Shown: positions 1-64,000 of the stretch, piece after piece | How positions within the stretch are numbered: position 1 is the first letter of the stretch | How the letters are laid out: every line of letters starts with the position of its first letter | DNA from: Elusimicrobia bacterium GWA2_56_46 | Lineage (GTDB): Bacteria > Elusimicrobiota > Elusimicrobia > Elusimicrobiales > UBA9959 | Length of the DNA: 64,000 nt | Assembly (NCBI GenBank): GCA_001799575.1 | Contig: MGTT01000015.1 | Coordinates: 76,801-140,800, forward strand | Reading direction: 5' to 3' | Made by a program: the position numbers and the translations under genes | Notes under the pieces: generated by a model | Told to the model about the DNA's origin: nothing | Seen by the model: only the letters and a program-made list of their open reading frames with translations | The model's database searches: none

Positions 1-1
1 C

Positions 2-382
2 AAAGCCGCCGACGCGCACGATTTCATAACCGCCATGCCGCTGGGCTACGAAACCATCCTGGGCGAGCGGGGCATAAAACTTTCCGGCGGCCAGCGGCAG
101 CGCCTGGCCATAGCCCGCGCCATCATCAAGAAGCCGAAGATCCTGCTTCTGGACGAAGCCACCTCCAATCTGGACACCGCAAGCGAGCAGGCCGTGCAGG
201 CCGCAATAGAAAAAATCCTGGGCGGCCGCACCGTGGTGATGGTGGCCCACCGCCTTTCCACCGTTAAGAACGCGGACAGGATCTTCGTGCTGAAAAAGGG
301 CGAACTCGCGGAAACCGGCACGCACGACCAGCTTCTGGCCAAAGGCGGACTCTACAAGGGCCTGTATGAGGCCCAAAGCTAA
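2..382 (+). CDS. ABC transporter ATP-binding domain, C-terminal end (MsbA/lipid-exporter-like); 5' part lies outside the window
   Basis: Frame open to window edge; ABC signature LSGGQRQR, Walker [11 protein letters not shown]-loop VAHRLST. Confidence 0.85.
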
Positions 383-1825
383 ATGGAATTAAACGACCTT
401 CTTAAAAAGTTCAGGGAATATTCCTCCGAGGACACCACCAAGCTGGAGTACGCCTGGCAATTCTCCCGCGACGCTCACACCGACCAGAAGCGCGCCTCCG
501 GCGAGGTTTACTTCAGCCACTGCGAAGCCGTGGCCGAGATCCTGGTGGACTTCAAAATGGATCTGGAAACCATCGCCGCCGGCCTGCTGCACGACGTGCT
601 GGAAGATACCACTGTCCCCCGGGACACTTTCAGCAAAGAATTCGGCGAGGAGATCTATACGCTGGTCATGGGCGTGACCAAGATAGAAACCCTGAAATTC
701 TCCTCACGCGACGAGGCGCAGGCCGAAAACTGGCGCAAAATGATCCTGGCCACGGCCAAGGATATCCGCGTCATCGTTATAAAACTGGCCGACCGCCTGC
801 ACAACATGCGCACGCTGAATTTCCTGACCAGGGAAAAACAACTGGAAATAAGCCATGAAACCCTCTCCCTCTACGCCCCGCTGGCGCAGCGCCTGGGGAT
901 CTTCCATCTGAAATCGGAACTGGAAGATCTTTCGTTCAAATACCTCCATCCCGACGAATACCGGAGCCTCCTGGCGAAAGTCCAGGTCCGCTTCGCCATG
1001 CGGGAGAAGCTGCTGGAAGAGTTCAAGAGCGGGGTGGAAAAACATCTGGGCCCCACCCAGATCCCCCACCGGGTCGTCTCGCGGGCCAAAAATCTCTATT
1101 CCATCTACCGTAAAATGGAAAAGCAGGGCCTGCCATTCGAGGACATCCAGGACGCTCTGGGTATCCGCATCATCACCGACACCGTTATTAACTGCTACGC
1201 GCTGCTGGGCACGGTTCACTCTATCTTCAAGCCCGTCATCGGTTCCTTTACCGACTACATCGCCGTTCCCAAGATGAACCTTTACCAGAGCCTCCATACC
1301 AGCGTCATGGCGCCCTCCGGAGAGATAATCGAGATCCAGATCCGCACGGAGGAAATGCACCGCACCTCCGAATACGGCATCGCGGCGCACTGGCGCTACA
1401 AGCTGGGCGAGCAGGGCGCCGACCGCCATCTGGACGAAAAGCTGAACTGGCTGCGCCAGTGGATGGAGTGGCTTCAGGATCTTTCAAGCCCGCGGGAATT
1501 CATTGAAAGTTTCAAAACCGACCTGGAACTGGATCAGATCTTTATCTTTACTCCGAAAGGGGACGTCAAATCGCTGCCGGTCGGAGCCACGCCCATAGAT
1601 TTCGCCTACGCCATCCACTCCGGCGTCGGGGACGCCTGCATCGGCGCCAGGGTCAACAATAAAATGGCGCGTCTTAACGACGAACTTAAAAGCGGGGATA
1701 TCTGCGAGATCATCACCCGCAGGAATTCCGCCCCCAAGAACGACTGGCTCACCATCGTAAAGACGGCCGGCGCGCGCTCCCACATCCGCAAATACCTGAG
1801 GGAGCACGGAAAGCTGCAAGATTAA
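383..1825 (+). CDS. rel: (p)ppGpp synthetase/hydrolase, RelA/SpoT (Rel) family, short form ending after the TGS domain
   Basis: HD hydrolase motifs (HDVLEDT, RLHNMRTL), synthetase core (YQSLHT, EIQIRT), TGS domain (FTPKGDVKSLPVGATPIDFAYAIH); ATG directly abuts upstream TAA. Confidence 0.9.
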   Translation: MELNDLLKKFREYSSEDTTKLEYAWQFSRDAHTDQKRASGEVYFSHCEAVAEILVDFKMDLETIAAGLLHDVLEDTTVPRDTFSKEFGEEIYTLVMGVTKIETLKFSSRDEAQAENWRKMILATAKDIRVIVIKLADRLHNMRTLNFLTREKQLEISHETLSLYAPLAQRLGIFHLKSELEDLSFKYLHPDEYRSLLAKVQVRFAMREKLLEEFKSGVEKHLGPTQIPHRVVSRAKNLYSIYRKMEKQGLPFEDIQDALGIRIITDTVINCYALLGTVHSIFKPVIGSFTDYIAVPKMNLYQSLHTSVMAPSGEIIEIQIRTEEMHRTSEYGIAAHWRYKLGEQGADRHLDEKLNWLRQWMEWLQDLSSPREFIESFKTDLELDQIFIFTPKGDVKSLPVGATPIDFAYAIHSGVGDACIGARVNNKMARLNDELKSGDICEIITRRNSAPKNDWLTIVKTAGARSHIRKYLREHGKLQD

Positions 1826-1838
1826 AATAGTTGTTTTC

Positions 1839-2213
1839 ATGAACTTTACGGAATTTTCGGAAATTACTCAGCAGAAAGTGGACGCCCTCAAGGCGCGTAT
1901 CGCGCGGCTGGGGATAGATCTGCGGCTTATAGAGGAGCAATTCGTAAAGGGCGGCGGGAAGGGCGGACAGAAGATAAACAAGACGGCCAACTCGGTGCTG
2001 CTGAAATATCCGCCGCTCTCGCTTATCGTGCGCTGCCAGCGCGAACGGAAGCGTTCGCTGAACCGTTTCATAGCCCTGAGAGAACTGGTTGACGAAATAG
2101 AACTAAAAATCTCCCCAGAAACCTCCGAAAAGCTGAAAGAGATCTCCCGCCTAAGAAAACGCAAATCCAACCACCGTCGGAAGAACCGGATAAGAGCTAG
2201 GGGACGTTGTTGA
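1839..2213 (+). CDS. RF-1 (peptidyl-tRNA hydrolase) domain protein, ArfB/ICT1-like ribosome-rescue candidate
   Basis: GGQ motif (GGGKGGQKINKT) followed by strongly basic C-terminal tail (RKRKSNHRRKNRIRARGR). Confidence 0.65.
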   Translation: MNFTEFSEITQQKVDALKARIARLGIDLRLIEEQFVKGGGKGGQKINKTANSVLLKYPPLSLIVRCQRERKRSLNRFIALRELVDEIELKISPETSEKLKEISRLRKRKSNHRRKNRIRARGRC

Positions 2214-2312
2214 CTTGTTGACTAACCTGAACCGCGAACGCTTATAGGGTACATTTTTAAATATGCCCTTTGCTAGCCAAAGCCCATTAGCCGGCGTTTC
2301 ATTATTTCGGAT

Positions 2313-4151
2313 TTACTTGTAGAACCTTTTGGCTTCTTTCTGGAAGTCTACCAGGTAGGGGGTGTAGGGGGCTATGGCGTTTTTGGCGGAAACCTTTTTA
2401 TAACCGGGATCGTAAAGCGTGACGCCGCCCTTGTACGCCTCCAGCGGCAGCACAAGAGCGTAATCATTCCTGATAAGCGCCGAAGTGTCCCAGGAAAAAA
2501 CCGGCAGGAACGGCCTTACTGTCCTGTCAAAAAGATCCTGCCCGCTGGAATAATCGGACGGCGGATTTTTTACGCCTAAGAGTTTCATCAGCGTGGGAAC
2601 AATGTCCATATGGCTGGTCGGAGCCCGCACCACCGCCGGCGCGCGGCCGGGCAAATAGAACACCAGCGGCACCCTCACCTCTTCGGCGCTGTACGCGCGG
2701 TTATGCCCCTGATAACCTTTCTCAAAAAACGCCTCGCCGTGATCCCCCATGACCAGCACCGCCGTGTCCTTTAAACCGCCTCCGCGCTCCAAAGTTTTAA
2801 GGATCTCCCCCACCAGCGAATCCTCGTAAAGAATCGAGTTTTTGTACTTATTGAAAAGCGGCAGGATGTTTTCCCTGCTGAGGTTCAGGTAGTTCACGGA
2901 GTTGGACGCGGGTTTAAACTTGTCGAATCCGGAGGAGGGATAATCATAGCTGCCGTGCGAAGCGTCGTAAAAAATAAAGGCGAAATAAGGTCTGTCCCCT
3001 TTCCGATCCCTTACGAACTCCAGGAATTTGCCGTTTATCTCGCGATCCATCGCCTCCTGAGTCCCGCTCTCCGGCCGGTCGTAGATGTTTTCCCGCGGCA
3101 CGTTCACGAAACAGGTCTTGTTGAATTCCGGGAAACTGAGTTCGGCGCTGGCAAAAAGACGGATGTCGTAACCCTCGTCTTTCAGGACGTCCAGCAGCGC
3201 CGGACTTCTGCGCTCGCCCAGCATCGAAAACCAGTAGTTGCCGTATAACCCGTAAAGAATGGAAAAGATGCCGAACCTGGTGCAGTTGCCGCCGCTGTAA
3301 TGCCCGTCAAATCGGTGCGCTTTTTTTGAAAGAGCCCATAAATTCGGCGTAACATCCTTGTTCATGACGTCGTAGCGGAAAGAGTCCACGACCACGATCA
3401 GGAGATTCAGCGGTTTTTTTGGAGAAACGATCTCCAGCGGATGTTTGGGATAGTCCAGTTTGGAGTATTCCTTGCTTACCTGAACCGTCACTTTATCATC
3501 CAGTTTCACGCCCAGATATTTATTGGCGAAAGTCCGTATCCTGAGCGGCTGGTATAAAGGGAACAGCTTCGCGTTATCGGTGATGTATACGTTGTCGTAC
3601 AGCGTACCCCAGGCGAAGAGCCCTTTATCCAGAACCGTAAGAAAAAGGAAACCGGCCAGCAGAAGCTTCCACTTGCGGGACAGCAGGCCGGCAAAACCTT
3701 TTTTTCCGGCGGCGGACCTGACGGCCGCCCGGTAAAGCCATATTTCCAGCGCCAGCAGCGCCGCCGCTATCGCAAAAAACAATATCTCCGTTCCCACGCC
3801 CTGATCCAGCGATTTAATCCCCCCCGGAGTAAACAGAATGTTCAGAACCATCGAGTTGATGTGAAACCGGAAGATCTTGTAAATGGCCACATCCAGCACC
3901 AGCGCCAGCTGCAGAAAGGCGAAAACCGGCGCGAAAACCGCCAGGCCGGCCCGCGCGAAATAAAGGACGAGGGCCGGGAGCAGCAGAGCGGCGTAGATCA
4001 TGAAAGTGTTTGAGAGATAGGCCGTTATGGAAAACGCGATCTCCGCCGGATGGGCGCCGACGAACAGGAAATATCCCAGACCTATGACCAGCGATGTCAG
4101 GAAATTCAGGCCCCAAAAGGCCGCCAGGGAAAGAAAGCCGTGTTTTTTCAT
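2313..4151 (-). CDS. polytopic membrane protein with sulfatase/alkaline-phosphatase-superfamily domain (YejM/LapC-like architecture)
   Basis: Hydrophobic N-terminal ~190 aa, then sulfatase-type motifs (VVVDSFRYD, MGDHGEAF). Confidence 0.7.
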   Translation of the reverse strand: MKKHGFLSLAAFWGLNFLTSLVIGLGYFLFVGAHPAEIAFSITAYLSNTFMIYAALLLPALVLYFARAGLAVFAPVFAFLQLALVLDVAIYKIFRFHINSMVLNILFTPGGIKSLDQGVGTEILFFAIAAALLALEIWLYRAAVRSAAGKKGFAGLLSRKWKLLLAGFLFLTVLDKGLFAWGTLYDNVYITDNAKLFPLYQPLRIRTFANKYLGVKLDDKVTVQVSKEYSKLDYPKHPLEIVSPKKPLNLLIVVVDSFRYDVMNKDVTPNLWALSKKAHRFDGHYSGGNCTRFGIFSILYGLYGNYWFSMLGERRSPALLDVLKDEGYDIRLFASAELSFPEFNKTCFVNVPRENIYDRPESGTQEAMDREINGKFLEFVRDRKGDRPYFAFIFYDASHGSYDYPSSGFDKFKPASNSVNYLNLSRENILPLFNKYKNSILYEDSLVGEILKTLERGGGLKDTAVLVMGDHGEAFFEKGYQGHNRAYSAEEVRVPLVFYLPGRAPAVVRAPTSHMDIVPTLMKLLGVKNPPSDYSSGQDLFDRTVRPFLPVFSWDTSALIRNDYALVLPLEAYKGGVTLYDPGYKKVSAKNAIAPYTPYLVDFQKEAKRFYK

Positions 4152-4246
4152 GATGCTAAAACCGCGACATACAATTATACTATGAAAACCGGCGCGCTTT
4201 TTACTCCAGGGCCGCTGCGCGTCTAAATTGCTATCATATACCGGTC

Positions 4247-5272
4247 ATGGACATAAAAAAAATAGCCGCCTGGCTTGAGGAAACCGGCCAGCCTAAATTC
4301 CGCCTCAGGCAGATAACCGACGCCGTCTATAAGCGGGGCGCGGCGTCTTTTGAAGAGATCACCGCGCTTCCGGAGCCGCTCCGTAACGCGCTGAAAGAAA
4401 AATTCAGGGTACTGTCCATAGAACCGGAAACGATACTTGAATCCAGGACCGGAAACGCGGTTAAAGGTTTATTCCGTCTGAAAGACAAGCACAAGATGGA
4501 ATCCGTCCTCCTGAACCTCTTTCCCGGCAAGTGGAGCGTATGCGTCTCCACCCAGGTGGGCTGTCCCGTACAGTGCGTGTTCTGCGCGACCGGCCGCAGG
4601 GGGCTCCAGCGCAATCTCTCGCCGGACGAGATCGTTTCCCAGTACGTATTCTGGGCCAATTATCTGAAAATTTACCGCCCGGGCGAAAAGATAGGCGGCC
4701 TGGTCTACATGGGCATGGGCGAGCCGTTCCTGAATTATGAATCCACGGCTGAAAGCCTTAGGACGCTGACCGACCCCGGGTTCATCGGCCTGGGCGACAG
4801 GCATATCTCGGTTTCCACCGTAGGCCACGTCCCCGGCATAAGGCGCTTTGCCAAGGATTTCCCGCAGATCAACCTGGCCGTCTCCCTCCACGCGGTGGAG
4901 GATGAACTGAGGTCGCGGCTGGTACCTTTGAACGATAAATATCCCCTGGCCCAGATCTCGAAAGCGCTACAGGACTACATCTACGCCACCAAGCGGAAAG
5001 TTTTTATCGAATATGTAATGCTGGGAGGGGTAAACGATTCGCAGTCTGCGGCCAGGCGGCTCAGCGAATGGCTTAGAGGAGTGGCCGCGCCGAAAAGCTT
5101 CACCGTGAACCTCATCCCCTATAACTCCACCGCCCACGATTTCAAGTCTCCGGGAAAGGAGCGCGTGGAGGCTTTCTCCAGCCTGCTGCTGACCCTGAAT
5201 ATTTCCTGCACGGTCCGCAAAAGCCTGGGAGCGGACATCATAGGCGCCTGCGGCCAGCTCGCCGGCAAATGA
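4247..5272 (+). CDS. rlmN: radical-SAM 23S rRNA/tRNA adenine-C2 methyltransferase RlmN
   Basis: GCPVQCVFCATG radical-SAM cluster motif, GMGEP, C-terminal GACGQL. Confidence 0.92.
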   Translation: MDIKKIAAWLEETGQPKFRLRQITDAVYKRGAASFEEITALPEPLRNALKEKFRVLSIEPETILESRTGNAVKGLFRLKDKHKMESVLLNLFPGKWSVCVSTQVGCPVQCVFCATGRRGLQRNLSPDEIVSQYVFWANYLKIYRPGEKIGGLVYMGMGEPFLNYESTAESLRTLTDPGFIGLGDRHISVSTVGHVPGIRRFAKDFPQINLAVSLHAVEDELRSRLVPLNDKYPLAQISKALQDYIYATKRKVFIEYVMLGGVNDSQSAARRLSEWLRGVAAPKSFTVNLIPYNSTAHDFKSPGKERVEAFSSLLLTLNISCTVRKSLGADIIGACGQLAGK

Positions 5273-5294
5273 TGGCCTGGGCCTAAATTGGGCC

Positions 5295-5323
5295 TTGACA
5301 AGTCAAGGTGAGTGTGCTACACT
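5295..5323 (+). promoter_or_regulatory. near-consensus sigma70-type promoter with extended -10
   Basis: TTGACA (5295-5300), 17-nt spacer, TACACT (5318-5323) preceded by TG (gtgTGcTACACT); almost the same string recurs at 43869-43896. Confidence 0.55.
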
Positions 5324-5329
5324 CACTAT

Positions 5330-5608
5330 GCAGTGATGATCTCTATATCGGTTGCGTCGGTCCGGCGGCCTTTCGGCCCCGGTGTCGGTTCAGCGGGTGT
5401 TGAGCACCCCCGACGCGTGTGACCCGGTTTCGCGCCTTGCCCCCTCTAGGGCGGCGCACCCGGGCGGGTGGTTCGGCCGCCGTGTCCGCGCTTGAAGCGC
5501 GCGCCGGCCGCAGGATTCCACCCCTTACTGGCGAGCCGTGCCGCCTGGCGGCCCGGCGAGAAGACTGGTGACGAGCCCCTGCCCCGCGGCGGGGGCTCTC
5601 ACTTTTTT
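5330..5608 (+). ncRNA. ~275-nt GC-rich structured RNA of unknown family
   Basis: Bounded by the promoter above and an intrinsic terminator. Contains nested helices (GCGTCGG/CCGACGC, GGGTG-ttgag-CACCC, GCGCC..GGCGC, GGGTGG..CCACCC). Only a low-complexity antisense ORF overlaps it. Confidence 0.45.
5573..5608 (+). terminator. intrinsic terminator
   Basis: GAGCCCC (5573-5579) pairs with GGGGCTC (5592-5598), then T6 (5603-5608); no T-run on the opposite strand. Confidence 0.7.
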
Positions 5609-5910
5609 GGGGGAACGGGAGAGCCGCGATCCGGCTGAAAAATATCAGGAGCCCCGGCTTTAAGCGGAATAAACAGGCCATCCATCATCCGGCATGCGGC
5701 CACGACAGGGCGGATGTCCCCGCTGATGCGCGTGAATTTTATCAATTTATCCAATGGGATCATCTCCGGCCTTTCAGGATCCGCCCAGGCATACAGCACG
5801 GCCAGATCAACCCCGAGCATTTCGGCCATCGTATGGGGCAGGATGCCGGCAGGCCGGCCGAGCAGCGCCTTTCTGAAAATCAATTTAAAATTTTCCAGCC
5901 ACCTTCCCAT
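5599..5910 (-). CDS. phage 186 CII-like (Phage_CP76-type) HTH regulator
   Basis: By-eye resemblance to 186 CII: HTH (MAEMLGVDLAVLYAW), then DPERPEMIPLDKL and DIRPVVAACRMMDGLFIPL segments; start moved to MGRW behind a GAGGGGG SD. Confidence 0.55.
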   Translation of the reverse strand: MGRWLENFKLIFRKALLGRPAGILPHTMAEMLGVDLAVLYAWADPERPEMIPLDKLIKFTRISGDIRPVVAACRMMDGLFIPLKAGAPDIFQPDRGSPVPPKK

Positions 5911-6178
5911 AATACCCCCTCGCCGCACTTGTTTTGTCTTCCTTTTGTGAATATAATATTGTACCGGCTGAAAACGGGGGTGGGAGAACGCCCAGGTCAG
6001 GAAGGAACGCCCTCCCACCCGCAAACATAAAGCAAAGCAGAGAGATCTGCCGCGCGGCCTGATTGGCGTGTTGAATTTCCCCGGGAGTATTCCTTCCTTA
6101 CGGCATTGTTTAATATAGTTTAAACAAATTCGCGCAAGTTGTCAAGGGTTTTTTCACCCATGATTTACGGATCTCCTT

Positions 6179-6745
6179 ATGGTATTAAAGGAACTGCTGG
6201 CAAGATGGAATAAGGGTATTTTGCGGGGCGCTCAGAGAAAGTTCGCCGCCGCGATAGGCGTCAAAGAGGCTACTGTCTCGCACTGGGCCAAAGGCGATTT
6301 CACTCCGGACGAAAATCTGCGCGCGAAAATAGCCTCCGAACTGGGCGTCACCCCGGAAGAACTGATGCGGTGTTTTAAATCTAAAAACCGGCACTCGTAT
6401 TCCGGGGAGGCCGGGGCCGAATGGCGCGCGCAAAACCAGAGCATTCCGGTCATCGGCGCGATAACAGGCGGGGCATTCAGTTTCCGGCCGGACGCGACCC
6501 CGGAAGAAATGTTGCCGCTGGCATACAACACCGCGCAGAAAGTGATAGCTTTAAAAATAACCGGAGAAACCCTCATCCCGGCCGCCAAAGGCATGGACTA
6601 CGCGGTTATAAGCATGCAGAACTACGCTGAAAGCGGACAGCTGGCGCTTACGCCTAAAGACGGGAAGCACATATTGAAATACCTTTCCAAAAAAGACGCC
6701 GCGGAGATCATCGGCGTAGTCAGATATTTCTTCAAAAAACCCTGA
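6179..6745 (+). CDS. CI/LexA-like repressor: XRE-type HTH plus S24 peptidase-like C-terminal domain (catalytic Ser apparently replaced)
   Basis: N-terminal HTH (QRKFAAAIGVKEATVSHWAKG); C-terminal LKITGETLIP...ILKYL aligns by eye with the GxSM...KRL pattern of LexA/CI. Confidence 0.7.
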   Translation: MVLKELLARWNKGILRGAQRKFAAAIGVKEATVSHWAKGDFTPDENLRAKIASELGVTPEELMRCFKSKNRHSYSGEAGAEWRAQNQSIPVIGAITGGAFSFRPDATPEEMLPLAYNTAQKVIALKITGETLIPAAKGMDYAVISMQNYAESGQLALTPKDGKHILKYLSKKDAAEIIGVVRYFFKKP

Positions 6746-7775
6746 CGCGCGCCGGAGCAACAAGCAGTCCGCGGTCCAGCAAATACTCCGCTATCTCCAC
6801 CGAATTAAGAGCCGCGCCTTTATACAGGTTATCGGACACTATCCAGAGCTGAAATTCTTTCGGCGAGGTCTCAGCCGCCCTCAGACGCCCTGCTTTCACC
6901 CCGGAAGTTTTCACGACGTCAAGCGGGGTGGGGTATTTATACGGGTTCCCGAAGAATTGAAGACCCGGGGTCGCGGCAAGCGCTGCGCGCAGGGAGGCCA
7001 GCGTCCAGGGCCTGGACGTCCTGGCCCAGACGCTCAGCGAATGCCCCCTCAGGACGGGCACCCGGACAGCCGTCGAACTGATCCTGAGACCGGGCGAAGT
7101 CCAGATCTTTTTGAGTTCCGCCGAAACCTTGGCTTCTTCCACGCTGGTCCCGTTCCCGTCGAAGCCGCCGACCTGAGGGAACAGGTTGAAAGCGATGGCG
7201 CGCGGGAACTTGCGCCCCTTGAGCTCCGGTACGCGGCCATGCTTGAAATAATACAGGAGTTCCGCCTCAAGCTGTTTCAGGGCGCCTTTCCCGGCGCCGG
7301 AAACCGCCTGGTAGGTGGCGATCCTTAATTCCAGTATTTTAAATTTTTTATGAATCCCGTGAAGGGCCACGGCGGCCCCGGTCAGAGTGCAGTTGGGGCC
7401 GGCTATAAGCCTCCCGCCGGATTCCAGCGCGGCGGCGTTTACTTCCGGAATGACCAGCGGCACGTTCTTGTCCAGGCGGAAGCGGGAGGAATCGTCTATG
7501 CACCACACGCCGGAGCCGGCAAGTTTTTTAGCGAACCTGCCGGACACCTCGTCGGTGGAGACGAAAAAAACAAGATCCGCTTTTTTAAGTTCGGAGAAAA
7601 CCGGCTTCCGGCAAAGGTGTTTTTTGCCCTTAAAGGCCACAAAAGCGGCTGTCCGGCCGGAATTGAACGGCAGAAATCTGCCCACGGGAAATTTGCGCGC
7701 CTCAAGCAAGCCCAGCAGTTCCCCGCCCACCAGACCGGAAGCGCCCACGACGGCGACATCAATTTTTTTGGACAT
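6732..7775 (-). CDS. asd: aspartate-semialdehyde dehydrogenase
   Basis: VAVVGASGLVGGE NAD-binding fold, GPNCT active-site Cys, YQAVSGAG. Confidence 0.9.
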   Translation of the reverse strand: MSKKIDVAVVGASGLVGGELLGLLEARKFPVGRFLPFNSGRTAAFVAFKGKKHLCRKPVFSELKKADLVFFVSTDEVSGRFAKKLAGSGVWCIDDSSRFRLDKNVPLVIPEVNAAALESGGRLIAGPNCTLTGAAVALHGIHKKFKILELRIATYQAVSGAGKGALKQLEAELLYYFKHGRVPELKGRKFPRAIAFNLFPQVGGFDGNGTSVEEAKVSAELKKIWTSPGLRISSTAVRVPVLRGHSLSVWARTSRPWTLASLRAALAATPGLQFFGNPYKYPTPLDVVKTSGVKAGRLRAAETSPKEFQLWIVSDNLYKGAALNSVEIAEYLLDRGLLVAPARVRVF

Positions 7776-7795
7776 ATTTAAATTGTCACTCGTCT

Positions 7796-8833
7796 TTATT
7801 CCCCTTTCTGCGCCGGGGGTATCGCTATTTCTTTGGAGTAGCCGGTGTTCTCAAGGCCGTCAACGGCCGCGGCACGCAGGTAGAACAGATCCTTTGAAAG
7901 ATTTTCCCGCTTCAGGGAACAGGAGTAGGGCGGGCGGAACATATAGCGCCCGACCCGGGACCACTCGAATTTGTCATACGACATCTCCACCCAGGCCGCG
8001 CGGATATCCTCCCCTATGGCGGAAAAGAACACCACTATCTTTTCTGCGTCCACCTCTCCCATAAAACCCTTGATAAAAACTTTATAGTCGTTCGGCGGCA
8101 CCAGTTTGAAAGCAAGAGCTGGCTTGAGGCCCGAAATGGGCGTCTCCAGCACGCCGTCTCCCGACGGAGGGTTGCCGCGTATTGAACGGTTGAGCCAGAC
8201 ATTCTCTTCTTCATCGTCGGAAAGCGCCGCCGCCACGATCGGGGAACTTGAACTCGCAGTGAAGAAGCGGGAGACCGACCAGAGGGCCAGATAATTGGGC
8301 TTTTCACTGGAGATACGGGAGAGCGGGACCTCGGCCCAGAACCACTGGGCTGAATCCACCCCCTCCAGGGAATCGTTTGACAAAGGCTCAAGCGGCAGAT
8401 CCGCCGCGTCCGCCAGAAAATACATATTATCCGAGGTGAAACTGGGTTCCTGGCTGACCGCCATGTAGATCTTGCCCGGAACAGGCGTCTTGTCCCAGCC
8501 CTGCGGCCAAGACTTTATCTTGGCCCGGCCCAGCTTGGCTCCGAGATAGGCCTTGGCATACGCTCCGGCGGGCACCGGCGGAAGCTTGACTATCCAGGAA
8601 TTGTTGTACCCCACATACCAGTCGGCGTTGAAACCGCCGTTGGCGTACATATAAAAGCGGCCGAGATCCCCGGCAAGGGAAAGGTAGGCCGGAACCGGAG
8701 ATCTGGAGGCGTAGGCCGTCCCTTTCTCCCCCCCCGCGGCGGCGGGCTTGTCGGCCTCGGCGGGGAGGGCTGGCGCGGGCTGCGCGGCGGCCGGGCCGCC
8801 CAGCAGGAACAGCAGCGCTAAAAGTATTTTCAT
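7796..8833 (-). CDS. secreted hypothetical protein
   Basis: Signal peptide MKILLALLFLLGGPAAAQ; long ORF that overlaps the parB stop by 4 nt; no recognisable domain. Confidence 0.55.
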   Translation of the reverse strand: MKILLALLFLLGGPAAAQPAPALPAEADKPAAAGGEKGTAYASRSPVPAYLSLAGDLGRFYMYANGGFNADWYVGYNNSWIVKLPPVPAGAYAKAYLGAKLGRAKIKSWPQGWDKTPVPGKIYMAVSQEPSFTSDNMYFLADAADLPLEPLSNDSLEGVDSAQWFWAEVPLSRISSEKPNYLALWSVSRFFTASSSSPIVAAALSDDEEENVWLNRSIRGNPPSGDGVLETPISGLKPALAFKLVPPNDYKVFIKGFMGEVDAEKIVVFFSAIGEDIRAAWVEMSYDKFEWSRVGRYMFRPPYSCSLKRENLSKDLFYLRAAAVDGLENTGYSKEIAIPPAQKGE

Positions 8834-9693
8834 TTTTTTAGTATCCGGGTTATCCTGTCGAAATCGTCCAGTGAATAGTAATGTATGGTTATTTTACCAT
8901 TCTCCGGAGAGGTTCCGGGAACTACGGAAACCTTGGTGCCGAGAAGTTTCTCCAGACGGGCCTCCATTTCCGCGATCTCGGGGCTCCTGCGCCTGCCGCC
9001 CGAAGAGATCCCGGCGCGGGGCCGGCGCGCGTGAAAATTCTGAGCATAGGCCTCTATCTCGCGCACGGAAATTTTTTCCGTGAGGATCCGGCCGTAGGCT
9101 TCTTTGCGTTTGGCCTTATCGGGGATGGAAATGAGCGCGCGGGCGTGCCCCTCGGTAATGGCTCCGGCCTGGATTCCTTTCTGGATTTCTTCCTCCAGCT
9201 CCAGAAGCCTTAAGGTGTTAGACACGGCGGATTTGGACTTTCCCAGCTTTTTGGCGATGTCGGTCTGGGAAATGGAAAACTCGTCCATAAGCTGCCTGTA
9301 GGCCAGGGCATGGTCTATAGCGTTAAGATCCTCCCGCTGGATGTTCTCGATAAGGGACAGGCCAAATTTCTGCTGGTCGGTCAGATCCTTTTTTATAATG
9401 GCCTCTACCTCTTTCAGGCCCGCGGCCTTGCAGGCGCGCCAGCGGCGCTCGCCCGCGATCAGCTCAAAAGAGCCGTCGGCGTCTTTCCAGACGCTTATAG
9501 GCTGCAAGAGGCCGTGCTCTTTTATTGACTGCACCAGTTCGGCCAGCGTGGTTTCGTCAAAAGCCTTCCTGGGCTGCCAGCGGTTGGGCCTGACGGAGTT
9601 TATCGGTATCTTCTGCACCATATCGTGCGAGATATCGTTGTTCTGCACTTTCGAGATCAAAGCGTCTATTCCCTTGCCTAATGCCTGCCTCAT
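8830..9693 (-). CDS. parB: chromosome partitioning protein ParB/Spo0J
   Basis: ParB box (LIAGERRWRA), HTH region; start set at MRQALGKG behind AAGGAGG, 22 nt after the parA stop. Confidence 0.9.
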   Translation of the reverse strand: MRQALGKGIDALISKVQNNDISHDMVQKIPINSVRPNRWQPRKAFDETTLAELVQSIKEHGLLQPISVWKDADGSFELIAGERRWRACKAAGLKEVEAIIKKDLTDQQKFGLSLIENIQREDLNAIDHALAYRQLMDEFSISQTDIAKKLGKSKSAVSNTLRLLELEEEIQKGIQAGAITEGHARALISIPDKAKRKEAYGRILTEKISVREIEAYAQNFHARRPRAGISSGGRRRSPEIAEMEARLEKLLGTKVSVVPGTSPENGKITIHYYSLDDFDRITRILKK

Positions 9694-9715
9694 AAGTTTG
9701 GCCTCCTTTGGCTCT

Positions 9716-10555
9716 TTACCCCCCCATGTCGTAATCCATCTGGGATTCTTCCAACACATACAGATCCGATTCCTTATAATTATCGGTGTTTACGCCGCGG
9801 CGCCCCAGGAACTCTATGGCGAGATTCTTATAGGCCAGAGCCCCCCTGGAACTGGGGTCGTAGACGAAGATGGGCTGACCGAAGCTGGGGGCCTCCGCCA
9901 GGCGCACATTCCTGGGGATCACCGTCTTATAAAGCTTGTCTCCGTAGTATTTGGAGATCTCACGCTGCACCTGATTGGCGAGGTTTATGCGGGAATCATA
10001 CATCGTGATAATGCCGCCGTCTATCTTAAGCCCGGGGTTAAGGGCCTGGCGTATCTTCTCCACCGTGTTCATGAAATAGGCAAGCCCCTCCATGGCGTAG
10101 TATTCGCACTGGACGGGTGTTATGACCGAGTCCGAGGCATTCAGGGCGTTTATCGTCAGCAGGCCCAGGGAAGGCGGACAGTCTATGATGATGAACTTAT
10201 ACATATCCCGGAGCTTATCAAGGGAACGCTTCAGCACCGACTCGCGGGAGAACTCGCTTACCAGCTCTATCTCGGCGCCGGCCAGGTTATGGCTGGTAGG
10301 GATTATGTCCAACCACTCCACCGAGGTCTGCCGCACGGCATCTTCTATTCCGGCCTTACCGCACAGGACATCATAGATATTGCTGTTTTTCTTGGTTATA
10401 TCCACGCCCAGGCCGGAGGTGGAATTGCTTTGCGGGTCGAAATCTATCAGCAGCGTTTCATAGTCAAAAGCCGCCAGAGCCACCGCAAGGTTGATGGTGG
10501 TGGTAGTTTTCCCTACCCCCCCCTTCTGATTAGCTATCGCTATTATTTCAGCCAT
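9716..10555 (-). CDS. parA: chromosome partitioning ATPase ParA/Soj
   Basis: Deviant Walker A (NQKGGVGKTTT). Confidence 0.92.
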   Translation of the reverse strand: MAEIIAIANQKGGVGKTTTTINLAVALAAFDYETLLIDFDPQSNSTSGLGVDITKKNSNIYDVLCGKAGIEDAVRQTSVEWLDIIPTSHNLAGAEIELVSEFSRESVLKRSLDKLRDMYKFIIIDCPPSLGLLTINALNASDSVITPVQCEYYAMEGLAYFMNTVEKIRQALNPGLKIDGGIITMYDSRINLANQVQREISKYYGDKLYKTVIPRNVRLAEAPSFGQPIFVYDPSSRGALAYKNLAIEFLGRRGVNTDNYKESDLYVLEESQMDYDMGG

Positions 10556-10671
10556 ATTTTACCTGAAAATTGCCGGAATTTTCAGATCCTCGCTCGTTGT
10601 TTTAACAACCCCTACCACAATATCTTACACCATAACAAGGGATTTCGTCAAATAGCCGTCCTGCGATGCGA

Positions 10672-10687
10672 GTTTTCACGTGGAAAC
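10672..10687. promoter_or_regulatory. parS-like site 1
   Basis: GTTTTCACGTGGAAAC; central 12 nt match the TGTTNCACGTGAAACA parS consensus (reverse-complement form); lies upstream of parA. Confidence 0.5.
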
Positions 10688-10748
10688 TCCACATACCCGG
10701 CCTTAAATCCTTTCATGGTGTTTTCGAACCAGGGCGTTGCGTTACAGA

Positions 10749-10764
10749 GTTTTCACGTGGGAAC
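10749..10764. promoter_or_regulatory. parS-like site 2
   Basis: GTTTTCACGTGGGAAC, 77 bp from site 1. Confidence 0.45.
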
Positions 10765-11072
10765 TATTTACTATCCATCTTTTTGGCGGCCTCTTCTGCG
10801 CTTATATTGCCTTTCTCAACCTCTTCGAGGATTTTCCTGGCATTGGCGGGAATGCGATTGTTGGCGCCGCATCCGCACTTCGCCGCCCACCAGTGCTTGC
10901 CGAAAATCGCCCTCCACACACTCATAAGTCCGCCCGCCACCACAAAAATGGGCCAGTCCCTGGAGAAGTTAAATGACATGACTATCAGCCCATAGTTATG
11001 GGCCCAGAACAGTAAGCCTACAATTATAATGAAAAGACCCCAGAAAAACTTCCTCATACTGAATGCGAACAT
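10764..11072 (-). CDS. small membrane protein with SHOCT-like C-terminal helix (LiaF/DUF5668-like)
   Basis: Two to three TM segments, C-terminal ILEEVEKGNISAEEAAKKM; GGGAGG SD 5 nt upstream. Confidence 0.6.
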   Translation of the reverse strand: MFAFSMRKFFWGLFIIIVGLLFWAHNYGLIVMSFNFSRDWPIFVVAGGLMSVWRAIFGKHWWAAKCGCGANNRIPANARKILEEVEKGNISAEEAAKKMDSK

Positions 11073-11110
11073 GATTTCCTCCCTGCTGGGTAGCCGGAAA
11101 GCCGGTCCCG

Positions 11111-11485
11111 CTATTCTATTGAGATCTCCACCTTATTGCCGCCGTCGTTTATGTCCACGATTTTGCCGATCTCCCCCGCCTCAAGGGCCTCGCGTATCTT
11201 TTCCACGTCCATTTCACATCCCCGCTCTTTAAGTTTCTGCCCGATCTTCTGCTCAATGAACGGCGCCATAAATTTTGACCAGGCGATAGGGATGTTTACG
11301 TTGACTTTCGCCCCGGGGGCGCCATTCTCATAGACCCTTATTTTAAGGAAGCGGCCCCCTGTCCTGGCGGAATGGGTCTCTTTCCCCTCCAGTCTGGATA
11401 GCGCCTCCAGCAGCGCCATGGCGTCGGCCGAGGAGATCTTTTTTTCCTCCAGCATTTTAAGTATTTTCATCTTTTCTTCGTTCAT
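11111..11485 (-). CDS. SHOCT-like domain protein (YvlB/LiaX N-terminal type)
   Basis: MKILKMLEEKKISSADAMALLEAL motif; start set at the ATG behind GGAGG. Confidence 0.6.
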   Translation of the reverse strand: MNEEKMKILKMLEEKKISSADAMALLEALSRLEGKETHSARTGGRFLKIRVYENGAPGAKVNVNIPIAWSKFMAPFIEQKIGQKLKERGCEMDVEKIREALEAGEIGKIVDINDGGNKVEISIE

Positions 11486-11499
11486 GGTTTCCCCTCCAT

Positions 11500-11865
11500 T
11501 CACTCCAGTTCCCTTAACAGCTTTATCGCCTCCGAGGCCTGGATCCCGCCCTGCTCCAGTTTCTCCACTATTTCAAGCCGCCGCCGCTTCGCTTCGCTCT
11601 GAAGCTGACCCAGACCGAGCCGCGCAAGCAAGGCCTCCAGCCGGGATTTAACCGTTGGGTACGAGATGCCCAGACACCGCTCCACTTCTTTTATGCTCCC
11701 GCGGGCCGACAGAAAAACTTTCAGGAACCTATCCTCCTCTTCATTCAGGCAGGCTAATTCCGGCAATTCAAAATTGCCTTTAACAAGAGTCTTGCACTCA
11801 TCGCAACAAAGCTCCGTCACCATTATCTTCCCGCTGCACGAAGGGCATTTATTAGGAATATTCAT
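11500..11865 (-). CDS. DUF2089-type zinc-ribbon plus HTH protein
   Basis: CPSCSG...CDEC zinc ribbon followed by an HTH (IKEVERCLGISYPTVKSRL). Confidence 0.7.
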   Translation of the reverse strand: MNIPNKCPSCSGKIMVTELCCDECKTLVKGNFELPELACLNEEEDRFLKVFLSARGSIKEVERCLGISYPTVKSRLEALLARLGLGQLQSEAKRRRLEIVEKLEQGGIQASEAIKLLRELE

Positions 11866-11915
11866 ATTATTTATCTAATCATTGATTTTATTGATATGTG
11901 AATCAACTTATCAAA

Positions 11916-11944
11916 ATTATAGCACATATAATCAATATTGTCAA
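11916..11944 (-). promoter_or_regulatory. consensus sigma70-type promoter of the DUF2089 operon
   Basis: Minus strand TTGACA-17 nt-TATAAT (gtgcTATAAT); ~57-nt leader rich in TTGAT/ATCAA inverted repeats. Confidence 0.6.
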
Positions 11945-11947
11945 TAT

Positions 11948-12230
11948 TTAACCTGAATCCCGCAGTTGGAAGCGGTTTCCATAGGAAAATCAGGCGGACA
12001 GAATTATTCTGCAGGATTTGTCCACTAAATTGTATCCCTGGGTGGCGCAAAAGTGCGGCAAAGTCCACCCGCCCGCGAAGCAGGCGTCGCGCCCAGCGCT
12101 ATGCGCGCCCGGCCCGACGAGGTGGCCGCCTGAAGCGCACAGCGCCCGATACGGCACCGCCACAGGCTTGTGCCTCCCGGAGGGCGCCCGCTATGCGGGC
12201 GGAAAACTTCAACTGAAGTTTTCAGGTTAA
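11948..12230. repeat. MITE-like structured repeat, long copy (283 bp)
   Basis: TTAACCTGAA...TTCAGGTTAA terminal inverted repeats; shares both ends and a middle block with 13939-14125; two extra blocks of ~50 bp. Confidence 0.65.
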
Positions 12231-12332
12231 ATTCCTACATATGTGCCGCGCCGGGAGGGGGGGGGAACAAAAAAGAGCCAGGCTGAACGCCTGGCTCTTT
12301 TGATATCGCTCAACCAAAGAATATAAAAAACG

Positions 12333-13202
12333 CTATTTTTTCTCTATGGAGATAAATGGGACGCCGGCGCCGACGTAACCGGGCAGGACGCCGTTCCATT
12401 TTTCTATGGCTTTAAGCTGGGCGTCCACTTTCCGCAGCTCGATAAGAGCCGGGGTGACCTGCTCGCGCTGCATACGCAGAGCCTCGGCCTCTCCACGCGA
12501 TTTGGCGATCTGCTGCTCGGCGTCGCGTTTGGCTTTCTCGACGAGCTTTTCGGACATCTTGGCCTGCTGCTCGGCCACCTGCTTATCCTCCACGGCCTTA
12601 AGAAACTGATCGGTGAAGTCCAGATCCACGACGGAGATGTCCGTGACTACTATCTCCTGCTTCATCAGCTTCTCCTTGACGTCCCTGTTTATCTCCTCCA
12701 CGAGCAGATTCCTGTCGGCGATGATCTTTTCGGCGGAAAACTTGGCCGCTATGGATTTAAAAATCTCCTGCACGGTCGGATCCACCACTGTGTTCACGTA
12801 GCGGGGGCCGAGATTCCTGTAAACGCTCACCACCGTGGCCTTTTGTATGCGGTGATTCACCACGACATGAGCGCTCATCGTCTGCAGATCCTTGGAGAAA
12901 GCCTGGGTTTTAATGTCGGCGCGCTGTATCTGAATGGAAAACTTGATAATGGACTCCATGAGGGGAATCTTAAAATGCAGCCCCTCTTCGTAAGAATCCA
13001 CGATCTTCCCCAGGCGCGTCTTAATGGCCACTTCGCCGGGAGAAACGATAAAAAACGACCCCAGCATAACCACCGCCAACGCGAAAACCGAAAACGCCGC
13101 CGTAAGCTTGCCCGCGATATCTTTTTCCATGCGAATGCCTCCGGAATATTTATTTTTTATACTTTTAAGCAGATCGTCAAAATCCAACGGCTCATCATTC
13201 AT
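12333..13202 (-). CDS. SPFH/band-7 (prohibitin-like) membrane protein
   Basis: N-terminal TM, then SPFH core (VSPGEVAIKTRLGKI...), coiled-coil C-terminus; start set at the ATG (MNDEPL). Confidence 0.85.
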   Translation of the reverse strand: MNDEPLDFDDLLKSIKNKYSGGIRMEKDIAGKLTAAFSVFALAVVMLGSFFIVSPGEVAIKTRLGKIVDSYEEGLHFKIPLMESIIKFSIQIQRADIKTQAFSKDLQTMSAHVVVNHRIQKATVVSVYRNLGPRYVNTVVDPTVQEIFKSIAAKFSAEKIIADRNLLVEEINRDVKEKLMKQEIVVTDISVVDLDFTDQFLKAVEDKQVAEQQAKMSEKLVEKAKRDAEQQIAKSRGEAEALRMQREQVTPALIELRKVDAQLKAIEKWNGVLPGYVGAGVPFISIEKK

Positions 13203-13304
13203 ACACAAGGATTATACCGTATCCGGGAGGGAAAACTCAACCGCACCAAATCCTCCGATAAGCGTCAACCCCTGCGACCGATCGCTTCCGCAATGTCCTG
13301 TATG

Positions 13305-13454
13305 GGAAAGATGGCGGCGGGGCATAACTGGAGGGGTGCCAGCCATGGGTCGGATCGGGGCGAGGGGAACCGGCGCGAAGTCGCCGGGCCCCGCAGGCCC
13401 GATGGGCCCCATGGCTGGCAGGCCCCCGCACTTGCAGCCCGCCGCCATTTTTCC
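13305..13454 (-). repeat. long imperfect hairpin repeat, copy X (150 nt)
   Basis: GGAAAGATGGCGGCGGGG pairs with CCCGCCGCCATTTTTCC. Inner pairs include CCAGCCATGGG with CCCATGGCTGG and ATCGGG with CCCGAT. Homologous in reverse orientation to 19500-19720. Confidence 0.6.
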
Positions 13455-13485
13455 AATATGGGGGACAGTTCCGCCCCAGGGCTAC

Positions 13486-13779
13486 TCAGTCCCAGCCCAT
13501 ATCGTCCATGGGATCCGTTTGCGGGGGAGGGTTGTCCGGAACGGGGGCACGGGGAGGGGGGGAACCTTTCATATTCAACGCCGGGCGCGGCGGCGGAACC
13601 GGGGCCGGGGGGGCGGGGCGCTCCCGGTTTTCAAGCGCGGCGGCGGGGATGGCCCAATTGCGGCCGACACGAAAGGCCTCCAATTGCCCTTTTTTCACTT
13701 TTTTAAACACGGCTATGCGCGAAATACCCATAACCGCCGCCGCCTCGGGCACAGAAAAAAATTCTCTATTCTCAGCCAT
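13486..13779 (-). CDS. excisionase-family (MerR-like HTH_17) DNA-binding protein with proline-rich tail
   Basis: FFSVPEAAAVMGISRIAVFKKVKKGQLEAFRVGRNWAIP motif. Confidence 0.7.
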   Translation of the reverse strand: MAENREFFSVPEAAAVMGISRIAVFKKVKKGQLEAFRVGRNWAIPAAALENRERPAPPAPVPPPRPALNMKGSPPPRAPVPDNPPPQTDPMDDMGWD

Positions 13780-13812
13780 AGCTCAGACTTGCACGACCGA
13801 TAAGCCATTAAT

Positions 13813-13829
13813 GTTAACCCGTGTTAACC
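13813..13829. promoter_or_regulatory. pair of GTTAACC direct repeats (candidate operator)
   Basis: GTTAACC at 13813 and 13823, 10 bp apart, in the leader of the HTH gene just downstream of a TGgTATAAT extended -10 (minus strand). Confidence 0.35.
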
Positions 13830-13905
13830 ATTTTATTATACCATAAAATTTTCAAACCATAAGCGGCAACCCACAACCTATAATCCAGACAAACCGTACG
13901 CACAT

Positions 13906-13923
13906 GGTTAACCAATGTTAACC
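13906..13923. promoter_or_regulatory. second pair of GTTAACC repeats
   Basis: GGTTAACC at 13906 and GTTAACC at 13917, 10 bp apart. Confidence 0.3.
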
Positions 13924-13938
13924 ACACCAAGATCAGCA

Positions 13939-14125
13939 TTAACCTGAATCCTGCAGTTGGAAGCGGTTTCCATAGGAAAATCAGGCGGACAGAATTATTC
14001 TGCAGGATTCCCCGCGAAGCGGGCGGCGGGCCCAGCGCTATGCGCGCCTGGCCCGACGAGGTGTATGCCTCCCGGAGGGCGCCCGCTATGCGGGCGGAAA
14101 ACTTCAACTGAAGTTTTCAGGTTAA
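13939..14125. repeat. MITE-like structured repeat, short copy (187 bp)
   Basis: Same 10-bp terminal inverted repeats and internal hairpins (GAATCCTGCAG/CTGCAGGATTC, GCCCGC-tat-GCGGGC, GAAAACTTCA/TGAAGTTTTC) as 11948-12230. Confidence 0.65.
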
Positions 14126-14243
14126 AGACACTCAACTTTCAGCCAAAAACCAACAAAACGGAGCGGGGGAGGCTGAGGCTAGGGGAAAGAGCCCTCGCCC
14201 CTTAATTATAAGGAATAAAATTTATATACTATAATCTGACCTT

Positions 14244-15242
14244 ATGAAGATCCTGATTTTGGGCGGAACCGGTTTTTTCGGCAAGGAAACGGCCAGACTG
14301 CTCCTGGAAAAGGGCAATGAGGTTACGGTGTTTTCGCGGCGCGCGCCGGTGGAGGATCTGCCGCTTGATATCGTCCAGAGCCGGGGGGATCGCACGGTGG
14401 AGATAGACCTGGCCCGGATGGCCACCCAAACCTGGGACGCGGTCATAGATAATATCTGCTATACGGCGGAAGACGCCCAAAAAGCCGTAAGGGTCTTCAG
14501 TGGCCGTGCCGGCCTCTATATTTTTACCAGCTCCGCCTCGGTCTACTCGCTGTTCCAGGGGGCCTCGTCTCCTTTCAGGGAAACTCAGACCGAACTTCTG
14601 CCGCTTAAGACGGGCCTGAAAGATAAACCCTACTACGCCTACGCGGGCGGCAAATACGCGGCTGAAAAAGTTTTTCTGGACGCTTTCAAGGAAAAGAAAT
14701 TCCCGGCGCTTATCGTCCGGCCGCCGGTAGTCGTCGGCCCGGGCGACCCGACCCTGCGCGCCTATTCCTACTGGCTGCGGCTGAGCGACGGAGGCCCGCT
14801 GATCCTGCCGAACCCCGCGGTTTCGGCCCGCTATATATTTTCAAAAGACCTGGCCCGCGCTTTTGAGCTTATAGTCTCCGCCGGTACGCTCTGCGGGCAG
14901 GCTTTCAACTTCGGAGATGCCTGCGTTATAACCCTGGAGGATTTCATAAAACTTTCAGCCCGCATTCTTCACAAGGAACCGGAGCTGGTCGTTCCGGATC
15001 ACGCCTGGCTGAAAGCCAACGGCTTTAATTCCGAGGCGTCGCCATTTTCAGGGGCTTCGGACTTTATAGTGGATATTTCCAGGGCGGAAAAAACTTTCGG
15101 CTGGCGTTCTTCCGAAATGTCTTCCTGGCTGGAGGAAACCATCAACTGGTTCTTTCTTAAATACCTGGGGCCCATGCCGGGGAACTACGCTTCCAGAAAA
15201 CATGAATTTGAACTGGCCCGGCAGTGGAAAATGAAAGTATAA
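14244..15242 (+). CDS. NAD-dependent epimerase/dehydratase family protein
   Basis: MKILILGGTGFFG Rossmann motif, YxxxK region (YAGGKYAAEK). Confidence 0.85.
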   Translation: MKILILGGTGFFGKETARLLLEKGNEVTVFSRRAPVEDLPLDIVQSRGDRTVEIDLARMATQTWDAVIDNICYTAEDAQKAVRVFSGRAGLYIFTSSASVYSLFQGASSPFRETQTELLPLKTGLKDKPYYAYAGGKYAAEKVFLDAFKEKKFPALIVRPPVVVGPGDPTLRAYSYWLRLSDGGPLILPNPAVSARYIFSKDLARAFELIVSAGTLCGQAFNFGDACVITLEDFIKLSARILHKEPELVVPDHAWLKANGFNSEASPFSGASDFIVDISRAEKTFGWRSSEMSSWLEETINWFFLKYLGPMPGNYASRKHEFELARQWKMKV

Positions 15243-15259
15243 TTTCACAAGGGGACTTT

Positions 15260-16333
15260 ATGAACGCTAAAAACACGGCCGCACGCGCTAAGAAAATAAA
15301 GATCCTGCTCATGGACGTGGACGGCGTGCTTACCGACGGCAAGATGTACTACCTCCCCGGCCACACGGGCAAAATGGTGGAGTTCAAGGCTTTCCATGCC
15401 CTGGACGGCATCGGCCTGCGGCTTTTAAACCAGTTCGGCTTGCCGACCGGCGTTATCACCGGACGCGAATCGCCCGGCACCGAGGAACGCGCGCGGAACC
15501 TGGGCATGAGCTACGCCTACCAGGGCTTCCTCTCGAAACTGGCCCCTCTGCTGGAAATACTGAAACTCACCGGGCTGAAAGAGGAGAACGTGGGATATAT
15601 AGGGGACGACTGGACCGACATTCCCGTGCTCAGACGAGCCGGGCTTGCCTGCGCGCCCAGCAATGCCATGCCGGAGGTAAAGCGCGTTTCCCATATTGTA
15701 ACCAAAAAAGCGGGCGGCGAGGGGGCGGTGCGGGAAGTCTGCGATCTCATACTCAAGAGCCAGGGGCACTGGAAAAAAATGATGCAATATGTCGAGACAT
15801 CGAGCTGGCCGTCCCCTGCGAAGCCGCCGATGAAAGTGGTGTTGAAGTCTAAAATCAAATACGCGCTTATGATCTGCGTTCTGGCGGCGGTCGCGGTACC
15901 GCAGGCCCGCGCCGTTCAGGACGACGACCTTAACGAACCGGCGCTGTCCACCGACGCCGCGAGAGCCGATTATGCTTCCGAAGAAGACGAAGCGCTGGGC
16001 TATATTCAGGAATCCGATGAAGACCTGGCGGGCTTCGTCCAGGATTATGTGCAGAAAGACACGGCGCTGAAAGGCGCTTTTTTTCTGGAAGACCCCGCTT
16101 CCGGCAGGATCCTGAAGCTGACCCTGGACGCGGCGCCGAAAAGATCGCCCGGCGGCTCCGACAATTCAAAAGTCCTGGAGGCGGCGTTCAACGGCCCCGG
16201 CGGGCAAAAATATCAGGTTCTTTTCCATATCCGGAGCGCCGGATTCGGCGGAATAGATATTTTTAAGATAGAACTCAGGAAACCGGTAAAAATTAAAAGC
16301 CCCGCCCAAACTAAATCGAAGAAAAAAACCTGA
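15260..16333 (+). CDS. kdsC: KDO 8-phosphate phosphatase KdsC (HAD-IIIA) fused in frame to a signal-peptide-bearing C-terminal domain
   Basis: LMDVDGVLTDG, GDDWTDIP HAD motifs in aa 1-175; then MKVVLKSKIKYALMICVLAAVAVPQARA and ~165 aa of unknown domain. Confidence 0.75.
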   Translation: MNAKNTAARAKKIKILLMDVDGVLTDGKMYYLPGHTGKMVEFKAFHALDGIGLRLLNQFGLPTGVITGRESPGTEERARNLGMSYAYQGFLSKLAPLLEILKLTGLKEENVGYIGDDWTDIPVLRRAGLACAPSNAMPEVKRVSHIVTKKAGGEGAVREVCDLILKSQGHWKKMMQYVETSSWPSPAKPPMKVVLKSKIKYALMICVLAAVAVPQARAVQDDDLNEPALSTDAARADYASEEDEALGYIQESDEDLAGFVQDYVQKDTALKGAFFLEDPASGRILKLTLDAAPKRSPGGSDNSKVLEAAFNGPGGQKYQVLFHIRSAGFGGIDIFKIELRKPVKIKSPAQTKSKKKT

Positions 16334-16340
16334 ATATCAC

Positions 16341-17024
16341 ATGACCTTATATTTCACCGCTTTCGGCGCTGGAGTTATGTCGTTCTTCTCTCCCTGCGTG
16401 CTGCCGCTTCTGCCGGGCTACCTCTCCATGCTTTCCGGGGTTTCGGCCGGGGAACTGCTTAAAGGCGGCGACGGCGCGGCCGTAAAAAAAGTAGTTCTCA
16501 ACGCCCTGGTCTTCGTGTCCGGATTCTCGCTGGCTTTTTCCCTGATGGGCGCGGCCGCCTCCGCCATGGGGGGATTGCTTGCGGCCCACAAAGGGACTTT
16601 GTTGAAAGTTTTCGGCGTGATGATGGCCCTTCTCGGCGTGCATATGACCGGCCTGGTCAATCTGAACCCGCTGAATTACGATAAGCGTTTTTCGATGCGG
16701 ACGCTGGGCGGGAACTATCCCGGTTCTTTCCTTATGGGTTTCGCTTTCGCGCTGGGCTGGTCGCCGTGCATAGGGCCGATCCTGGCCTCGATCCTGGCCA
16801 TGGCGGCTGTTTCCGGGGGGACTTATAAGGGGATCTCGCTGCTGCTGGCTTATTCGGCGGGCCTCGCGGCGCCCCTTATGCTGGCGGCGCTGCTCACGGC
16901 CCAGTTTTTCGCTTTTGTCGGCAGATTCAAAAAAGCTTTGCGCCTGGTGGAGGCGGCCGCCGGTGTTGTCCTGATCGCGGCGGGCATTCTGCTCTTTTTT
17001 AACCGGCTGATGTTCCTCGACTAA
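16341..17024 (+). CDS. ccdA: cytochrome c biogenesis / thiol-disulfide transfer membrane protein CcdA (DsbD family)
   Basis: FSPCVLPLLPGYL and SPCIGP motifs, 6 TM. Confidence 0.85.
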   Translation: MTLYFTAFGAGVMSFFSPCVLPLLPGYLSMLSGVSAGELLKGGDGAAVKKVVLNALVFVSGFSLAFSLMGAAASAMGGLLAAHKGTLLKVFGVMMALLGVHMTGLVNLNPLNYDKRFSMRTLGGNYPGSFLMGFAFALGWSPCIGPILASILAMAAVSGGTYKGISLLLAYSAGLAAPLMLAALLTAQFFAFVGRFKKALRLVEAAAGVVLIAAGILLFFNRLMFLD

Positions 17025-17027
17025 ATT

Positions 17028-17618
17028 TCAGTCTTCACGCTTTACTACCGTCCTTGAGCCGGGTTTTACCAGCGGCAGGCCCTTCGCGCAGAGGGGGCAG
17101 TCGTCCGGACTGTAAACTTTCAGATCCAGCGTCAGGAGGCTGGCGGAGGGGAAATAGAAAGACCGGCCGCCCATGCGGTTGATCACGGAAAGTGCGCCCA
17201 GCACTTCGGCGCGGGCTTTTTTTACCGTCTCAAAAACCTCCATGGTGGATCTGCCGGTGGTGAAAACATCCTCCACGATCAGAACCTTTGCGCCGGCCGG
17301 CAGCGAAAAACCCCGGCGCAGCGCCATTATGTTATTGTCCCGTTCGGTGAACATAAAATCCACGCCGAAAGCGCGCGCGACCTCATGCCCTATAATAAGC
17401 CCGCCAAGCGCCGGAGAAAGAATGAGATCGGGCCTGGGGCCTTTCCATATTTTTTTGAGTTCAGCCCCCAGGGCCGCGGCTTTGGCGGGGTCTTTCAGCG
17501 ACAAAGCGCACTGGACGTAATCCGGGCTGTGCAGCCCTGAAGAAAGCAGAAAATGCCCCTCCATAAGCGCCCCGCTCTTGCGCAGCTGCGAATAAATTTT
17601 TTTCTCACGAGCCGTCAT
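17028..17618 (-). CDS. pyrE: orotate phosphoribosyltransferase
   Basis: PRPP-binding motif VLIVEDVFTTGRS. Confidence 0.9.
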   Translation of the reverse strand: MTAREKKIYSQLRKSGALMEGHFLLSSGLHSPDYVQCALSLKDPAKAAALGAELKKIWKGPRPDLILSPALGGLIIGHEVARAFGVDFMFTERDNNIMALRRGFSLPAGAKVLIVEDVFTTGRSTMEVFETVKKARAEVLGALSVINRMGGRSFYFPSASLLTLDLKVYSPDDCPLCAKGLPLVKPGSRTVVKRED

Positions 17619-18292
17619 TTCAGTTCCTCCAGTATTCCGCGGACCGCCGCGGCGGGATCCGGGGCCTTGAGCACCGGCCTGCCTGCCACTATAAAATCGG
17701 CTCCCGCAGCCCTGGCCCCGGCGGGGGTCAGTGTACGCTTCTGATCGTCGCCTCCGGCTTCGAACCTTATCCCTGGCGTGATCACTTTAAGCGCGGCGCC
17801 GAAACGCTTTTTCACCGCCGCAGCCTCCCGGGGGGAGCAGACAACGCCGTCGGCCCCGTTCTCCGCGCCCATGGCGGCCAGGACGGACACGGTCTTCGCT
17901 ATCCCGCTCTTAAAACCGGCGCGGGCGAACGAGCTTTCGTCGAAACTGGTCAGCACCGTTATTCCCCAGAGACGCGGCCTTCTTTTAAGGGAGGCGGCGG
18001 CCTTAAGCATCTCCGGCCCGCCGGAGAGGTGCAGGGACACGGAATATACTCCCAGGCGCGCCGCGCTTTCTACGGCGTTCCTGACGGTGTTGGGAATATC
18101 GTTGAATTTGAGATCCAGAAAGACTTTGCCTCCGTATTTATGGACCAGCTCAACCGCCCGGGGGCCCGCGAGAGTGAAAAGACCGGAGCCGACTTTGTAG
18201 ACGACCGGCAGACCCCTGAGTTTTTTGAGCAGGGCTTCGGCGGTTTTAAGATCAGGCGTGTCGAGCGCGACTATTAATCCGGTTTGGTTCAT
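17615..18292 (-). CDS. pyrF: orotidine 5'-phosphate decarboxylase
   Basis: LIVALD...FLDLKFNDIPNTV motifs; 4-nt overlaps with neighbours. Confidence 0.9.
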   Translation of the reverse strand: MNQTGLIVALDTPDLKTAEALLKKLRGLPVVYKVGSGLFTLAGPRAVELVHKYGGKVFLDLKFNDIPNTVRNAVESAARLGVYSVSLHLSGGPEMLKAAASLKRRPRLWGITVLTSFDESSFARAGFKSGIAKTVSVLAAMGAENGADGVVCSPREAAAVKKRFGAALKVITPGIRFEAGGDDQKRTLTPAGARAAGADFIVAGRPVLKAPDPAAAVRGILEELK

Positions 18293-19350
18293 CTGAATTT
18301 ATTCTTAGCGCGGTTTTGCGCGTTAAAGCCGGTCTTTTCCAGATACTTCAGGATCGCCCTTACCAGGAATGGCCCTTCGTAAATAAGGCCGGAATAGACC
18401 TGTACCAGATCCGCGCCTAGGCGGAGCTTCTCGGCGGCTGACGGCCCGTCGAAAATCCCGCCGGCGCCGATCAGCGGCGCCCGCCCAGCCGCCAGCGCGG
18501 AAACTTTTTCAAGCATCTCGTTCGCGATCCCGCGCAGCGGCCGTCCGCTGAGTCCTCCCTCGTAGGAATGCCACCGCGCCGGGAGATGCCCGCGCCTGAC
18601 CGTGGTGTTGGCTACGATAAGCCCCAGGCCGCGCTCCACGGCGCTGCTTACCAGATCTTTAAGCTCAGCGTCTTCCAGTTCCGGGGAGATCTTCACGAAA
18701 ACGGGTTTTTTTGCCGCCTGGCCGCTTACAAAATCCATAACCGGATCCAGCAGCCGCGCCAGGCGTTCTTTCTGGTGCAGCGCGCGCAGCTGTAAAGTGT
18801 TGGGGGAACTGATGTTCAGCGTGAAATAATCGCCGAAAGGATAGAGAACTTTGAGCGCCTCAACGTAGTTCTTCGGCGCGTCTTCCAGCGAACAGTCGGC
18901 GTTTTTGCCGATATTCAGCCCCAGCGGCACGCCGGCGGGCCCCAGCCGCTCAAGTCTGCGGGCGGCTTCGTAGGCGCCGACATTATTAAAACCCATGCGG
19001 TTTATGATGCCCTGGTGCTCTCCCAGGCGGAAGACCCGCGGCCGGGGGTTGCCGTTCTGGGCGCGCAGGGTCAAGGTGCCCAATTCCAGAAAACCGAATC
19101 CCAGTCTGGCCAGAATATGCGGCGCCTCGCAGTTCTTGTCGAAACCCGCCGCTAGTCCCACCGGATTTCTGAACCGGATACCGGCCACAGTAACAGGGAT
19201 TTCCGTAGCTCTGGCCATCAGCTCTATGATCAGTTGCGCCGGCCCGATACTCTGCAGGGTTCTGGCGCTTTTAATAACGGCGTCATGAACCGTTTCCGGG
19301 TCGAAAGTAAAAAGTATTTTGCGCAAGATCTGTCTGTATAAGAAGCCCAT
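18289..19350 (-). CDS. pyrD: dihydroorotate dehydrogenase (class 2, quinone type)
   Basis: N-terminal membrane-association helix, GFDKN, LNISSPNT, GGI motifs. Confidence 0.9.
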   Translation of the reverse strand: MGFLYRQILRKILFTFDPETVHDAVIKSARTLQSIGPAQLIIELMARATEIPVTVAGIRFRNPVGLAAGFDKNCEAPHILARLGFGFLELGTLTLRAQNGNPRPRVFRLGEHQGIINRMGFNNVGAYEAARRLERLGPAGVPLGLNIGKNADCSLEDAPKNYVEALKVLYPFGDYFTLNISSPNTLQLRALHQKERLARLLDPVMDFVSGQAAKKPVFVKISPELEDAELKDLVSSAVERGLGLIVANTTVRRGHLPARWHSYEGGLSGRPLRGIANEMLEKVSALAAGRAPLIGAGGIFDGPSAAEKLRLGADLVQVYSGLIYEGPFLVRAILKYLEKTGFNAQNRAKNKFR

Positions 19351-19499
19351 AGAGATTGCCTGATAAGAGACCAGTTAGGTTAAGCTCCGGTTAATTTTAC
19401 CTTTAAATACCGGCATTAGGAAACAGACATTATCTCCCCTAATCCTCCGCTAACAGGCCTGCGTCATTGATGAGAAGATTTCACCCATTGGGTGAAAGT

Positions 19500-19720
19500 G
19501 GAAAATGACGGCGGACTGCAAGTTCGGGATGGCCGTTGCGGCCAGGTCTGCGTCCTGTCAGCCATGGGGCCCATCGGGCCGGAAGGGGCCCGGCGACTGA
19601 CCTATGGGCGTGCCGCAACAGGGCCTATGGCCAACAGGCGGCCTTCGCGCCGGTTCCCCTTTCGGCCCGATCCAACCCATGGCTGCCACCCCTCCAGGTA
19701 TACCCCGCCGCCATCCTTCC
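19500..19720 (+). repeat. long imperfect hairpin repeat, copy Y (221 nt)
   Basis: Same arms as copy X in reverse orientation, plus extra apical and lateral insertions; the frame is not conserved between copies. Confidence 0.6.
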
Positions 19721-20131
19721 AACACAACCTTAAAAACAAACCTCTATTTTGTCCGCGAGGCACCCAAACTGCAAGATGGGTACCGAATGAAGAAATAATG
19801 ATTTTAAGGGGGGCCACGGACGGCGGGGGAAGCACCGGTGGTTTTATAAAATTTACTGTTCCCTATACCGGGCGGGTAATTCAAGTAGTAATTTGGGCGG
19901 GGTCAATATATTGTATTTTCAGATTGGAATGCCGAGCGACCATCAAGTGTGTAAATTTTACTAAGGGGTGCCGATGGACAGCCTTTTTGTCCCGCAGGCC
20001 GCCGAGTGGACTACACTGCCGTTAAGTTTTGCTACGGACACTGGGCTCGTGAAGCACAAAGGCTGTCCATCGGCAGGCCCCCGGTTTTACTATCCTGCGG
20101 TTCGTTAACCCAAAGCCGATAGGATTACCGC

Positions 20132-21424
20132 TTATCGGAGGATTTGGGATCTCCTGAAAACGAAACGCCCGGCGACCATCGTCGCGGCGGCGCGGCCTTT
20201 AAGACGCCGGCCTATAAAGGGGGAATTAGCGGATCTGGAATAAAAACGCGGCCCCACCCGGTATTCGACGAACGGCTCTATCAGCGTAAGATCCGCGTCC
20301 ATCCCCGGCGCCAGCCCTCCCTTTTTCTTCAAGCCCAGGATCCGGGCCGGGTTGGCGCTCATAAGTTCCGCCAGCCGCAGCCTGGAGATAACGCCCTTAT
20401 GCACCAGTTCGGTGAGCGCCAGCCCCAGCATTGTCTCAAGACCTGTTACGCCAAAGGGCGCCTTTATCATACCTTTGGTTTTCTCGGCGGCCGGATGCGG
20501 CGCGTGATCCGAAGCTATAACGTCTATAGTCCCGTCCGCCAGCCCTTTTATGAGGGCCGCGCGGTCGTCCCGCTCCCGCAGAGGCGGTTTCATTTTAAAA
20601 GCGGCGTTTCGGACGTCTTCGCAGGTCAGAGTGAAATAATGGGGACAGGTCTCGGCCGTTACCCTGATACCTCTCCTCCTGGCGGCGGCGGCCAGTTCGA
20701 CGCTTTCAAGACAGCTCAGGTGCTGGAGATGGAGCGGCCCGCCGGTCGCGCCGGCGAGCAGCAGGTCGCGCAGCACCATATATGTTTCCGCTTCCCTCGG
20801 GATGCCGGGGACGCCAAGCCGGCGCGCCCGCGCGCATTCGTGCATCACTCCGGGGCCGGTCAAATGCGAAGCTTCCGCGTGCTCCAGCACCGGAGTTTTC
20901 AGTTTTTTAGCCAGCCTGAGAGCTTTCGTGAGAAGTTTAGAATTCTCCACACAGGCTCCATCGTCGGTGAAAGCGAGCGCGCCCGCCGCTTTAAGGGCTT
21001 TGAGGCCGGCCAGTTCCCGGCCGGCGCGGCCGCGGGTGACAGCGGCGGAAAAATAAATATTCACCGGCAGGGCGGCGGCCTTCTCCGAGAGCCGCCGGAG
21101 AAGCGCGGGGCTGTCGGCCGGGGGCTCGGTATTGGGCATGGCCAGAATGGAGGTGATCCCGCCGGCGGCGGCCGCGCGGGCCGCGCTTGCCAGGTTTTCG
21201 GCCCGCTCCATACCCGGCTCGCGGGTATGGACATGCATATCTATCAGCCCGGGCATGAGCCAGAGTCCGGAAGCGTCAAAGAGCTCAAAACTTCCGCGGG
21301 CCGTTCCCGGAAAGCCGGGCCCCAGGGACTTTATGCGGCCGTCCTCGATGAACAGGTTCAGTTTTTTTTCGAGTTTGCGCGCGGGGTCTATCACCAGCGC
21401 GTTTTGAATAAGAAGTCTCGGCAT
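20132..21424 (-). CDS. pyrC: dihydroorotase
   Basis: GLIDMHVHTREPG metal-binding motif, amidohydrolase fold signatures. Confidence 0.9.
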   Translation of the reverse strand: MPRLLIQNALVIDPARKLEKKLNLFIEDGRIKSLGPGFPGTARGSFELFDASGLWLMPGLIDMHVHTREPGMERAENLASAARAAAAGGITSILAMPNTEPPADSPALLRRLSEKAAALPVNIYFSAAVTRGRAGRELAGLKALKAAGALAFTDDGACVENSKLLTKALRLAKKLKTPVLEHAEASHLTGPGVMHECARARRLGVPGIPREAETYMVLRDLLLAGATGGPLHLQHLSCLESVELAAAARRRGIRVTAETCPHYFTLTCEDVRNAAFKMKPPLRERDDRAALIKGLADGTIDVIASDHAPHPAAEKTKGMIKAPFGVTGLETMLGLALTELVHKGVISRLRLAELMSANPARILGLKKKGGLAPGMDADLTLIEPFVEYRVGPRFYSRSANSPFIGRRLKGRAAATMVAGRFVFRRSQILR

Positions 21425-21822
21425 TACTTTTTCTTTTTGGATTCTTTCAGAAAGTAATACAGGCCGGCCAGGAGAGCGGCGGCTGCGAGCAGCCAGGCGG
21501 GATTGGAAATCGCCTTTTTGTTTTCCGGCGGCGCCGCTGAAACGGCAGGTTCTACGGCTGGAGCGGCCGGGATCAATTGCGCTTTGGGAGCTCCCTGTCT
21601 GAGGGCCGCGGTTTTGCTCTGTCCTTGTTGCAAAGAAGCGCCGTCTCCGCCGGAACGTTTAGGTTCGATCTTTATTTCCGCTTTTTTGAGTTCCGCCATA
21701 AAAGGCGTCACTTTTTTTATTTGGGGTTTGCAGGCGTCGGAAGCCTTGTCGCAGCCGTCATCGGCCCGGATGCCGGAGGCCAGGGCAAGGATCAGGGCGG
21801 GGAAAATGATTAAATTTTTCAT
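21424..21822 (-). CDS. secreted hypothetical protein with C-terminal membrane anchor
   Basis: Start set at MKNLIIFPALILALASG (signal peptide); C-terminal WLLAAAALLAGLYYFL plus KKKK; its stop overlaps the pyrC ATG (TAATG). Confidence 0.5.
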   Translation of the reverse strand: MKNLIIFPALILALASGIRADDGCDKASDACKPQIKKVTPFMAELKKAEIKIEPKRSGGDGASLQQGQSKTAALRQGAPKAQLIPAAPAVEPAVSAAPPENKKAISNPAWLLAAAALLAGLYYFLKESKKKK

Positions 21823-21823
21823 A

Positions 21824-22372
21824 TCAGCGGCCGTTAAAAGACGAGATTTCCTCCAGCGTTTTTCTCTTGCGGGGCGGCGGAGCTTCGTCGGCGTAACCCA
21901 CACTCAACATGATCTCTACTTTGAGACCGGCGGGCAGGCCCAGGGCTTTAGCGGCGCCTTTGGCGTCAAACCAGCCTAGCCAGCAGGTACCGAGCCCCTG
22001 CTCTTCGGCGGCCAGGACGAAATGCTCGGCGGCGATGCCGATATCTATCAGGCGGAAATTTGTGTCCCGCACCTGGTTGCCCAGCCAGGCGGTGAGTTTA
22101 CCTTTTTGGGAAACTACCGCCACGAGGGCTCCGGCCCGGGCGGCGAATCCGGTGGAGGAATAAAGGCCCGAAAAAGCGGCGGCGGCCAGCTTTTCTTTTA
22201 AGTCGGGGGCGTCCACGACTATGAATTTATAGGGCTGGGCGTTGCAGGCCGAAGGGGCCAGGCGCGCGGCCTCCAGGCAGGCGAGAAGTTTTTCTCTTTC
22301 CACGGGCACGGGGTTATATTTGCGCACGCTGCGCCGCTCAGAAACAAGTTTAAAAAAATGATTCTCCCGCAT
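21824..22372 (-). CDS. nitroreductase family protein (intact copy)
   Basis: RRSVRKY...PSACNAQPY nitroreductase N-terminal motif; start at MRENHFF with TACAAT 7 nt upstream. Confidence 0.85.
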   Translation of the reverse strand: MRENHFFKLVSERRSVRKYNPVPVEREKLLACLEAARLAPSACNAQPYKFIVVDAPDLKEKLAAAAFSGLYSSTGFAARAGALVAVVSQKGKLTAWLGNQVRDTNFRLIDIGIAAEHFVLAAEEQGLGTCWLGWFDAKGAAKALGLPAGLKVEIMLSVGYADEAPPPRKRKTLEEISSFNGR

Positions 22373-22586
22373 AACTGATATTGTATAAAAAAGAACGCAG
22401 CAAACCCTCCCCAAAGAATTATCCAATGCAAGATGAGCCTGAAAGCGGGACGCTGCTTAAATGCTCAAATGGGAATAATTCAACCCGGTTTTGACGGTGG
22501 CGACTGCGAAAACTATTCCTGAAATGTGAACAGGCTTATGAACACGTGGATGCGCTGCCGCCGGGTGCCCCGTGGCTGCGGACAAT

Positions 22587-22895
22587 TTAATGGACGTGAT
22601 GCTGGGTGTGGGAGGGCTTGAATGACATTTCCAGCCCCGAAGCGCTTAATATCCCCATAAATGTTTTTAATTCTGGGTTTCCTTTTTTCGAAAGCGTCTT
22701 ATAAACACCCGCTCTTGAAAGGGAAATTTTTTTGGCCATTTTGGAGATGCCATGAGCCCTGACTACCTGGGCTAACACGGCAAGCATAAGCGCCGGATCA
22801 TTTTCTTCTACGGCGGCATTCATATACAGCGCGGCTTCTTTGGGATCTTTAAGCGCTTTATTTAAATAGTCGTCATGGGTTCTGTAGTTTTTCAT
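22587..22895 (-). CDS. higA: HigA-family antitoxin (addiction module antidote, XRE HTH), copy 1
   Basis: HTH ISKMAKKISLSRAGVYKTLSKKGNP; 4-nt overlap with the upstream toxin gene. Confidence 0.8.
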   Translation of the reverse strand: MKNYRTHDDYLNKALKDPKEAALYMNAAVEENDPALMLAVLAQVVRAHGISKMAKKISLSRAGVYKTLSKKGNPELKTFMGILSASGLEMSFKPSHTQHHVH

Positions 22896-23215
22896 AAATT
22901 CCTCTTATAATCGTCCCAGTACTCAATCGCCTTTTTAATATCTTTTGCCTGACTGCTTTTGTCTCCGGCGCAAAGTAAAACGATTACTTCATTGCCATGG
23001 AGCCCGATATAAACCCTGTATCCCGGACCGTAATCAATTCTGAGTTCGATAATTCCATGAGCGATCTTTTTATGGTCGCCAAAATTCCCGAGCTCCGCGC
23101 GGGTAACCCGCACTCTGATTTTGGCGGCTCCGAGGCGGTTTTTGAGCGAATCAACGTATTTGGTATACGCTTCAATTCCCGCATTTGTCTTATAGATTAT
23201 CGACTTTTTAATCAT
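22892..23215 (-). CDS. higB: RelE/ParE-superfamily toxin (addiction module killer, HigB-like gene order), copy 1
   Basis: ELRIDYGPGYRVYIGLHGNEVIVLLCAGDKSSQ motif typical of the killer-protein family; toxin-first order. Confidence 0.8.
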   Translation of the reverse strand: MIKKSIIYKTNAGIEAYTKYVDSLKNRLGAAKIRVRVTRAELGNFGDHKKIAHGIIELRIDYGPGYRVYIGLHGNEVIVLLCAGDKSSQAKDIKKAIEYWDDYKRNL

Positions 23216-23220
23216 CGATA

Positions 23221-23251
23221 ATAGTGTACACTATAGTTTACATCTAGTCAA
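23221..23251 (-). promoter_or_regulatory. higBA promoter with palindromic operator, copy 1
   Basis: Minus strand TTGACT (23251-23246), 17 nt, TACACT (23228-23223), 7 nt, ATG; a perfect 14-bp palindrome ATAGTGTACACTAT (23221-23234) covers the -10. Confidence 0.55.
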
Positions 23252-23304
23252 GGGCTATTTCACAAAAGATAAATGCCGTAAAAACAATGCTTTGGACGGA
23301 TAAG

Positions 23305-23347
23305 GTGACACACAACTTAATTCCCGCTTAATTAAGTTGTGTGTCAC
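23305..23347. other. perfect 18-bp-stem hairpin at the cassette boundary, copy 1
   Basis: GTGACACACAACTTAATT-cccgctt-AATTAAGTTGTGTGTCAC; ends 8 nt from the unit junction at 23355/23356. Confidence 0.8.
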
Positions 23348-23355
23348 TTAATCTT

Positions 23356-23483
23356 CAGGCCGAAGGGGCCAGGCGCGCGGCCTCCAGGCAGGCGAGAAGT
23401 TTTTCTCTTTCCACGGGCACGGGGTTATATTTGCGCACGCTGCGCCGCTCAGAAACAAGTTTAAAAAAATGATTCTCCCGCAT
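23356..23483 (-). pseudogene. displaced 5' fragment of the nitroreductase gene (codons 1-42, then TGA at the junction)
   Basis: Identical to 22245-22372; the junction changes the Cys43 codon TGC to TGA. Confidence 0.85.
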
Positions 23484-23697
23484 AACTGATATTGTATAAA
23501 AAAGAACGCAGCAAACCCTCCCCAAAGAATTATCCAATGCAAGATGAGCCTGAAAGCGGGACGCTGCTTAAATGCTCAAATGGGAATAATTCAACCCGGT
23601 TTTGACGGTGGCGACTGCGAAAACTATTCCTGAAATGTGAACAGGCTTATGAACACGTGGATGCGCTGCCGCCGGGTGCCCCGTGGCTGCGGACAAT

Positions 23698-24006
23698 TTA
23701 ATGGACGTGATGCTGGGTGTGGGAGGGCTTGAATGACATTTCCAGCCCCGAAGCGCTTAATATCCCCATAAATGTTTTTAATTCTGGGTTTCCTTTTTTC
23801 GAAAGCGTCTTATAAACACCCGCTCTTGAAAGGGAAATTTTTTTGGCCATTTTGGAGATGCCATGAGCCCTGACTACCTGGGCTAACACGGCAAGCATAA
23901 GCGCCGGATCATTTTCTTCTACGGCGGCATTCATATACAGCGCGGCTTCTTTGGGATCTTTAAGCGCTTTATTTAAATAGTCGTCATGGGTTCTGTAGTT
24001 TTTCAT
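23698..24006 (-). CDS. higA: HigA-family antitoxin, copy 2
   Basis: Protein identical to copy 1. Confidence 0.8.
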   Translation of the reverse strand: MKNYRTHDDYLNKALKDPKEAALYMNAAVEENDPALMLAVLAQVVRAHGISKMAKKISLSRAGVYKTLSKKGNPELKTFMGILSASGLEMSFKPSHTQHHVH

Positions 24007-24326
24007 AAATTCCTCTTATAATCGTCCCAGTACTCAATCGCCTTTTTAATATCTTTTGCCTGACTGCTTTTGTCTCCGGCGCAAAGTAAAACGATTACTT
24101 CATTGCCATGGAGCCCGATATAAACCCTGTATCCCGGACCGTAATCAATTCTGAGTTCGATAATTCCATGAGCGATCTTTTTATGGTCGCCAAAATTCCC
24201 GAGCTCCGCGCGGGTAACCCGCACTCTGATTTTGGCGGCTCCGAGGCGGTTTTTGAGCGAATCAACGTATTTGGTATACGCTTCAATTCCCGCATTTGTC
24301 TTATAGATTATCGACTTTTTAATCAT
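24003..24326 (-). CDS. higB: RelE/ParE-superfamily toxin, copy 2
   Basis: Protein identical to copy 1. Confidence 0.8.
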   Translation of the reverse strand: MIKKSIIYKTNAGIEAYTKYVDSLKNRLGAAKIRVRVTRAELGNFGDHKKIAHGIIELRIDYGPGYRVYIGLHGNEVIVLLCAGDKSSQAKDIKKAIEYWDDYKRNL

Positions 24327-24415
24327 CGATAATAGTGTACACTATAGTTTACATCTAGTCAAGGGCTATTTCACAAAAGATAAATGCCGTAAAAACAATG
24401 CTTTGGACGGATAAG

Positions 24416-24458
24416 GTGACACACAACTTAATTCCCGCTTAATTAAGTTGTGTGTCAC
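24416..24458. other. boundary hairpin, copy 2
   Basis: Identical to 23305-23347. Confidence 0.8.
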
Positions 24459-24466
24459 TTAATCTT

Positions 24467-24594
24467 CAGGCCGAAGGGGCCAGGCGCGCGGCCTCCAGGC
24501 AGGCGAGAAGTTTTTCTCTTTCCACGGGCACGGGGTTATATTTGCGCACGCTGCGCCGCTCAGAAACAAGTTTAAAAAAAGGAGTTTCCCTCAT
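24467..24594 (-). pseudogene. displaced, diverged 5' fragment of the nitroreductase gene (probable original chromosomal start, MRETPFF...)
   Basis: 114 bp identical to the cores, then only about 3/4 identity for ~85 nt through its own TACAAT-7-ATG promoter. Confidence 0.75.
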
Positions 24595-25203
24595 AATGAA
24601 TATTGTATAAAAAAGAAGACACCACACCCGCCATGGAAAATTATCCAACGCATGATGAGCCTGAAAACAGGGTAACATCAAGACTTCTGTGTGATTTCCC
24701 GGTGCAGGGTTCGCGGGGCCTGTCAGGGGCCCGGAACGCGGAACCGGCGTCGCGCACACCGTGCGCGCGCCTCCGTTCCTCGGCCTCCGCGCTTCGTATG
24801 CTCAGCCTCCGGACGGTTCCGCTTATCCGGCTCCCCTGCCACCCGCTCCACCGACATCGCCAGAGGGCTTATCCTTCCAAATCATCCTCCAGACGCTCTA
24901 CGGCTTCAGGCGTGATAGAACGCCATGTCCTTGCTTAGGTCTTAAACGCTTTTATTGCCAGACTATAATTCTCAGCATTATGATAAGGTTCTTCGGGGCC
25001 CGTAATTTTCAAATAAAGCCTGCGGCAGGCCCCGCGAACTTACAGCCTGCCGTTACCTCATACTATCAGAAAAGGGAGACCTAGTCACGGAATTCACGAC
25101 GGAATCACTACGAGAGATTTCAGACTCATCCTTGGATTGGAAAATGCTCTGGCATGGCGGCGGGTAGCGATTAATACTCCCTATATGATGGCGTGCTTGT
25201 GAT

Positions 25204-25236
25204 AAAAAGCCCCCGCAAACAAGCCGGGGGCTTTTT
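25204..25236. terminator. bidirectional intrinsic terminator
   Basis: AAAAAGCCCCCG-caaacaagc-CGGGGGCTTTTT, just downstream of the minus-strand gene 25281-25772. Confidence 0.7.
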
Positions 25237-25280
25237 AACATTCCCGATTTTAACTTTTACAATGACAACTTCATGTTTTA

Positions 25281-25772
25281 TTAAATGTCTAATTCACTGG
25301 TCACTGTGATGGCATTAGCGTCTTCCACAACATCCACTTTAAACCCACGCACTCTCCTTTCCTGGGCTTCCTCCAACACATCCGCGCGGGTAAACATTTT
25401 TTTAGGGAACATCTCTATCATGGTCAGTGTCCCAGCCTTTCCACCAGGAAACTTGGTGGTAAGCTCATAACCGTAATCGGTTGCCTTGTACTCCGCAAGT
25501 AAAGCCCCACTTTCCCTTCGCATATCACGTTCAACTATTACATTAACAAGGCCATAGTTCGCGGGGAATCTTTCTATTATGAACAGCGTGCCCTGATTCT
25601 TATCCGCGTCAGCGCTTTTCTTGACCTTAGCCGCGGCGGCGACTGGAAGTATGCCCGCATTCTCAAGCGTAGAAGACGGCGCCTCCAATTTGAGTTCTTT
25701 TATCGCGCTAGCCGCATAAGAATTCCCAAGAACTATTACGCCGAGAACTGCCGCAAAAAATACTTTTTTCAT
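25281..25772 (-). CDS. secreted hypothetical protein
   Basis: Signal peptide MKKVFFAAVLGVIVLGNSYAASA; AGGAGG SD upstream. Confidence 0.6.
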   Translation of the reverse strand: MKKVFFAAVLGVIVLGNSYAASAIKELKLEAPSSTLENAGILPVAAAAKVKKSADADKNQGTLFIIERFPANYGLVNVIVERDMRRESGALLAEYKATDYGYELTTKFPGGKAGTLTMIEMFPKKMFTRADVLEEAQERRVRGFKVDVVEDANAITVTSELDI

Positions 25773-26071
25773 ATTTCCCCATCCTCCTGTATATAATCTG
25801 CAAGTCCAACCTGCTCCTCTTGCAGTGCGGGCAAGTTGCCCATGCTCATCAAACTTCTACATCCACCCGATGGTTATAGTTTAATGGAAACCGTAACTTT
25901 TACCAAGGGCTGAAAGGGGCCAATTTTGCGGGTCTTTGGACCTATGAGTTGTTTTACCAACAGCGGAAGTAAAGTGCTGAGCGGATAATTTCCTGTGGGC
26001 GGGTAAATGTTTTTTTAAAAGTTTATGTATGTGCCGGGGACGTGGTCTGGAACGCTGGAGCGGGTGACGTC

Positions 26072-26256
26072 GGTTTCCCCGGCCGCCCATTTAGGGGCTT
26101 AAATCCGGCAGTCGGAGCGTATCCCTCCGGGACGGTGAGGATGTTCGAGCCCGAAAGCTTTGTCTTTCGGGCGAGTTCCGGAACCGGCGGAGACTGCCGG
26201 ATTTCTTCCCTGTAAGCCCCGATCCCGGGCGGCCGGGGAAACCGGCGGCGCCCGCG
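26072..26256 (-). ncRNA. candidate 6S-like RNA (172-nt hairpin with central bubble)
   Basis: 17-bp perfect closing stem (26072-26088 with 26227-26243). Nested stems GGGGCTTA/TAAGCCCC and CCGGCAGTC/GACTGCCGG, an asymmetric central loop, and the apical hairpin GCCCGAAAG/CTTTCGGGC. Minus-strand promoter TTGAGT-17-TAAAAT at 26291-26263. Confidence 0.35.
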
Positions 26257-26344
26257 AACCTCATTTTACCCGCAGGACACCCTAAACTCAAGCGGCTTCC
26301 GTAGAGAGCGTCTCAATTTTTTGGGGGGTTGCGAAAGTGCGGTT

Positions 26345-28105
26345 TTAGATCACGTTCGTGCGCTGGAACTTGCGGGCGATCTCTGAGGGGGAAATGTAGA
26401 AAAGCGTCGGGCGGCCGTGGGGGCAGTGGAAACTGTCTTTGGTTCCTTTCAGATCCTCTATAAGCCGCAGCGCTTCGGCGGGCTTGATGTAGTCGTGAGC
26501 CTTGACCGACTTCTTGCACGCCATCGTCGCCACCGTATTGCGCTTCAGATCCTCCGAGGCCTTTTCCGGCTCGCCCAGCACTTCCGCCAGATAGCCCAGG
26601 AACCCGCTCAGCGCCTCGGGGGTAAAATAGAACAGCGCCGGCGTGGAGTGCAGCCTGAGCGTCACAGCCCCGAACCTCTCTATCTCAAAACCCGCCTTGT
26701 CCAGCCATTCCTTCCACTTCAAAACCGTCTCGATCTGCGACCTGGGCAGTTCCACCGACACCGGCAGCATCAGCGGCTGGACCTTTATCGCGCCGCTGGA
26801 AAACTCCTCCAGGTACTTCTCGAACAGGATCCTCTCCTGCGCCGCGTGCTGGTCCATCACCAGCAGCCCTCCCCCGGACTCGAACAGAAGATAACTCTTA
26901 GCTATCTGACCCAGATAGGAAATGGGGGGCAGATACCAGTTGGGCGTTTCCCCGTTCTCACCGGAAACCGGTTCAAGGCGAAGTGTTTCCTGGCTGAACA
27001 ACTCCGGCCCCTGCTCCGGGGCTCCGCCGCATTGCGCCGCCCCCGGTTCCGCGGCCCGCGAGGCCCCGCCGGCCGCCGGCCCGCTCAAAGCCACTGAGGC
27101 CGTCTGCTTTTTCAGGATCTCGTTATAAACGGTGCTGGAAAGTTTCTTGAACACTTCGTTCTCGGAAGCGAACTTCACGTCTTTTTTCTGCGGGTGGATG
27201 TTGACGTCGAAATCCGCCGGGTTCAGGTCCAGGAACAGGACGCAGGCCGGGTGCTTGTCGCCGCGCATGGAGTCATAGCCCCGGTACAGCGCCTGCTGTA
27301 TGACGCGGGAAGCCACGGGCCGCTTGTTCACGAAGAAGTGCTGGTTGATCCGCGTAGCCGAGAGCGAATCCGGCTTCGAGATGAGGCCGTAGACGGAAAG
27401 GGCCGGGTTCCGGCCCTCTATTTTTATAAGCCCCTGGTGGATGTTTTTGCCGAAGATCACGCCGGCGCGGTCCTTCAGCGCGGCCCAGAAATCTTCTCCG
27501 CCCGGGGGCATGGAGAAGATCTCCGCCCCGTCCATATTCAGCGTGAAGCCGATGTCGAGATTAGCCAGGGCCGCTTCCTCCACGGTACGGATGAGGTGGG
27601 CGCGCTCGGACGGTTCGCTCCTCATGAACTTGGCGCGCGCCGGGGTGTTGAAAAAAAGATCGGAGACTTCCACCGTGGCGCCTTTCACCGGCGGGGTTTT
27701 GGCCTCGGAAAGCACGCGCCCGCCCTCGCCGGAAATGGAATTACCCGTTTCGGCGCCGGCCTTACAACTGGTGATCGCCAGTTTTGAAACCGCGAAAATG
27801 GAATAAAGAGCTTCGCCGCGAAAGCCGAAAGTGGCGATCTTGTCCAGGTCCTCGAAAGAGCGCAGCTTGCTGGTGGCGTGGCGGCCGACCGAAAGTTTCA
27901 GGTCCTCCAGGTCCATGCCCTTGCCGTCGTCATTCACCCGTATCAGACGCTTGCCGGCTTTTTTTATATCCACGGTTATCCGGGACGCGCCGGCGTCCAC
28001 CGCGTTCTCCAGCAACTCCTTCAGAACGGAAGCGGGGCGCTCGATAACCTCGCCCGCGGCGATCTTGGCTATCACGTCTTCCGGCAGCGTTTGGATTTCG
28101 GACAT
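26345..28105 (-). CDS. mutL: DNA mismatch repair protein MutL
   Basis: GHKL ATPase N-terminus (IAAGEVIERPASVLKELLENAVDAGA). Confidence 0.92.
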   Translation of the reverse strand: MSEIQTLPEDVIAKIAAGEVIERPASVLKELLENAVDAGASRITVDIKKAGKRLIRVNDDGKGMDLEDLKLSVGRHATSKLRSFEDLDKIATFGFRGEALYSIFAVSKLAITSCKAGAETGNSISGEGGRVLSEAKTPPVKGATVEVSDLFFNTPARAKFMRSEPSERAHLIRTVEEAALANLDIGFTLNMDGAEIFSMPPGGEDFWAALKDRAGVIFGKNIHQGLIKIEGRNPALSVYGLISKPDSLSATRINQHFFVNKRPVASRVIQQALYRGYDSMRGDKHPACVLFLDLNPADFDVNIHPQKKDVKFASENEVFKKLSSTVYNEILKKQTASVALSGPAAGGASRAAEPGAAQCGGAPEQGPELFSQETLRLEPVSGENGETPNWYLPPISYLGQIAKSYLLFESGGGLLVMDQHAAQERILFEKYLEEFSSGAIKVQPLMLPVSVELPRSQIETVLKWKEWLDKAGFEIERFGAVTLRLHSTPALFYFTPEALSGFLGYLAEVLGEPEKASEDLKRNTVATMACKKSVKAHDYIKPAEALRLIEDLKGTKDSFHCPHGRPTLFYISPSEIARKFQRTNVI

Positions 28106-28110
28106 TCGTT

Positions 28111-30714
28111 TTATTTAAGCCGTTTTTTCCATTCTATGATGGTATTCAGGGCCTGCAACGGGGACATACCGTCCGGTTCGCAGAGTTTTATTTCGTCCAG
28201 AACGGGATGTCCGGAAAAGATGGGAAGCAGCGGCGTGACATTTTCTTCCGAGTCCGCCACCTCTATATTGCCCTTGGTCTCAAGGACATGGAGGATCTCT
28301 TTTGCGCGCCTGATGGCCGCGTCCGGCAGGCCGGCCAGCTGGGCCACGTGGATGCCGTAGGATTTATCGGCCGGGCCGGGCGAGATCTTGTGCAGAAAAA
28401 CCACTTCGGTCTTGCCGGCGGAGTTCGTCCACTCCTTTACCGATACGTTGCAGTTCTTTATGCCGGGGAATTTTTCCGCGAGCTCGGTCAGTTCGAAATA
28501 ATGGGTGGCGAAGAGAACCTTGGGCCCGCCGGCCGCCTTGTAGAGATATTCGACCACCGCCCAGGCGATGGAAATACCGTCGAAAGTGGAAGTGCCGCGC
28601 CCCACTTCGTCCAGCAGGATCAGGCTTTTAGGCGTGGCCAGGCTTAAAATAGCGGCGGTCTCGCGCATTTCCACCATAAAGGTGGACTCGCCGCGGGACA
28701 GCCTGTCCTGCGCCCCTATCCGGGTCATGATGCGGTCGGTAACGCCGATGGCGGCCGAGCGGGCCGGCACAAAACCGCCCATCTGGGCCATGATGACGAT
28801 CAGCGCGCTCTGGCGCAGGTAAACGCTCTTGCCGCTCATGTTGGGGCCGGTAAGAATTATGATCTGTGGATCCTTGTCTCCGAGATTCAGGTCGTTCGGC
28901 ACGAAAGAGCCGGCCGGCAGATAACGCTCGGCCACGGGATGGCGGCCTTCTTCTATGACCAGTTCGGCCCCGGCGGACATGACGGGGCGCACAAAATCGT
29001 ATTTAAGGGCGCTCTCGGCCAGCGCGTAGAAAACGTCCAGTTCCGCGGCGGCGAGGGCAAAAACCCGGAGCTCCTTTAAATTCGAGAGCAGCAGTTCCCT
29101 GACCTCTCCGAAGAGATGGGCCTCCAGCTTAAGGATCCTTTCTTCCGCGCCCAGGATCTTTGATTCCAGCGTCTTCAGTTCTTCGGTGATGAAGCGTTCC
29201 GCGTTGACCAGGGTCTGTTTGCGCGTGTAGTAATGCGGCACTTTGGGCAGGTGGGGCCTTGTGACTTCCAGATAATAACCGAAAACGGAATTATAGCCGA
29301 CTTTGAGCGAAGGGATCTGGGTCTTTTCTCTTTCTCTCGCCTCTATGTCCGACAGCGTTTTCTGGCTGTTCTTGCGGAGCGCCCGGAGTTCGTCCAGTTC
29401 GGGGCTGTAATTCTCCCTGATGACCCCGCCGTCGGAAAGGCGGGCCGGCGGAACCTCGGCCACGGCCCGGTCCAGGACTTCGCGCAGACCGCCCAGGGGG
29501 AGGGAGACGGACTCCACCCGGCCGGCAAGCTCCGGAACGCATTCAAAAAACCGCGAGGAACTTAAAAGCAGCTTAAGCCGCGCCAGCTGCCCCAAAGCCT
29601 TGCGGACCGCGGCGGCGTCCCTGGGGCCCGCGCTCATATTCACAACGCGGCCCAGCACCCGTTCGATATCCGGTATCCGGGAGAGGAGGTCGGAAAGGCT
29701 TTCCCGGTCCTCGCGGTTCCGGGTAAGAAAAGCGGTGAACTGCTGGCGGGTATTGATCTCGTGCAGTTCCGTCAGCGGCTCAAGGATCCATTTTTTGAGC
29801 ATTCTGGAGCCCATGGAAGTCCTGGCGCAATCCAGCACGCCCCAGAGAGTCCTGGAATCCTCCCCGTATTCGGCGTTCACAAGCTCCAGGGTTTTTATGG
29901 CCGATTCATCCAGCTGCATCCGGTTGGACGGTTCGAAAAAAACCGGGGAAAACGATTCTCTCAGGCCCGGCTGATTTTCTCTTATATAAGCCGCGGCTTT
30001 AAGCGCGGTCTTCAGCGCCAGCTTGTTGTTCTGCCAGACCGCTCCGCGCTGCCAGGCCGCCTCGCTCTCCGCCGCGCTGCGCGCTCCGCGCCCCAAATCC
30101 CCGTTCCATTCGCTCAGAACCGCGCCATCCGAGGCCAGCGCCCGCTTCCTGATCTCGGCGATGACTTTGGCGTCGCCGATGATCTCGGAAGGCGAAATAC
30201 GGGAGAGCAGGGCCGAAAGCTGATAAAAATCCGGGTCATTCAGGTTCTGGGTGGAAAAAAACTCCCCGGTAGAGGCTTCGATATAAGAGAGGCCCCAGCC
30301 CACGATATCTATCGCCACGGCGGCGAGATAGCTGGAAGTACGGGTCTGAAGAAGCTCCTCCTCCACTATGGTGCCGGGGGTTATGAGCCGCACCACTTCG
30401 CGCTTGAAGAGTTTGCTTTTTTTTGTTTCCTCGGATGGGGGCGCCGTCTGCTCGCAAATAGCCACTTTGCGGCCGGCGGCCAGGAGTTTGGAGATATAGC
30501 CGGAAGAAGAGTGGTAAGGAATGCCGCACATCGGCACTCCGCCCCTGGAGGTAAGCACGACGCCCAGAATGGAACTCGCGGCCCTGGCGTCCTCCGCGAA
30601 CATTTCGTAAAAGTCGCCAAGCCGGAAGAAAAGTATGGCGTGCGGATATGAACTTTTGAGCGCCGCGTACTGCTGCATCAAAGGCGTATCGGGAATTTCA
30701 ATGGCTTCTTTCAT
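28111..30714 (-). CDS. mutS: DNA mismatch repair protein MutS
   Basis: TPLMQQY...GDFYEMF mismatch-binding N-terminus, Walker A GPNMSGKS. Confidence 0.93.
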   Translation of the reverse strand: MKEAIEIPDTPLMQQYAALKSSYPHAILFFRLGDFYEMFAEDARAASSILGVVLTSRGGVPMCGIPYHSSSGYISKLLAAGRKVAICEQTAPPSEETKKSKLFKREVVRLITPGTIVEEELLQTRTSSYLAAVAIDIVGWGLSYIEASTGEFFSTQNLNDPDFYQLSALLSRISPSEIIGDAKVIAEIRKRALASDGAVLSEWNGDLGRGARSAAESEAAWQRGAVWQNNKLALKTALKAAAYIRENQPGLRESFSPVFFEPSNRMQLDESAIKTLELVNAEYGEDSRTLWGVLDCARTSMGSRMLKKWILEPLTELHEINTRQQFTAFLTRNREDRESLSDLLSRIPDIERVLGRVVNMSAGPRDAAAVRKALGQLARLKLLLSSSRFFECVPELAGRVESVSLPLGGLREVLDRAVAEVPPARLSDGGVIRENYSPELDELRALRKNSQKTLSDIEAREREKTQIPSLKVGYNSVFGYYLEVTRPHLPKVPHYYTRKQTLVNAERFITEELKTLESKILGAEERILKLEAHLFGEVRELLLSNLKELRVFALAAAELDVFYALAESALKYDFVRPVMSAGAELVIEEGRHPVAERYLPAGSFVPNDLNLGDKDPQIIILTGPNMSGKSVYLRQSALIVIMAQMGGFVPARSAAIGVTDRIMTRIGAQDRLSRGESTFMVEMRETAAILSLATPKSLILLDEVGRGTSTFDGISIAWAVVEYLYKAAGGPKVLFATHYFELTELAEKFPGIKNCNVSVKEWTNSAGKTEVVFLHKISPGPADKSYGIHVAQLAGLPDAAIRRAKEILHVLETKGNIEVADSEENVTPLLPIFSGHPVLDEIKLCEPDGMSPLQALNTIIEWKKRLK

Positions 30715-31691
30715 AGATACTTCGCGTCTCTCATATATTGTAGCAAAAGAGCTTTGGCCTCATTAAGACCGGCGGTTTTCATGAAAGCGCCGCGCAGGGC
30801 GGAGGAATCGGGGAAACCTTTGAGCCAGTAGCCCACCAGTTTCCGGGCGCGCACCACGCCCTGGTCTCCTCCATAGAGGGCCGCGTTGAGTTCCAGAAAA
30901 CGGATGAACAGTTTTATGCGCCGCGCGGGATCCGGCGCGGCCCCGCCGGCCGCGCCTTTCAGGCCCTCCGCTATCTCGCTGAAAACGGAGGGATTTTCCA
31001 CGGCGGCCCGGCCGATAGCGACGCCGGCGCAGCCTGTCCCGAGTATTCTGGCGGCGTCCGCGGCGGTGCGCGCGCCTCCGTTGCCGAATATGGGGATCCT
31101 GACCGCGGCGGCGGTGGCGGCCAGGGCGTCAAAATCCACCGGCCCGGTGTGGAAACTGGAGGCCGGGCGCCCGTGCAGAGTGATGGCCGAGCCCCCGGCG
31201 CTTTCTATCACGAGGGCCAGGCGCGGGCTTATCACCTCGCCGGAAACGAGCCCGCAGCGGATCTTGACGGTAACCGGCACGCTCACGGCTTTGACGGTTT
31301 TTTTCACTATAGCGTCCAGGATAAGCGGCTCTTTCATCAGCGCCGCGCCGGCGCCGGAACGCAGCACTTTTTTTACCGGGCAGCCGGCGTTTATGTCTAT
31401 GATGTCGGCGCCCAGTTCTTCGGCGAGTTTAGCGGCCCTGGCCATGCTCCCGGGATCCGCGCCGAAGAGCTGCATCGCGATCGGATGTTCGGAAGGATAT
31501 ATTTCAAGAAGTTTGAGCGATTTTTTGTTCCCGTACCTTATACTTTCCGCGGAAACCATCTCGCTCACCACGAGGCCCGCGCCGCCCTCTATGCAGAGCG
31601 AACGGAAAGCCGCGTTGGTGATACCGGCCATGGGGGCGAGCGCCAGGTTATTCCTGAGCTCCACGGATCCTATTTTTAATTTTCTTATCAC
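30711..31691 (-). CDS. dus: tRNA-dihydrouridine synthase
   Basis: LAPMAGITNAAFR, DINAGCP motifs. Confidence 0.85.
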   Translation of the reverse strand: MIRKLKIGSVELRNNLALAPMAGITNAAFRSLCIEGGAGLVVSEMVSAESIRYGNKKSLKLLEIYPSEHPIAMQLFGADPGSMARAAKLAEELGADIIDINAGCPVKKVLRSGAGAALMKEPLILDAIVKKTVKAVSVPVTVKIRCGLVSGEVISPRLALVIESAGGSAITLHGRPASSFHTGPVDFDALAATAAAVRIPIFGNGGARTAADAARILGTGCAGVAIGRAAVENPSVFSEIAEGLKGAAGGAAPDPARRIKLFIRFLELNAALYGGDQGVVRARKLVGYWLKGFPDSSALRGAFMKTAGLNEAKALLLQYMRDAKYL

Positions 31692-32395
31692 GGTTTAGCG
31701 GCGTAATTGCCGTCGTGCCCGGTGGAAAAATCGCGCGGCCCGCGCTTTTCCACCTCCCTGACTTCGGAGCGGGAGGCCCCGGTCATTGACAGGACTTTGG
31801 CCTGGAATTCGGAAGCCTTCCGTTCCGCGTCCAGCATGGCGGCAAGGCCGGTGAACTCTAACGCCATCGGGTTAGCCTCCACCCGCAGCGGTTTTTCGGT
31901 CCCGGGCGGCGGCGGGGTGAAATTCTTTTTTTTCACGGAAGCGAATTTCAGGTATGAATGGAAAGCCTGATGGGCGATGATGCCGGCCAGCCAGGGGAGC
32001 GACCGCGAAGCGTGCGCGCCGGAAACGGCGGCTACAGGCTGGCCGACGTCCGGATAAAAGCCGGTTTTATCCTCGCTGCGGACGATATAAATATATTTTT
32101 TGATAAAAAGGAAAGTGTCCCGGTCGGCCATCCAGATAAGCTTCAAAGCGCCCGTAACCCGCCCCCTGAACTCCGGCGAACCCTGGATCTGAAGCGCGGA
32201 AACGGCTTCAGCCGCGTCCCGCGCCGGCGCGGCCTCCTCCGCGGCGGGGAAAACGGGCGCGTTCTCCGCCGGAAGCTCTTTTACCGCGTATTCTTCCGTC
32301 CCGCGCCCACGAACGTACCAGAAGACGCCGGCCGTCAGGGCCGCAAGCGGCAGGAGCGCGAGAAGCCTGCGGGTCCGGAAAAAATCAGGCTCCAC
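31688..32395 (-). CDS. membrane-anchored hypothetical protein
   Basis: Start set at the GTG 1 nt after the upstream stop (VEPDFFRTRR, then a TM segment); no recognisable domain. Confidence 0.45.
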   Translation of the reverse strand: MEPDFFRTRRLLALLPLAALTAGVFWYVRGRGTEEYAVKELPAENAPVFPAAEEAAPARDAAEAVSALQIQGSPEFRGRVTGALKLIWMADRDTFLFIKKYIYIVRSEDKTGFYPDVGQPVAAVSGAHASRSLPWLAGIIAHQAFHSYLKFASVKKKNFTPPPPGTEKPLRVEANPMALEFTGLAAMLDAERKASEFQAKVLSMTGASRSEVREVEKRGPRDFSTGHDGNYAAKP

Positions 32396-32396
32396 T

Positions 32397-32798
32397 TTAT
32401 TTGAACGCTTTGACGTAAGATTTGTAGAACGCCTGCAGTTCGCCGTCCGGATTCTGGAATTCAAGGAGATGTTTTTTGCAGCCGCGCCGGGAACAGATCT
32501 GCACCTGGCCGCCCTCTTTCAGATCAAAGGCGACCATCTGCGCTCCGCAGACGTCGCATTTCCTGGTGCTTTTAAGATCGGCCTTGCACTTGGGGCAGCG
32601 GAACCCCGCTATCTTGCCGATCGGCACGCCGACGGAGGTGTCTACCAGATAGCTGCCGTAGGCCGAACTCATATAGAGCGGCGCGTTCTTGCCGGCGTAG
32701 GAGAGATGGACCAGGATGGAGGCCGTATTATCCAGCTTCTTTTTTGGTTCCATCAAAGATTTACCGCAATGCGGGCATTTCACTGAAACGCTTATCAT
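32397..32798 (-). CDS. multi-zinc-ribbon protein
   Basis: CPHCG, CPKCK, CDVCG plus a CSRRGC cysteine cluster; start set at MISVSVK. Confidence 0.55.
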   Translation of the reverse strand: MISVSVKCPHCGKSLMEPKKKLDNTASILVHLSYAGKNAPLYMSSAYGSYLVDTSVGVPIGKIAGFRCPKCKADLKSTRKCDVCGAQMVAFDLKEGGQVQICSRRGCKKHLLEFQNPDGELQAFYKSYVKAFK

Positions 32799-32944
32799 AA
32801 TAGCCTCCAAACCCGGTATATATGCGGCCGGCAGCCGGCCGGCGGATATTGCAACCGGCATATATAATATCAAATTATCTTATGGTGATACGGCTCCCTG
32901 CTGTCATCACTTTTTCATCCCTCAGCCTTCATCCTTCATCCCTC

Positions 32945-33218
32945 CTAGTGCTCTGACCGGATAATACGCGGCGTTTTGAAGGCCCGAGTCTTGGGCGAGT
33001 GCGAGGCGCGACGAATGAGGATAGCGGGCGCCTATCTGAATGAGGAGCAACGAAGCAATCGGCCAAGAGCGGGCCTCCCCCGGGGGGCGCGGCGCTTTTG
33101 ACTTCCGGCGTCGTTGCTCGTCGCTTACATGCCGCAAGGCATGCTCGCTCCTCGCGCCTAGCCGGAAGTCAAAATCGCCGCGTCATAAACGCCGCGTATT
33201 ATCCGGTCAGAGCACTAG
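32945..33218. repeat. 274-bp element with perfect 31-bp terminal inverted repeats (MITE-like / long branched hairpin)
   Basis: CTAGTGCTCTGACCGGATAATACGCGGCGTT (32945-32975) is the exact reverse complement of 33188-33218; internal second IR GCGGCGCTTTTGACTTCCGGC / GCCGGAAGTCAAAATCGCCGC. Confidence 0.7.
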
Positions 33219-33238
33219 TTCCTCTTGAGGAATTAGGG

Positions 33239-35185
33239 TTATTCGTAGCGGAGGGCGTCTATGGGCGACAGCAGGGACGCTTTCTTCGCCGGCCAGAAGC
33301 CGAACACCACCCCCACCGTGGCTGAAAAACCGAACGCCAGGGCCACCGAGAAAGGCGAGATATAAACCGCCCAGCCGGAAATTCTGGACAGCAGGATGGA
33401 GGAACCCGCCCCCGCTATGATGCCCAGCAGGCCGCCGATGACCGAAATAATGACCGCCTCTATAAGGAACTGCAAAAGCACCGCCCGCCTGGTGGCGCCT
33501 ATGGCTTTGCGCAGACCTATTTCTTTCGTGCGCTCGCTTACGCTCACCAGCATGATATTCATGATGCCGATGCCGCCGACCATAAGGGAAATGCCGGCGA
33601 TGATGCCGAGGAGGGTGCTGAAAGTTTTTATAGTGCCGGTCAGCATGCTCTGGAGATCGGCCATGTTCATCAGCGAGACGTCGTCCTCTTTGTAGGCGGG
33701 GACGCCATGCCGCTTGCGCATCAGGGCCTTTATCTCATCCTGTACGGCGGGCATCAGCTTGTAATCCGAAACCTCCACCCAGATGGAGTCCACATACTGT
33801 TTGCCCAGCAGGATCTTCATGGCGGTATTCAGCGGCACGATAACGGTATCGTCCTGATCCTGAAAACCGGCCGCGCCCTTCATGGGCAGCACGCCGATGA
33901 CGGTGAAATTCTTCCTGTTGATCTTGATGCTCTTGCCTACGGGATCTTCCGCGCCGAAAAGCTGCGTGACCACGGTCTGGCCGAGCAGCGCGACCTTTCT
34001 AAGCTGCGTGTTCTCGTCTTCCGAGAAAAACCGGCCGTAATACGGCTCGGCGGCCCGCATCGAAGGATAGACCGCGGTCACGCCGGTGACGCGGCTGCGG
34101 TAATTCCTGGGCCCGTAAACCAGCTGGGCGGAGCCCTGCACATTGGAATCGGTTCTGGTCACGTTCGAAACCGACCTGGCCAGGGCTTTGGCGTCAGCCA
34201 GCGTCAGCCGGCTGACGGCGCCGCGGCCCAGCGACATCCCGCCCTGGCTGCGGTTGCCGGGTATCACCGCCAGCAGATTGGTGCCGAGCGAGGACATCTG
34301 TTTCTCTATGGCCCGCTGCGCCCCGGTGCCGACCGCGAGCATGGCGATAAGGGCGCCCACGCCGATGATTATACCGAGCATGGTCAGGAACGACCGGGTC
34401 TTGTTGCTGATTATGGAATTTATGGAAGAAGCCATGTTCTCGGAGACCTCAAGCCAGCTCAGAAAAAAAGACCTGGGAATGCGCAGATGCCCGTCCGTTT
34501 CCTTTTTAAGCGGCGCCTTTTTGACGAGATCCTCCACAACCAGGCCGTCCTTTACTTTGATGACCCGGTCGGCCCAGGCGGCGATCTCCGGCTCATGCGT
34601 GACAATGATAACGGTAATGCCCTGGTCGTTCAGTTTGCGGAAAATGGCCATGATCTCGCTGGACTGATCGGAGGCCAGATTGCCGGTGGGCTCATCGGCG
34701 AAAATTATTTTGGGAGCGTTGACCAGGGAGCGGGCTATGGCCACGCGCTGCTGCTGGCCGCCGGAAAGCTGATTGGGCTTGTGGCCGGCGCGGTCTCCCA
34801 GACCCACCTGCGCCAGATATTTACCGGCTTCCGCCGGCCGGGCTTTTTCTCCGAGGTAGATCTGCGGCAGAGCGACGTTGTCGGCGGCCGTGATCCTGGG
34901 CAGCAGATTGAACTGCTGGAAAACGAAACCTATGATGCGGGCCCTCAGGTAGGAAAGTTCCACGTCGTCCAGCTCGGAGATCTCGCGCCCGAAAAGTTTG
35001 TAAGACCCGGAACTGGGCCTGTCCAGGAGGCCCAGAATGTGCATCAGCGTGGATTTGCCGGAACCGGAAGGCCCCATGATGGCGACGAACTCCCCTTCTT
35101 TCACGGAAAGATCCACGCCCCTGAGCACCTCAAGAGGCTCGCCGCCCATCTGGTAGATCTTTTTTATCCCCTTAAGTTCGATCAT
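33239..35185 (-). CDS. macB: MacB-type ABC transporter, fused ATPase plus FtsX-like permease
   Basis: Walker [19 protein letters not shown]-terminal 4-TM FtsX domain. Confidence 0.9.
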
Positions 35186-35187
35186 AG

Positions 35188-36162
35188 TTAATGCAGCGCC
35201 CTGGCGGCGCTGCGCATGCCCGCGGGCCTCTTGGGCATAAGCGGGTTGACGCCTCCGGAGGCTTGCTGGGCTTTATAGCCTTTGCCCTGGAACATTACAG
35301 TCTCTCCTTCCTCCAGCCCTTTCACAACCTCGATCATGTTCCCCTGATCCAGTCCGGTCTCGATCTTTTTGTAAATCGGCTTCTTATTTTTCACCTCCGT
35401 TATAACCGCCGTGCTCCCCGCTGGGTCTATGACCACCGCGGAGGCGGGGATGAGCAGGGCTTCCCGCTGCCTGACCACTTCTATCTTTATATTGGCCGTC
35501 ATCTGCGATTTAAAAAAAGAGGGAACGGAATCGGGTTTTATCTTGACCGAGTAGGTGATGACATTGCTCTGGTTGGTGCCTTCGTCCAGGATCTGGAAAA
35601 CCCTGCCTTTGACCGGTTTGTCGGGATAGGAGTCAAGGACGATGAAAGCCGTCTGGCCTTCTTTGACCTTGCCCACATCGGATTCATCCACATTGGCGGC
35701 AAGGATGAGTTTGTCGGACATGGCGAACAGAACGGTGGACTGGCCGACGGTCTGACCTTCTACGATGTTTTTAAGAATGATGGTGCCGTCCAGCGGGGCC
35801 ACGATTTTTATAGGTTTATAGGCCTCCTGCCAGTATTTGTACTGCTCGTCGCCCATCGCGCGCGCGGCGTCCAGTATCGCCACCCGGTCGCTGGAGCTCA
35901 TAAGCGCCAGCACCTGGCCCAGCTTTATTTTATCGCCTTCTTCAACCAGGATCTTCTCTATCCTGCCGCCCGCGGAAGGCTGGATCTCCACCCGGTTCAG
36001 GGGCGCCACCGCGCCTGTAGTCTCCACGAATTCCGAAATGCTTTTTGCAATGACCGCGGCGCTGGAATATTTGACTTCGGACAGGGCGGTCTTCTTCCTG
36101 TAAAAATACCCCCCGCCGCCCAGCAAGGCGAGGACCGCGATAACAAGAAAGACTTTTTTCAT
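35188..36162 (-). CDS. macA: efflux periplasmic adaptor (MacA/HlyD family)
   Basis: N-terminal TM, biotinyl-lipoyl-like and beta-barrel segments; operon with macB. Confidence 0.8.
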   Translation of the reverse strand: MKKVFLVIAVLALLGGGGYFYRKKTALSEVKYSSAAVIAKSISEFVETTGAVAPLNRVEIQPSAGGRIEKILVEEGDKIKLGQVLALMSSSDRVAILDAARAMGDEQYKYWQEAYKPIKIVAPLDGTIILKNIVEGQTVGQSTVLFAMSDKLILAANVDESDVGKVKEGQTAFIVLDSYPDKPVKGRVFQILDEGTNQSNVITYSVKIKPDSVPSFFKSQMTANIKIEVVRQREALLIPASAVVIDPAGSTAVITEVKNKKPIYKKIETGLDQGNMIEVVKGLEEGETVMFQGKGYKAQQASGGVNPLMPKRPAGMRSAARALH

Positions 36163-36188
36163 AATTTTTTCCGGCTTTTCTGCTCGTC

Positions 36189-36259
36189 ATTCCCGCGTGC
36201 TTTTAGCGGGAATCCATAAATCTTTACTCAATGGATCCCGGCTAACAGATTGCCGGGAT
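36189..36259. repeat. REP-like hairpin pair
   Basis: ATTCCCGC-9 nt-GCGGGAAT and ATCCCGGC-9 nt-GCCGGGAT flanked by GTCAT/ATGAC; same class as 48655-48735. Confidence 0.55.
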
Positions 36260-36319
36260 GACGGGGTTACTGAATGCGTACGGTCACTATTCCTGAAACT
36301 CTACCCTAACCCCTATACC

Positions 36320-37582
36320 CTAGTCCAGCCCCACGCCCAGCAGCTTCTCCAGGGCGATCTTCCTGGTGTTGACGTTCAGCAGGAACTGTAACTGGTTAAG
36401 CTGGTTGTCCACCATGCTCTGTTCCACATTCTCCAGGTCTATAAAGCTGATCTTTCCGGCCATGTATTTTATCTGCGATTCCTTGTAACGCTCCTCATTG
36501 GCTTTGAGAACATTTACATTGGAGGCCGCCGTGTCGCGCGCGTTCAAAAAATCGTCGTAAGCGCTTATAATATCGTTCTCCAGCGATATTTTAAGATCCC
36601 TGAGGGATTCTTCCGCGCTCTTGAGCGCGGCCCTGGCCGCGCCCGTATTATTGGGATAAAAAGTTATGCCGTTGGCGAGGAGCGGCAGGCTCAGGCTGAG
36701 CCCCATGGACCAGCTCCTGTCGGAAGGGAATTCGCCTGGACCGCTCCAGTTAAGCGACTGATTGGCGTTCAGAGTAGGGAACAGATCGTATCTGGCCGAG
36801 AGGAGCTTCTGCCTCGCGCTCTCCACGCTTTTTTCAAAAGATATGACCTGGGGGATGTTTTCCAGTTTCGCCCTGATCTCCCCGGTGTTCAGCTCATATT
36901 CCGGCGGCTGGAGTCCGGCTTTGACGGTCACCTTGCGGTGCCCGGCGGAACCCATATTGCTCAGCAGGCCGCGGCGGGCGATATTAAGCGCCCGTTCGGC
37001 CTTTTGCGCGTCGGCTTTGGACAGATCCGCCAGGGCGGAAGCGTACAGCATATTGCCGCGGGACTCCATACCGCTGTCATACTTGAGCCTGATAAGCCTG
37101 GCATTTTCCCCGCGGATGATCATGATCTTGTTCTGCACGCTTACCCGCTCCTGCGCGACCACCAGGCCCACAAAAGCGGCATAGAGCGCGGCGCGCAGGG
37201 AGGCTGACTCTCCCCGATAATCCGCCGCGGCCTTTTCATAACTTATCCTGGAACTCTTTATGGAAGAAACAGCCTTGAGGTTAAAGACGGGCTCCGACGC
37301 GGAAAGCCCGAAACTCCAGCGATTGGAGGGCGAAACGCCGGTGCCGCCGCTGCGGCTGACGGAATGGGAGACGTTAACGCTGGGCAGGTAGGCGTTGTAG
37401 CCCGCCAGATAGAGGTATCTGTATTGTTCTATGGCCAGTTTTTTGGCTTTCAGGGCGGAGTTGCCGGCCAGGGCTTCCCTGACGCAGTCGTCCCACGAAA
37501 GTTCCTGAGCAGCGTCCTGGGCCGCCAAAGGCGTAATTAAGATTACCGCAAGCAGCAGCGGCGAAAATATTTTTTTCATCAT
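36320..37582 (-). CDS. tolC: TolC-family outer membrane efflux protein
   Basis: Signal peptide, two OEP repeats. Confidence 0.85.
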   Translation of the reverse strand: MMKKIFSPLLLAVILITPLAAQDAAQELSWDDCVREALAGNSALKAKKLAIEQYRYLYLAGYNAYLPSVNVSHSVSRSGGTGVSPSNRWSFGLSASEPVFNLKAVSSIKSSRISYEKAAADYRGESASLRAALYAAFVGLVVAQERVSVQNKIMIIRGENARLIRLKYDSGMESRGNMLYASALADLSKADAQKAERALNIARRGLLSNMGSAGHRKVTVKAGLQPPEYELNTGEIRAKLENIPQVISFEKSVESARQKLLSARYDLFPTLNANQSLNWSGPGEFPSDRSWSMGLSLSLPLLANGITFYPNNTGAARAALKSAEESLRDLKISLENDIISAYDDFLNARDTAASNVNVLKANEERYKESQIKYMAGKISFIDLENVEQSMVDNQLNQLQFLLNVNTRKIALEKLLGVGLD

Positions 37583-37635
37583 AAGGTGAACGCGGAAAGA
37601 GCGGCTTTATTGCATAAGGGCCGAAACTGTTTCCC

Positions 37636-38793
37636 CTATTTCAGCTTTTCCTGGCCGGAGAAATCGCGCTCCAGTCTGAAACCGGAAAGGATCTCAAGAT
37701 CCTCGGCGTTCTTTTCGCCCGCTATGACGGAAGCGAGGGCCGAACCGAGGCCGGGGCCCAGCATGAAACCCTGTCCGCACATACCAACGGCCAGAACATA
37801 GCCGGGCACGGCTTTGGGGAAGTCCACTATCGGAAAACCGTCGGGCGTCATGGGATAAAGACCGCGCCAGGTGCGGCGCACTTTGATCTCCGCCAGCGCG
37901 GGCATGAGGCTTATCATCCGCCGGGAAACTTCGGGCAGGAATTCGGAAGTGGAGCGCCTGTCGTCGCCCCAGACGGGAGGATTCGGCGTGAGGCAGAACA
38001 CGAGCTGTTCTTCGGAATTCTGGTAAAAATAATAATTTTTGGATTTATCTCCGGGCCGGATATCCACCACCATAGGCTCAAAGAATTTCCTCACCGGCTC
38101 GGTGACGCCCGCCTCATGGCAGTCCGGCCTCACCGGCACTTTGACCCCGGCCAGGATCGAGAGCCCGGCGGCCTGGGCGCCGGCGGCGTTTACTACGACG
38201 GCCGAACGGTACTCGCCCTTGGAGGTTCTGACCCCTTTAACGGCGCCGCCCTCTTTTATAAACCCGGTAACTTCCTCGTTAAAACGGAATCTGGCTTCGA
38301 GTTTCACCGCGCGGCGGTAAAAAGCGTTTATGGCCAACAGGGGAGAGGCGGAACCGTCGTCCGGGGAATAGGTTCCGCCGCGCAGATCCTTTTCCTCCAC
38401 GCCCGGCACTCGCTTTTTTACCTCTTCGGCGCTTATCCAGTTTATATTCAGGCCGAACTTCCGCTGAACTTTAAGCATCTCCCTGAGCATCATTTCGTCG
38501 TTTTCGGTGTAAACGGGGAACAGGTAGCCGCCTTTCACCCAGCCGAGATCCTCTCCGTATTTATTATGCCAGGTGGAAAAGATCTCCAGGCTCCGCAGGC
38601 AGGCTTTGATCTTGGAACCGTCGGAATGGGTGGCCCGGATACCGCCTATGGCGCATTTGTTCTGCCCCTGCCCGACCGAAGGCAAAGCGTCTACGACCAG
38701 GATCCGGAGTTTTTTTTCGGCCAGAAACATCGCCAGCGGAGCGCCGACGCTGCCCGCGCCTATGACAATAACATCGTATGTTTCAACAGACAT
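37636..38793 (-). CDS. FAD-dependent oxidoreductase (sarcosine oxidase beta / OoxB / DadA-like)
   Basis: DVIVIGAGSVGAPLAMFLA dinucleotide-binding motif. Confidence 0.8.
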   Translation of the reverse strand: MSVETYDVIVIGAGSVGAPLAMFLAEKKLRILVVDALPSVGQGQNKCAIGGIRATHSDGSKIKACLRSLEIFSTWHNKYGEDLGWVKGGYLFPVYTENDEMMLREMLKVQRKFGLNINWISAEEVKKRVPGVEEKDLRGGTYSPDDGSASPLLAINAFYRRAVKLEARFRFNEEVTGFIKEGGAVKGVRTSKGEYRSAVVVNAAGAQAAGLSILAGVKVPVRPDCHEAGVTEPVRKFFEPMVVDIRPGDKSKNYYFYQNSEEQLVFCLTPNPPVWGDDRRSTSEFLPEVSRRMISLMPALAEIKVRRTWRGLYPMTPDGFPIVDFPKAVPGYVLAVGMCGQGFMLGPGLGSALASVIAGEKNAEDLEILSGFRLERDFSGQEKLK

Positions 38794-38817
38794 AAACTCT
38801 CCGGATAATATAGAGGG

Positions 38818-40914
38818 TTAGAACCCGCTCCAGGAAGTTTTCTCCCCGGCCCCGGTACGGCATTTGACGTTGCTGAAAACGCCCAGCGGCGCCTCCACGA
38901 AAAGCGGCCGCTTCGAGAAACCGGTAACCTCCTTCAGATCCACGCCCTCGCTCTTGAAAATAGAAAGTATAAGGCTTTCGCAGGTCTTGGCTCCGCAGGC
39001 GCCCATGCCGGCGCGGGTGACGGCCTTGAGCTGGTTCATGTCGCGCACGCCGCTCCGTATTACGCGGCGTATCTCTCCCAGGCTCACCCGCTCGCAGCGG
39101 CAGATGATGGCGGAATCGTCCTGTTCTTTGACCGCGTCCGGAGCTTCCAGGGCCGCCTCGCGGTCAAAAAGCCGCACGGAAACGATCCTGTCCGCCGTCT
39201 CCGGCGCGGCCCTGACGATAATTATCATCGTGTTTTCGGCCTTGAAATCCTTTACGTCCGTAACTTCGGCGCTGCCGAGATCCTCGCCCTCCCAGCCGGT
39301 CAGGGCCACCGTGTCGCCTTTCTTAACGCGGCCGCGCTCTATCTCGAACGGCACCGCCACCGAGGGGCGGCGCTCGTCTTTGCGATAATCCACCAGGGTT
39401 ACCGCCAGGCCGGGGCAGATCAGCAGACATTTAAAGCACCCTATGCAGTCTCCCGAGAACTCGGGCACGGCCATGATGCTTTCTCCGGAAAGTTTTATGG
39501 CTTTTCTGGGGCAGACGGTGACGCAGGGATTGCAGGGGATCTCCTGGCGGCAATGCAGCACCGGGTAAACCTTGTGCTCATGCTTCTTCGCGGCCGGCGC
39601 GTACGTCCTGCCTGGGCGGGACTTGAGCGTTTCCAGCCGCTCGAACCAGAATTGCGGCACGTCTCCGGCCATGACGCCCAGGCTTTTAAGCACCTTATGG
39701 GAAACGATCTTGCCGCTGAACATGGCGGCTGAAGCCTCGGCTATCTCTTCGGCGTCGCCGCAGATGAAAGCGTTCATGCCGGCCTCAAGCGCCTGTTTAT
39801 GGAATTCGTTGACGGAATTAAGGCCTACGGCGATGAGCAGGGTGTCGACCTCGAACATTTTTTCCGTGCCGCCGACAGCCTTGAAACCGGCGTCCACTTC
39901 GGATATCGTCACGGTCTCCAGCTCTTTTTCGCCTTCCGCGCGCACGATAGTATGGCTGGTGTAGACCGGCACGCCCAGGCGTCTCAGTTTATCGGCGTGC
40001 ACTTTATAGCCGCCGCACTGCGGCAGCGCTTCTATCAGGCCCACCACCCGGATGCCGGCCTGGAGCGCGTGATAGGCCGCTATGATGCCGACATTGCCGC
40101 CGCCGACCACGAACAGTCTCTTGGACGGACGCACCAGATCGCGGTTGACCAGGGTCTGGAAAGCTCCGGCGCCGTAGACGCCGGGCAGGGTGTTGCCCGG
40201 AAAAGCGAGTGTCCTCTCCCTGGCCCCGGTGGCGCTCACCAGGGCTTTGGGGCGGATCAGATAATATCTGCCTCCGTACAACACTCCGACTTTTTTGTCC
40301 GAAAAAACGGCCAGGCAGACGGCGTTGAGCCATATTTTAACGGACGGGTATTCCTTAAGCTGTTCTTCCAGCTTATCGGCTATGTCTATACCGCGGGCGC
40401 CGGCGTAGCAGTCTTCCACCGAACCGAAAAATTTATGCGTCTGCAGTACAAGTTTGCCGCCCAGTTTATGCTTGTCGTCTATAATAAGCGTACCGACATT
40501 TAGTTTGCCGAGTTCCGCCGCCGCGGCCAGGCCGGACGGCCCGCCGCCGATTATCAGCGCGTCCACCTCCAGCTCCTCCACGCGGCCGGATTCCCGCGCG
40601 CAGGCGGTTTCGGGCAGCGCGGGGGAACCCTTGAGCGGCGCCAGCTTCATGCCTTCCCTGACCCTGGCCACGCAGGCCTTTACCGGCAGGCCGTCGGCGA
40701 TGACGGTGCATTGCGCGCATTGCCCGTTGGCGCAGAAAATACCCTGAGGGCTGGAGTCTTTCTTGTGCTCGCTGAAGATCTTTATGCCGTTGGAGAACAG
40801 GGCGCTGGAGATTACCTCGTCCTCAAAAGCCTCCAGGCCGCGGCCCTCGAAAAAGAATTTTATTTTCTTTTTTTCCGCTATAGGCAGAATGACGTGCCGG
40901 GTTATTCTTTCCAT
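38818..40914 (-). CDS. multidomain flavoprotein: 2Fe-2S domain, FAD/NAD pyridine-nucleotide-disulfide oxidoreductase, 2x[4Fe-4S] and BFD-like [2Fe-2S] (OoxA/HcnB/proline-dehydrogenase-alpha-like)
   Basis: CANGQCAQC, GGGPSGLAAA, CNPCVTVCP...CIGCFKCLLICP, CRCERV...CGAKTC. Confidence 0.75.
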   Translation of the reverse strand: MERITRHVILPIAEKKKIKFFFEGRGLEAFEDEVISSALFSNGIKIFSEHKKDSSPQGIFCANGQCAQCTVIADGLPVKACVARVREGMKLAPLKGSPALPETACARESGRVEELEVDALIIGGGPSGLAAAAELGKLNVGTLIIDDKHKLGGKLVLQTHKFFGSVEDCYAGARGIDIADKLEEQLKEYPSVKIWLNAVCLAVFSDKKVGVLYGGRYYLIRPKALVSATGARERTLAFPGNTLPGVYGAGAFQTLVNRDLVRPSKRLFVVGGGNVGIIAAYHALQAGIRVVGLIEALPQCGGYKVHADKLRRLGVPVYTSHTIVRAEGEKELETVTISEVDAGFKAVGGTEKMFEVDTLLIAVGLNSVNEFHKQALEAGMNAFICGDAEEIAEASAAMFSGKIVSHKVLKSLGVMAGDVPQFWFERLETLKSRPGRTYAPAAKKHEHKVYPVLHCRQEIPCNPCVTVCPRKAIKLSGESIMAVPEFSGDCIGCFKCLLICPGLAVTLVDYRKDERRPSVAVPFEIERGRVKKGDTVALTGWEGEDLGSAEVTDVKDFKAENTMIIIVRAAPETADRIVSVRLFDREAALEAPDAVKEQDDSAIICRCERVSLGEIRRVIRSGVRDMNQLKAVTRAGMGACGAKTCESLILSIFKSEGVDLKEVTGFSKRPLFVEAPLGVFSNVKCRTGAGEKTSWSGF

Positions 40915-40923
40915 GGGATATTC

Positions 40924-41283
40924 CTACTCAGTAACATCCACCATTATCGTATCGCCCTCTATCCTGACGGGATAGGTCCGCAGGCCGCGCGTGTCCAGCT
41001 CCGGCGCGGCGGGATCCGGGTATTTGCCGGCGGGCGCTTCCGGCACGGGGCCGCTCAGGGCTTCGCCGGTGAGGATATCGAACTGGGCATAATGCAGGGG
41101 GCAGGTGAGGATATACCCGGTAAGAGTCCCTCTTTCCAGATAGGCGCCGGCGTGGCCGCATTTCCGCGCCACGGCGTAGAACTTACCGTCGTAATTACAG
41201 ACGACCAGTTCCGCGCCGTTCAGCTTAACACCCAGCATACCGCCGGGCGCGAGATCGGAAACTTTGGCGGCTTCTATGAACAT
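40924..41283 (-). CDS. Rieske [2Fe-2S] domain protein
   Basis: CGH...CPLH Rieske motif. Confidence 0.8.
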   Translation of the reverse strand: MFIEAAKVSDLAPGGMLGVKLNGAELVVCNYDGKFYAVARKCGHAGAYLERGTLTGYILTCPLHYAQFDILTGEALSGPVPEAPAGKYPDPAAPELDTRGLRTYPVRIEGDTIMVDVTE

Positions 41284-41292
41284 AGTTAAGAT

Positions 41293-41646
41293 TCACTCTT
41301 TACGCTTTACGAACTTGCTAGGCGGAATCTGCTTCAGCGCGGACGGATCGGTCACGTCCTTGTGGACGAACAGCCCGCACCAGCAGCGTTTCATCGCGTC
41401 ATAATGCTCCCGGTGGAAAGGAATGCAGGGGCAGACTATTTTCATGTTCTCGGCCCGGTCCCGCGTACGCGCCTGACAGGGGCAGTAGGGTATGCCGTAC
41501 TGCCGCTGGAAAGTGACCTCGGCTTCCAGCAGGAATTCCACATCCTCTTCGGCGGGATTGAATTTATAGCCCAGCTTGTCCACTATGGGAGCGAACTGGA
41601 ACCGCAGGGCTTTTTTTCCGGCTTCCACGTTCATTTCTTTCCGCAC
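41293..41646 (-). CDS. ferredoxin-thioredoxin reductase catalytic-subunit-like protein
   Basis: CPC-x14-CPC-x13-CWC, resembling the CPC...CPC...CHC FTR motif. Confidence 0.7.
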   Translation of the reverse strand: MRKEMNVEAGKKALRFQFAPIVDKLGYKFNPAEEDVEFLLEAEVTFQRQYGIPYCPCQARTRDRAENMKIVCPCIPFHREHYDAMKRCWCGLFVHKDVTDPSALKQIPPSKFVKRKE

Positions 41647-41888
41647 CCCAGCAGGCGTTCGAATTCATCGGGGTCATAGCCCTGCACCACCTCTTCGCCT
41701 ATACAGACATAGGGGAAAGAACCGCCGCCGCCTTTCCCGCGCATCTCGGCCATTATGCGTTCCTGCTCGGCCTCGTCCGCCTTGTCGTAATCCACGGCCT
41801 CAAAAGAGATCTTCCGATCCTCAAAGAATTTCTTGGTCCGCTTGCACCAGAGGCAGGTGCTTAAAGCGTATATTTTTATTTTTTTCAT
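41631..41888 (-). CDS. glutaredoxin-like (thioredoxin-fold) protein
   Basis: MKKIKIYALSTCLWCKRTKKFF with a CxxC active site; start set at MKKIKIY. Confidence 0.75.
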   Translation of the reverse strand: MKKIKIYALSTCLWCKRTKKFFEDRKISFEAVDYDKADEAEQERIMAEMRGKGGGGSFPYVCIGEEVVQGYDPDEFERLLGCGKK

Positions 41889-41899
41889 AATCAGACCTT

Positions 41900-42214
41900 T
41901 CAGACCTTTACCAGGATATGCCCATCGGAGATCTTCCATTCATGTACGCGCAGGGAGATCTCCGGGGCGTCGAGAAAAACGCCGGTCCTTATGTCGAAAC
42001 GCCAGTCGTGGCAGGGACATTGCAGCGTATAGCCGTCCAGGCGCCCCCGGTACAGCGGGCAGCCCATATGGGGGCATTTATTGGCGACCGCGTAGAGCTC
42101 GTCCCCGGTTTTCCTTATCAGAAGCACCGGCAGGCCCTTGGGGAAAACGGCGGCCATGCCCTGCTCGCGCAGCGCCTCCGCTTTCAGAACCCGCACCCAG
42201 CCGCCGTCCGACAT
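41900..42214 (-). CDS. Rieske [2Fe-2S] domain protein (NirD-like small form)
   Basis: CPHMGC...CPCH motif. Confidence 0.8.
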   Translation of the reverse strand: MSDGGWVRVLKAEALREQGMAAVFPKGLPVLLIRKTGDELYAVANKCPHMGCPLYRGRLDGYTLQCPCHDWRFDIRTGVFLDAPEISLRVHEWKISDGHILVKV

Positions 42215-42311
42215 ACGCGCTCCTTCCGAGCCTGTTGCACCCGTGGAATTATGTTAACTCAAATACCGCCCGTGAATCAACTTCCGGATATATTGTAGAA
42301 TATAATCGTCC

Positions 42312-42386
42312 GGGTGGTTAGCTCAGCGGTAGAGCGCTGTCCTCACACGACAGATGTCACAGGTTCAAATCCTGTACCACCCACCA
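42312..42386 (+). tRNA. tRNA-Val: tRNA-Val (anticodon CAC), CCA encoded
   Basis: Cloverleaf drawn by hand: acceptor GGGTGGT/ACCACCC, anticodon stem CTGTC/GACAG with loop CTCACAC, T-arm ACAGG-TTCAAAT-CCTGT. Confidence 0.9.
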
Positions 42387-42397
42387 ATTTTTATCGG

Positions 42398-42455
42398 GAT
42401 ATACCGGCGATGGGGTTCGCCATAAACCGCCTCAACGGCTGATGACTCCTATAAT
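42398..42455 (+). promoter_or_regulatory. fluoride riboswitch (crcB motif)
   Basis: GGCGATGGGGTTCGCCATAAACCGCC...GGCTGATGACTCCTA matches the remembered crcB-motif core; CTCCT can pair with the crcB SD (AAAGGAG). Confidence 0.85.
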
Positions 42456-42479
42456 CGCGCATCAAAGGAGACTTTCAAT

Positions 42480-42860
42480 ATGTTGAGGCTTTTTTTATTG
42501 CTTGCGGGCGGGGGGGCGGGCACCGTCCTCCGTTACTGGCTCTCCACCATGACCTACCGCGCTTCCGGGGGGATCTTCCCCACCGGCACGCTGGCGGTGA
42601 ACCTCGGCGGATCGCTGGCTGTCGGCTGCCTGTGGGCGCTGTTCGAGAAAGGCGCGCTCACGCCCAACGCGCGGCTCTTTCTGCTGACGGGGCTGCTGGG
42701 CGGGTTCACCACGTTTTCCACGTTCACTCTCGAAAACTTTTCGCTTCTGCGGGACGGAGAACTGAAGCTGGCCGCGGCCAATGTCCTCGTAAGCAATGTA
42801 GCCGGGATCTTCCTGGTCTTCGCCGGCTTCAAGGGCGTAAATCTTATACTGCGGAGGTAG
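42480..42860 (+). CDS. crcB: fluoride channel CrcB/Fluc
   Basis: GGFTTFSTF motif, 4 TM. Confidence 0.9.
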   Translation: MLRLFLLLAGGGAGTVLRYWLSTMTYRASGGIFPTGTLAVNLGGSLAVGCLWALFEKGALTPNARLFLLTGLLGGFTTFSTFTLENFSLLRDGELKLAAANVLVSNVAGIFLVFAGFKGVNLILRR

Positions 42861-42861
42861 C

Positions 42862-43206
42862 ATGAAACTGCCTGAAAACGGAAAACTGCTCAGAATTTTT
42901 ATAGGCGAATCCGACAAGCACGGCGACAAGGCGCTTTACGAGGCCATCACTCTCAAGGCTCGGGAACTGGGCCTGGCCGGCGCCACCGTAGTCAGGGGCG
43001 TAATGGGCTTCGGCGCCGACAGCCGTATGCACACCGCCAAACTGCTGGAGCTCTCCGAAGATCTGCCGATGATCATAGAACTTGTGGATACCGGGGAGAA
43101 CCTGAACAAGCTGATGCCTTTTCTGGATGAAACCGTGACCGAGGGCCTGATAACGATAGAGGACGTTAAAGTGGTAAAATACCGGCACAGCACCGCGGAA
43201 AAATAA
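42862..43206 (+). CDS. DUF190 (PII-like) protein commonly linked to crcB
   Basis: LRIFIGESDKHGDKALYEAI...GATVVRGVMGFG. Confidence 0.8.
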   Translation: MKLPENGKLLRIFIGESDKHGDKALYEAITLKARELGLAGATVVRGVMGFGADSRMHTAKLLELSEDLPMIIELVDTGENLNKLMPFLDETVTEGLITIEDVKVVKYRHSTAEK

Positions 43207-43212
43207 ACGACT

Positions 43213-43872
43213 ATGCTCTCATACCTTGTCTCCACGTTCTTAAAATTCGTTGACCTGTTCCTGCACCTGGATAAATACCTGGGCGAAGTCATCAAAAGCT
43301 ACGGGAACTGGACTTACCTGATACTTTTCACGATAATCTTCTGCGAGACGGGGTTCGTGGTCACGCCCATTCTGCCGGGGGATTCGCTTTTGTTCGCGGT
43401 GGGAATGTTCGCGGCCGCCGGGGCGATAGACCTGTCCAGGATCTGGCCGCTGCTGATCTTCGCCGCCATCCTGGGAGACAATGTCAATTACGCGGTGGGG
43501 AATTTCATCGGCCCCAAGGTCTTTCATTACGAGAATTCCCGGATCTTCAGGAAGGAGTACCTCCAAAAAACCCACAATTTTTACGAAAAGCACGGCGGAA
43601 TGACGATCATTCTGGCGAAATATGTCCCCATAGTGCGCACTTTCGCCCCTTTCGTGGCCGGCGTGGGAGCCATGACCTATCCGAAATTCCTGCTGTTCAA
43701 CGTGGTGGGGGGATTTACCTGGGTGACGGTCATAATGCTGTCCGGTTACTATTTCGGCAATATCCCGGTCATAAAGAACAACTTCACCGCCGTAGTGCTT
43801 CTCATCGTCTTCCTCTCCATGCTCCCCGGCCTCATCGGCTACCTGAAACACCGGCGCAGCCCGTCGCCTTGA
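43213..43872 (+). CDS. dedA: DedA-family membrane protein
   Basis: FVVTPILPGDSLLF motif. Confidence 0.85.
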   Translation: MLSYLVSTFLKFVDLFLHLDKYLGEVIKSYGNWTYLILFTIIFCETGFVVTPILPGDSLLFAVGMFAAAGAIDLSRIWPLLIFAAILGDNVNYAVGNFIGPKVFHYENSRIFRKEYLQKTHNFYEKHGGMTIILAKYVPIVRTFAPFVAGVGAMTYPKFLLFNVVGGFTWVTVIMLSGYYFGNIPVIKNNFTAVVLLIVFLSMLPGLIGYLKHRRSPSP

Positions 43873-43896
43873 CAAGTCAATTGCGTGTGCTATACT
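43869..43896 (+). promoter_or_regulatory. near-consensus promoter, twin of the 5295-5323 promoter
   Basis: TTGACAAGTCAA...GTGTGCTATACT (16-nt spacer, extended -10 TG); the -35 overlaps the dedA stop codon. Confidence 0.5.
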
Positions 43897-43989
43897 ATCA
43901 ATGCGCCGGGCGGGCCTAAAGGCCTATTGACTGCCGGGCCTAAAGACTATTGACCGGCGGTTTTTCAGGAGCGATAATATAGTAACTAT

Positions 43990-45357
43990 ATGAAACACGG
44001 CATATTACTGATGACACTGGCGGCCGCGATAACCGCGCTGATAATTAACGCGGAAGCGCAGGATCTCTCTTTCGACGGCCTCCAGGCCGGCCTGGCCCGC
44101 ATTAAGTCCGCCGGCGCCGCGGAACCCGCTCCGGCCCCTGCCCCGGCGCTTAAAACACCAACCGCCGCACAGTCCCGGCCGGCCGCGGAAAGGGAGTGGC
44201 TGGTGCTGGTCTTCATGAACGGGCGCAATGAACTCTGGCAAAACGCCATCAAAGATGTGAACGAAATGGAGCTTATCGGCTCCACCGACAAAGTGGCCGT
44301 TACCGTGGAACTTGGCTTATCTCAGGATCGGGGCGATTCCTCCAGACTTTATATCCGGAAAGATACCACCGCCGAAGCGAATAATCTGGCGGGGAAAATC
44401 GTTTCACCCGCCGTTAAAGTGTCCGGCTCCGACATGGGAAACTGGAAGCATTTCGTAGATTTCGCCAGATGGTCATACCGTAATTACCCCGCCAAAAAAG
44501 TGCTGGCCGTTGTCTGGGGCCACGGTTCCGGACGCGTGGATATCGGCGGCGCCGACAACTCCGGTTCGGAATTCGGCATCTCCCCCGACAACTTGACCCG
44601 GAACTTCATACGCAACAGGCAGATGGCCAGGGCGCTAAGGGAAATAGAAAAATCCATTGGTAAAAAAGTGTCCGTCTACGCTTCGGACACCTGCCTTATG
44701 CAGATGGCAAGCGTGGCCTATGAGATAAAAGATGGAGCGGAATTGATAGTGGGATCCGAAGAGATTACGCCTTTTAATGGCTTCCCCTACAGCGCCATCC
44801 TGCGCGACCTTGCCGCCAACCCCGGTATGGGTCCCGGAGCCCTGAGCGCCATGATAGTGGACGATTTCTCCGCCTCTTACTCCGCCACCGGCGCCGGCAC
44901 GACCATCTCCGCCATAAAGACCTCCGAACTGCCGGAATTCGTCCGCCTCCTGAATGACTGGCTGCGCGCGGCCGCCGTCCCCGCCCACAGGACCAATCTC
45001 CTGAACGCTGAACGGGAAACCCTGTCTTTTGAAAAAGGCTACAACGGGAACGACACCGCCGATCGTACCGGCTCAAAAGATCTCTACGATTTTGTGGATC
45101 TCGCCGGGAAAAAGGCCGGCAGGGCTTCCGGGCTCCACGCCAAAGGCGAAGTTCTGAAAAATTTTATAACCGGCAGGCTGGTAACGCGCAATAAAACCAC
45201 GCCGCCAGGGGGCGATTATGACCGCGCGAAAGGTTTGGCAATATACTTTCCGAAAATGATCTACGACCAGAGCTACGATGAGACACTATTCTCGCGGGAC
45301 TCGCTCTGGGACGACTTCCTGAAATGGAAGCTGGATCGTTCTTACAAGGTGAAATAG
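43990..45357 (+). CDS. secreted clostripain-family (C11) cysteine peptidase
   Basis: Signal peptide; His/Cys dyad contexts VVWGHGSG and ASDTCLMQ. Confidence 0.75.
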   Translation: MKHGILLMTLAAAITALIINAEAQDLSFDGLQAGLARIKSAGAAEPAPAPAPALKTPTAAQSRPAAEREWLVLVFMNGRNELWQNAIKDVNEMELIGSTDKVAVTVELGLSQDRGDSSRLYIRKDTTAEANNLAGKIVSPAVKVSGSDMGNWKHFVDFARWSYRNYPAKKVLAVVWGHGSGRVDIGGADNSGSEFGISPDNLTRNFIRNRQMARALREIEKSIGKKVSVYASDTCLMQMASVAYEIKDGAELIVGSEEITPFNGFPYSAILRDLAANPGMGPGALSAMIVDDFSASYSATGAGTTISAIKTSELPEFVRLLNDWLRAAAVPAHRTNLLNAERETLSFEKGYNGNDTADRTGSKDLYDFVDLAGKKAGRASGLHAKGEVLKNFITGRLVTRNKTTPPGGDYDRAKGLAIYFPKMIYDQSYDETLFSRDSLWDDFLKWKLDRSYKVK

Positions 45358-45366
45358 GGGATCGTT

Positions 45367-47157
45367 ATGACGGCGCTGAGTTTAAAAATACGGGGTTTCA
45401 GGGGGCTGCTGGCCGCGGCCCTCTCCGGCTTTGCCGTGTCCTGCGCCTGCGCCGCGAGCCTCACCTGGGAAGAAGCGGCCCGGATCGCGGCCTACGACAA
45501 GGCGTTAAGCGCCGGCGACCCCGCGATAGCCGAAAAATTCCTCAAAGACACCTCCTTTTCCGACTGGCTTAAGCTGACCGACCCCGTAAAGGCGGCGCTG
45601 CTGCTTTCCAAAGCGCAGGCCGTGGACGATCTGGCGCGGCTCCTTGACAAACCCTGGCGGGACGAGCAGGAAGCGGAGCTCAGCAAAGCGCTTTCACTGA
45701 GGATAGATTCCGGCAAACCGCTGGTAAAAGCGGGCATCGGGCCCGTCCCGGAGACGCTACTGTCCTGGATGGCCGGATACAGGAGTTATTCCGAGCATAA
45801 GACCGGGCTTGTAAGGAAAGCTATACGGCAGTTTGAAACCGTATTCGCCGCCGACAAAACGGACGCCGACGCGCTTGAGAACAAACGATCATGGGAAAAC
45901 AGAACCATACGGGAACGCAATATTTTCCTGGCTGAATTTGCCTCCGGCAAGCTTGAGAAACTCATCAAGTATGAAACCGAAACCGGCAAAGCTTTCCGGG
46001 AGTGGGTGCGCAACGATGATGTATTCAAATACCTGGACCAGGCGGGCCGCGCGCGCCAGGAGCGCTACCTGACCCAGCTGGCGGCTGCGGACGCGGCTAA
46101 GTCGAAATTAAGCGCCCCCCGGCTGGACAAAATAAACGACCAGCCCATAGAGCAGCAGATGTACCTGCTGGGCGGGCTTTTCGATAAAAGCAAAGGCGGG
46201 GGAGGGTCATTGCTTGAGCGCAAAGTGGACGGCGCCCGCCAGTCCAAACCTGGCGAAACGCTTTCATACCAGAACAACCGGCTCCTGGCCGATATGCTCC
46301 GTACCGCTATACCGGGCGAACTCAAAGGCTCCGCCGCGGGCGGCAGAATACTCCAATTCTACAACTCGGGCGCGGGGCCGGCCGTGGCCATAGAATCGTG
46401 CCAGGGCTGCTATGCCAAGTATGAACCGGCCGGCGCCAGGATCGTGCTGGACTCGGAAATGATACAGCAGTACTTACGGGTGAATAACCTTACCGCCGAA
46501 ACGCTCTTAAGCGATAAAACCCGGGTCGCGGCCCTGGCCGGATACCTCGCGCCTATCTTCGTGCATGAAGCGACACACCAGATGCAGCACTCCTGGGCGG
46601 ACAAGGCCGGGATCTATAAGCCCTACGTGCAGGAAGACGAGATAGAGGCCAACTCCATGGAAGCCCTCTACACGCTGGAGAAGCTGAAAAAGGATCCGAA
46701 GTTCCGGGGGCTGTTTTCAAAGATGCGCTCAAGCGCCTCTTACGCCGATCAGCGCCTGAAACTGGCCCAGCGTTTCAGCAGGAACCCGGACGACTTCAGT
46801 GAAAATGTGCGTCAGCTTTATTACTACGGCCTGCCCTCGTTTGAAGCCGCCTCCTCCCAGGTGCTCTGGGCCGTTTCCTCGGAACTTAAGCGCAGAAAGG
46901 GCCTGAAAGCGGACGCGCGGAACGAACTGGAAAAAACCGGGGCGGACATCAACGAGGCCATGGCAATGACCGCCTCCGAACTTATCAGCTCCGCGGCCGG
47001 GATAAAAACCCCGGCGCTGCTGAAAATCCAGGAAGACCTTCTGCACAACGCCGTATACACCGGCCGCTACGAGGACGCCTCGGATCGGGCCGTTGCTATG
47101 CTGGGCGCGGCGCGTGGTTCGGGAACGCCCAAAACAGGGGCTGTTCCCGCGCTGTGA
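45367..47157 (+). CDS. secreted hypothetical protein with HExxH zinc-metallopeptidase-like motif
   Basis: Signal peptide (LLAAALSGFAVSCACAAS); VHEATHQMQH with EDEIEAN downstream. Confidence 0.55.
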   Translation: MTALSLKIRGFRGLLAAALSGFAVSCACAASLTWEEAARIAAYDKALSAGDPAIAEKFLKDTSFSDWLKLTDPVKAALLLSKAQAVDDLARLLDKPWRDEQEAELSKALSLRIDSGKPLVKAGIGPVPETLLSWMAGYRSYSEHKTGLVRKAIRQFETVFAADKTDADALENKRSWENRTIRERNIFLAEFASGKLEKLIKYETETGKAFREWVRNDDVFKYLDQAGRARQERYLTQLAAADAAKSKLSAPRLDKINDQPIEQQMYLLGGLFDKSKGGGGSLLERKVDGARQSKPGETLSYQNNRLLADMLRTAIPGELKGSAAGGRILQFYNSGAGPAVAIESCQGCYAKYEPAGARIVLDSEMIQQYLRVNNLTAETLLSDKTRVAALAGYLAPIFVHEATHQMQHSWADKAGIYKPYVQEDEIEANSMEALYTLEKLKKDPKFRGLFSKMRSSASYADQRLKLAQRFSRNPDDFSENVRQLYYYGLPSFEAASSQVLWAVSSELKRRKGLKADARNELEKTGADINEAMAMTASELISSAAGIKTPALLKIQEDLLHNAVYTGRYEDASDRAVAMLGAARGSGTPKTGAVPAL

Positions 47158-47164
47158 GAACCTT

Positions 47165-47764
47165 ATGATAAAGCTGTTGTTCTCGATCCTCCTTTTAAGC
47201 GGCTGCGGCGGCGCGAACGACGGCGCCAGAGAGGCGCCGGGCCGGGAGCGGCCTGCCGCCAAAACGGACGAAAAGCCGGGAGTCGCCGCGGAGCGCTTCG
47301 CCTGCGAAACGCCCTCCGGGTGGGAGATAAAGCGCGACAGGGAAAAGGAGAAAAAGACTAAAATACTGAAGTTGGAACTGGTCGGCCCCAGGGAGGGGAA
47401 CGCCCCCGTGCTTATCTACGCCGCTTTCTACGGAACAGGCAACGCCTCTTTTTCGGATCACGCGGATTTCATCGAGCGAAACTCCAAAAATATCCTGGGC
47501 GAAACCCAAAGCGACACCGAAAAATTCAGCCCGGTCAAAGAGACCTCGCTGGCGGGGAAAAAAACTTTTGAATTCGACAGCGAAATAAAGGAATATCTTA
47601 ACCCTGAAAGCAAATCCGCGGAAAGCGTGGTGATAAAAGAAAAGTTCTATGTCATTCCGGCAAAGGACGGCTTCTTCGTCCTACATTATTACGCCCCAGC
47701 CCCCGCCTATAATAAATATTTACCGGTCTTCAAAAAACTGACCGCCACATTCAAAATCCTGTAG
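47165..47764 (+). CDS. lipoprotein, unknown function
   Basis: MIKLLFSILLLSGC lipobox; start moved to this Met. Confidence 0.6.
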   Translation: MIKLLFSILLLSGCGGANDGAREAPGRERPAAKTDEKPGVAAERFACETPSGWEIKRDREKEKKTKILKLELVGPREGNAPVLIYAAFYGTGNASFSDHADFIERNSKNILGETQSDTEKFSPVKETSLAGKKTFEFDSEIKEYLNPESKSAESVVIKEKFYVIPAKDGFFVLHYYAPAPAYNKYLPVFKKLTATFKIL

Positions 47765-47769
47765 CCTTT

Positions 47770-48636
47770 ATGAACGATGTCCTGGCGCGGAACATACTGC
47801 TGCTGGGCGCGCTTGAGGAGATCCGCGCCGCAGCCGGAGGCAAAAACCTCAAATTCATACTCCTGAAAGGCGCGGCATTGCTGACCGAAGGGGTTTACGG
47901 GCCCGGGGAAAGGGAAATGACGGATCTGGACATCCTGATACGACCGGCGGATGAAAAAGCTTTTGACGATCTGCTGATGAACCTGGGATTCAGACCCATG
48001 GAGAACAGCTCGCAGGCTTATTACAGGCCGGCGCCAGGGGCCGCGCCGCCGGTAATAGCGGATCTGCATACCGGCCTGTGGCATGAAAAAGACGCAGAGA
48101 TTCTCTGGCGCAGGGCGGTAAACGTTCCGGAAAGCGCAAATCTTACGGTTCCCGGGTTTGCAGACCAGCTGCTTCATCTGGCCTCCCACACCCTGCTTTA
48201 TCACGGTCGTCTGGGATCCAGGACACTGGAAGACCTGGGCCGGCTTCTTGAATTTATCTATAGGAAAACTGAAAGAGCGGCTTTCTGGCGCGAGGCCTCC
48301 GGGATAGCGGACGGGGAAAACCTCAGACCGGCGCTTTACCCCGTTCTGACGCGGTTGGCGGCGGCCGCCCCGGCCCTGATCTCCGGAGAAGAACTTTCCG
48401 CTTTCGCGCCGCACGGCGCGGAGAAATTAAAGAGCCGCTTTTTTGAAAAAGCGGCTTCCGGCCACTCCCGCCCGCTGGAATATTTTCTGCCCGCCCTTTA
48501 CCGCCCGGCGCTGTTCTTCAGATATCTGTTTCCCGAAAAAAGCTTCCTTGAGCGCCGCTACGGCAGGCGTTCCTGGACCAACCGCTTAATAAGACCCTTC
48601 CAACTGATCAAAGCAATATTTAAAGAAGAGGAATAA
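47770..48636 (+). CDS. uncharacterised nucleotidyltransferase family protein (NTP_transf_5-like)
   Basis: LLKGAAL...REMTDLDILIRP motif. Confidence 0.65.
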   Translation: MNDVLARNILLLGALEEIRAAAGGKNLKFILLKGAALLTEGVYGPGEREMTDLDILIRPADEKAFDDLLMNLGFRPMENSSQAYYRPAPGAAPPVIADLHTGLWHEKDAEILWRRAVNVPESANLTVPGFADQLLHLASHTLLYHGRLGSRTLEDLGRLLEFIYRKTERAAFWREASGIADGENLRPALYPVLTRLAAAAPALISGEELSAFAPHGAEKLKSRFFEKAASGHSRPLEYFLPALYRPALFFRYLFPEKSFLERRYGRRSWTNRLIRPFQLIKAIFKEEE

Positions 48637-48654
48637 CCAGCCCGAAAAACGCAG

Positions 48655-48735
48655 TTGGTTCGTCACACCGGCGAAAGCCGGTGTCCAGATGCCGAACACG
48701 GAACCTGGATTCCGGCTTTCGCCGGAATGACAAGC
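48655..48735. repeat. REP-like hairpin pair (the widespread repeat that translates as WIPAFAGMT)
   Basis: ACACCGGC-gaaa-GCCGGTGT (48665-48684) and ATTCCGGC-tttc-GCCGGAAT (48709-48728), followed by GAC. Confidence 0.6.
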
Positions 48736-48767
48736 CTCTGGCAGTGCCGTATCAAGAGCTATGATCC

Positions 48768-49169
48768 TCAGGCCGATGGCTTACGGCCTATAGCAGGATT
48801 CACCAATGTTACCAGTTTCAGGATGTTCGCCAGGCGGTCGAGGGAGGGGGGTTTTATCACAAAATCGAAAGCCCCTTCTTTAAGGGCTCCGGCGGCGACG
48901 TCCACGTTGTCCGCGCCGGTAATGATTATGACGACCACTTCCTTGTTTTTCTCTTTGGCGTGATGGAGGAGTTCCAGACCCGAAACGCCCCGTATGTACA
49001 TATCGGTTATGACAACGTCAAAAGCCCGGTTCGTAGCCAGCTCCCGGGCCTCTTCGCCGCTGTTGGCGCTGGTAATCTCAAATTGAGGAAACCCTTTAAG
49101 AATCTCCCTCACCCGGTCGATGACATAGCCTTCCTCTTCGATAAACAATAATTGTTTAGGGTCGGCCAT
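48768..49169 (-). CDS. stand-alone response regulator receiver domain (CheY-like)
   Basis: VVITDMYIRGVSGLEL phospho-acceptor Asp context, IIITG, KP. Confidence 0.8.
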   Translation of the reverse strand: MADPKQLLFIEEEGYVIDRVREILKGFPQFEITSANSGEEARELATNRAFDVVITDMYIRGVSGLELLHHAKEKNKEVVVIIITGADNVDVAAGALKEGAFDFVIKPPSLDRLANILKLVTLVNPAIGRKPSA

Positions 49170-49172
49170 AAC

Positions 49173-50423
49173 TTACCAATCCACCCACCAGCGTTCCAGT
49201 TCCTGCCTGGCCGCGAACTTGGGATTGCGGGCGAGAAGCTCCTCCTCCTCCACTATCCTCTCGATCCCGGTCAGGGGATGCTCCAGAAGATCCGCCAGGC
49301 GCGGAAGCGCGGGAGAGAAATCGGGGTCAAGCAATACGGACACGACAGGCCTGGTCAGGGATCCCGGGTTGACCTGAACCACGCCCGCTATCTCCCCGGT
49401 GGACAAAGCGACCAGAGAGCCGGGGGGATAAATGGAAAAAACCTCGATAAGCGCTTTTACCACCCTTGAATTGAACCCGTGGCCTTCTTTATCTATAAGA
49501 TGTTTCATCACGTTATGCGGATGGCCGGCCGGCCGCCAGGAACGGGGATGGGACATCGCCTCATACACGTCCGCGATGCCGATGATCTGGGCGGAAAAGC
49601 TGATTTCCTCGTTCGTCAGGCGGCCCGGGTAGCCGCCGGCGTCTATCCGCTCATGCACTTGTAAAATTATTTTCTTTGCCTGCTCCTTAAGCCGTCCGTC
49701 CATATCGAGGAAACGGTCTATTCTGGCCGCCCCGGCTTCGGGGTGAAGCATTATCTCGGAATATTCCGCGTCGGTCAGGCGGTTCTCCTGTTTCGCCAGT
49801 TTCGAGTGATCTATCATTCCCAGGTCGTGCGCCAGGGCGCAGAAACCGAGAAAATTCACGGCGCTCCTCTCCAGGCCCAGCGCCAGCCCCATGGCCTGGC
49901 TGATGACGGCGACGTTCGCGGAATGGGCGTACAGATAATCATCCGCCGTGGCGTAACGCGTATAACTCAGGAGCACCGGATTGGAGGAAAGCGCCTGCGA
50001 ATTAAGTTCGGCCTGGCGCATAATGCTCCCGTATTTTTCCACATAACCCCTGTCTATCTGGCCGATAAGCTCTTTCGCGAGCGCGATATTGCGGGAATAG
50101 ATCTCCCTGGCCTGGGCGTCCAGTTCCGGGAAAGGCCGCGCCGAGGCACGGACGGCCGCTTCGTCTTTCCTCTGCCGGTCTTTCCTTGATATGGATCTTT
50201 TTTCCGGAATCCCGGCGGGCGGGGCCTCCGGCGCGGCGGCCGGCGCGGCTTCCGGCACGGGCGGAAGCTTTCCGGGGATGTCCGGCAATGGAGCGTCAAG
50301 CGGGTTAGGTGGACCGGCGGCCGGTTCCGCCGAAGCCCGGAAGTAAGCTGTTTTCTTCTCCCGTACGCGGGGCTCCGGCGCCTCTTCTTTTTTAGCCCGG
50401 CCGTTGAGATCCGAAAATTTCAT
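49173..50423 (-). CDS. HD-GYP domain protein (c-di-GMP phosphodiesterase family) with Pro/Ala-rich N-terminus
   Basis: HDLGMI, HPEAGA, GGYPGRL motifs. Confidence 0.8.
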   Translation of the reverse strand: MKFSDLNGRAKKEEAPEPRVREKKTAYFRASAEPAAGPPNPLDAPLPDIPGKLPPVPEAAPAAAPEAPPAGIPEKRSISRKDRQRKDEAAVRASARPFPELDAQAREIYSRNIALAKELIGQIDRGYVEKYGSIMRQAELNSQALSSNPVLLSYTRYATADDYLYAHSANVAVISQAMGLALGLERSAVNFLGFCALAHDLGMIDHSKLAKQENRLTDAEYSEIMLHPEAGAARIDRFLDMDGRLKEQAKKIILQVHERIDAGGYPGRLTNEEISFSAQIIGIADVYEAMSHPRSWRPAGHPHNVMKHLIDKEGHGFNSRVVKALIEVFSIYPPGSLVALSTGEIAGVVQVNPGSLTRPVVSVLLDPDFSPALPRLADLLEHPLTGIERIVEEEELLARNPKFAARQELERWWVDW

Positions 50424-50478
50424 GGTTATATTGTAGGCTGCGGGGGTTAAAGAAACGTTGCAGAAAGGTTACAGCCCC

Positions 50479-51591
50479 TTATACCGCCCTTTCGTAAATG
50501 CGGAATTTTTTATAGACCTTCGCGCCGACGGCCAGAATGACATTATTTACCCTGTCATTGTCTTCGAGAGTCCAGGAAAGATCGCCGTACTCCCAACCCA
50601 TTTTGGCGGCTGACGCCACGGCCTGTTTGATAAGAAGGAGTTCCAGCCCCCGGCCGCGGAATTCTTTTTTCACGCCCAGAGCCAGCAGGCGGCCGCGGTT
50701 GATGGGAGTGAACATCCTGTAAAGGAACGGCAGGATATTCAACGGGTTTAAGGAGCCGTGTACCGCCTTAAGGGGGGAGTTGAAATCGGGCAGAAGAAGG
50801 GCGAAGCCGGCGGAACGGCCGTCCACCTTTACGAAATACAGGTACTCCGGCTTCAGCAGGGGCCTGAGAGAACGGGTCAGTTCGTCCATTTCCTCGTTGG
50901 TCATGGGCACAAAGCCCCAGTTATTATCCCAGGCGGAGTTATAAATGTCCTTTAAATCGGCCAGGGCGCCGTCTATGCGCGCGATCTCCACCAGTTCCAG
51001 AGTGACGCGCCCGTCGCGGGTCATGCGCCGGATCACTTTCTCCAGCCTTTCCGGAAATCCGTCCCTGGTGAAAGCCTGGAAAGCGTAAAGATCCTTGACC
51101 TTGGTAAAACCGGACTCCATGATCAGGCCGGCGTAGTACGGGGGATTATACGGCATCATCACCATGGGAGGAGAGTCGAATCCATCTACAAGCAGGCCAC
51201 AGGACTCGTTGGTTGAAGGATTTACCGGGCCGCGGATCTTGTCCATTCCTTTCGCTTTGCTCCATTTAAACGCCGCGTCAAACAGGAGCCGGGCGCTTTC
51301 AGGATCCTCGCGGCAGTCGAAAAAACCGAAAAAACCGCACTTTTCGTCGTGGAAAGAGTTGTGTTTGCTGTTGATGATGGCCGCGATCCGCCCGGCCGGC
51401 AGGCCATCCCTGAAAGCCATGAAAAGCTTTCGCTCTCCGTGGCGCCAAAACGGATGGCCCAGGCCCAGCAGACGCCTGACGTCTTTTTTAAGCTCCCCGA
51501 CCCAATAAGGATGCTTCCTGAAAAGGTCGTACGGAAAATCCACGAAAGCGCCCAGGCCGCTCTCATCAAGCTCTGTTATTTCTAGTGGCAT
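50479..51591 (-). CDS. GNAT-superfamily N-acyltransferase (long two-domain form)
   Basis: C-terminal FRGRGLELLLI acyl-CoA-binding motif; start set at MPLEITEL to avoid overlap. Confidence 0.6.
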   Translation of the reverse strand: MPLEITELDESGLGAFVDFPYDLFRKHPYWVGELKKDVRRLLGLGHPFWRHGERKLFMAFRDGLPAGRIAAIINSKHNSFHDEKCGFFGFFDCREDPESARLLFDAAFKWSKAKGMDKIRGPVNPSTNESCGLLVDGFDSPPMVMMPYNPPYYAGLIMESGFTKVKDLYAFQAFTRDGFPERLEKVIRRMTRDGRVTLELVEIARIDGALADLKDIYNSAWDNNWGFVPMTNEEMDELTRSLRPLLKPEYLYFVKVDGRSAGFALLLPDFNSPLKAVHGSLNPLNILPFLYRMFTPINRGRLLALGVKKEFRGRGLELLLIKQAVASAAKMGWEYGDLSWTLEDNDRVNNVILAVGAKVYKKFRIYERAV

Positions 51592-51625
51592 TTGAGGAAA
51601 AACACTGCGCGCCCGTCCCCTGACT

Positions 51626-52831
51626 CTATACTCCGGCTGAAACCTTTTTTTTGAGGACTTTTTTATAACAGGCCTCAAAAATATCCAGCGCGCGGTCCAG
51701 ATGGGCGCGCGTGTGGGTCGCGGTCACTACCACGCGCAGAAGAGCGCGTTTCGGCGGCACGGCGGGGCTGACCACGGGATTGGTGAAGATCCCGTTGTCA
51801 TAAAGCGCTTTCCAGAGCGAAAATGTTTTCAGGTTGTCGCCTATCACAACCGGAATGATCGGGGTCTGGGTTTCACCGGTGTTGCAGCCCATTTTTTTGA
51901 ACTGTTCCAGGAGATAATTAGAGTTGTCCCAGAGTTTTTTTATGCGCTGCGGCTCGCTTTCGATGATATCTATCGCCTTGGAAATGGCGGCCACGGAGGC
52001 CGGCGGCAGGGCGGCCGAAAAGATCATGGAACGGGAAAGGTGCTGGATATAATGAAGGACGTCCGCGTCCCCGGCCACAAAGCCGCCGATCGAAGCGAAA
52101 GACTTGGAGCAGGTGCCCACTACGATGTCCACGTCCTTGCGGGTAAGGCCGAAATGCTCGCAGGTACCGCGTCCGCGCGGCCCCAGCACACCGGTGGCGT
52201 GAGCGTCGTCCACCATAAGCCGGGCGCCGTACTTCTTTGAGATCCTGACGATCTCCGGCAGGGGGGCGATGTCCCCCTCCATGGAGAACACCCCGTCCAC
52301 TATCACCAGTTTCCCGGTTTTGGCCCCCACGCCTTTAAGCACCCTTTCAAGATCTTCCGTATCGTTGTGCTTATAGCGCCGGATCTCTCCGCCGGAAAGA
52401 CGGCAGCCGTCCAGGATGCTGGCATGATCCAGCTTGTCCACTATGACCACGTCGCCCCGTCCGATAAGCGCGGAGATAACGCCCAGGTTCATCTGATAGC
52501 CGGTGGCGTATACCAGGGCGGCTTCGCGGCCTTTGAAAGCGGCCAGCTTACGCTCCAGTTCGGTATGCAGGACGGTATTGCCGTTCAAAAATCTGGAGCC
52601 CGCCACGCCTGTGCCGAACTTCTGCACCGCGTCAATGGCGGCCTTTTTCATTCTGGGATCATTGGCCAGGCCGAGGTAATTATTGGAGCCGAACATGATG
52701 AACTTCCTGCCCTGTATTACCACCTCCGGCGCCTGCTCCGAGGAAAGCTCCTTGAAATAAGGATAGATCCCGGCCTCCATAAGTTGTTTGGCGGTATGAA
52801 AGCCGCGGCACTTGTCAAATAGATCTTTCAT
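51626..52831 (-). CDS. PLP-dependent alpha-oxoamine synthase (BioF/Kbl/serine-palmitoyltransferase family)
   Basis: GSNNYLGL, DDAH, SKSF (Lys) motifs. Confidence 0.8.
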   Translation of the reverse strand: MKDLFDKCRGFHTAKQLMEAGIYPYFKELSSEQAPEVVIQGRKFIMFGSNNYLGLANDPRMKKAAIDAVQKFGTGVAGSRFLNGNTVLHTELERKLAAFKGREAALVYATGYQMNLGVISALIGRGDVVIVDKLDHASILDGCRLSGGEIRRYKHNDTEDLERVLKGVGAKTGKLVIVDGVFSMEGDIAPLPEIVRISKKYGARLMVDDAHATGVLGPRGRGTCEHFGLTRKDVDIVVGTCSKSFASIGGFVAGDADVLHYIQHLSRSMIFSAALPPASVAAISKAIDIIESEPQRIKKLWDNSNYLLEQFKKMGCNTGETQTPIIPVVIGDNLKTFSLWKALYDNGIFTNPVVSPAVPPKRALLRVVVTATHTRAHLDRALDIFEACYKKVLKKKVSAGV

Positions 52832-52908
52832 AAATTACCTCGCAGCAAATTCGCATCTTCGCAGGCTCCCGCCCCATTCTCCCTATCTTATTAAATTTGA
52901 GAGGGGAT

Positions 52909-53400
52909 TCATAGGAAAACCATCTTCTTTATAAGCCCGGTGGAGGAGCGTCCTCTCACCAGGGGAACCCGCACGGTCCGGCCGGCGAATTCCCGGCCTA
53001 CGATCTTCCCGTTAATGTAATCCGCGCCCTTCACAAGAATGTCCGGCTTCAGAGCTTTCAGAAGTTCATGGGGCGTATCCTGGGAAAAAGAAACGACCAG
53101 ATCCACGGCCGAGAGCGCCGCCAGAACCCGGGCCCTGTCACCAAGACGGTTCAGGGGCCTGGCCGGCCCCTTTAACCTGCGGACGGAGGCGTCCGAATTA
53201 AGACCCACTATCAGGATATCGCCCAGCGACCTGGACTTCTCCAGCAGGGCCACGTGGCCCGCGTGGAGGAGATCGAAACAGCCGTTGGTGAAAACCGTTT
53301 TTTTTCCGGATAAAGCGGCCCGCCGCCTGGCGGCGAGCGCCCTTTTGAGCGTCACTATCTTGTGTTTTGTGTCCATAATCAAGGCAGGGTATGGGATCAC
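52909..53400 (-). CDS. rfaE: D-glycero-beta-D-manno-heptose 1-phosphate adenylyltransferase (RfaE/HldE domain II)
   Basis: [14 protein letters not shown] cytidylyltransferase motif. Confidence 0.85.
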
Positions 53401-54749
53401 TGTCTGCTTTTCAGCAGCCTCTCCATAAATCCGGTATCTACGTCTCCGGTCTGGAATTCCGGAGAATCCACGATCATCTTATGAACATCTATCGTGGTGG
53501 ACAAGCCGCCGACCCTGAATTCTCCCAGCGCGCGCCGGGAGCGGGCTATGGCGGCGGCGCGATCCGGGCCCCACACGATAAGCTTGGCAAGCATGCTGTC
53601 ATAATAAATGGGCAGCGTATAGCCATGGTACATATGGGTGTCCAGCCTGATGCCGGGCCCGCCCGGGACGATCCATTCCTCTATGCGGCCGACCGAGGGG
53701 GCGAAATTCCTGGAAAAATCTTCGGCGTTGATACGGTGTTCTATGGCGTGGCCGTCAAAAGCGGACGCCCGGGCGCGGGACAGGCTGAGCTTCTCCCCCG
53801 CCGCGATAAGAACCTGTTCCCTGACCAGGTCGGTCCGGGTTATGGTTTCGGTCACGGGATGCTCCACCTGCAGGCGCGTGTTGACTTCCATGAAGTAGAA
53901 ATTCTTTTCCCGGTCCATCAGGAATTCCACCGTTCCCACGCCCACATACCCGGCGGTATCGGCCAGGCTGATGGCGGCCTCCTCGAGCCTGCCCCGGAGC
54001 TTCTGATTTACCGCCGGGGAAGGGGATTCCTCCAGCAGCTTCTGGTGACGGCGCTGTATGGAACAGTCGCGCTCGGGGAATGCGATAGCGTTGCCCATGG
54101 AGTCGCGGGCGAATTGCACCTCGACATGGCGCGGACAGTCTATGTATTTTTCAAAGTACACGTCGCCGTTACTGAACGCGGCCTTGGCCTCGGAGGACGC
54201 CATCTCGAACTCATGATTAAGCTTTTCTTTCTCCCGCACGATCCTGATGCCCTTGCCGCCGCCGCCGGCCGCGGCTTTGATCATAATGGGAAAGCCGATC
54301 TTTTCGGCTTCTTTCAGATAATCTTTTGTGACACAGTCCCGGGTGCCCGGCGTGACCGGAATGCCGCCCTTTACGGCTATTTTGCGGGCGCTGGACTTAT
54401 GGCCTAGCATCTCTATGGCCCTGGGACTGGGGCCTATAAAAACTATGCCGTTCTCTACGCAGGCGGCTGAAAAAACGGGGTTTTCCGACAGAAAGCCGTA
54501 GCCGGGGTGGATCGCTTCGGCGCCCGTCACTTTTGCCGCAGAGATCACGGCTGGGATATGAAGATAACTCTCCCTGGCCATGGCGGGGCCGATGCAGACG
54601 GCCTCGTCCGCTTCGCGCACGTGCAGACAGGCGCGGTCGGCCTCGGAATAAACGGCCACCGACCTTATCCCCATCTCTTTCAGCGTGCGGATAACCCTTA
54701 TGGCGATCTCGCCGCGATTGGCGACTAAAATCTTTTTAAACATAAACAC
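53397..54749 (-). CDS. accC: acetyl-CoA carboxylase biotin carboxylase subunit
   Basis: [19 protein letters not shown]-grasp motifs. Confidence 0.92.
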
Positions 54750-54782
54750 GTGCCTCCCGGAACGACTTTATTGAATCCGCTT

Positions 54783-56438
54783 CTACTTTCGCGGGCCAGC
54801 CCCATTCTGGGCGGGTAAAATGCCCCTTTCAAGCCTGACCTTCCCGGTCCAGAGGTTGACTACGAACACATATATGTCCTTTACCTCTTTCTGCCGGGCG
54901 CGCGGCTCTATGGTTTCCTGTCTGAGCACCACCCGGTACTCCGGCCCCGCGAGATGCGCCGCTATCCAGTTATCTTTCGGCGCGTAGCGCGCGTTTTTGG
55001 GGCCCCGCCCGGCCGCGGTTCCGCTGAGTTCGCGGCGCCTCAATTCTCCGAACGAGGGCAGGCCGGGGCCCGGCCTCGTCCCCTGGGCGAAAGAAATGGC
55101 GTCGGCCCGGGCGTCCCCGTTCATGAACCGCAGGCGTTTTACGACTTCCCCGCGGTTCGCGTCCCCCAGGCAGATCCCGTCGGCCCGGAGCATCACATCG
55201 AGAGCGGAATCATACATCTTTAACTGCACGAAAGCGTCCGCCTGGCTTAAAAAAATCGGGCATTGCTCTTTCAGGGGGAATCCTTCGGCCCCAAGCAGAT
55301 CGCCGTATTCCTCCAGCGCAGATTTGAATTTACCCGTGAAACGCAGACTGTCCGCGTAATAGAATTTGTACCATAAAATTTCCTCCGGACTGAAGCCTAC
55401 GGGGAAAGTCCCGGCCGAAAGAACGGTCTTCCTGCAGGAATCGGCGGATTTATCGTAAAGCCCCATAAAAAACTCCGCCACGCACAGGTAACCGGAGGTG
55501 CGGGGATCGAGCGGATCCGTAAGGTAAAGTTTCTGCGCCAGGAAAAGCGCCTGCGGATAATCCTGGCCGGCAAGGGCCTGGTCTATCGGCTCGAAAAGCA
55601 TCCAGATATACGGCCGGGTCCACTTGCCATGTTCTTTCACGAAAGAGATATAGTCCGGATGCCAGGGCCCGGTACCCTCCCTGAGCTGGTATTTTACCAT
55701 GGCGGCATCGGGCTCCATTGCGGACACTTCCACGTCCCTGAACTCCCAGGCCGGGATCTTTCCGTAATACTCCCTGCTGTAGCCGACATAATCTTTCATC
55801 GAACAAGCCGCCTTGGAATTGGTGGAAAGGAGCGCGTAGGCTTCCTCATACCGGCCGGCGGCAAGTTTCTTCAGGTAGCTGTCGGCGGCCATTTTGAGGG
55901 AAAACCTGGGGATGTAAGGCGCTGCGATGAGATAAAGGAAAAAAGCCAGTACGGCAAGCAGTCCGGCGACTAGAAGCGCGTTATAAATATTCCCGGTCTT
56001 GCGGCTGGCGGGTGCGCGCTCCGGCAGAGCCGGCGCCGAAGTTATTACCCTGGACCGAGGCTGGGGCGGCTCGTGAGGGATCTCGCCCGGAGGACGCTCC
56101 CTGAAAGAGGCTTCCTTTTCAGAAACCGTGTCCTGAATCGGCTGCATCTCGAACTGAAATCCGGGTTTTTCGGGCCGCTTCTCTTCTTTCGGTGAAGGCG
56201 GAACGGTTTTTTCCGGCTCCCGCGCGGCGCTTGCCGGCCCCGCGGCCGGCTGCGCCCTCAATGCCAGAAGGCCTCCGCACTGGTCGCAGTAATTCTTCTC
56301 CACCGCGTTGGCGAAACCGCACTCGCCGCAGATCTTCTCAAGCCTGGCTCCGCATTTGAAACAGGTGTCGCTGATGATATTGGAAATATATCCGCACTTC
56401 TGGCATTTTATTACGGAGGATTTCTGCGCCATAGTCAA
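54783..56438 (-). CDS. double zinc-ribbon / single-TM / TPR-like hypothetical protein
   Basis: CQKCG..CFKCG..CGECG..CDQCG, Pro-rich linker, TM, helical-repeat C-terminus. Confidence 0.55.
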   Translation of the reverse strand: MTMAQKSSVIKCQKCGYISNIISDTCFKCGARLEKICGECGFANAVEKNYCDQCGGLLALRAQPAAGPASAAREPEKTVPPSPKEEKRPEKPGFQFEMQPIQDTVSEKEASFRERPPGEIPHEPPQPRSRVITSAPALPERAPASRKTGNIYNALLVAGLLAVLAFFLYLIAAPYIPRFSLKMAADSYLKKLAAGRYEEAYALLSTNSKAACSMKDYVGYSREYYGKIPAWEFRDVEVSAMEPDAAMVKYQLREGTGPWHPDYISFVKEHGKWTRPYIWMLFEPIDQALAGQDYPQALFLAQKLYLTDPLDPRTSGYLCVAEFFMGLYDKSADSCRKTVLSAGTFPVGFSPEEILWYKFYYADSLRFTGKFKSALEEYGDLLGAEGFPLKEQCPIFLSQADAFVQLKMYDSALDVMLRADGICLGDANRGEVVKRLRFMNGDARADAISFAQGTRPGPGLPSFGELRRRELSGTAAGRGPKNARYAPKDNWIAAHLAGPEYRVVLRQETIEPRARQKEVKDIYVFVVNLWTGKVRLERGILPAQNGAGPRK

Positions 56439-56465
56439 TAGTCGGTAACCAGTACCGCATAGTAA

Positions 56466-56495
56466 CCGGTTACCGGTTACCGATTACCGGATACC
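56466..56495. repeat. heptamer tandem repeat (CCGGTTA x4, degenerate)
   Basis: CCGGTTA CCGGTTA CCGATTA CCGGATA CC, 28 nt upstream of the zinc-ribbon gene start. Confidence 0.6.
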
Positions 56496-56507
56496 TCAGT
56501 ATATTCT

Positions 56508-56897
56508 TTACTTGGGTTCTATGAAAAACAACGGCTGGCCGTACTCCACGGCCTGGCCGTCTTCCACGGAGATTATCTTTATAACCCCGTCAACCGGGGC
56601 CGGCACCGGCTTCAATTCTTTCGCCGCGGCCACCACGCCGAGTTCCGCGCCTTTTTTCACGGTCATCCCCTCTTTAAGGACGGCCGCCTTGCCGGGATGG
56701 GCGAAGCGGAAAACACCGATGGAGGGGGAGCACACCGGGGTTATAGTGGAGGAAAACTTGTTATGCGATTCCGGGGAATTATTGACCTTAAGACTGATCT
56801 TGCTCTCGCCATTCCTCCAGGTTATCTCCTCCAGGTCGGTGGATTCCATCCACTTGGTTATCTTGCCGAGACTTTTGATATCCATAATTGCCTCCAT
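56508..56897 (-). CDS. accB: biotin carboxyl carrier protein (AccB-like) with non-canonical biotinylation motif
   Basis: C-terminal biotinyl domain aligns with E. coli AccB, but EAMKM is replaced by AAAKE. Confidence 0.7.
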   Translation of the reverse strand: MEAIMDIKSLGKITKWMESTDLEEITWRNGESKISLKVNNSPESHNKFSSTITPVCSPSIGVFRFAHPGKAAVLKEGMTVKKGAELGVVAAAKELKPVPAPVDGVIKIISVEDGQAVEYGQPLFFIEPK

Positions 56898-56903
56898 AAC
56901 TCT

Positions 56904-57359
56904 TTACAGGCCCGCTTCCGAGGGGTTGAAGGGCTTGGGCAGCAGCTGGGAAGCCCTTATATACGTCACCTTTTCTTTCTTTTCAAGCGGCTGCCAGTCC
57001 ACAAGGATCATCTCCGCGTCCCTGAGCGCGAACTCCACGATGACCTGGCGGCAGGCCCCGCAGGGCCTGGCGGACTTGGCCGCCACGCAGACGGCGCGCA
57101 ATTTTTTTTCTCCATGGCTCACGGCGTTGAAGACGGCTACCCGCTCGGCGCAGCAGGCCAGGCCGAACGAAGCGTTTTCCACGTTACAGCCGGTATAGAT
57201 CCTGCCGGATTCGGCCAGCACGGCCGCGCCCACGGGATAGCGGGAATAAGGGGAATAAGAATTTTTCTGGGCGTTCCTGGCCGCCTGGATGAGTTTTTTC
57301 CTGATGGCGGAGGCCCAGGTCTTTCTGCTCGCCTTATGGCCCCTGGATTTTTTTTTCAT
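56904..57359 (-). CDS. cdd: cytidine deaminase
   Basis: CAERVA and PCGACRQ zinc-binding motifs. Confidence 0.88.
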   Translation of the reverse strand: MKKKSRGHKASRKTWASAIRKKLIQAARNAQKNSYSPYSRYPVGAAVLAESGRIYTGCNVENASFGLACCAERVAVFNAVSHGEKKLRAVCVAAKSARPCGACRQVIVEFALRDAEMILVDWQPLEKKEKVTYIRASQLLPKPFNPSEAGL

Positions 57360-58213
57360 ATCATGAATTTCAGCGCCCGGTACGTTTTGGGCGGAAAATT
57401 TTCCCTGAGGGTCAGAATGGAGGTTTTTACGAATTCGGGGCAGGAATTGGCGCAGGGGGCGCCGGCCGCCATAGGAATGACTTTCACCAGCAGGCGGCGG
57501 ATGTTTTCTACGTTTTTCTTCAGGGTCGCGGTCACTTGTTCCTGATCCACTTCCTCGCCCTCCTTCCAGCAGTCGTAATCGGTCACAAGCGAGACCGGCG
57601 CGTAATGGAAGCCGGCTTCGCGGGCCAGCTTGGCCTCCGTGGCCACGGTCATGCCTATGATGGAATAGCCCAGTTTTCTGTGATACAGGGATTCGGCCCT
57701 GGTGGAAAAACCAGGACCCTCCATACAGACATACACGCCGCCTAAATGGGACTTGATGCCCAGTTTTACGGCCTCCTTGTGCATTATCGAGGAAAGCGCC
57801 ATGCAGAAAGGCTCGGCAAAAGGCACATGTCCCACTATGCCGGCGCCGAAAAAAGTGGAAACACGGCCCTTGGTCTCATCCACGAACTGATCGGGAAACA
57901 CGAAGTGGGCCGGCGCAAGTTCCGCTTTCAGGGAACCAACGGCGCTGGCGGAAATTATGGTCTTAACTCCCAGGGATTTAAGGGCCCACATATTAGCCCG
58001 GTGATTTATCTCCCCGGGCAGAATGGCGTGTTTGCGGCCGTGGCGGGGCAGGAAAGCCACGGGCGTACCGGCAAGGGAACCCAGGATAATGCTGTCGGAA
58101 GGCCTGCCGAAAGGGGTTTTTATGCCTATCTCCCTGACCCCTTTCAACTCCTTCATCGCGTAAAGTCCGCTTCCGCCTATCACAGCCGTGCCGGCCACGG
58201 GTTTTTTAGTCAT
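57356..58213 (-). CDS. mtnP: S-methyl-5'-thioadenosine phosphorylase / purine nucleoside phosphorylase
   Basis: AVIGGSGLY N-terminus, PNP_UDP fold motifs. Confidence 0.85.
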   Translation of the reverse strand: MTKKPVAGTAVIGGSGLYAMKELKGVREIGIKTPFGRPSDSIILGSLAGTPVAFLPRHGRKHAILPGEINHRANMWALKSLGVKTIISASAVGSLKAELAPAHFVFPDQFVDETKGRVSTFFGAGIVGHVPFAEPFCMALSSIMHKEAVKLGIKSHLGGVYVCMEGPGFSTRAESLYHRKLGYSIIGMTVATEAKLAREAGFHYAPVSLVTDYDCWKEGEEVDQEQVTATLKKNVENIRRLLVKVIPMAAGAPCANSCPEFVKTSILTLRENFPPKTYRALKFMI

Positions 58214-58332
58214 AATATCTCCTCAAAAGCCGCAAAATCCGCGTAAGAACGAAACCGGCCCCATAATATAGATTCTATAATAATTGAAAGCCGAAACGGA
58301 AGTGATTAGTGACTATCACTATCCACTAACCA

Positions 58333-59583
<1,251 letters not shown>

Positions 59584-59604
59584 AGATATCTCCTTAAACC
59601 CCTG

Positions 59605-60768
59605 CTATTTTACCTCTTTTTTCTCCAGCTTATCCAGGACGGCGTCCACCGCTTTCTTTATCAGGCGGAAAGTCTCAAAATAAAAGATCTCTTCCCTGCC
59701 GAAAGGGTCTGAAACTTCGCCGTTGCCGAACCCGGCATACTCCACCAGCGTATATGTTTTGTCGAAAGCGGCGGGGAATTTTTCCAGGATAGCCGCTTTG
59801 TGGGCGTGCGTCATGGCAAGTATCAGGCCGGCGTCTTCAACCAGTTCCGGGGTGATCTGGACAGGAATGTGGGTAAAGTCCGGCGCTCCCTCTTTTTTCA
59901 GCAGTTCTTTCACCGGCGGCGGGGTGGGAACGGCCCCCCCCGCGGACAGACCGCTTGACGTAAAAGTCAGGTCAAATTCCCGGTCGGCGGCCGCCTTGGC
60001 CGCGTAATAATGGGCCATCACGCTCCGGCAGGTGTTCCCGGTGCACACGAACATCACCGTCATGCCGCCCGGCCTCTGCGGCGCGTTCTCGTCCTCTCTA
60101 AAGGAGGGCCGGCGCAAAAGGATTACGATCTCGCCCTTGACCTCTTTGACCCCGGCCAGCCTGTCACGAAGCTCAGCGGCCGTCCCCTTAAACCATTCCT
60201 CGTATACCTTGGTGAGTTCGCGGGCCATGACGACCCGGGTATCGGGGCCAAACTTTTCGCAGACCAGTCCGGCAAATTTTTTTATCCTGAAAGGCGATTC
60301 GTAAAGTATGATGGTTTTTTCAAGCTCAAAAGCCCTTTCAAGCGCTTGCACTATCTTGCCGCGCGCCCTGGGCAGAAATCCCAGAAAAACGAAAGAATCC
60401 GCCGGAAAACCCGAACCGGCCGCCGCGGTCACCACGGCCGAGGGACCGGGCAGGGCCGTTACCGGAATGCCCTCCGCGCGGGCCAGCGCAACCAGCTTCC
60501 GGCCGGGATCCGAAACGCAGGGCATGCCGCCGTCGGAAACAAGCGCCACGTTCTTCCCCTGGCGTAAAAACCCGGCGGCCTCCGCAAGCGACCGCTCATC
60601 ATGCTCGTTGTAGCGAACCAGCTTTTTGGCGATGGCGTACCGCGCCATCAGTTTGGCCGTGCGGCGGGTGTCTTCGCAGAGCACCAGATCCGCCGAGCGC
60701 AGCGCTTTGATCGCGCGCACAGTTATGTCTTCCAGATTGCCTAAAGGGGTGGGGACGATGGTAAGCAT
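59605..60768 (-). CDS. rsmI: 16S rRNA C1402 2'-O-methyltransferase RsmI fused to a low-molecular-weight protein phosphatase domain
   Basis: N-terminal MLTIVPTPLGNLEDIT (RsmI); C-terminal MFVCTGNTCRS P-loop (CX5R) plus a DPFG motif. Confidence 0.8.
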   Translation of the reverse strand: MLTIVPTPLGNLEDITVRAIKALRSADLVLCEDTRRTAKLMARYAIAKKLVRYNEHDERSLAEAAGFLRQGKNVALVSDGGMPCVSDPGRKLVALARAEGIPVTALPGPSAVVTAAAGSGFPADSFVFLGFLPRARGKIVQALERAFELEKTIILYESPFRIKKFAGLVCEKFGPDTRVVMARELTKVYEEWFKGTAAELRDRLAGVKEVKGEIVILLRRPSFREDENAPQRPGGMTVMFVCTGNTCRSVMAHYYAAKAAADREFDLTFTSSGLSAGGAVPTPPPVKELLKKEGAPDFTHIPVQITPELVEDAGLILAMTHAHKAAILEKFPAAFDKTYTLVEYAGFGNGEVSDPFGREEIFYFETFRLIKKAVDAVLDKLEKKEVK

Positions 60769-62027
60769 GGTTCTTCCCATTCCTTGCTCTCAAGTTTAAG
60801 GAAAGCCTCCACTACCTTGGGGTCGAACTGTTTGCCGGCGCCCTTGGTGAGTTCGGAGATGCCTATCTCCCGGGAAAGCGCTTTGCGGTAGGGGCGGTCG
60901 CTCATCATGGCGTCCCAGGCGTCTATCGTAGCCACTATCCTGGCGCCCAGCGGGATCTCTTCGCCTTTAAGGCCCTCGGGGTAGCCCATGCCGTTATACC
61001 ACTCCTGGTGATAAAGAACCATCTGGGCGACGGGACCCAGGAAATGGATGGGGGAAAGGATCTGGTAGCCTATCGCCGGATGTTTTTTGATCTCTGAATA
61101 CTCCGCGTCGGTCAGGCGGCCGGGTTTGGAAAGAATGGATCCGTCTATCCCTATCTTGCCGATGTCGTGGAGGAGGGCGGCATATTCCACGTATTTTATC
61201 ATCTGCTCCGGCATATGGAGCTCTTCGGAAAGCGCGCGCGCCTTATGGCGGGCGCGGCCCGCATGATCTCCGGTGTAGGCGTCTTTCGCGTCGATCACGC
61301 GCGCCAGAGTCTGCACCATCTCCAGGTAAAAATTCTCGATGCTCTCGTAAAGCTTGATATTCTCCAGCGTGATGGCCGACTCGCCGGCCAGCAGAGTCAG
61401 GAACTTCAGGTCGTAATCGGTGAAGGACTCTTTCTCGCGCGGAAGGTGCAGATTAAGAACGCCGAACGGTTTGTCTTTTACTTTCAGCGGCAGCGCGATG
61501 AACGGCTCTTTCTGCTCCTCGCCGCCTATGAAATCCTTGTACTGGGTGTTCTGTTCCGGATCCGTGACAAAAATGGTCTCGCCGGTCTGGAACGCGCGCC
61601 CGCCTATGCCCTGTCCCGGCTTGATACAGGTGCTCTCTATCACTTCGCGCGAGATGTTCTTTGAAGCCACTATCTTAAGCTCTTTGGTCGCTTCGTCAAA
61701 GATCATCAACGAGCCGCGGGGGGAATGGATCAGGTCGCAGGCGCTTTCCACCACGGTCTGAAAAAACTCCTCTTTCTTTGTGGAACCCGCGTTGACTATG
61801 CCTATTTCATGGATGGTAAGAAGACTGGTCAGCAGCTCATCGAACTTGTTCCAGGTGTTCTTCAGGGAGGCGTCCCGCGCTTCCGTCTCCGAGCCTGTTT
61901 TTCCCAGCTTCAGGGCGTAGACCTTATTCAGCAGATAGCCGATAACGGCCAGGAGCAGCGCTGCCAGGGCGGCCAATGTGTAGATCATCGCCTCATAACA
62001 ATAGCAAAAATATTTCCCAAGGGGCAA
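60741..62027 (-). CDS. membrane-anchored GAF plus HD-GYP domain protein
   Basis: N-terminal TM, GAF-like middle, HDIGKI / HPAIGY / GMGYPEGL. Confidence 0.8.
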   Translation of the reverse strand: MPLGKYFCYCYEAMIYTLAALAALLLAVIGYLLNKVYALKLGKTGSETEARDASLKNTWNKFDELLTSLLTIHEIGIVNAGSTKKEEFFQTVVESACDLIHSPRGSLMIFDEATKELKIVASKNISREVIESTCIKPGQGIGGRAFQTGETIFVTDPEQNTQYKDFIGGEEQKEPFIALPLKVKDKPFGVLNLHLPREKESFTDYDLKFLTLLAGESAITLENIKLYESIENFYLEMVQTLARVIDAKDAYTGDHAGRARHKARALSEELHMPEQMIKYVEYAALLHDIGKIGIDGSILSKPGRLTDAEYSEIKKHPAIGYQILSPIHFLGPVAQMVLYHQEWYNGMGYPEGLKGEEIPLGARIVATIDAWDAMMSDRPYRKALSREIGISELTKGAGKQFDPKVVEAFLKLESKEWEEPCLPSSPPL

Positions 62028-62184
62028 CCAGGGGGAAAGGATGAGGGATTAAGGCTAAAGGCTAAAGGGCAGAAAAAACACTTATGTTTTATCTGTCTTC
62101 TCCTTCATCCCTCATCCTTTAGCCTTCATCCTTTAGCCTTTCCGCATTTGTCAGGCGGCGCTCAAATAAATATAATTAGGGGAC

Positions 62185-62898
62185 ATGAGCACTTCAAAAA
62201 CCGCCATTATCGTGCTGGGAGCCGCCGGCAGGATGGGCGCCAGGGTGGTGGAAAAAGTCCAGGGCAGCCCCGCCTGTACGCTTGCCGGCGCTTTTGACCT
62301 GAAACCCGCGCGCGGGGCCGGGCCGCTGGGCGGACTGGAAACGGCGCTTGAGACCGCGGACGTGGTAATAGATTTTACGGCCCCGGCGGCCGGCGCCGCC
62401 CACGCCGCGCTGTGCGCGCGGTATAAAAAACCCCTGGTCACGGGAACCACCGGCTTTAACGCGGCTCAGTTGACGCGCCTCGGCAAATTTTCAAAAACCA
62501 TCCCCATATTTCTCTCCCCCAACATGAGCCCCGCCGTCAACCTCGCTATCGCCGTGGCCCGCCTGATGGCCGCCAGGCTTCCCGGTTTTGACATCCATAT
62601 CAGCGAGACCCATCACAAATTTAAAAAAGACGCCCCCTCCGGTACCGCCCTCAAATACCAGGCGCGCATCAGGGAAGTCTATCCCGGGAAAGTCCCGATA
62701 ACAAGCGCGCGGGCCGGAGACATCGTGGGAGAACACACCGTTCTCTACGCCGGGCCGCACGAACGGATAGAACTCACCCACAGGGCCCATTCCAGGGACG
62801 TCTTCGCCGATGGAGCCGTGCGCGCCGCGCTCTGGCTTAAAGACCGGAAACCCGGCATATACGATTATTTCGATCTGCTGGACATCAAAAACCTATGA
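62185..62898 (+). CDS. dapB: 4-hydroxy-tetrahydrodipicolinate reductase
   Basis: VLGAAGRMG NAD motif, ETHHKFKKDAPSGTAL. Confidence 0.9.
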   Translation: MSTSKTAIIVLGAAGRMGARVVEKVQGSPACTLAGAFDLKPARGAGPLGGLETALETADVVIDFTAPAAGAAHAALCARYKKPLVTGTTGFNAAQLTRLGKFSKTIPIFLSPNMSPAVNLAIAVARLMAARLPGFDIHISETHHKFKKDAPSGTALKYQARIREVYPGKVPITSARAGDIVGEHTVLYAGPHERIELTHRAHSRDVFADGAVRAALWLKDRKPGIYDYFDLLDIKNL

Positions 62899-64000
62899 AA
62901 AAACAGGCCCTGGGGAAAACGATAGATTTATTTCCCCCTTACCTGTTCATGGATCTGGACAAAAGAAGAAAAACGGCCGTAAAGAACGGACAGGACGTTA
63001 TCTCGCTGGCGGTTGGAGACCCCGATCTGCCCACGCCCGCATCCGTCGCCAGGTTCGCGGCTAAAGAGGTTCTTAAACCGTCCAACCACCGCTACCCGGA
63101 GGGCCGCGGCACCGCCCGCCTCCGGCAGGCTATCGCCGCCTGGCACAAAAAACGCCACGGCATAGACCTGGATCCCGAAACCGAGATCCTGGCGCTGATC
63201 GGATCCAAGGAGGGGCTTGCCCACCTGCCGTTCGCGCTGATCGACCGCGGCGCCACGGCGCTGCTGCCCGACCCCTGCTATCCCGCTTATAAGACCGGCC
63301 TCCTCTTATCCGGCGCCAGAATAAAAAGACTGCCCCTCTCCGAAAATCGCGGCTTCCTGCCCGACCTGGACTCCCTGCCGGGCTCTTTTTTTAAAGGCGC
63401 TAAATTGCTGTTCCTGAACTATCCGAATAATCCCACCGGCGCGGCCGCCGATCTGAAATTTTACGCCAAAGCCGTGGCCGCCGCGAAAAAACACGGGTTC
63501 TGGATAGCCCAGGACGCGGCCTATTCCGAGGTTTTTTTTGGCAAACCCAGCCCCAGCATACTGCAGGTACCGGGCGCGAAAGACGTGGCGGTCGAAGTTT
63601 ACTCTCTCTCAAAGACCTACTGCATGACCGGCTGGCGCCTGGCCTGGATGATCGGAAACCCGGAGGCTGTGGCCGCGCTGGCCAAACTTAAGGAAAACCT
63701 GGACTCCGGCCAGTTCAACGCCATCCAGGAAACGGCCGTTTTCTGCCTTGAAAACCACGATCGGCTGGCCACCCCCATACGCGAAATTTTCCGGAAGCGG
63801 GCTGACTTTTTCACGGACGTTCTGGAAAAAGCGGGCTGGGACGTCTTCCGGCCTGGCGCCACATTTTTCGTATGGGCAAAACCGCCGGCGCGAATAGGGT
63901 CGCTGAACTGCGTCTACCGCGTACTGGAGGAGGCCTCCGTACTGATAACCCCAGGCTCCGGGTTCGGTCCGCGGGGAGAGGGATACGTACGCTTCTCACT
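62895..64000 (+). CDS. dapL: class I/II aminotransferase, probably LL-diaminopimelate aminotransferase; 3' end outside the window
   Basis: Not in the ORF track (no stop in window). ATG overlaps the dapB TGA (ATGA). My own translation reads MKKQALGKTIDLFPPYLFMDLDKRRKTAVKNGQDVISLAVGDPDLPTP... Confidence 0.7.
   Translation, partial: MKKQALGKTIDLFPPYLFMDLDKRRKTAVKNGQDVISLAVGDPDLPTPASVARFAAKEVLKPSNHRYPEGRGTARLRQAIAAWHKKRHGIDLDPETEILALIGSKEGLAHLPFALIDRGATALLPDPCYPAYKTGLLLSGARIKRLPLSENRGFLPDLDSLPGSFFKGAKLLFLNYPNNPTGAAADLKFYAKAVAAAKKHGFWIAQDAAYSEVFFGKPSPSILQVPGAKDVAVEVYSLSKTYCMTGWRLAWMIGNPEAVAALAKLKENLDSGQFNAIQETAVFCLENHDRLATPIREIFRKRADFFTDVLEKAGWDVFRPGATFFVWAKPPARIGSLNCVYRVLEEASVLITPGSGFGPRGEGYVRFS

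Follow-up and report, generated by a model that had tools for sequence, protein, structure and literature searches.

The window analysed here, a stretch of 64,000 nt from a contig of Elusimicrobia bacterium GWA2_56_46, encodes RlmN and a CII-like protein that are 100% identical to the NCBI entries of that genome, and carries, directly downstream of rlmN, a GC-rich stretch bounded by a promoter and an intrinsic terminator, followed by two genes for phage-type regulators (Table). The convergent gene encodes a protein that matches PHROG 101, 'CII-like transcriptional activator', at E 2.9e-8 and PF06892 weakly, and the gene beyond it encodes a CI-like repressor with HTH_3 and Peptidase_S24 domains, so that the candidate RNA does abut phage-type regulators, as a preliminary description made from the nucleotide sequence alone had proposed. 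Two conserved promoters face each other in the CI/CII intergenic region, at 5929-5957 (plus strand) and at 6145-6117 (minus strand); the region has no match in Rfam and also contains the sequence GTTTAAAC. The pair is flanked by relA/spoT, an arfB-like gene, a sulfatase gene and rlmN on one side and by asd, a hypothetical gene, parB and parA on the other. Homologues of the CI-like gene were recovered (P0005-P0010), and its linkage to asd-parB-parA recurs in a third species (the P0008 contig). No integrase was found near the RNA and the CI/CII genes, a search for att-like direct repeats flanking 5273-6745 returned imperfect matches inside coding genes alone, and the CII-like and CI-like profiles have no relatives among the viral contigs of IMG/VR. 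Given the core-gene flanks and the lack of an integrase, of att repeats and of viral relatives, the pair looks like a resident, domesticated chromosomal switch and not like a recent prophage.

Table. Features of the rlmN-CII-like-CI-like locus, with positions in the window and the basis of each prediction.
Feature	Position	Strand	Description	Basis
rlmN	4247-5272	+	upstream of the RNA, same strand	
Promoter	5295-5323	+	-35 TTGACA 5295-5300, 17-nt spacer, TG 5315-5316, -10 TACACT 5318-5323	consensus scan
Predicted 5' end and 5' segment	5328-5353	+	AU-richer, mostly unpaired, AUGCAGUGAUGAUCUCUAUAUCGGUU	-10 position, consensus fold
H1 (predicted)	5354-5416	+	Y-shaped domain, closing stem GCGUCGG/CCGACGC, two inner hairpins	consensus fold
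H2 (predicted)	5423-5464	+	hairpin CCCGG...CCGGG with inner stem	consensus fold
H3 (predicted)	5466-5523	+	long hairpin GGGUGG...CCACCC, apical CGCGC-UUGAA-GCGCG	consensus fold
H4 (predicted)	5525-5571	+	hairpin UUACUGG...CUGGUGA, apical GCCGC-CUG-GCGGC	consensus fold
Intrinsic terminator	5573-5607	+	11-bp GC-rich stem 5573-5598, UCAC, U6 5602-5607	scan
CII-like gene	5599-5910	-	103 aa (P0001), ATG at 5910, convergent to the RNA; PHROG 101, PF06892	
CI-like repressor gene	6179-6745	+	HTH_3 and Peptidase_S24, same strand as the RNA	

The promoter starts 22 nt past the rlmN stop codon and is near-consensus, as had been described: the scan recovers the TTGACA and TACACT elements at a spacing of 17 nt, with an extended -10 TG and a score of 10/12. 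The RNA region contains four promoter-like sites, against 0.8 expected from shuffles. The -35 element sits within a 16-bp palindrome, CCTTGACAAGTCAAGG (5293-5308), a twin of which lies at 43867-43882. The 12-mer TTGACAAGTCAA occurs in the 64-kb window at the RNA promoter and at 43869, with no other occurrence, and the RNA promoter is identical in 33 of 40 nt to the promoter at 43866-43904. The position of the -10 element places the predicted start near 5328-5330, and the candidate RNA would thus be ~277 nt long, running on the plus strand from near 5329 to a 3' end near 5607.

This predicted 3' end coincides with a canonical intrinsic terminator, as already recognised, in which the stem GAGCCCCTGCC/GGCGGGGGCTC has 11 pairs, 9 of them GC, closes a 4-nt loop and precedes TCAC and T6. 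On our own reading of the sequence, GUGA (5567-5570) is able to pair with UCAC (5599-5602), so that the U-tract would directly follow an extended terminator stem. The stem is identical in the window and in two diverged copies of the locus, L081 and L133, where the U-tract is shorter (UUUU in both) than in the window; promoter and terminator are both recovered by the same scan in L081. The scan finds no plus-strand terminator between 5272 and 5573, and since rlmN therefore has none before 5573, the region doubles as the rlmN 3' UTR. The T-tract had been said to overlap the stop codon of the CII-like gene; the overlap with the gene is real, but the codons under the tract are the final two sense codons (K K), the stop codon (5599-5601) being placed between the scanned stem and the T-tract. 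The overlap is specific to the window genome, where the CII-like protein is extended at its C-terminus; in L081, ~75 nt separate the end of the CII-like gene from the RNA terminator. The stretch that the RNA shares with the CII-like coding region thus amounts to no more than 9 nt in the window (5599-5607) and to zero in L081. On the opposite strand, the scan from 5599 down to 5273 finds no canonical terminator for the CII-like gene, and its mRNA would therefore have a 3' extension antisense to the RNA.

The distribution of the element was followed from both of its neighbours. The rlmN-anchored set comprises 80 loci from GTDB species genomes, the closest of which are Elusimicrobia with 75-85% RlmN identity (L001-L006), and neither blastn nor the covariance model finds an RNA homologue in any of the 80. 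DNA similarity to the L001-L006 relatives ends exactly at the rlmN stop codon, and the CI-like, CII-like, asd and parB genes are absent from these loci; in L135 (86% RlmN identity), an HTH_17 gene lies downstream of rlmN instead and the RNA is again absent. In all, eight relatives with RlmN 75-86% identical have neither the RNA nor the CI/CII pair downstream of rlmN. The diverged copies of the RNA comprise three distinct sequences at 86-96% identity, making four with that of the window: L081, which is 89.5% identical to the window and identical to L131 and L132; L133, at 96%; and L134, likewise at 96%, in which a 66-nt deletion has removed the 3' arm of H4 and the terminator, and in which the CII-like ORF is extended to 132 aa. 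The L134 variant would mean that the element can be damaged in nature, and could reflect weak constraint or an assembly artefact. The gene order in every copy is rlmN, RNA, CII-like, CI-like, and L081, with a CII-like protein 79-85% identical (two measures), has the order of the window except that an additional gene, for an ADP-ribosyl exotoxin, separates asd from the CI-like gene. The protein database searched holds only four CII-like homologues, of which one, that of L081, lies on a usable contig; cluster members gave the further RNA copies. The L087 and L088 contigs are too short at the CII-like gene to show the presence of the RNA; in L088 (CII-like protein 57-61% identical), a convergent hairpin followed by TTTTGG lies 46 nt past the stop codon of the gene. 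A distant blastn search of phage and plasmid collections gave no RNA match, and three exact RNA patterns found no match in the viral contigs of IMG/VR. In metagenome contigs, the 18-mer TGATGATCTCTATATCGG had 33 matches, all by chance, and this negative is a weak one because the collection missed the JGI contigs that carry the RNA (L132-L134).

The comparison of related genomes that the preliminary description had suggested, run here with rlmN and with the CII-like gene as anchors, thus yields few homologues, every one of them beside rlmN and the CII-like/CI-like pair. Since the RNA is absent where the CI/CII genes are absent and present beside the pair, it goes with the pair and not with rlmN, and we consider it somewhat likely that the RNA belongs to the CI/CII pair. 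Two origins had been put forward for it. A conserved RNA gene serving as an integration target is not supported, given the absence of the RNA after rlmN in L001-L006, L135 and further Elusimicrobia loci and the lack of an integrase, att-like repeat, tRNA or tmRNA nearby. An RNA encoded by an element fits better, in view of the position of every copy beside the CII-like/CI-like pair, but the pair itself is resident among housekeeping genes and has no viral relatives. From these sequences, the RNA would represent a candidate new family restricted to one narrow clade of uncultured Elusimicrobia.

No recognisable RNA family accounts for the candidate, in agreement with the preliminary description. 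At gathering thresholds, Rfam 15 finds in the whole window a tRNA (42312) and a fluoride riboswitch (42397) alone and nothing at the RNA, while a permissive search of 5150-5750 returns four unrelated matches, all at E of at least 1.5 and far below threshold, the best of which is a snoRNA (17 bits, E 1.5). The 6S, SRP, RNase P, tmRNA and riboswitch models have no match at E <= 10 in the same interval, and ARAGORN reports zero genes over 5000-7000, so that the reported lack of RNase P, tmRNA and SRP hallmarks holds. Neither ARAGORN nor Rfam detects a tRNA-like domain, as would mark a tmRNA or a tRNA-like integration target. A classical 6S RNA, which had also been argued against, is a single extended hairpin of ~150-200 nt, its ends paired and with a large bubble at its centre. 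The candidate, at ~277 nt, does not take this form: its MFE and consensus folds show four tandem hairpin domains and the terminator. As for a riboswitch or attenuator, no aptamer family is found, and the next plus-strand gene (the CI-like gene, from 6179) begins 571 nt away with an opposite-strand gene between.

Coding potential had been denied as well, and the comparison with L081 bears this out: three 1-nt indels separate the two RNAs, frames of 35 aa or more in the window are all shifted or split in L081, and the protein-coding reading is rejected on this ground. The open frames within the RNA are rich in Arg, Ala, Gly and Pro because the sequence is GC-rich, and they, a 112-aa ORF on the minus strand included, have no match in Pfam or PADLOC. 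Counted by coordinate modulo 3, the substitutions between the window and L081 are distributed 13/11/2, which fits no conserved frame.

The stretch from promoter to terminator has a GC content of 70% overall and of 70-79% across windows, against a mean of 56.5% for the 64-kb window; the 200-nt window 5400-5599 reaches 0.755, and the peak in 150-nt windows, 0.787, is the highest of the 64 kb (mean 0.565). The plus strand folds with -152.2 kcal/mol (z = -3.7) and the minus strand with z = -4.25; folding energy thus speaks for structure but, taken alone, picks no strand. The RNAalifold consensus has 95 pairs, with 190 paired and 99 unpaired columns, and the ~275 nt of GC-rich structured sequence noticed earlier after the promoter correspond to ~277 nt with four predicted hairpin domains. 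The predicted architecture consists of an invariant, largely single-stranded 5' segment of ~26 nt, four GC-rich hairpins and the terminator, with linkers of 1-6 nt between the domains and single nucleotides spacing H2, H3, H4 and the terminator. In H1, the closing stem and the first hairpin are invariant, and the second hairpin carries three one-sided GC/AU-to-GU changes. H2 is nearly invariant, so that its structure is neither backed nor contradicted. In H3, two U-A pairs are replaced by C-G in L081 through compensatory changes (A2 pairs 149:201 and 153:195) and one GC pair has become GU; H4 is changed on both sides at 213:241 (C-G to U-A) and at 211:247 (found as A-U, G-C and G-U types), carries two mismatches in L133 and lacks its 3' arm in the deletion variant L134. 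A K-turn or C/D-box reading of GUGAUGA...CUGG was rejected on inspection, the D-box-like element being CUGG and not CUGA and having no flanking stem.

The substitutions are informative on both constraint and strand. Between the window and L081, identity amounts to 94% in the promoter, 89.5% in the RNA, 75% in the 22 nt upstream of the promoter and 75-87% at third codon positions of the neighbouring genes, with no extra constraint at those of the CII-like gene (0.75). The stretch 5328-5382 has zero substitutions between the two sequences, and the 5' segment (5328-5353) is invariant in the four variants bar one A-to-G change in L133; downstream of 5383, identity to L081 is ~85%, close to the neutral rate. 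Placed on the consensus, 13 substitutions fall in the 190 paired columns (6.8%) and 16 in the 99 unpaired ones (16%), and the window and L081 differ by three compensatory pair changes and by seven one-sided changes that preserve the pair through G-U. With the consensus structure, substitutions break 0 pairs on the plus strand and 7 on the minus strand. Across the four sequences, 98.9% of cells are paired, against 39-47% with partners slid, and four pairs have double changes, the observed values being reached by 13 of 500 shuffles. Because the consensus was fitted to the same sequences, the pairs were recounted on single-sequence MFE structures, where the touched pairs that stay paired are 6-8 of 13 on the plus strand and 4 of 13 and 4 of 9 on the minus strand. 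The covariation check proposed earlier thus brings out compensatory changes in H3 and H4, but in four sequences that, at 86-96% identity, are too similar for a firm test, and support for a plus-strand structure is modest because sequence diversity is low. To this modest degree, the pattern of substitution points to a fold of the plus strand into four hairpin domains and a terminator, and a structured plus-strand RNA is the probable product of the locus.

The main reading, to which we assign a probability of roughly 0.4, is that this product is a non-coding structured RNA of ~277 nt, with its own transcription and restricted to the clade, that is regulatory for the CI/CII pair. For its mode of action, an OOP-like antisense or interference role would rank first, the RNA lying where OOP lies beside lambda cII. 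The lead is narrow, since coding overlap is lacking and antisense action by itself would call for a far smaller and less structured RNA. That it works on the CII-like gene by antisense or interference is a tentative proposal, which may well be wrong. In such a role, the strong RNA promoter would fire toward the 3' end of the CII-like gene, the CII-like mRNA, having no canonical terminator, would run into the antisense of the RNA, and pairing or polymerase collision would reduce expression of the CII-like gene. Plus-strand transcription from the RNA promoter and from rlmN would normally end at the terminator and would otherwise cross the CII-like gene in antisense into the CI-like gene.

The OOP RNA of phage lambda is 77 nt long and acts by pairing with the cII mRNA, after which RNase III-dependent cleavage leaves less CII. 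It is transcribed from pO toward cII, ends at the tO hairpin terminator and overlaps the cII coding sequence by 52 nt, with OOP-related RNase III cleavage sites lying outside cII (PMC5869508), and it suppresses CII (PMC5869508, citing Krinke and Wulff 1987, 1990). The candidate resembles it as a short, predicted non-coding RNA of a CI/CII region, with its own promoter and an intrinsic hairpin terminator, convergent to a CII-type gene. It differs in being ~277 nt long and heavily structured, with an overlap of 0-9 nt against the 52 nt of the much shorter OOP; instead of reaching tens of nucleotides into the 3' end of the CII coding sequence, the candidate reaches 9 nt into it in the window, and in L081 a gap of ~75 nt lies between them. 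No sequence similarity links the two RNAs, and the CII-like protein is here of the phage 186/CP76 type (PHROG 101, PF06892) and not of the lambda CII type. At a greater distance lies the idea that the candidate RNA is itself the functional core of the domesticated CI/CII switch, an immunity or regulatory factor with a role comparable to that of the P4 and P1 RNA immunity factors and maybe co-regulated with the clostripain-family peptidase operon via TTGACAAGTCAA; this is quite improbable and, if true, would mean that an uncultured phylum has large regulatory RNAs of a new class.

The same features could belong to a stand-alone RNA, acting in trans or binding a protein, whose target lies elsewhere and whose adjacency to the CII-like gene is incidental, which we regard as unlikely while giving it serious weight. 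It could act in two modes, by base-pairing through the invariant 5' segment or by structured protein binding like 6S and Ms1. The lack of substitutions in 5328-5382 despite a neutral divergence of ~15-25%, the compact multi-hairpin body with a terminator, typical of stable sRNAs, and the L081 RNA, which has no overlap with the CII-like coding region, all argue for it, while the target searches do not: the 5' 33 nt set against 66 start regions in the window perform no better than shuffled seeds (58% of shuffles are as good), and the best complementarity, 14 of 15 nt to the CI-like mRNA at 6411-6425, is at chance level window-wide (E 2.6). The whole RNA set against the CII-like, CI-like and C11 leaders gives nothing above shuffles, a comparison for which duplexfold of long sequences is not meaningful. 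Repeated loop motifs that would suggest protein titration are absent, and the clade is very narrow for a global regulator. A diverged universal RNA (6S, SRP, RNase P or tmRNA) that Rfam overlooked in Elusimicrobia is very improbable and largely refuted, having in its favour the GC-rich, structured, strongly promoted character of the RNA and nothing else; the permissive cmscan has no match at E <= 10, ARAGORN is negative, the fold gives tandem hairpins and no rod with a central bubble, relatives with 75-86% RlmN identity lack the RNA at the locus, and the covariance model finds no copy in any of the Elusimicrobia loci fetched.

It is also unlikely, somewhat more so than an RNA acting in trans or binding a protein, that no dedicated RNA function exists. 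The stretch would then be no more than an insulator of the convergent CII-like gene, either as a GC-rich rlmN 3' UTR and terminator or as a decayed remnant, with a promoter-like site that is fortuitous or copied from the C11 peptidase promoter. The promoter is fully conserved in L081 despite the diverged flanking spacer, the rate of change in paired columns is half that in unpaired ones, the G-U-compatible changes point to the plus strand, ~280 nt at 70-79% GC would be hard to keep without selection in a 56% GC genome, and relatives terminate rlmN without the candidate element, all of which speaks against such a passive origin. It does draw on the facts that rlmN has no other terminator, that divergence downstream of 5383 is near-neutral, that L134 tolerates the 66-nt deletion and that the unbiased MFE-based pair counts give modest support, and the match of the promoter to 43866-43904 could mark a duplicated module. 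The RNA had also been said to be no possible 5' leader, a statement that was too strong, with the CI-like gene on the same strand 571 nt on and the region serving as the rlmN 3' UTR. A long 5' leader would have a conditional terminator, with read-through passing in antisense across the CII-like gene into the CI-like gene at a rate set by the structured RNA, on the model of the establishment promoters lambda PRE and phage 186 pE. No other plus-strand terminator is found by the scan between the RNA and the CI-like gene, the short U-tracts in L081 and L133 suggest leaky termination, and L134 is a natural terminator-less variant. Such a leader is nonetheless improbable, since no known aptamer or conserved antiterminator alternative is seen, a conserved promoter of the CI-like gene itself lies at 5929-5957, the distant CI-like loci L089 and L093 keep that promoter and leader without the RNA, and the RNA promoter is near-consensus and not activator-dependent as PRE and pE are.

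Placed among other known systems, the candidate regulator of the CI/CII pair shares traits with several of them. Type I 3' UTR-derived sRNAs, such as DapZ and MicL, have their own promoter and share a terminator with the upstream mRNA. The candidate, directly 3' of rlmN on the same strand, with an internal promoter of its own and a sole terminator shared with rlmN, has this arrangement, but it is not inherited with the parent gene, being absent after rlmN in eight relatives, and is much longer and more GC-rich than typical examples. Like 6S RNA, which binds RNA polymerase holoenzyme and serves as template for product RNAs, and like mycobacterial Ms1, it is GC-rich, falls in the range of 200-300 nt and is predicted to be non-coding, highly structured and transcribed from a strong promoter; it differs from them in having no Rfam match, no rod with a central bubble and a range of one narrow clade. 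The switch of phage 186/P2 type has face-to-face pR/pL promoters and a CII-activated pE; the locus resembles it in the face-to-face promoters of the CI/CII intergenic region and in the CP76-type CII-like gene, and differs in having no integrase, replication or structural genes. We know of no RNA gene of the candidate's kind described in phage 186. A small RNA running from promoter to terminator beside phage-type regulators is a known kind, of which the candidate would be an instance with no Rfam family and no relative outside its clade.

To our knowledge, essentially no regulatory RNAs have been described in Elusimicrobia, an uncultured phylum. The value of the candidate is limited by its very narrow distribution and low sequence diversity, with weak covariation support. 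If transcribed as predicted, the candidate would found a new RNA family, with a length and GC content that are unusually high for an sRNA and with a link to a CI/CII pair of phage type that has settled among core genes near parAB. It would then offer a tractable case of hosts reusing phage switch modules, possibly with an OOP-like RNA.

Besides the two face-to-face, conserved promoters that lie between the CI-like and CII-like genes, the same intergenic region (window 5929-6160) carries a conserved structured element made up of a 16-bp hairpin, a box pair and a terminator-like hairpin followed by a U-rich tail. The G-U pairs of the 16-bp hairpin are possible on the minus strand only, and compensatory changes in this hairpin are found both in L088, a locus with a more distant CII-like gene, and in L089, a more distant CI-like locus that lacks the ~277-nt RNA. 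The element is kept as far as L093, another locus without the RNA, whose CI-like protein is 44% identical; there, ~300 nt that contain no CII-like ORF appear to be transcribed from the minus-strand promoter. Sequence diversity is greater in the intergenic element than in the ~277-nt RNA. A comparison of the CI/CII intergenic region with Rfam gave no match. The element is a candidate attenuator or leader RNA.

At L088, which encodes a CII-like protein of 57-61% identity, a hairpin followed by TTTTGG is located 46 nt beyond the CII-like stop codon, in convergent orientation, and the contig stops 18 nt beyond it; this arrangement suggests that in more distant relatives, too, a convergent transcript ends past the CII-like gene. 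A natural variant of the RNA locus is present at L134 (812-1113; JGI 3300025011), in which ~66 nt are missing and the aligned part is elsewhere identical to the window copy. The deletion removes the 3' arm of the hairpin domain H4, the RNA terminator and the CII-like stop codon, lengthening the CII-like ORF to 132 aa, and it could reflect either genuine variation in the population or an error of assembly.

Fourteen of the 15 nt of GCCUUUCGGCCCCGG (5368-5382), in the RNA's first hairpin, are complementary to positions 6411-6425 of the CI-like mRNA, corresponding to codons 78-83 of a gene that lies on the same strand as the RNA; the site is identical in L081, a relative's locus with an RNA copy. 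Over the whole window, this degree of complementarity is at chance level (E 2.6), and the RNA side of the pairing is buried within a stable hairpin.

Coordinates of features in the window and at related loci
Feature	Locus	Position	Strand	Remark
Promoter TTGTTT-17-TATAAT	window	5929-5957	+	conserved
Promoter TTGACA-17-TAAACT	window	6145-6117	-	conserved
16-bp hairpin GGGUGGGAGGGCGUUCC...GGGCGUUCUCCCACCC	window	within 5929-6160		structured element
Box pair GGAAGGAA/UUCCUUCC	window	within 5929-6160		structured element
Terminator-like hairpin GGCAGAUCUCUCUGCU, U-rich tail	window	within 5929-6160		structured element
Hairpin GCGGC-CGG-GCCGC, TTTTGG	L088	783-795	-	convergent to CII-like gene
HTH_17 gene	L135	4065-4648		downstream of rlmN
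Unrelated ORFs	L004	5027-6126		downstream of rlmN
Unrelated ORFs	L006	5027-6811		downstream of rlmN
PF03496 gene	L081	4234-5055		
PF03496 gene	L131	7064-7885		
PF03496 gene	L093	1-228		
tRNA	window	42312-42383		14 nt before fluoride riboswitch
Fluoride riboswitch	window	42397-42458		
crcB	window	42480-42860		after riboswitch
DUF190 gene	window	42862-43206		after crcB
Peptidase_C11 (clostripain-family) gene	window	43990-45357		3' of promoter region 43866-43960

The 3' flank of rlmN differs in each close relative and is a variable spot in the lineage. In the species represented by L081 and L131, a gene of the ADP-ribosyl exotoxin family (PF03496) is inserted between the CI-like gene and asd, and the distant CI-like gene at L093 has such a gene ~6 kb away. 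Elsewhere in the window, a direct repeat occurs in three copies with a spacing of exactly 1111 nt (22245-24766), the first two matching at 100% over 300 nt, with 66% identity for the third, and positions 42312-43203 hold an ordinary fluoride-resistance unit.

The RNA promoter (window 5279-5331) has 33 of 40 nt in common with the promoter at 43866-43960, upstream of the C11 peptidase gene. The common stretch takes in the palindrome TTGACAAGTCAA and the 12-mer GTGTGCTAYACT, for which these two promoters are the only sites in the window, while the 9-mer GGGCCTAAA has exactly three copies in the window, all inside the two promoter regions, and is not conserved in L081. On the contig of P0008, a CI-like homologue, the CI-like gene is divergent from a C11 peptidase operon. 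These observations hint at a shared regulon or at a duplicated promoter module.

Follow-up and report, generated by a model that had tools for sequence, protein, structure and literature searches.

SXT/R391 elements reportedly integrate into the 5′ end of prfC and supply the gene with a new promoter and N-terminus. These elements are 100-kb in size and possess an integrase, an excisionase and a 17-bp att core. In SXT, stability is provided by the mosAT toxin-antitoxin system (PMC2654960). The locus described here lies in a window of 64,000 nucleotides (the whole stretch of DNA that was analysed) from Elusimicrobia bacterium GWA2_56_46, and it resembles SXT/R391 in that the 5′ end of a gene is displaced, a replacement promoter and start preserve its function, and a toxin-antitoxin pair putatively discourages loss. 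However, it has no recombinase, its repeat measures 114 bp, and its ‘replacement’ promoter is of native type. Integron toxin-antitoxin cassettes share with it a ~1-kb unit that encodes only a toxin-antitoxin pair and a hairpin-forming site at the boundary. In contrast to these cassettes, neither intI nor attI occurs here, the palindrome, located upstream of the genes, is perfect and has no extrahelical bases, the units are identical instead of being different cassettes, and the palindrome family goes with Y1 transposases and not with integrases. A further likeness is found in the orphans of polymorphic toxin loci, where incoming DNA recombines via a conserved segment and a truncated displaced copy remains beside the working gene; CDI/Rhs orphans are likewise displaced modules. 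Orphan modules left by displacement are also documented in T6SS effector/immunity arrays (PMC5361080). In such loci, displacement affects the variable 3′ ends, which accumulate downstream, whereas here the 5′ end and promoter were displaced, upstream of a housekeeping-type operon.

Two rearrangement processes are also close. Tandem duplications by unequal crossing-over between short direct repeats have reportedly been found with REP sequences at their join points. Homology-facilitated illegitimate recombination has reportedly been described as well and, as in Campbell-type insertion, a homologous and an illegitimate event together produce an insertion bordered by a second, partial copy of the anchoring gene. 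Our locus shares this outcome but differs by a 100% identical core next to homologous DNA of only ~75% identity, and by parents and an intermediate that we infer. With unequal crossing-over, it shares identical units and a join point formed by a pre-existing 114-bp direct repeat, and with the REP-associated cases a REP-like palindrome at a putatively older illegitimate junction; unlike these cases, the duplication has been seen in a single metagenome assembly. Homology-facilitated illegitimate recombination is the subject of PMC3240628, and merodiploids formed by transformation are covered by PMC3784515.

Repeat architecture and unit number

All genes and ORFs of the repeat region (22245-24667) lie on the minus strand, and the features of the locus are as follows.

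21824-22372, minus strand: intact nitroreductase gene nfn, 182 aa, MRENHFF start (PF00881, E=3.9e-32)
22245-22358, minus strand: core copy 1, 114 bp, within the intact gene (junction type ‘N-core-gene’)
22359-22444, minus strand: N-type nfn 5′ region copy 1, with start codons and conserved promoter box (22378-22395)
22587-22895, minus strand: higA-type antitoxin gene copy 1 (PF21716, 59 bits; TIGR02684, 68.3 bits)
22892-23215, minus strand: higB/RelE-ParE-type toxin gene copy 1 (TIGR02683, 114.6 bits)
23221-23251, minus strand: toxin-antitoxin promoter TTGACT-17-TACACT copy 1, with 14-bp palindrome (23221-23234)
23299-23353, no strand: REPIN-like palindromic doublet copy 1, with GTGACACACAACTTAATT in both arms
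23355-23483, minus strand: 42-codon N-type nfn fragment ending in TGA, including core copy 2 (23356-23469)
23484-23555, minus strand: N-type nfn promoter region copy 2, box at 23489-23506
23698-24006, minus strand: higA-type antitoxin gene copy 2, identical to copy 1
24003-24326, minus strand: higB-type toxin gene copy 2, identical to copy 1
24332-24362, minus strand: toxin-antitoxin promoter and palindrome copy 2
24410-24464, no strand: REPIN-like palindromic doublet copy 2
24466-24594, minus strand: orphan T-type nfn fragment, MRETPFF start, 42 codons, ending in TGA, including core copy 3 (24467-24580)
24595-24667, minus strand: orphan T-type nfn promoter region, box at 24600-24617
24671-24860, plus strand: G+C-rich intergenic repeat ‘X’, bordering the orphan promoter
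25281-25772, minus strand: gene of a 163-aa protein of no known family, N-terminus signal-peptide-like

Self-comparison of the sequence demonstrated that 22245-23355 and 23356-24466 (1111 bp each) are identical base for base, that identity at offset 1111 spans 22245-23469, and that the 114-bp core, exactly identical at offsets 1111 and 2222, starts at 22245, 23356 and 24467. Past the third core, ~85 nt display about three-quarters identity to the N-type copy, including an exact 18-mer (22378-22395 = 24600-24617), before the sequences become unrelated (homology end at 24666/24667). The original prediction of two identical 1111-bp units, followed by a third core and an orphan MRETPFF start and promoter, thus agrees with the base-for-base check. 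It had placed the core at about codons 5-42 of the nitroreductase gene with unit-specific codons 1-4, which is roughly correct, although the exact limits are base 3 of codon 5 and base 2 of codon 43; the MRENHFF and MRETPFF starts differ at the DNA level in codons 2-5. The change of the cysteine codon TGC of the intact gene to TGA, said to end the displaced 5′ fragments, was recovered in both translations (MRENHFF...APSA-stop for 23355-23483 and MRETPFF...APSA-stop for 24466-24594), and the orphan is annotated as a 42-aa PF00881 ORF in several contigs. The G+C content of the unit is ~41-48%, compared to ~60% in the flanks.

Nine further assemblies from this Rifle groundwater population of Elusimicrobia GWA2_56_46, L001-L009, each contain one unit. 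They comprise IDBA-UD scaffolds, MEGAHIT k127/k141 contigs, JGI contigs and UBA genomes (L011-L013 and L018 are overlapping fetches of the same contigs), and between 26145 and 21460 none of them deviates from the window at more than one base. Their junctions are T-core-hairpin and N-core-gene only, and the unit-unit junction occurs in this assembly only. The single-unit arrangement is not a chimera, since the k141 contig L008 crosses both cores. There is close to an even chance that the genome holds one unit between two cores and that the assembler traversed the core-unit-core loop twice: the nine one-unit assemblies include some from the same study and pipeline (ANAN16-1 scaffolds L001, L004 and L006; GCA_001799775.1), the units are 100% identical, no ORF with a unit-unit junction product is on record in the collection of called genes, and several contigs break at or near the repeat, as would be expected of a loop left unresolved (L014 stops at 24663, and L019 begins within the core). 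However, short-read assemblers normally collapse exact tandem copies, and therefore one-unit contigs elsewhere are no proof of one copy; moreover, a 997-bp unique segment emitted twice would be unusual unless the junction has read support, and direct repeats of 114 bp separated by 1 kb lend themselves well to a real RecA-mediated duplication. Such an artefact would concern copy number only and is compatible with the remainder of the explanation favoured below.

The nitroreductase gene, its promoters and a second haplotype

The nfn gene (OGR43385.1) is the first of the cluster nfn-hypothetical-pyrC-pyrD-pyrF-pyrE and has orthologues with 66-89% identity in many Elusimicrobia; in relatives, the downstream gene order is conserved and the upstream side is a synteny break. 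The intact gene is probably driven by the first N-type 5′ region (22359-22444). The promoter box TTCTTTTTTATACAATAT, with its ATG 7 nt past the -10, is conserved at two orthologue loci of other Elusimicrobia devoid of higBA (L020 and L023), and the 23 nt upstream match the sister species at 19/23 positions for the working N-type copy and at 11/23 for the orphan T-type copy. The view that the promoter and start of nfn are element-borne is thus not supported, and both promoters are the native, conserved nfn promoter, predicted to be leaderless. Within the start region, MRETPFF is closer to the orthologues (26/30) than MRENHFF (21/30), and the N and T alleles are mosaic relative to them; no intact MRETPFF-type protein is on record. 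Beyond the orphan promoter, repeat ‘X’ displays 91% identity over 57 nt to DNA that immediately follows pyrC in the sister species (L020, 3885-3941) and has related copies in the window at 13299-13455 and 19499-19726.

A second haplotype, L010, represented by one 2.2-kb contig, contains mutL, then 127 bp, then higBA-MRENHFF-nfn with 100% identity to the window over 1114 bp, and lacks the orphan, the palindrome and the 163-aa gene, the latter being located within a low-G+C island. The second palindromic doublet of the repeat lies 2 nt past the end of the orphan core and 3 nt before the identity to L010 begins. Since L010 has higBA and the MRENHFF gene directly beside mutL, the incoming DNA could equally be the orphan-bearing segment. 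A rather unlikely version of events holds that higBA-MRENHFF-nfn beside mutL is the older state and that a 1.9-kb segment ending in the MRETPFF fragment was captured from a sister strain, by a homologous crossover close to mutL and joining at the microhomology TTCGGCC, with a later insertion of the palindrome at the junction; we give this capture route the same low weight. L010 does exist, with a higBA-nfn part fully identical to the window, and its 7 nt before CCAAAGC are TTCGGCC, which is the end of the core. The better N-type match to the sister species upstream of the gene (19/23 versus 11/23), the likewise low G+C of the 163-aa gene region and the location of the doublet after the orphan stop codon, as palindrome doublets usually lie right after ORF ends, point in the same direction, and homology-facilitated illegitimate recombination is an established route (PMC3240628). 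Nevertheless, the closer relationship of MRETPFF to the orthologues (26/30 versus 21/30) argues against the capture, which would also require that the flank of the inserted palindrome happened to begin with TG, the continuation of the gene sequence. In addition, the 127 bp unique to L010 have no significant similarity to nfn, the donor haplotype was not observed, and L010 is a single short contig.

The higBA module and the palindrome

Both products of the module score above the curated cutoffs (62.85 for TIGR02683 and 53.7 for TIGR02684), as expected from the antitoxin and toxin types first proposed, and the module resembles the HigBA HI1419/HI1420 family (TIGR02683; TIGR02684/PF21716) in that the toxin gene precedes the antitoxin gene and the two overlap (by 4 nt). 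HigB stands in GenBank under two accessions two apart (OGR43387.1 and OGR43389.1) and has 197 relatives, many of them in Elusimicrobia. The -10 of the toxin-antitoxin promoter falls, in both copies and as noticed originally, inside the perfect 14-bp palindrome ATAGTGTACACTAT, as in autoregulated toxin-antitoxin operators; promoter and palindrome are invariant across five different contexts of the module, and the palindrome is the probable operator. In itself, this predicted HigBA-type pair is ordinary, with nothing unusual, and like the HI1419/HI1420 family it forms a compact ~700-bp unit found in different genomic contexts. Indeed, higBA DNA with 91-93% identity over ~670-740 bp occurs at L104, L107 and L108/L109, each time with different neighbours, and these loci contain no flanking direct repeats of at least 16 nt, no hairpin palindrome and no gene mimic. 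In the sister species, higBA is located between a sulfatase gene and an ArfB-like gene, and the syntenic site of the window (2183-2313) is empty. Judging from these comparisons, the higBA module is independently mobile and wanders horizontally.

The hairpin has 24-nt arms (92% complementary), a perfect stem of 18-20 bp and a 7-nt loop, and its folding is much stronger than that of shuffled sequence (z = -5.1 and -6.6 for the two strands). Its 18-mer was found in more than 120 metagenome contigs, with 26 exact doublets, and a second copy is present at another locus of the GWA2_56_46 genome (L145). A Y1_Tnp ORF lies beside the palindrome in 13 of 80 loci, and at L124 and L160 the Y1_Tnp gene is flanked by inverted palindrome copies, which recalls the REPtron layout. 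REP/REPIN elements are reportedly associated with RAYT (IS200-like Y1) transposases, and HUH Y1 transposases (IS200/IS605) act through circular single-stranded intermediates. As in REP/REPIN elements, the short palindromic unit forms hairpins as inverted doublets, is multi-copy (at least two loci in the GWA2_56_46 genome) and extragenic, and is usually positioned immediately behind the 3′ end of a gene: no more than ~30 nt separate 16 of 20 doublets from the 3′ end of an ORF. Unlike classical REPs, which are species-specific, the 18-mer occurs in several Elusimicrobia species and in contigs whose G+C content ranges from 34 to 66%; spacers are very short (mostly 2-7 nt), and the outer 6-8 nt vary among copies while remaining palindromic within each copy. 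The hairpin is therefore classed, on sequence grounds, as a member of a widespread REP/REPIN-like family linked to IS200-type Y1 (RAYT) transposase genes. The perfect 18-bp stem originally described stands, and its assignment to a cassette is not supported, given the widespread repeat and its second genomic copy.

These observations bear on the original prediction of a new class of integrating cassette, according to which a 1.1-kb non-autonomous circle (palindrome, higBA and an nfn promoter/5′ mimic) recurrently integrates into nfn via the core. We regard this as very improbable, as we do its extension, in which the circle replaces the nfn start, is stabilised by the toxin-antitoxin pair and is maybe mobilised in trans (e.g., by Y1/RAYT). 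In its topology, the locus corresponds exactly to a Campbell-type insertion in which the displaced start remains as an orphan, and it has the layout of a single crossover through the 114-bp core, as proposed for a circular element. Moreover, the G+C of the unit looks foreign, its boundary lies within 2 nt of a palindrome whose family is linked to HUH Y1 transposases, and a unit-unit junction, equivalent to a circle, is present in this assembly. However, a distinct integrating element is not borne out by the one-unit assemblies: outside this assembly, the predicted empty-site alleles, further insertion sites and circle junctions were not found. Close higBA relatives occur in three other contexts without mimic, palindrome or flanking repeats, the ‘mimic’ is a native-type nfn promoter region also present in the sister species, and in L010 the junction of this higBA-nfn DNA with mutL falls elsewhere on the supposed circle. 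The single-unit form has one palindrome, whereas Y1 transposition needs two structured ends. Finally, the window contains no RAYT gene or other recombinase gene (zero integrase or transposase Pfam matches in ~50 ORFs), as originally noticed.

A proposed recombination scar and the possible origin of the second unit

We somewhat favour, a little above even, a recombination scar followed by local amplification or an assembly loop over a new class of mobile element. With the same modest preference, the locus is read as chromosomal DNA forming a small variable island upstream of the probably leaderless nfn-hyp-pyrCDFE, and the island, on balance, as lying between two perfect 114-bp direct repeats and containing higBA with its own autoregulated promoter, the palindrome and a dead nfn 5′ copy. 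The palindrome lies directly upstream of higBA, and the dead copy (native-type promoter and codons 1-42) upstream of the palindrome. The scar would have arisen when nfn codon 42/43 was joined illegitimately to DNA at the base of the palindrome and a single homologous exchange took place in flanking conserved DNA, either by Campbell-type insertion of a circle or by homology-facilitated illegitimate recombination of linear DNA. The newcomer may be either the side with higBA and MRENHFF or the side with the 163-aa gene and MRETPFF. The predicted parental allele, with an intact MRETPFF gene and no higBA, was not found, so that the direction and the two-parent scenario are ones we infer. Simple divergence is insufficient for a 100% core beside ~75% in the adjoining 85 nt, which needs very similar parental coding sequences or later gene conversion.

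The second unit could result from RecA-dependent unequal crossing-over between the 114-bp repeats or from the assembler rounding the repeat loop twice; a single event followed by amplification, one of the two histories first envisaged, is a sound route to two identical units. The nfn-pyr genes would be read from the proximal native-type promoter, and the orphan would encode no more than a 42-aa peptide. If the repeats recombined to give the reciprocal deletion, higBA would be lost as a non-replicating circle, and therefore post-segregational killing, i.e., a putative toxin-antitoxin counter-selection against this deletion, may explain the fixation of the single-unit form in all samples covered. 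Both breakpoints of the rearrangement are no more than 2-3 nt away from the palindrome, where an active role of a Y1/RAYT nuclease could offer a more specific mechanism.

The tandem units and their copy number across assemblies

As originally predicted, the window holds two identical 1111-bp units (22245-23355 and 23356-24466, 100% identity), and the 114-bp core, a segment of the nitroreductase gene nfn, stands at 22245, 23356 and 24467. Past the third core, roughly three-quarters identity continues for ~85 nt, with an exact 18-mer inside, before the sequence becomes unrelated. All genes of the repeat region lie on the minus strand, and an overlapping 132-aa ORF and then pyrC are found downstream of nfn. 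The two truncated nfn fragments were also recovered as described, running from MRENHFF (the start of the working gene, hereafter N-type) and from MRETPFF (the start of the orphan fragment, hereafter T-type) to APSA and a stop. The G+C content of the unit is ~41-48% vs ~60% in the surroundings, and the folding energy of the hairpin is -29.7 kcal/mol for one strand and -37 kcal/mol for the other (z = -5.1 and -6.6, respectively). The main features are as follows:

21824-22372, minus strand: intact nitroreductase gene (nfn), PF00881
23299-23353 and 24410-24464: hairpin (palindromic doublet), with folding far above shuffled sequence

An Rfam search of 24400-26400 and 19300-20200 gave no match even at E<=1, noise apart.

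Nineteen loci of the same population, obtained by exact-protein look-ups, were typed at each core copy by its two flanks. In nine independent assemblies (i.e., original study scaffolds, a second GenBank MAG, UBA MAGs, JGI contigs, and MEGAHIT k127 and k141 re-assemblies), exactly two junctions were present, MRETPFF-core-hairpin and MRENHFF-core-gene, which correspond to one unit. The unit-unit junction MRENHFF-core-hairpin was seen in the window only, and the empty-site junction MRETPFF-core-gene (core into TGCAACGCC) in none of the 19 loci. From 26145 to 21460, the window and the same-population contigs differ by at most one base, and one k141 contig (L008) spans both cores, so the single-unit arrangement with the orphan is real. 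A chimeric assembly as the source of the orphan was rejected, since nine assemblies made with different assemblers contain the path from the T-type start through core and palindrome to higB, one of them as a k141 contig that exceeds the core in length, and since the 60-bp palindrome segment fits neither simple parental path.

The doubled form is known from one assembly. For Elusimicrobia bacterium GWA2_56_46, the Rifle groundwater MAG from which the window most likely comes, the toxin is on record under two accessions (OGR43387.1 and OGR43389.1; the nitroreductase is OGR43385.1), which, being two apart, agree with the doubled arrangement; junction ORFs of the doubled form are absent from the called genes on record, and the 90% cluster of the nitroreductase contains MRENHFF-type proteins only, with no MRETPFF-type. 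Exact tandem copies are usually collapsed by short-read assemblers, which can, however, also run through a loop two times. The two units do not differ, and their join lies inside a pre-existing direct repeat long enough for RecA, given that the single-unit allele of the nine assemblies already has two 114-bp cores. The doubling would result from (i) unequal crossing-over between cores or (ii) an assembly loop. Annotators of MAGs should check against the reads any exact tandem copies whose bounding repeat exceeds the assembly k-mer in length.

In the UBA assembly GCA_003489595.1 (L005/L013), the gene-proximal core is short of 81 nt (22254-22334), and a further 41 nt are missing at 22032-22072; both gaps probably reflect faulty assembly or scaffolding at the repeat. 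In L006-L008 (positions 1-770, vs window 26146-26293), i.e., in three contigs, the island is joined to another left neighbor than mutL, a Gly/Thr-rich protein with a tail-fibre-like look; the junction shows 22 substitutions within 150 bp beside a 29-nt inverted repeat (26060-26088 / 26227-26255) and is either a second genomic copy of the segment or a repeat-mediated misjoin. Note that a metagenome scan for the species-specific core gave no match, a result that carries no weight because JGI contigs (L003) do hold that core.

The higBA module

The toxin-antitoxin identity stated in the original prediction stands: the toxin (107 aa) fits TIGR02683 (RelE/ParE-fold, HI1419-type) at 114.6 bits vs a cutoff of 62.85, with a weak Pfam Gp49 score (21.2 against 23.9), and the antitoxin (102 aa; HTH, HI1420-type) reaches 68.3 bits with TIGR02684 (cutoff 53.7) and 59 with PF21716 (cutoff 27). 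The gene order is reversed, the antitoxin being directly downstream of the toxin with a 4-nt overlap, and the promoter TTGACT-17-TACACT has its -10 inside the palindrome ATAGTGTACACTAT, as had been noticed. By these profile scores, the pair is predicted to be a HigBA-family toxin-antitoxin module, a known kind. A scan of genome contigs with a HigB alignment gave, among the matches listed, distant relatives (<=58% identity) from many phyla and none from Elusimicrobia, and is informative just on the wide spread of the family. Viral contigs scanned for the toxin-antitoxin operator and for the palindrome gave no match.

The closest relatives of the toxin, with 88-93% amino-acid identity, were found in three other contexts:

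L104: higBA between an OPT transporter and an unrelated nitroreductase paralogue
L107: higBA adjoining an AbiEi-like gene
L108/L109: higBA between a sulfatase gene and an ArfB-like gene

At the DNA level, these copies are 91-93% identical to the window over ~670-740 bp, a match that begins shortly before the toxin-antitoxin promoter and breaks off abruptly ~25 nt beyond the antitoxin stop. The unit had been proposed to be one element, and this is not supported, since higBA in L104, L107 and L108/L109 comes without flanking direct repeats of at least 16 nt, without a hairpin copy and without a fragment of the neighboring gene. The toxin-antitoxin module moves independently. The closest nfn orthologue (89% amino-acid identity) is that of L020/L021, and as L108/L109 stem from those very samples, these loci probably belong to one sister species. 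In this species, higBA occupies the sulfatase locus; the window is empty at the syntenic site (2183-2313).

Comparing the occupied site (L108 4932-5656) with the empty one in the window (2183-2313), the entire 127-nt intergenic spacer is replaced; the L108 and window higBA sites have no shared sequence, and no target duplication was found. The linkage of a 91% identical higBA to a nitroreductase in L104 was dismissed as a coincidence, this nitroreductase being a 29%-identical paralogue in another context. The L104 copy, from another Elusimicrobiota MAG, is bracketed by 19-nt inverted repeats (4330-4348 / 5260-5278, 89% complementary), a candidate terminal repeat that is absent from L107, L108 and the window, and is followed at 5275-5324 by four tandem copies of TCCCCGGAAC.

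The palindrome family

The hairpin had been taken for a part of the cassette. However, the 18-mer GTGACACACAACTTAATT, exact in both of its arms, occurs in at least 120 metagenome contigs among the matches listed, and a second doublet is located elsewhere in the same genome. In 80 loci fetched from these matches (L111-L190), with G+C contents of 34-66%, we found 127 exact GTGACACACAACTTAATT arms and 26 exact inverted doublets, mostly with 2-7 nt spacers, together with some 107-nt MITE-like forms. The outer 6-8 nt vary among copies and remain palindromic within each copy, and sub-repeats such as AATTAAGGTGA are frequently ahead of an arm. Of 20 doublets, 16 have an ORF 3' end no more than ~30 nt away, and the genes on either side are often convergent. 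Two doublet loci were seen for GWA2_56_46, namely the window and L145 (protein OGR42817.1), whose loops are nearly identical (AAGCGGG and AAGCAGG, respectively), and further copies are present in Elusimicrobia GWA2_61_42 and CG1_02_56_21. Considering the spread of this repeat family and the position of its copies at ORF 3' ends, the 'cassette hairpin' is one more REPIN-like element, placed where such elements usually are, right after the end of an ORF (here, the truncated nfn).

In 13 of the 80 loci, an ORF similar to IS200-type Y1 transposases is directly beside GTGACACACAACTTAATT, and six tested ORFs matched PF01797 (E = 1.6e-09 to 6.9e-13). In three of these loci, the repeats are placed as follows:

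L124: repeat at 879 (plus), ORF 898-1554, repeat at 1631 (minus); inverted copies flank the Y1 gene
L160: repeats at 230 (plus) and 980 (minus); inverted copies flank the Y1 gene
L169: repeat copies on either side of the ORF, all in one orientation

L124 and L160 have the REPtron layout of REP-associated tyrosine transposases. The likeness to REP/REPIN-RAYT systems lies in the window palindrome being an inverted doublet able to form a hairpin, and in Y1 genes flanked by inverted copies; the breadth of the GTGACACACAACTTAATT family is unusual for a REP-type element. No cognate RAYT or Y1-like ORF was found within the 64-kb window, and a literature search for the palindrome sequence returned no relevant paper. 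The family is the most notable by-product of our analysis and, if its breadth is real, would be an unusually widespread REPIN-like element.

In a metagenome that also holds this population, L130 (Ga0209211_10025278, 1-6424) carries a cassette-like island in which REP-bounded 107-nt elements part an HTH/MazF-like toxin-antitoxin pair from two AAA_14/DUF4143 ATPase genes, with a degenerate Y1-like ORF at 1771-1938.

The nfn start and the origin of the arrangement

The original prediction also held that the unit brings a replacement promoter and gene start. Our alignment contradicts this: the box TTCTTTTTTATACAATAT is invariant in both window copies (22370-22396 and 24592-24617) and in the orthologue loci L020 and L023, so that box and ATG are conserved together with the distance between them, and both promoters are native. 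The nfn ATG stands 7 nt after TACAAT, and a Shine-Dalgarno sequence is absent, which together with the conserved spacing points to a probably leaderless nfn-pyr transcript. Over the 23 nt that precede the box, the sister species shares 19/23 positions with the N copy and 11/23 with the orphan T copy; over the stretch between the box and codon 7, the T copy shares 26/30 and the N copy 21/30, and the orthologue N-termini are mostly xETPF/xETNF. Given this split similarity, both alleles represent mosaics of native-type sequence. The sister species has one nfn promoter, with an AAA_14 gene upstream, and among the relatives the gene order is kept downstream of nfn and is different upstream in each, indicating that the nfn promoter borders a variable island. 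As it stands, the locus is a well-documented case, from an uncultivated phylum, of a conserved operon whose boundary has been reshaped by small accessory modules.

A G+C-rich intergenic repeat family is present at 24671-24860 (plus strand), 19499-19726 and 13299-13455, at 3885-4040 of L020 and in L145. Its core (...GGGGCCTGYCAGCCATGGGGCCCATCGGGCC...CCGATCCGACCCATGGCTGCCACCC) could form a long imperfect hairpin, and Rfam gave no match for it. The orphan promoter is bordered by one copy, and the sister-species copy is directly after pyrC.

One haplotype lacks the orphan. L010, a single short contig from another sample, runs from the mutL end through 127 unrelated bases into CCAAAGC, higBA and the MRENHFF-type nfn; from CCAAAGC to nfn, it is 100% identical to the window over 1114 bp. 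It has neither the hairpin nor the orphan, and the G+C-rich repeat and 163-aa gene are likewise missing. The L010 breakpoint lies 3 nt from the hairpin, on whose opposite side a gap of 2 nt leads to the end of the orphan core, i.e., the repeat-family palindrome is located at the breakpoint. TTCGGCC, the 7 nt that directly precede CCAAAGC in L010, equals the end of the core and may represent a microhomology. The rest of the L010-unique 127 bp has no significant similarity to nfn or the orphan; the sole significant match of these bases is 25 nt, to the GTTCGCGGGGCCTG motif region at ~25017-25041.

Concerning known systems, the absence of a recombinase from the window was borne out: the ~50 ORFs are ordinary chromosomal genes (ParAB, RelA/SpoT, MutSL, pyr, efflux components), with no integrase or transposase among them. 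An integron cassette was set aside, as no integrase family occurs among the window ORFs, and so was an attC site: ACACAAC and GTTGTGT are each one base off the attC boxes (RYYYAAC / GTTRRRY), but the palindrome is perfect over 18-20 bp, has no bulged bases and sits upstream of the toxin-antitoxin promoter. By eye, the palindromic arms with their 7-nt spacer seem unlike the dif arms of an Xer/dif-like site. For an SXT-like element, an own integrase/excisionase and empty sites or circular junctions would be expected, whereas the unit encodes the toxin-antitoxin pair alone and no empty site or unit-unit junction was found outside the window in 19 related loci; the likeness to SXT at prfC, i.e., replacement of a gene 5' end, is functional only. 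Memberships in integrons and site-specific elements fail on the features tested. The components are all of known kinds, namely a HigBA module, a REP/REPIN-like palindrome, a partial gene duplication at an island boundary and a direct-repeat tandem duplication.

We propose that the partial nfn copy would derive from one illegitimate join at or beside the palindrome plus one homologous exchange, either by Campbell-type insertion or by homology-facilitated illegitimate recombination (in the sense defined in PMC3240628), and the event could have run in either direction. The weakest step is the upstream core edge, where identity falls from 100% to ~75%, for which the best account would be a near-identical parental coding sequence or a later gene conversion. 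A toxin-antitoxin pair and a REP-like palindrome between partial gene-start copies make a good substrate for amplification and deletion. As the reciprocal deletion would lose higBA, post-segregational killing may maintain the arrangement, by analogy with mosAT in SXT, for which a stabilizing role was shown (PMC2654960).

The class of integrating element first put forward found no support beyond topology, with neither an empty site nor a unit-unit junction outside the window in the 19 related loci. It seems to us very improbable that the 1,111-bp unit truly is a mobile, if non-autonomous, cassette that leaves as a circle and re-enters nfn of related strains through the 114-bp core. Such a cassette, itself very doubtful, would combine a REPIN-type palindrome, the higBA addiction module, and a copy of the nfn promoter and first 42 codons. 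Its exit, equally hard to credit, would proceed by core-core recombination or by cleavage of the palindrome by a Y1/RAYT transposase in trans, and its effect, for which we hold out as little expectation, would be to swap the nfn promoter and start and to make the unit hard to lose. The breakpoints lie close against a palindrome from a family that goes with HUH Y1 enzymes, but nothing beyond the topology speaks positively for the cassette. If true, this would mean a recombinase-free exchange of gene starts between strains.

Elsewhere in the window, two copies of a 190-280-nt element with a structured-RNA look (11948-12231 and 13939-14126; closing stem AACCTGAA...TTCAGGTT) have in common a 71-nt block (98.6% identity) and a 61-nt block (100% identity), with no Rfam match at gathering thresholds. 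The 1.7-kb segment between them contains a Band_7 gene, a copy of the G+C-rich repeat and an HTH_17 (excisionase-like) gene, and may be a small integrated island. At 42312-42458, a tRNA-Val(CAC) is directly followed by a fluoride riboswitch (RF01734, 58.8 bits).
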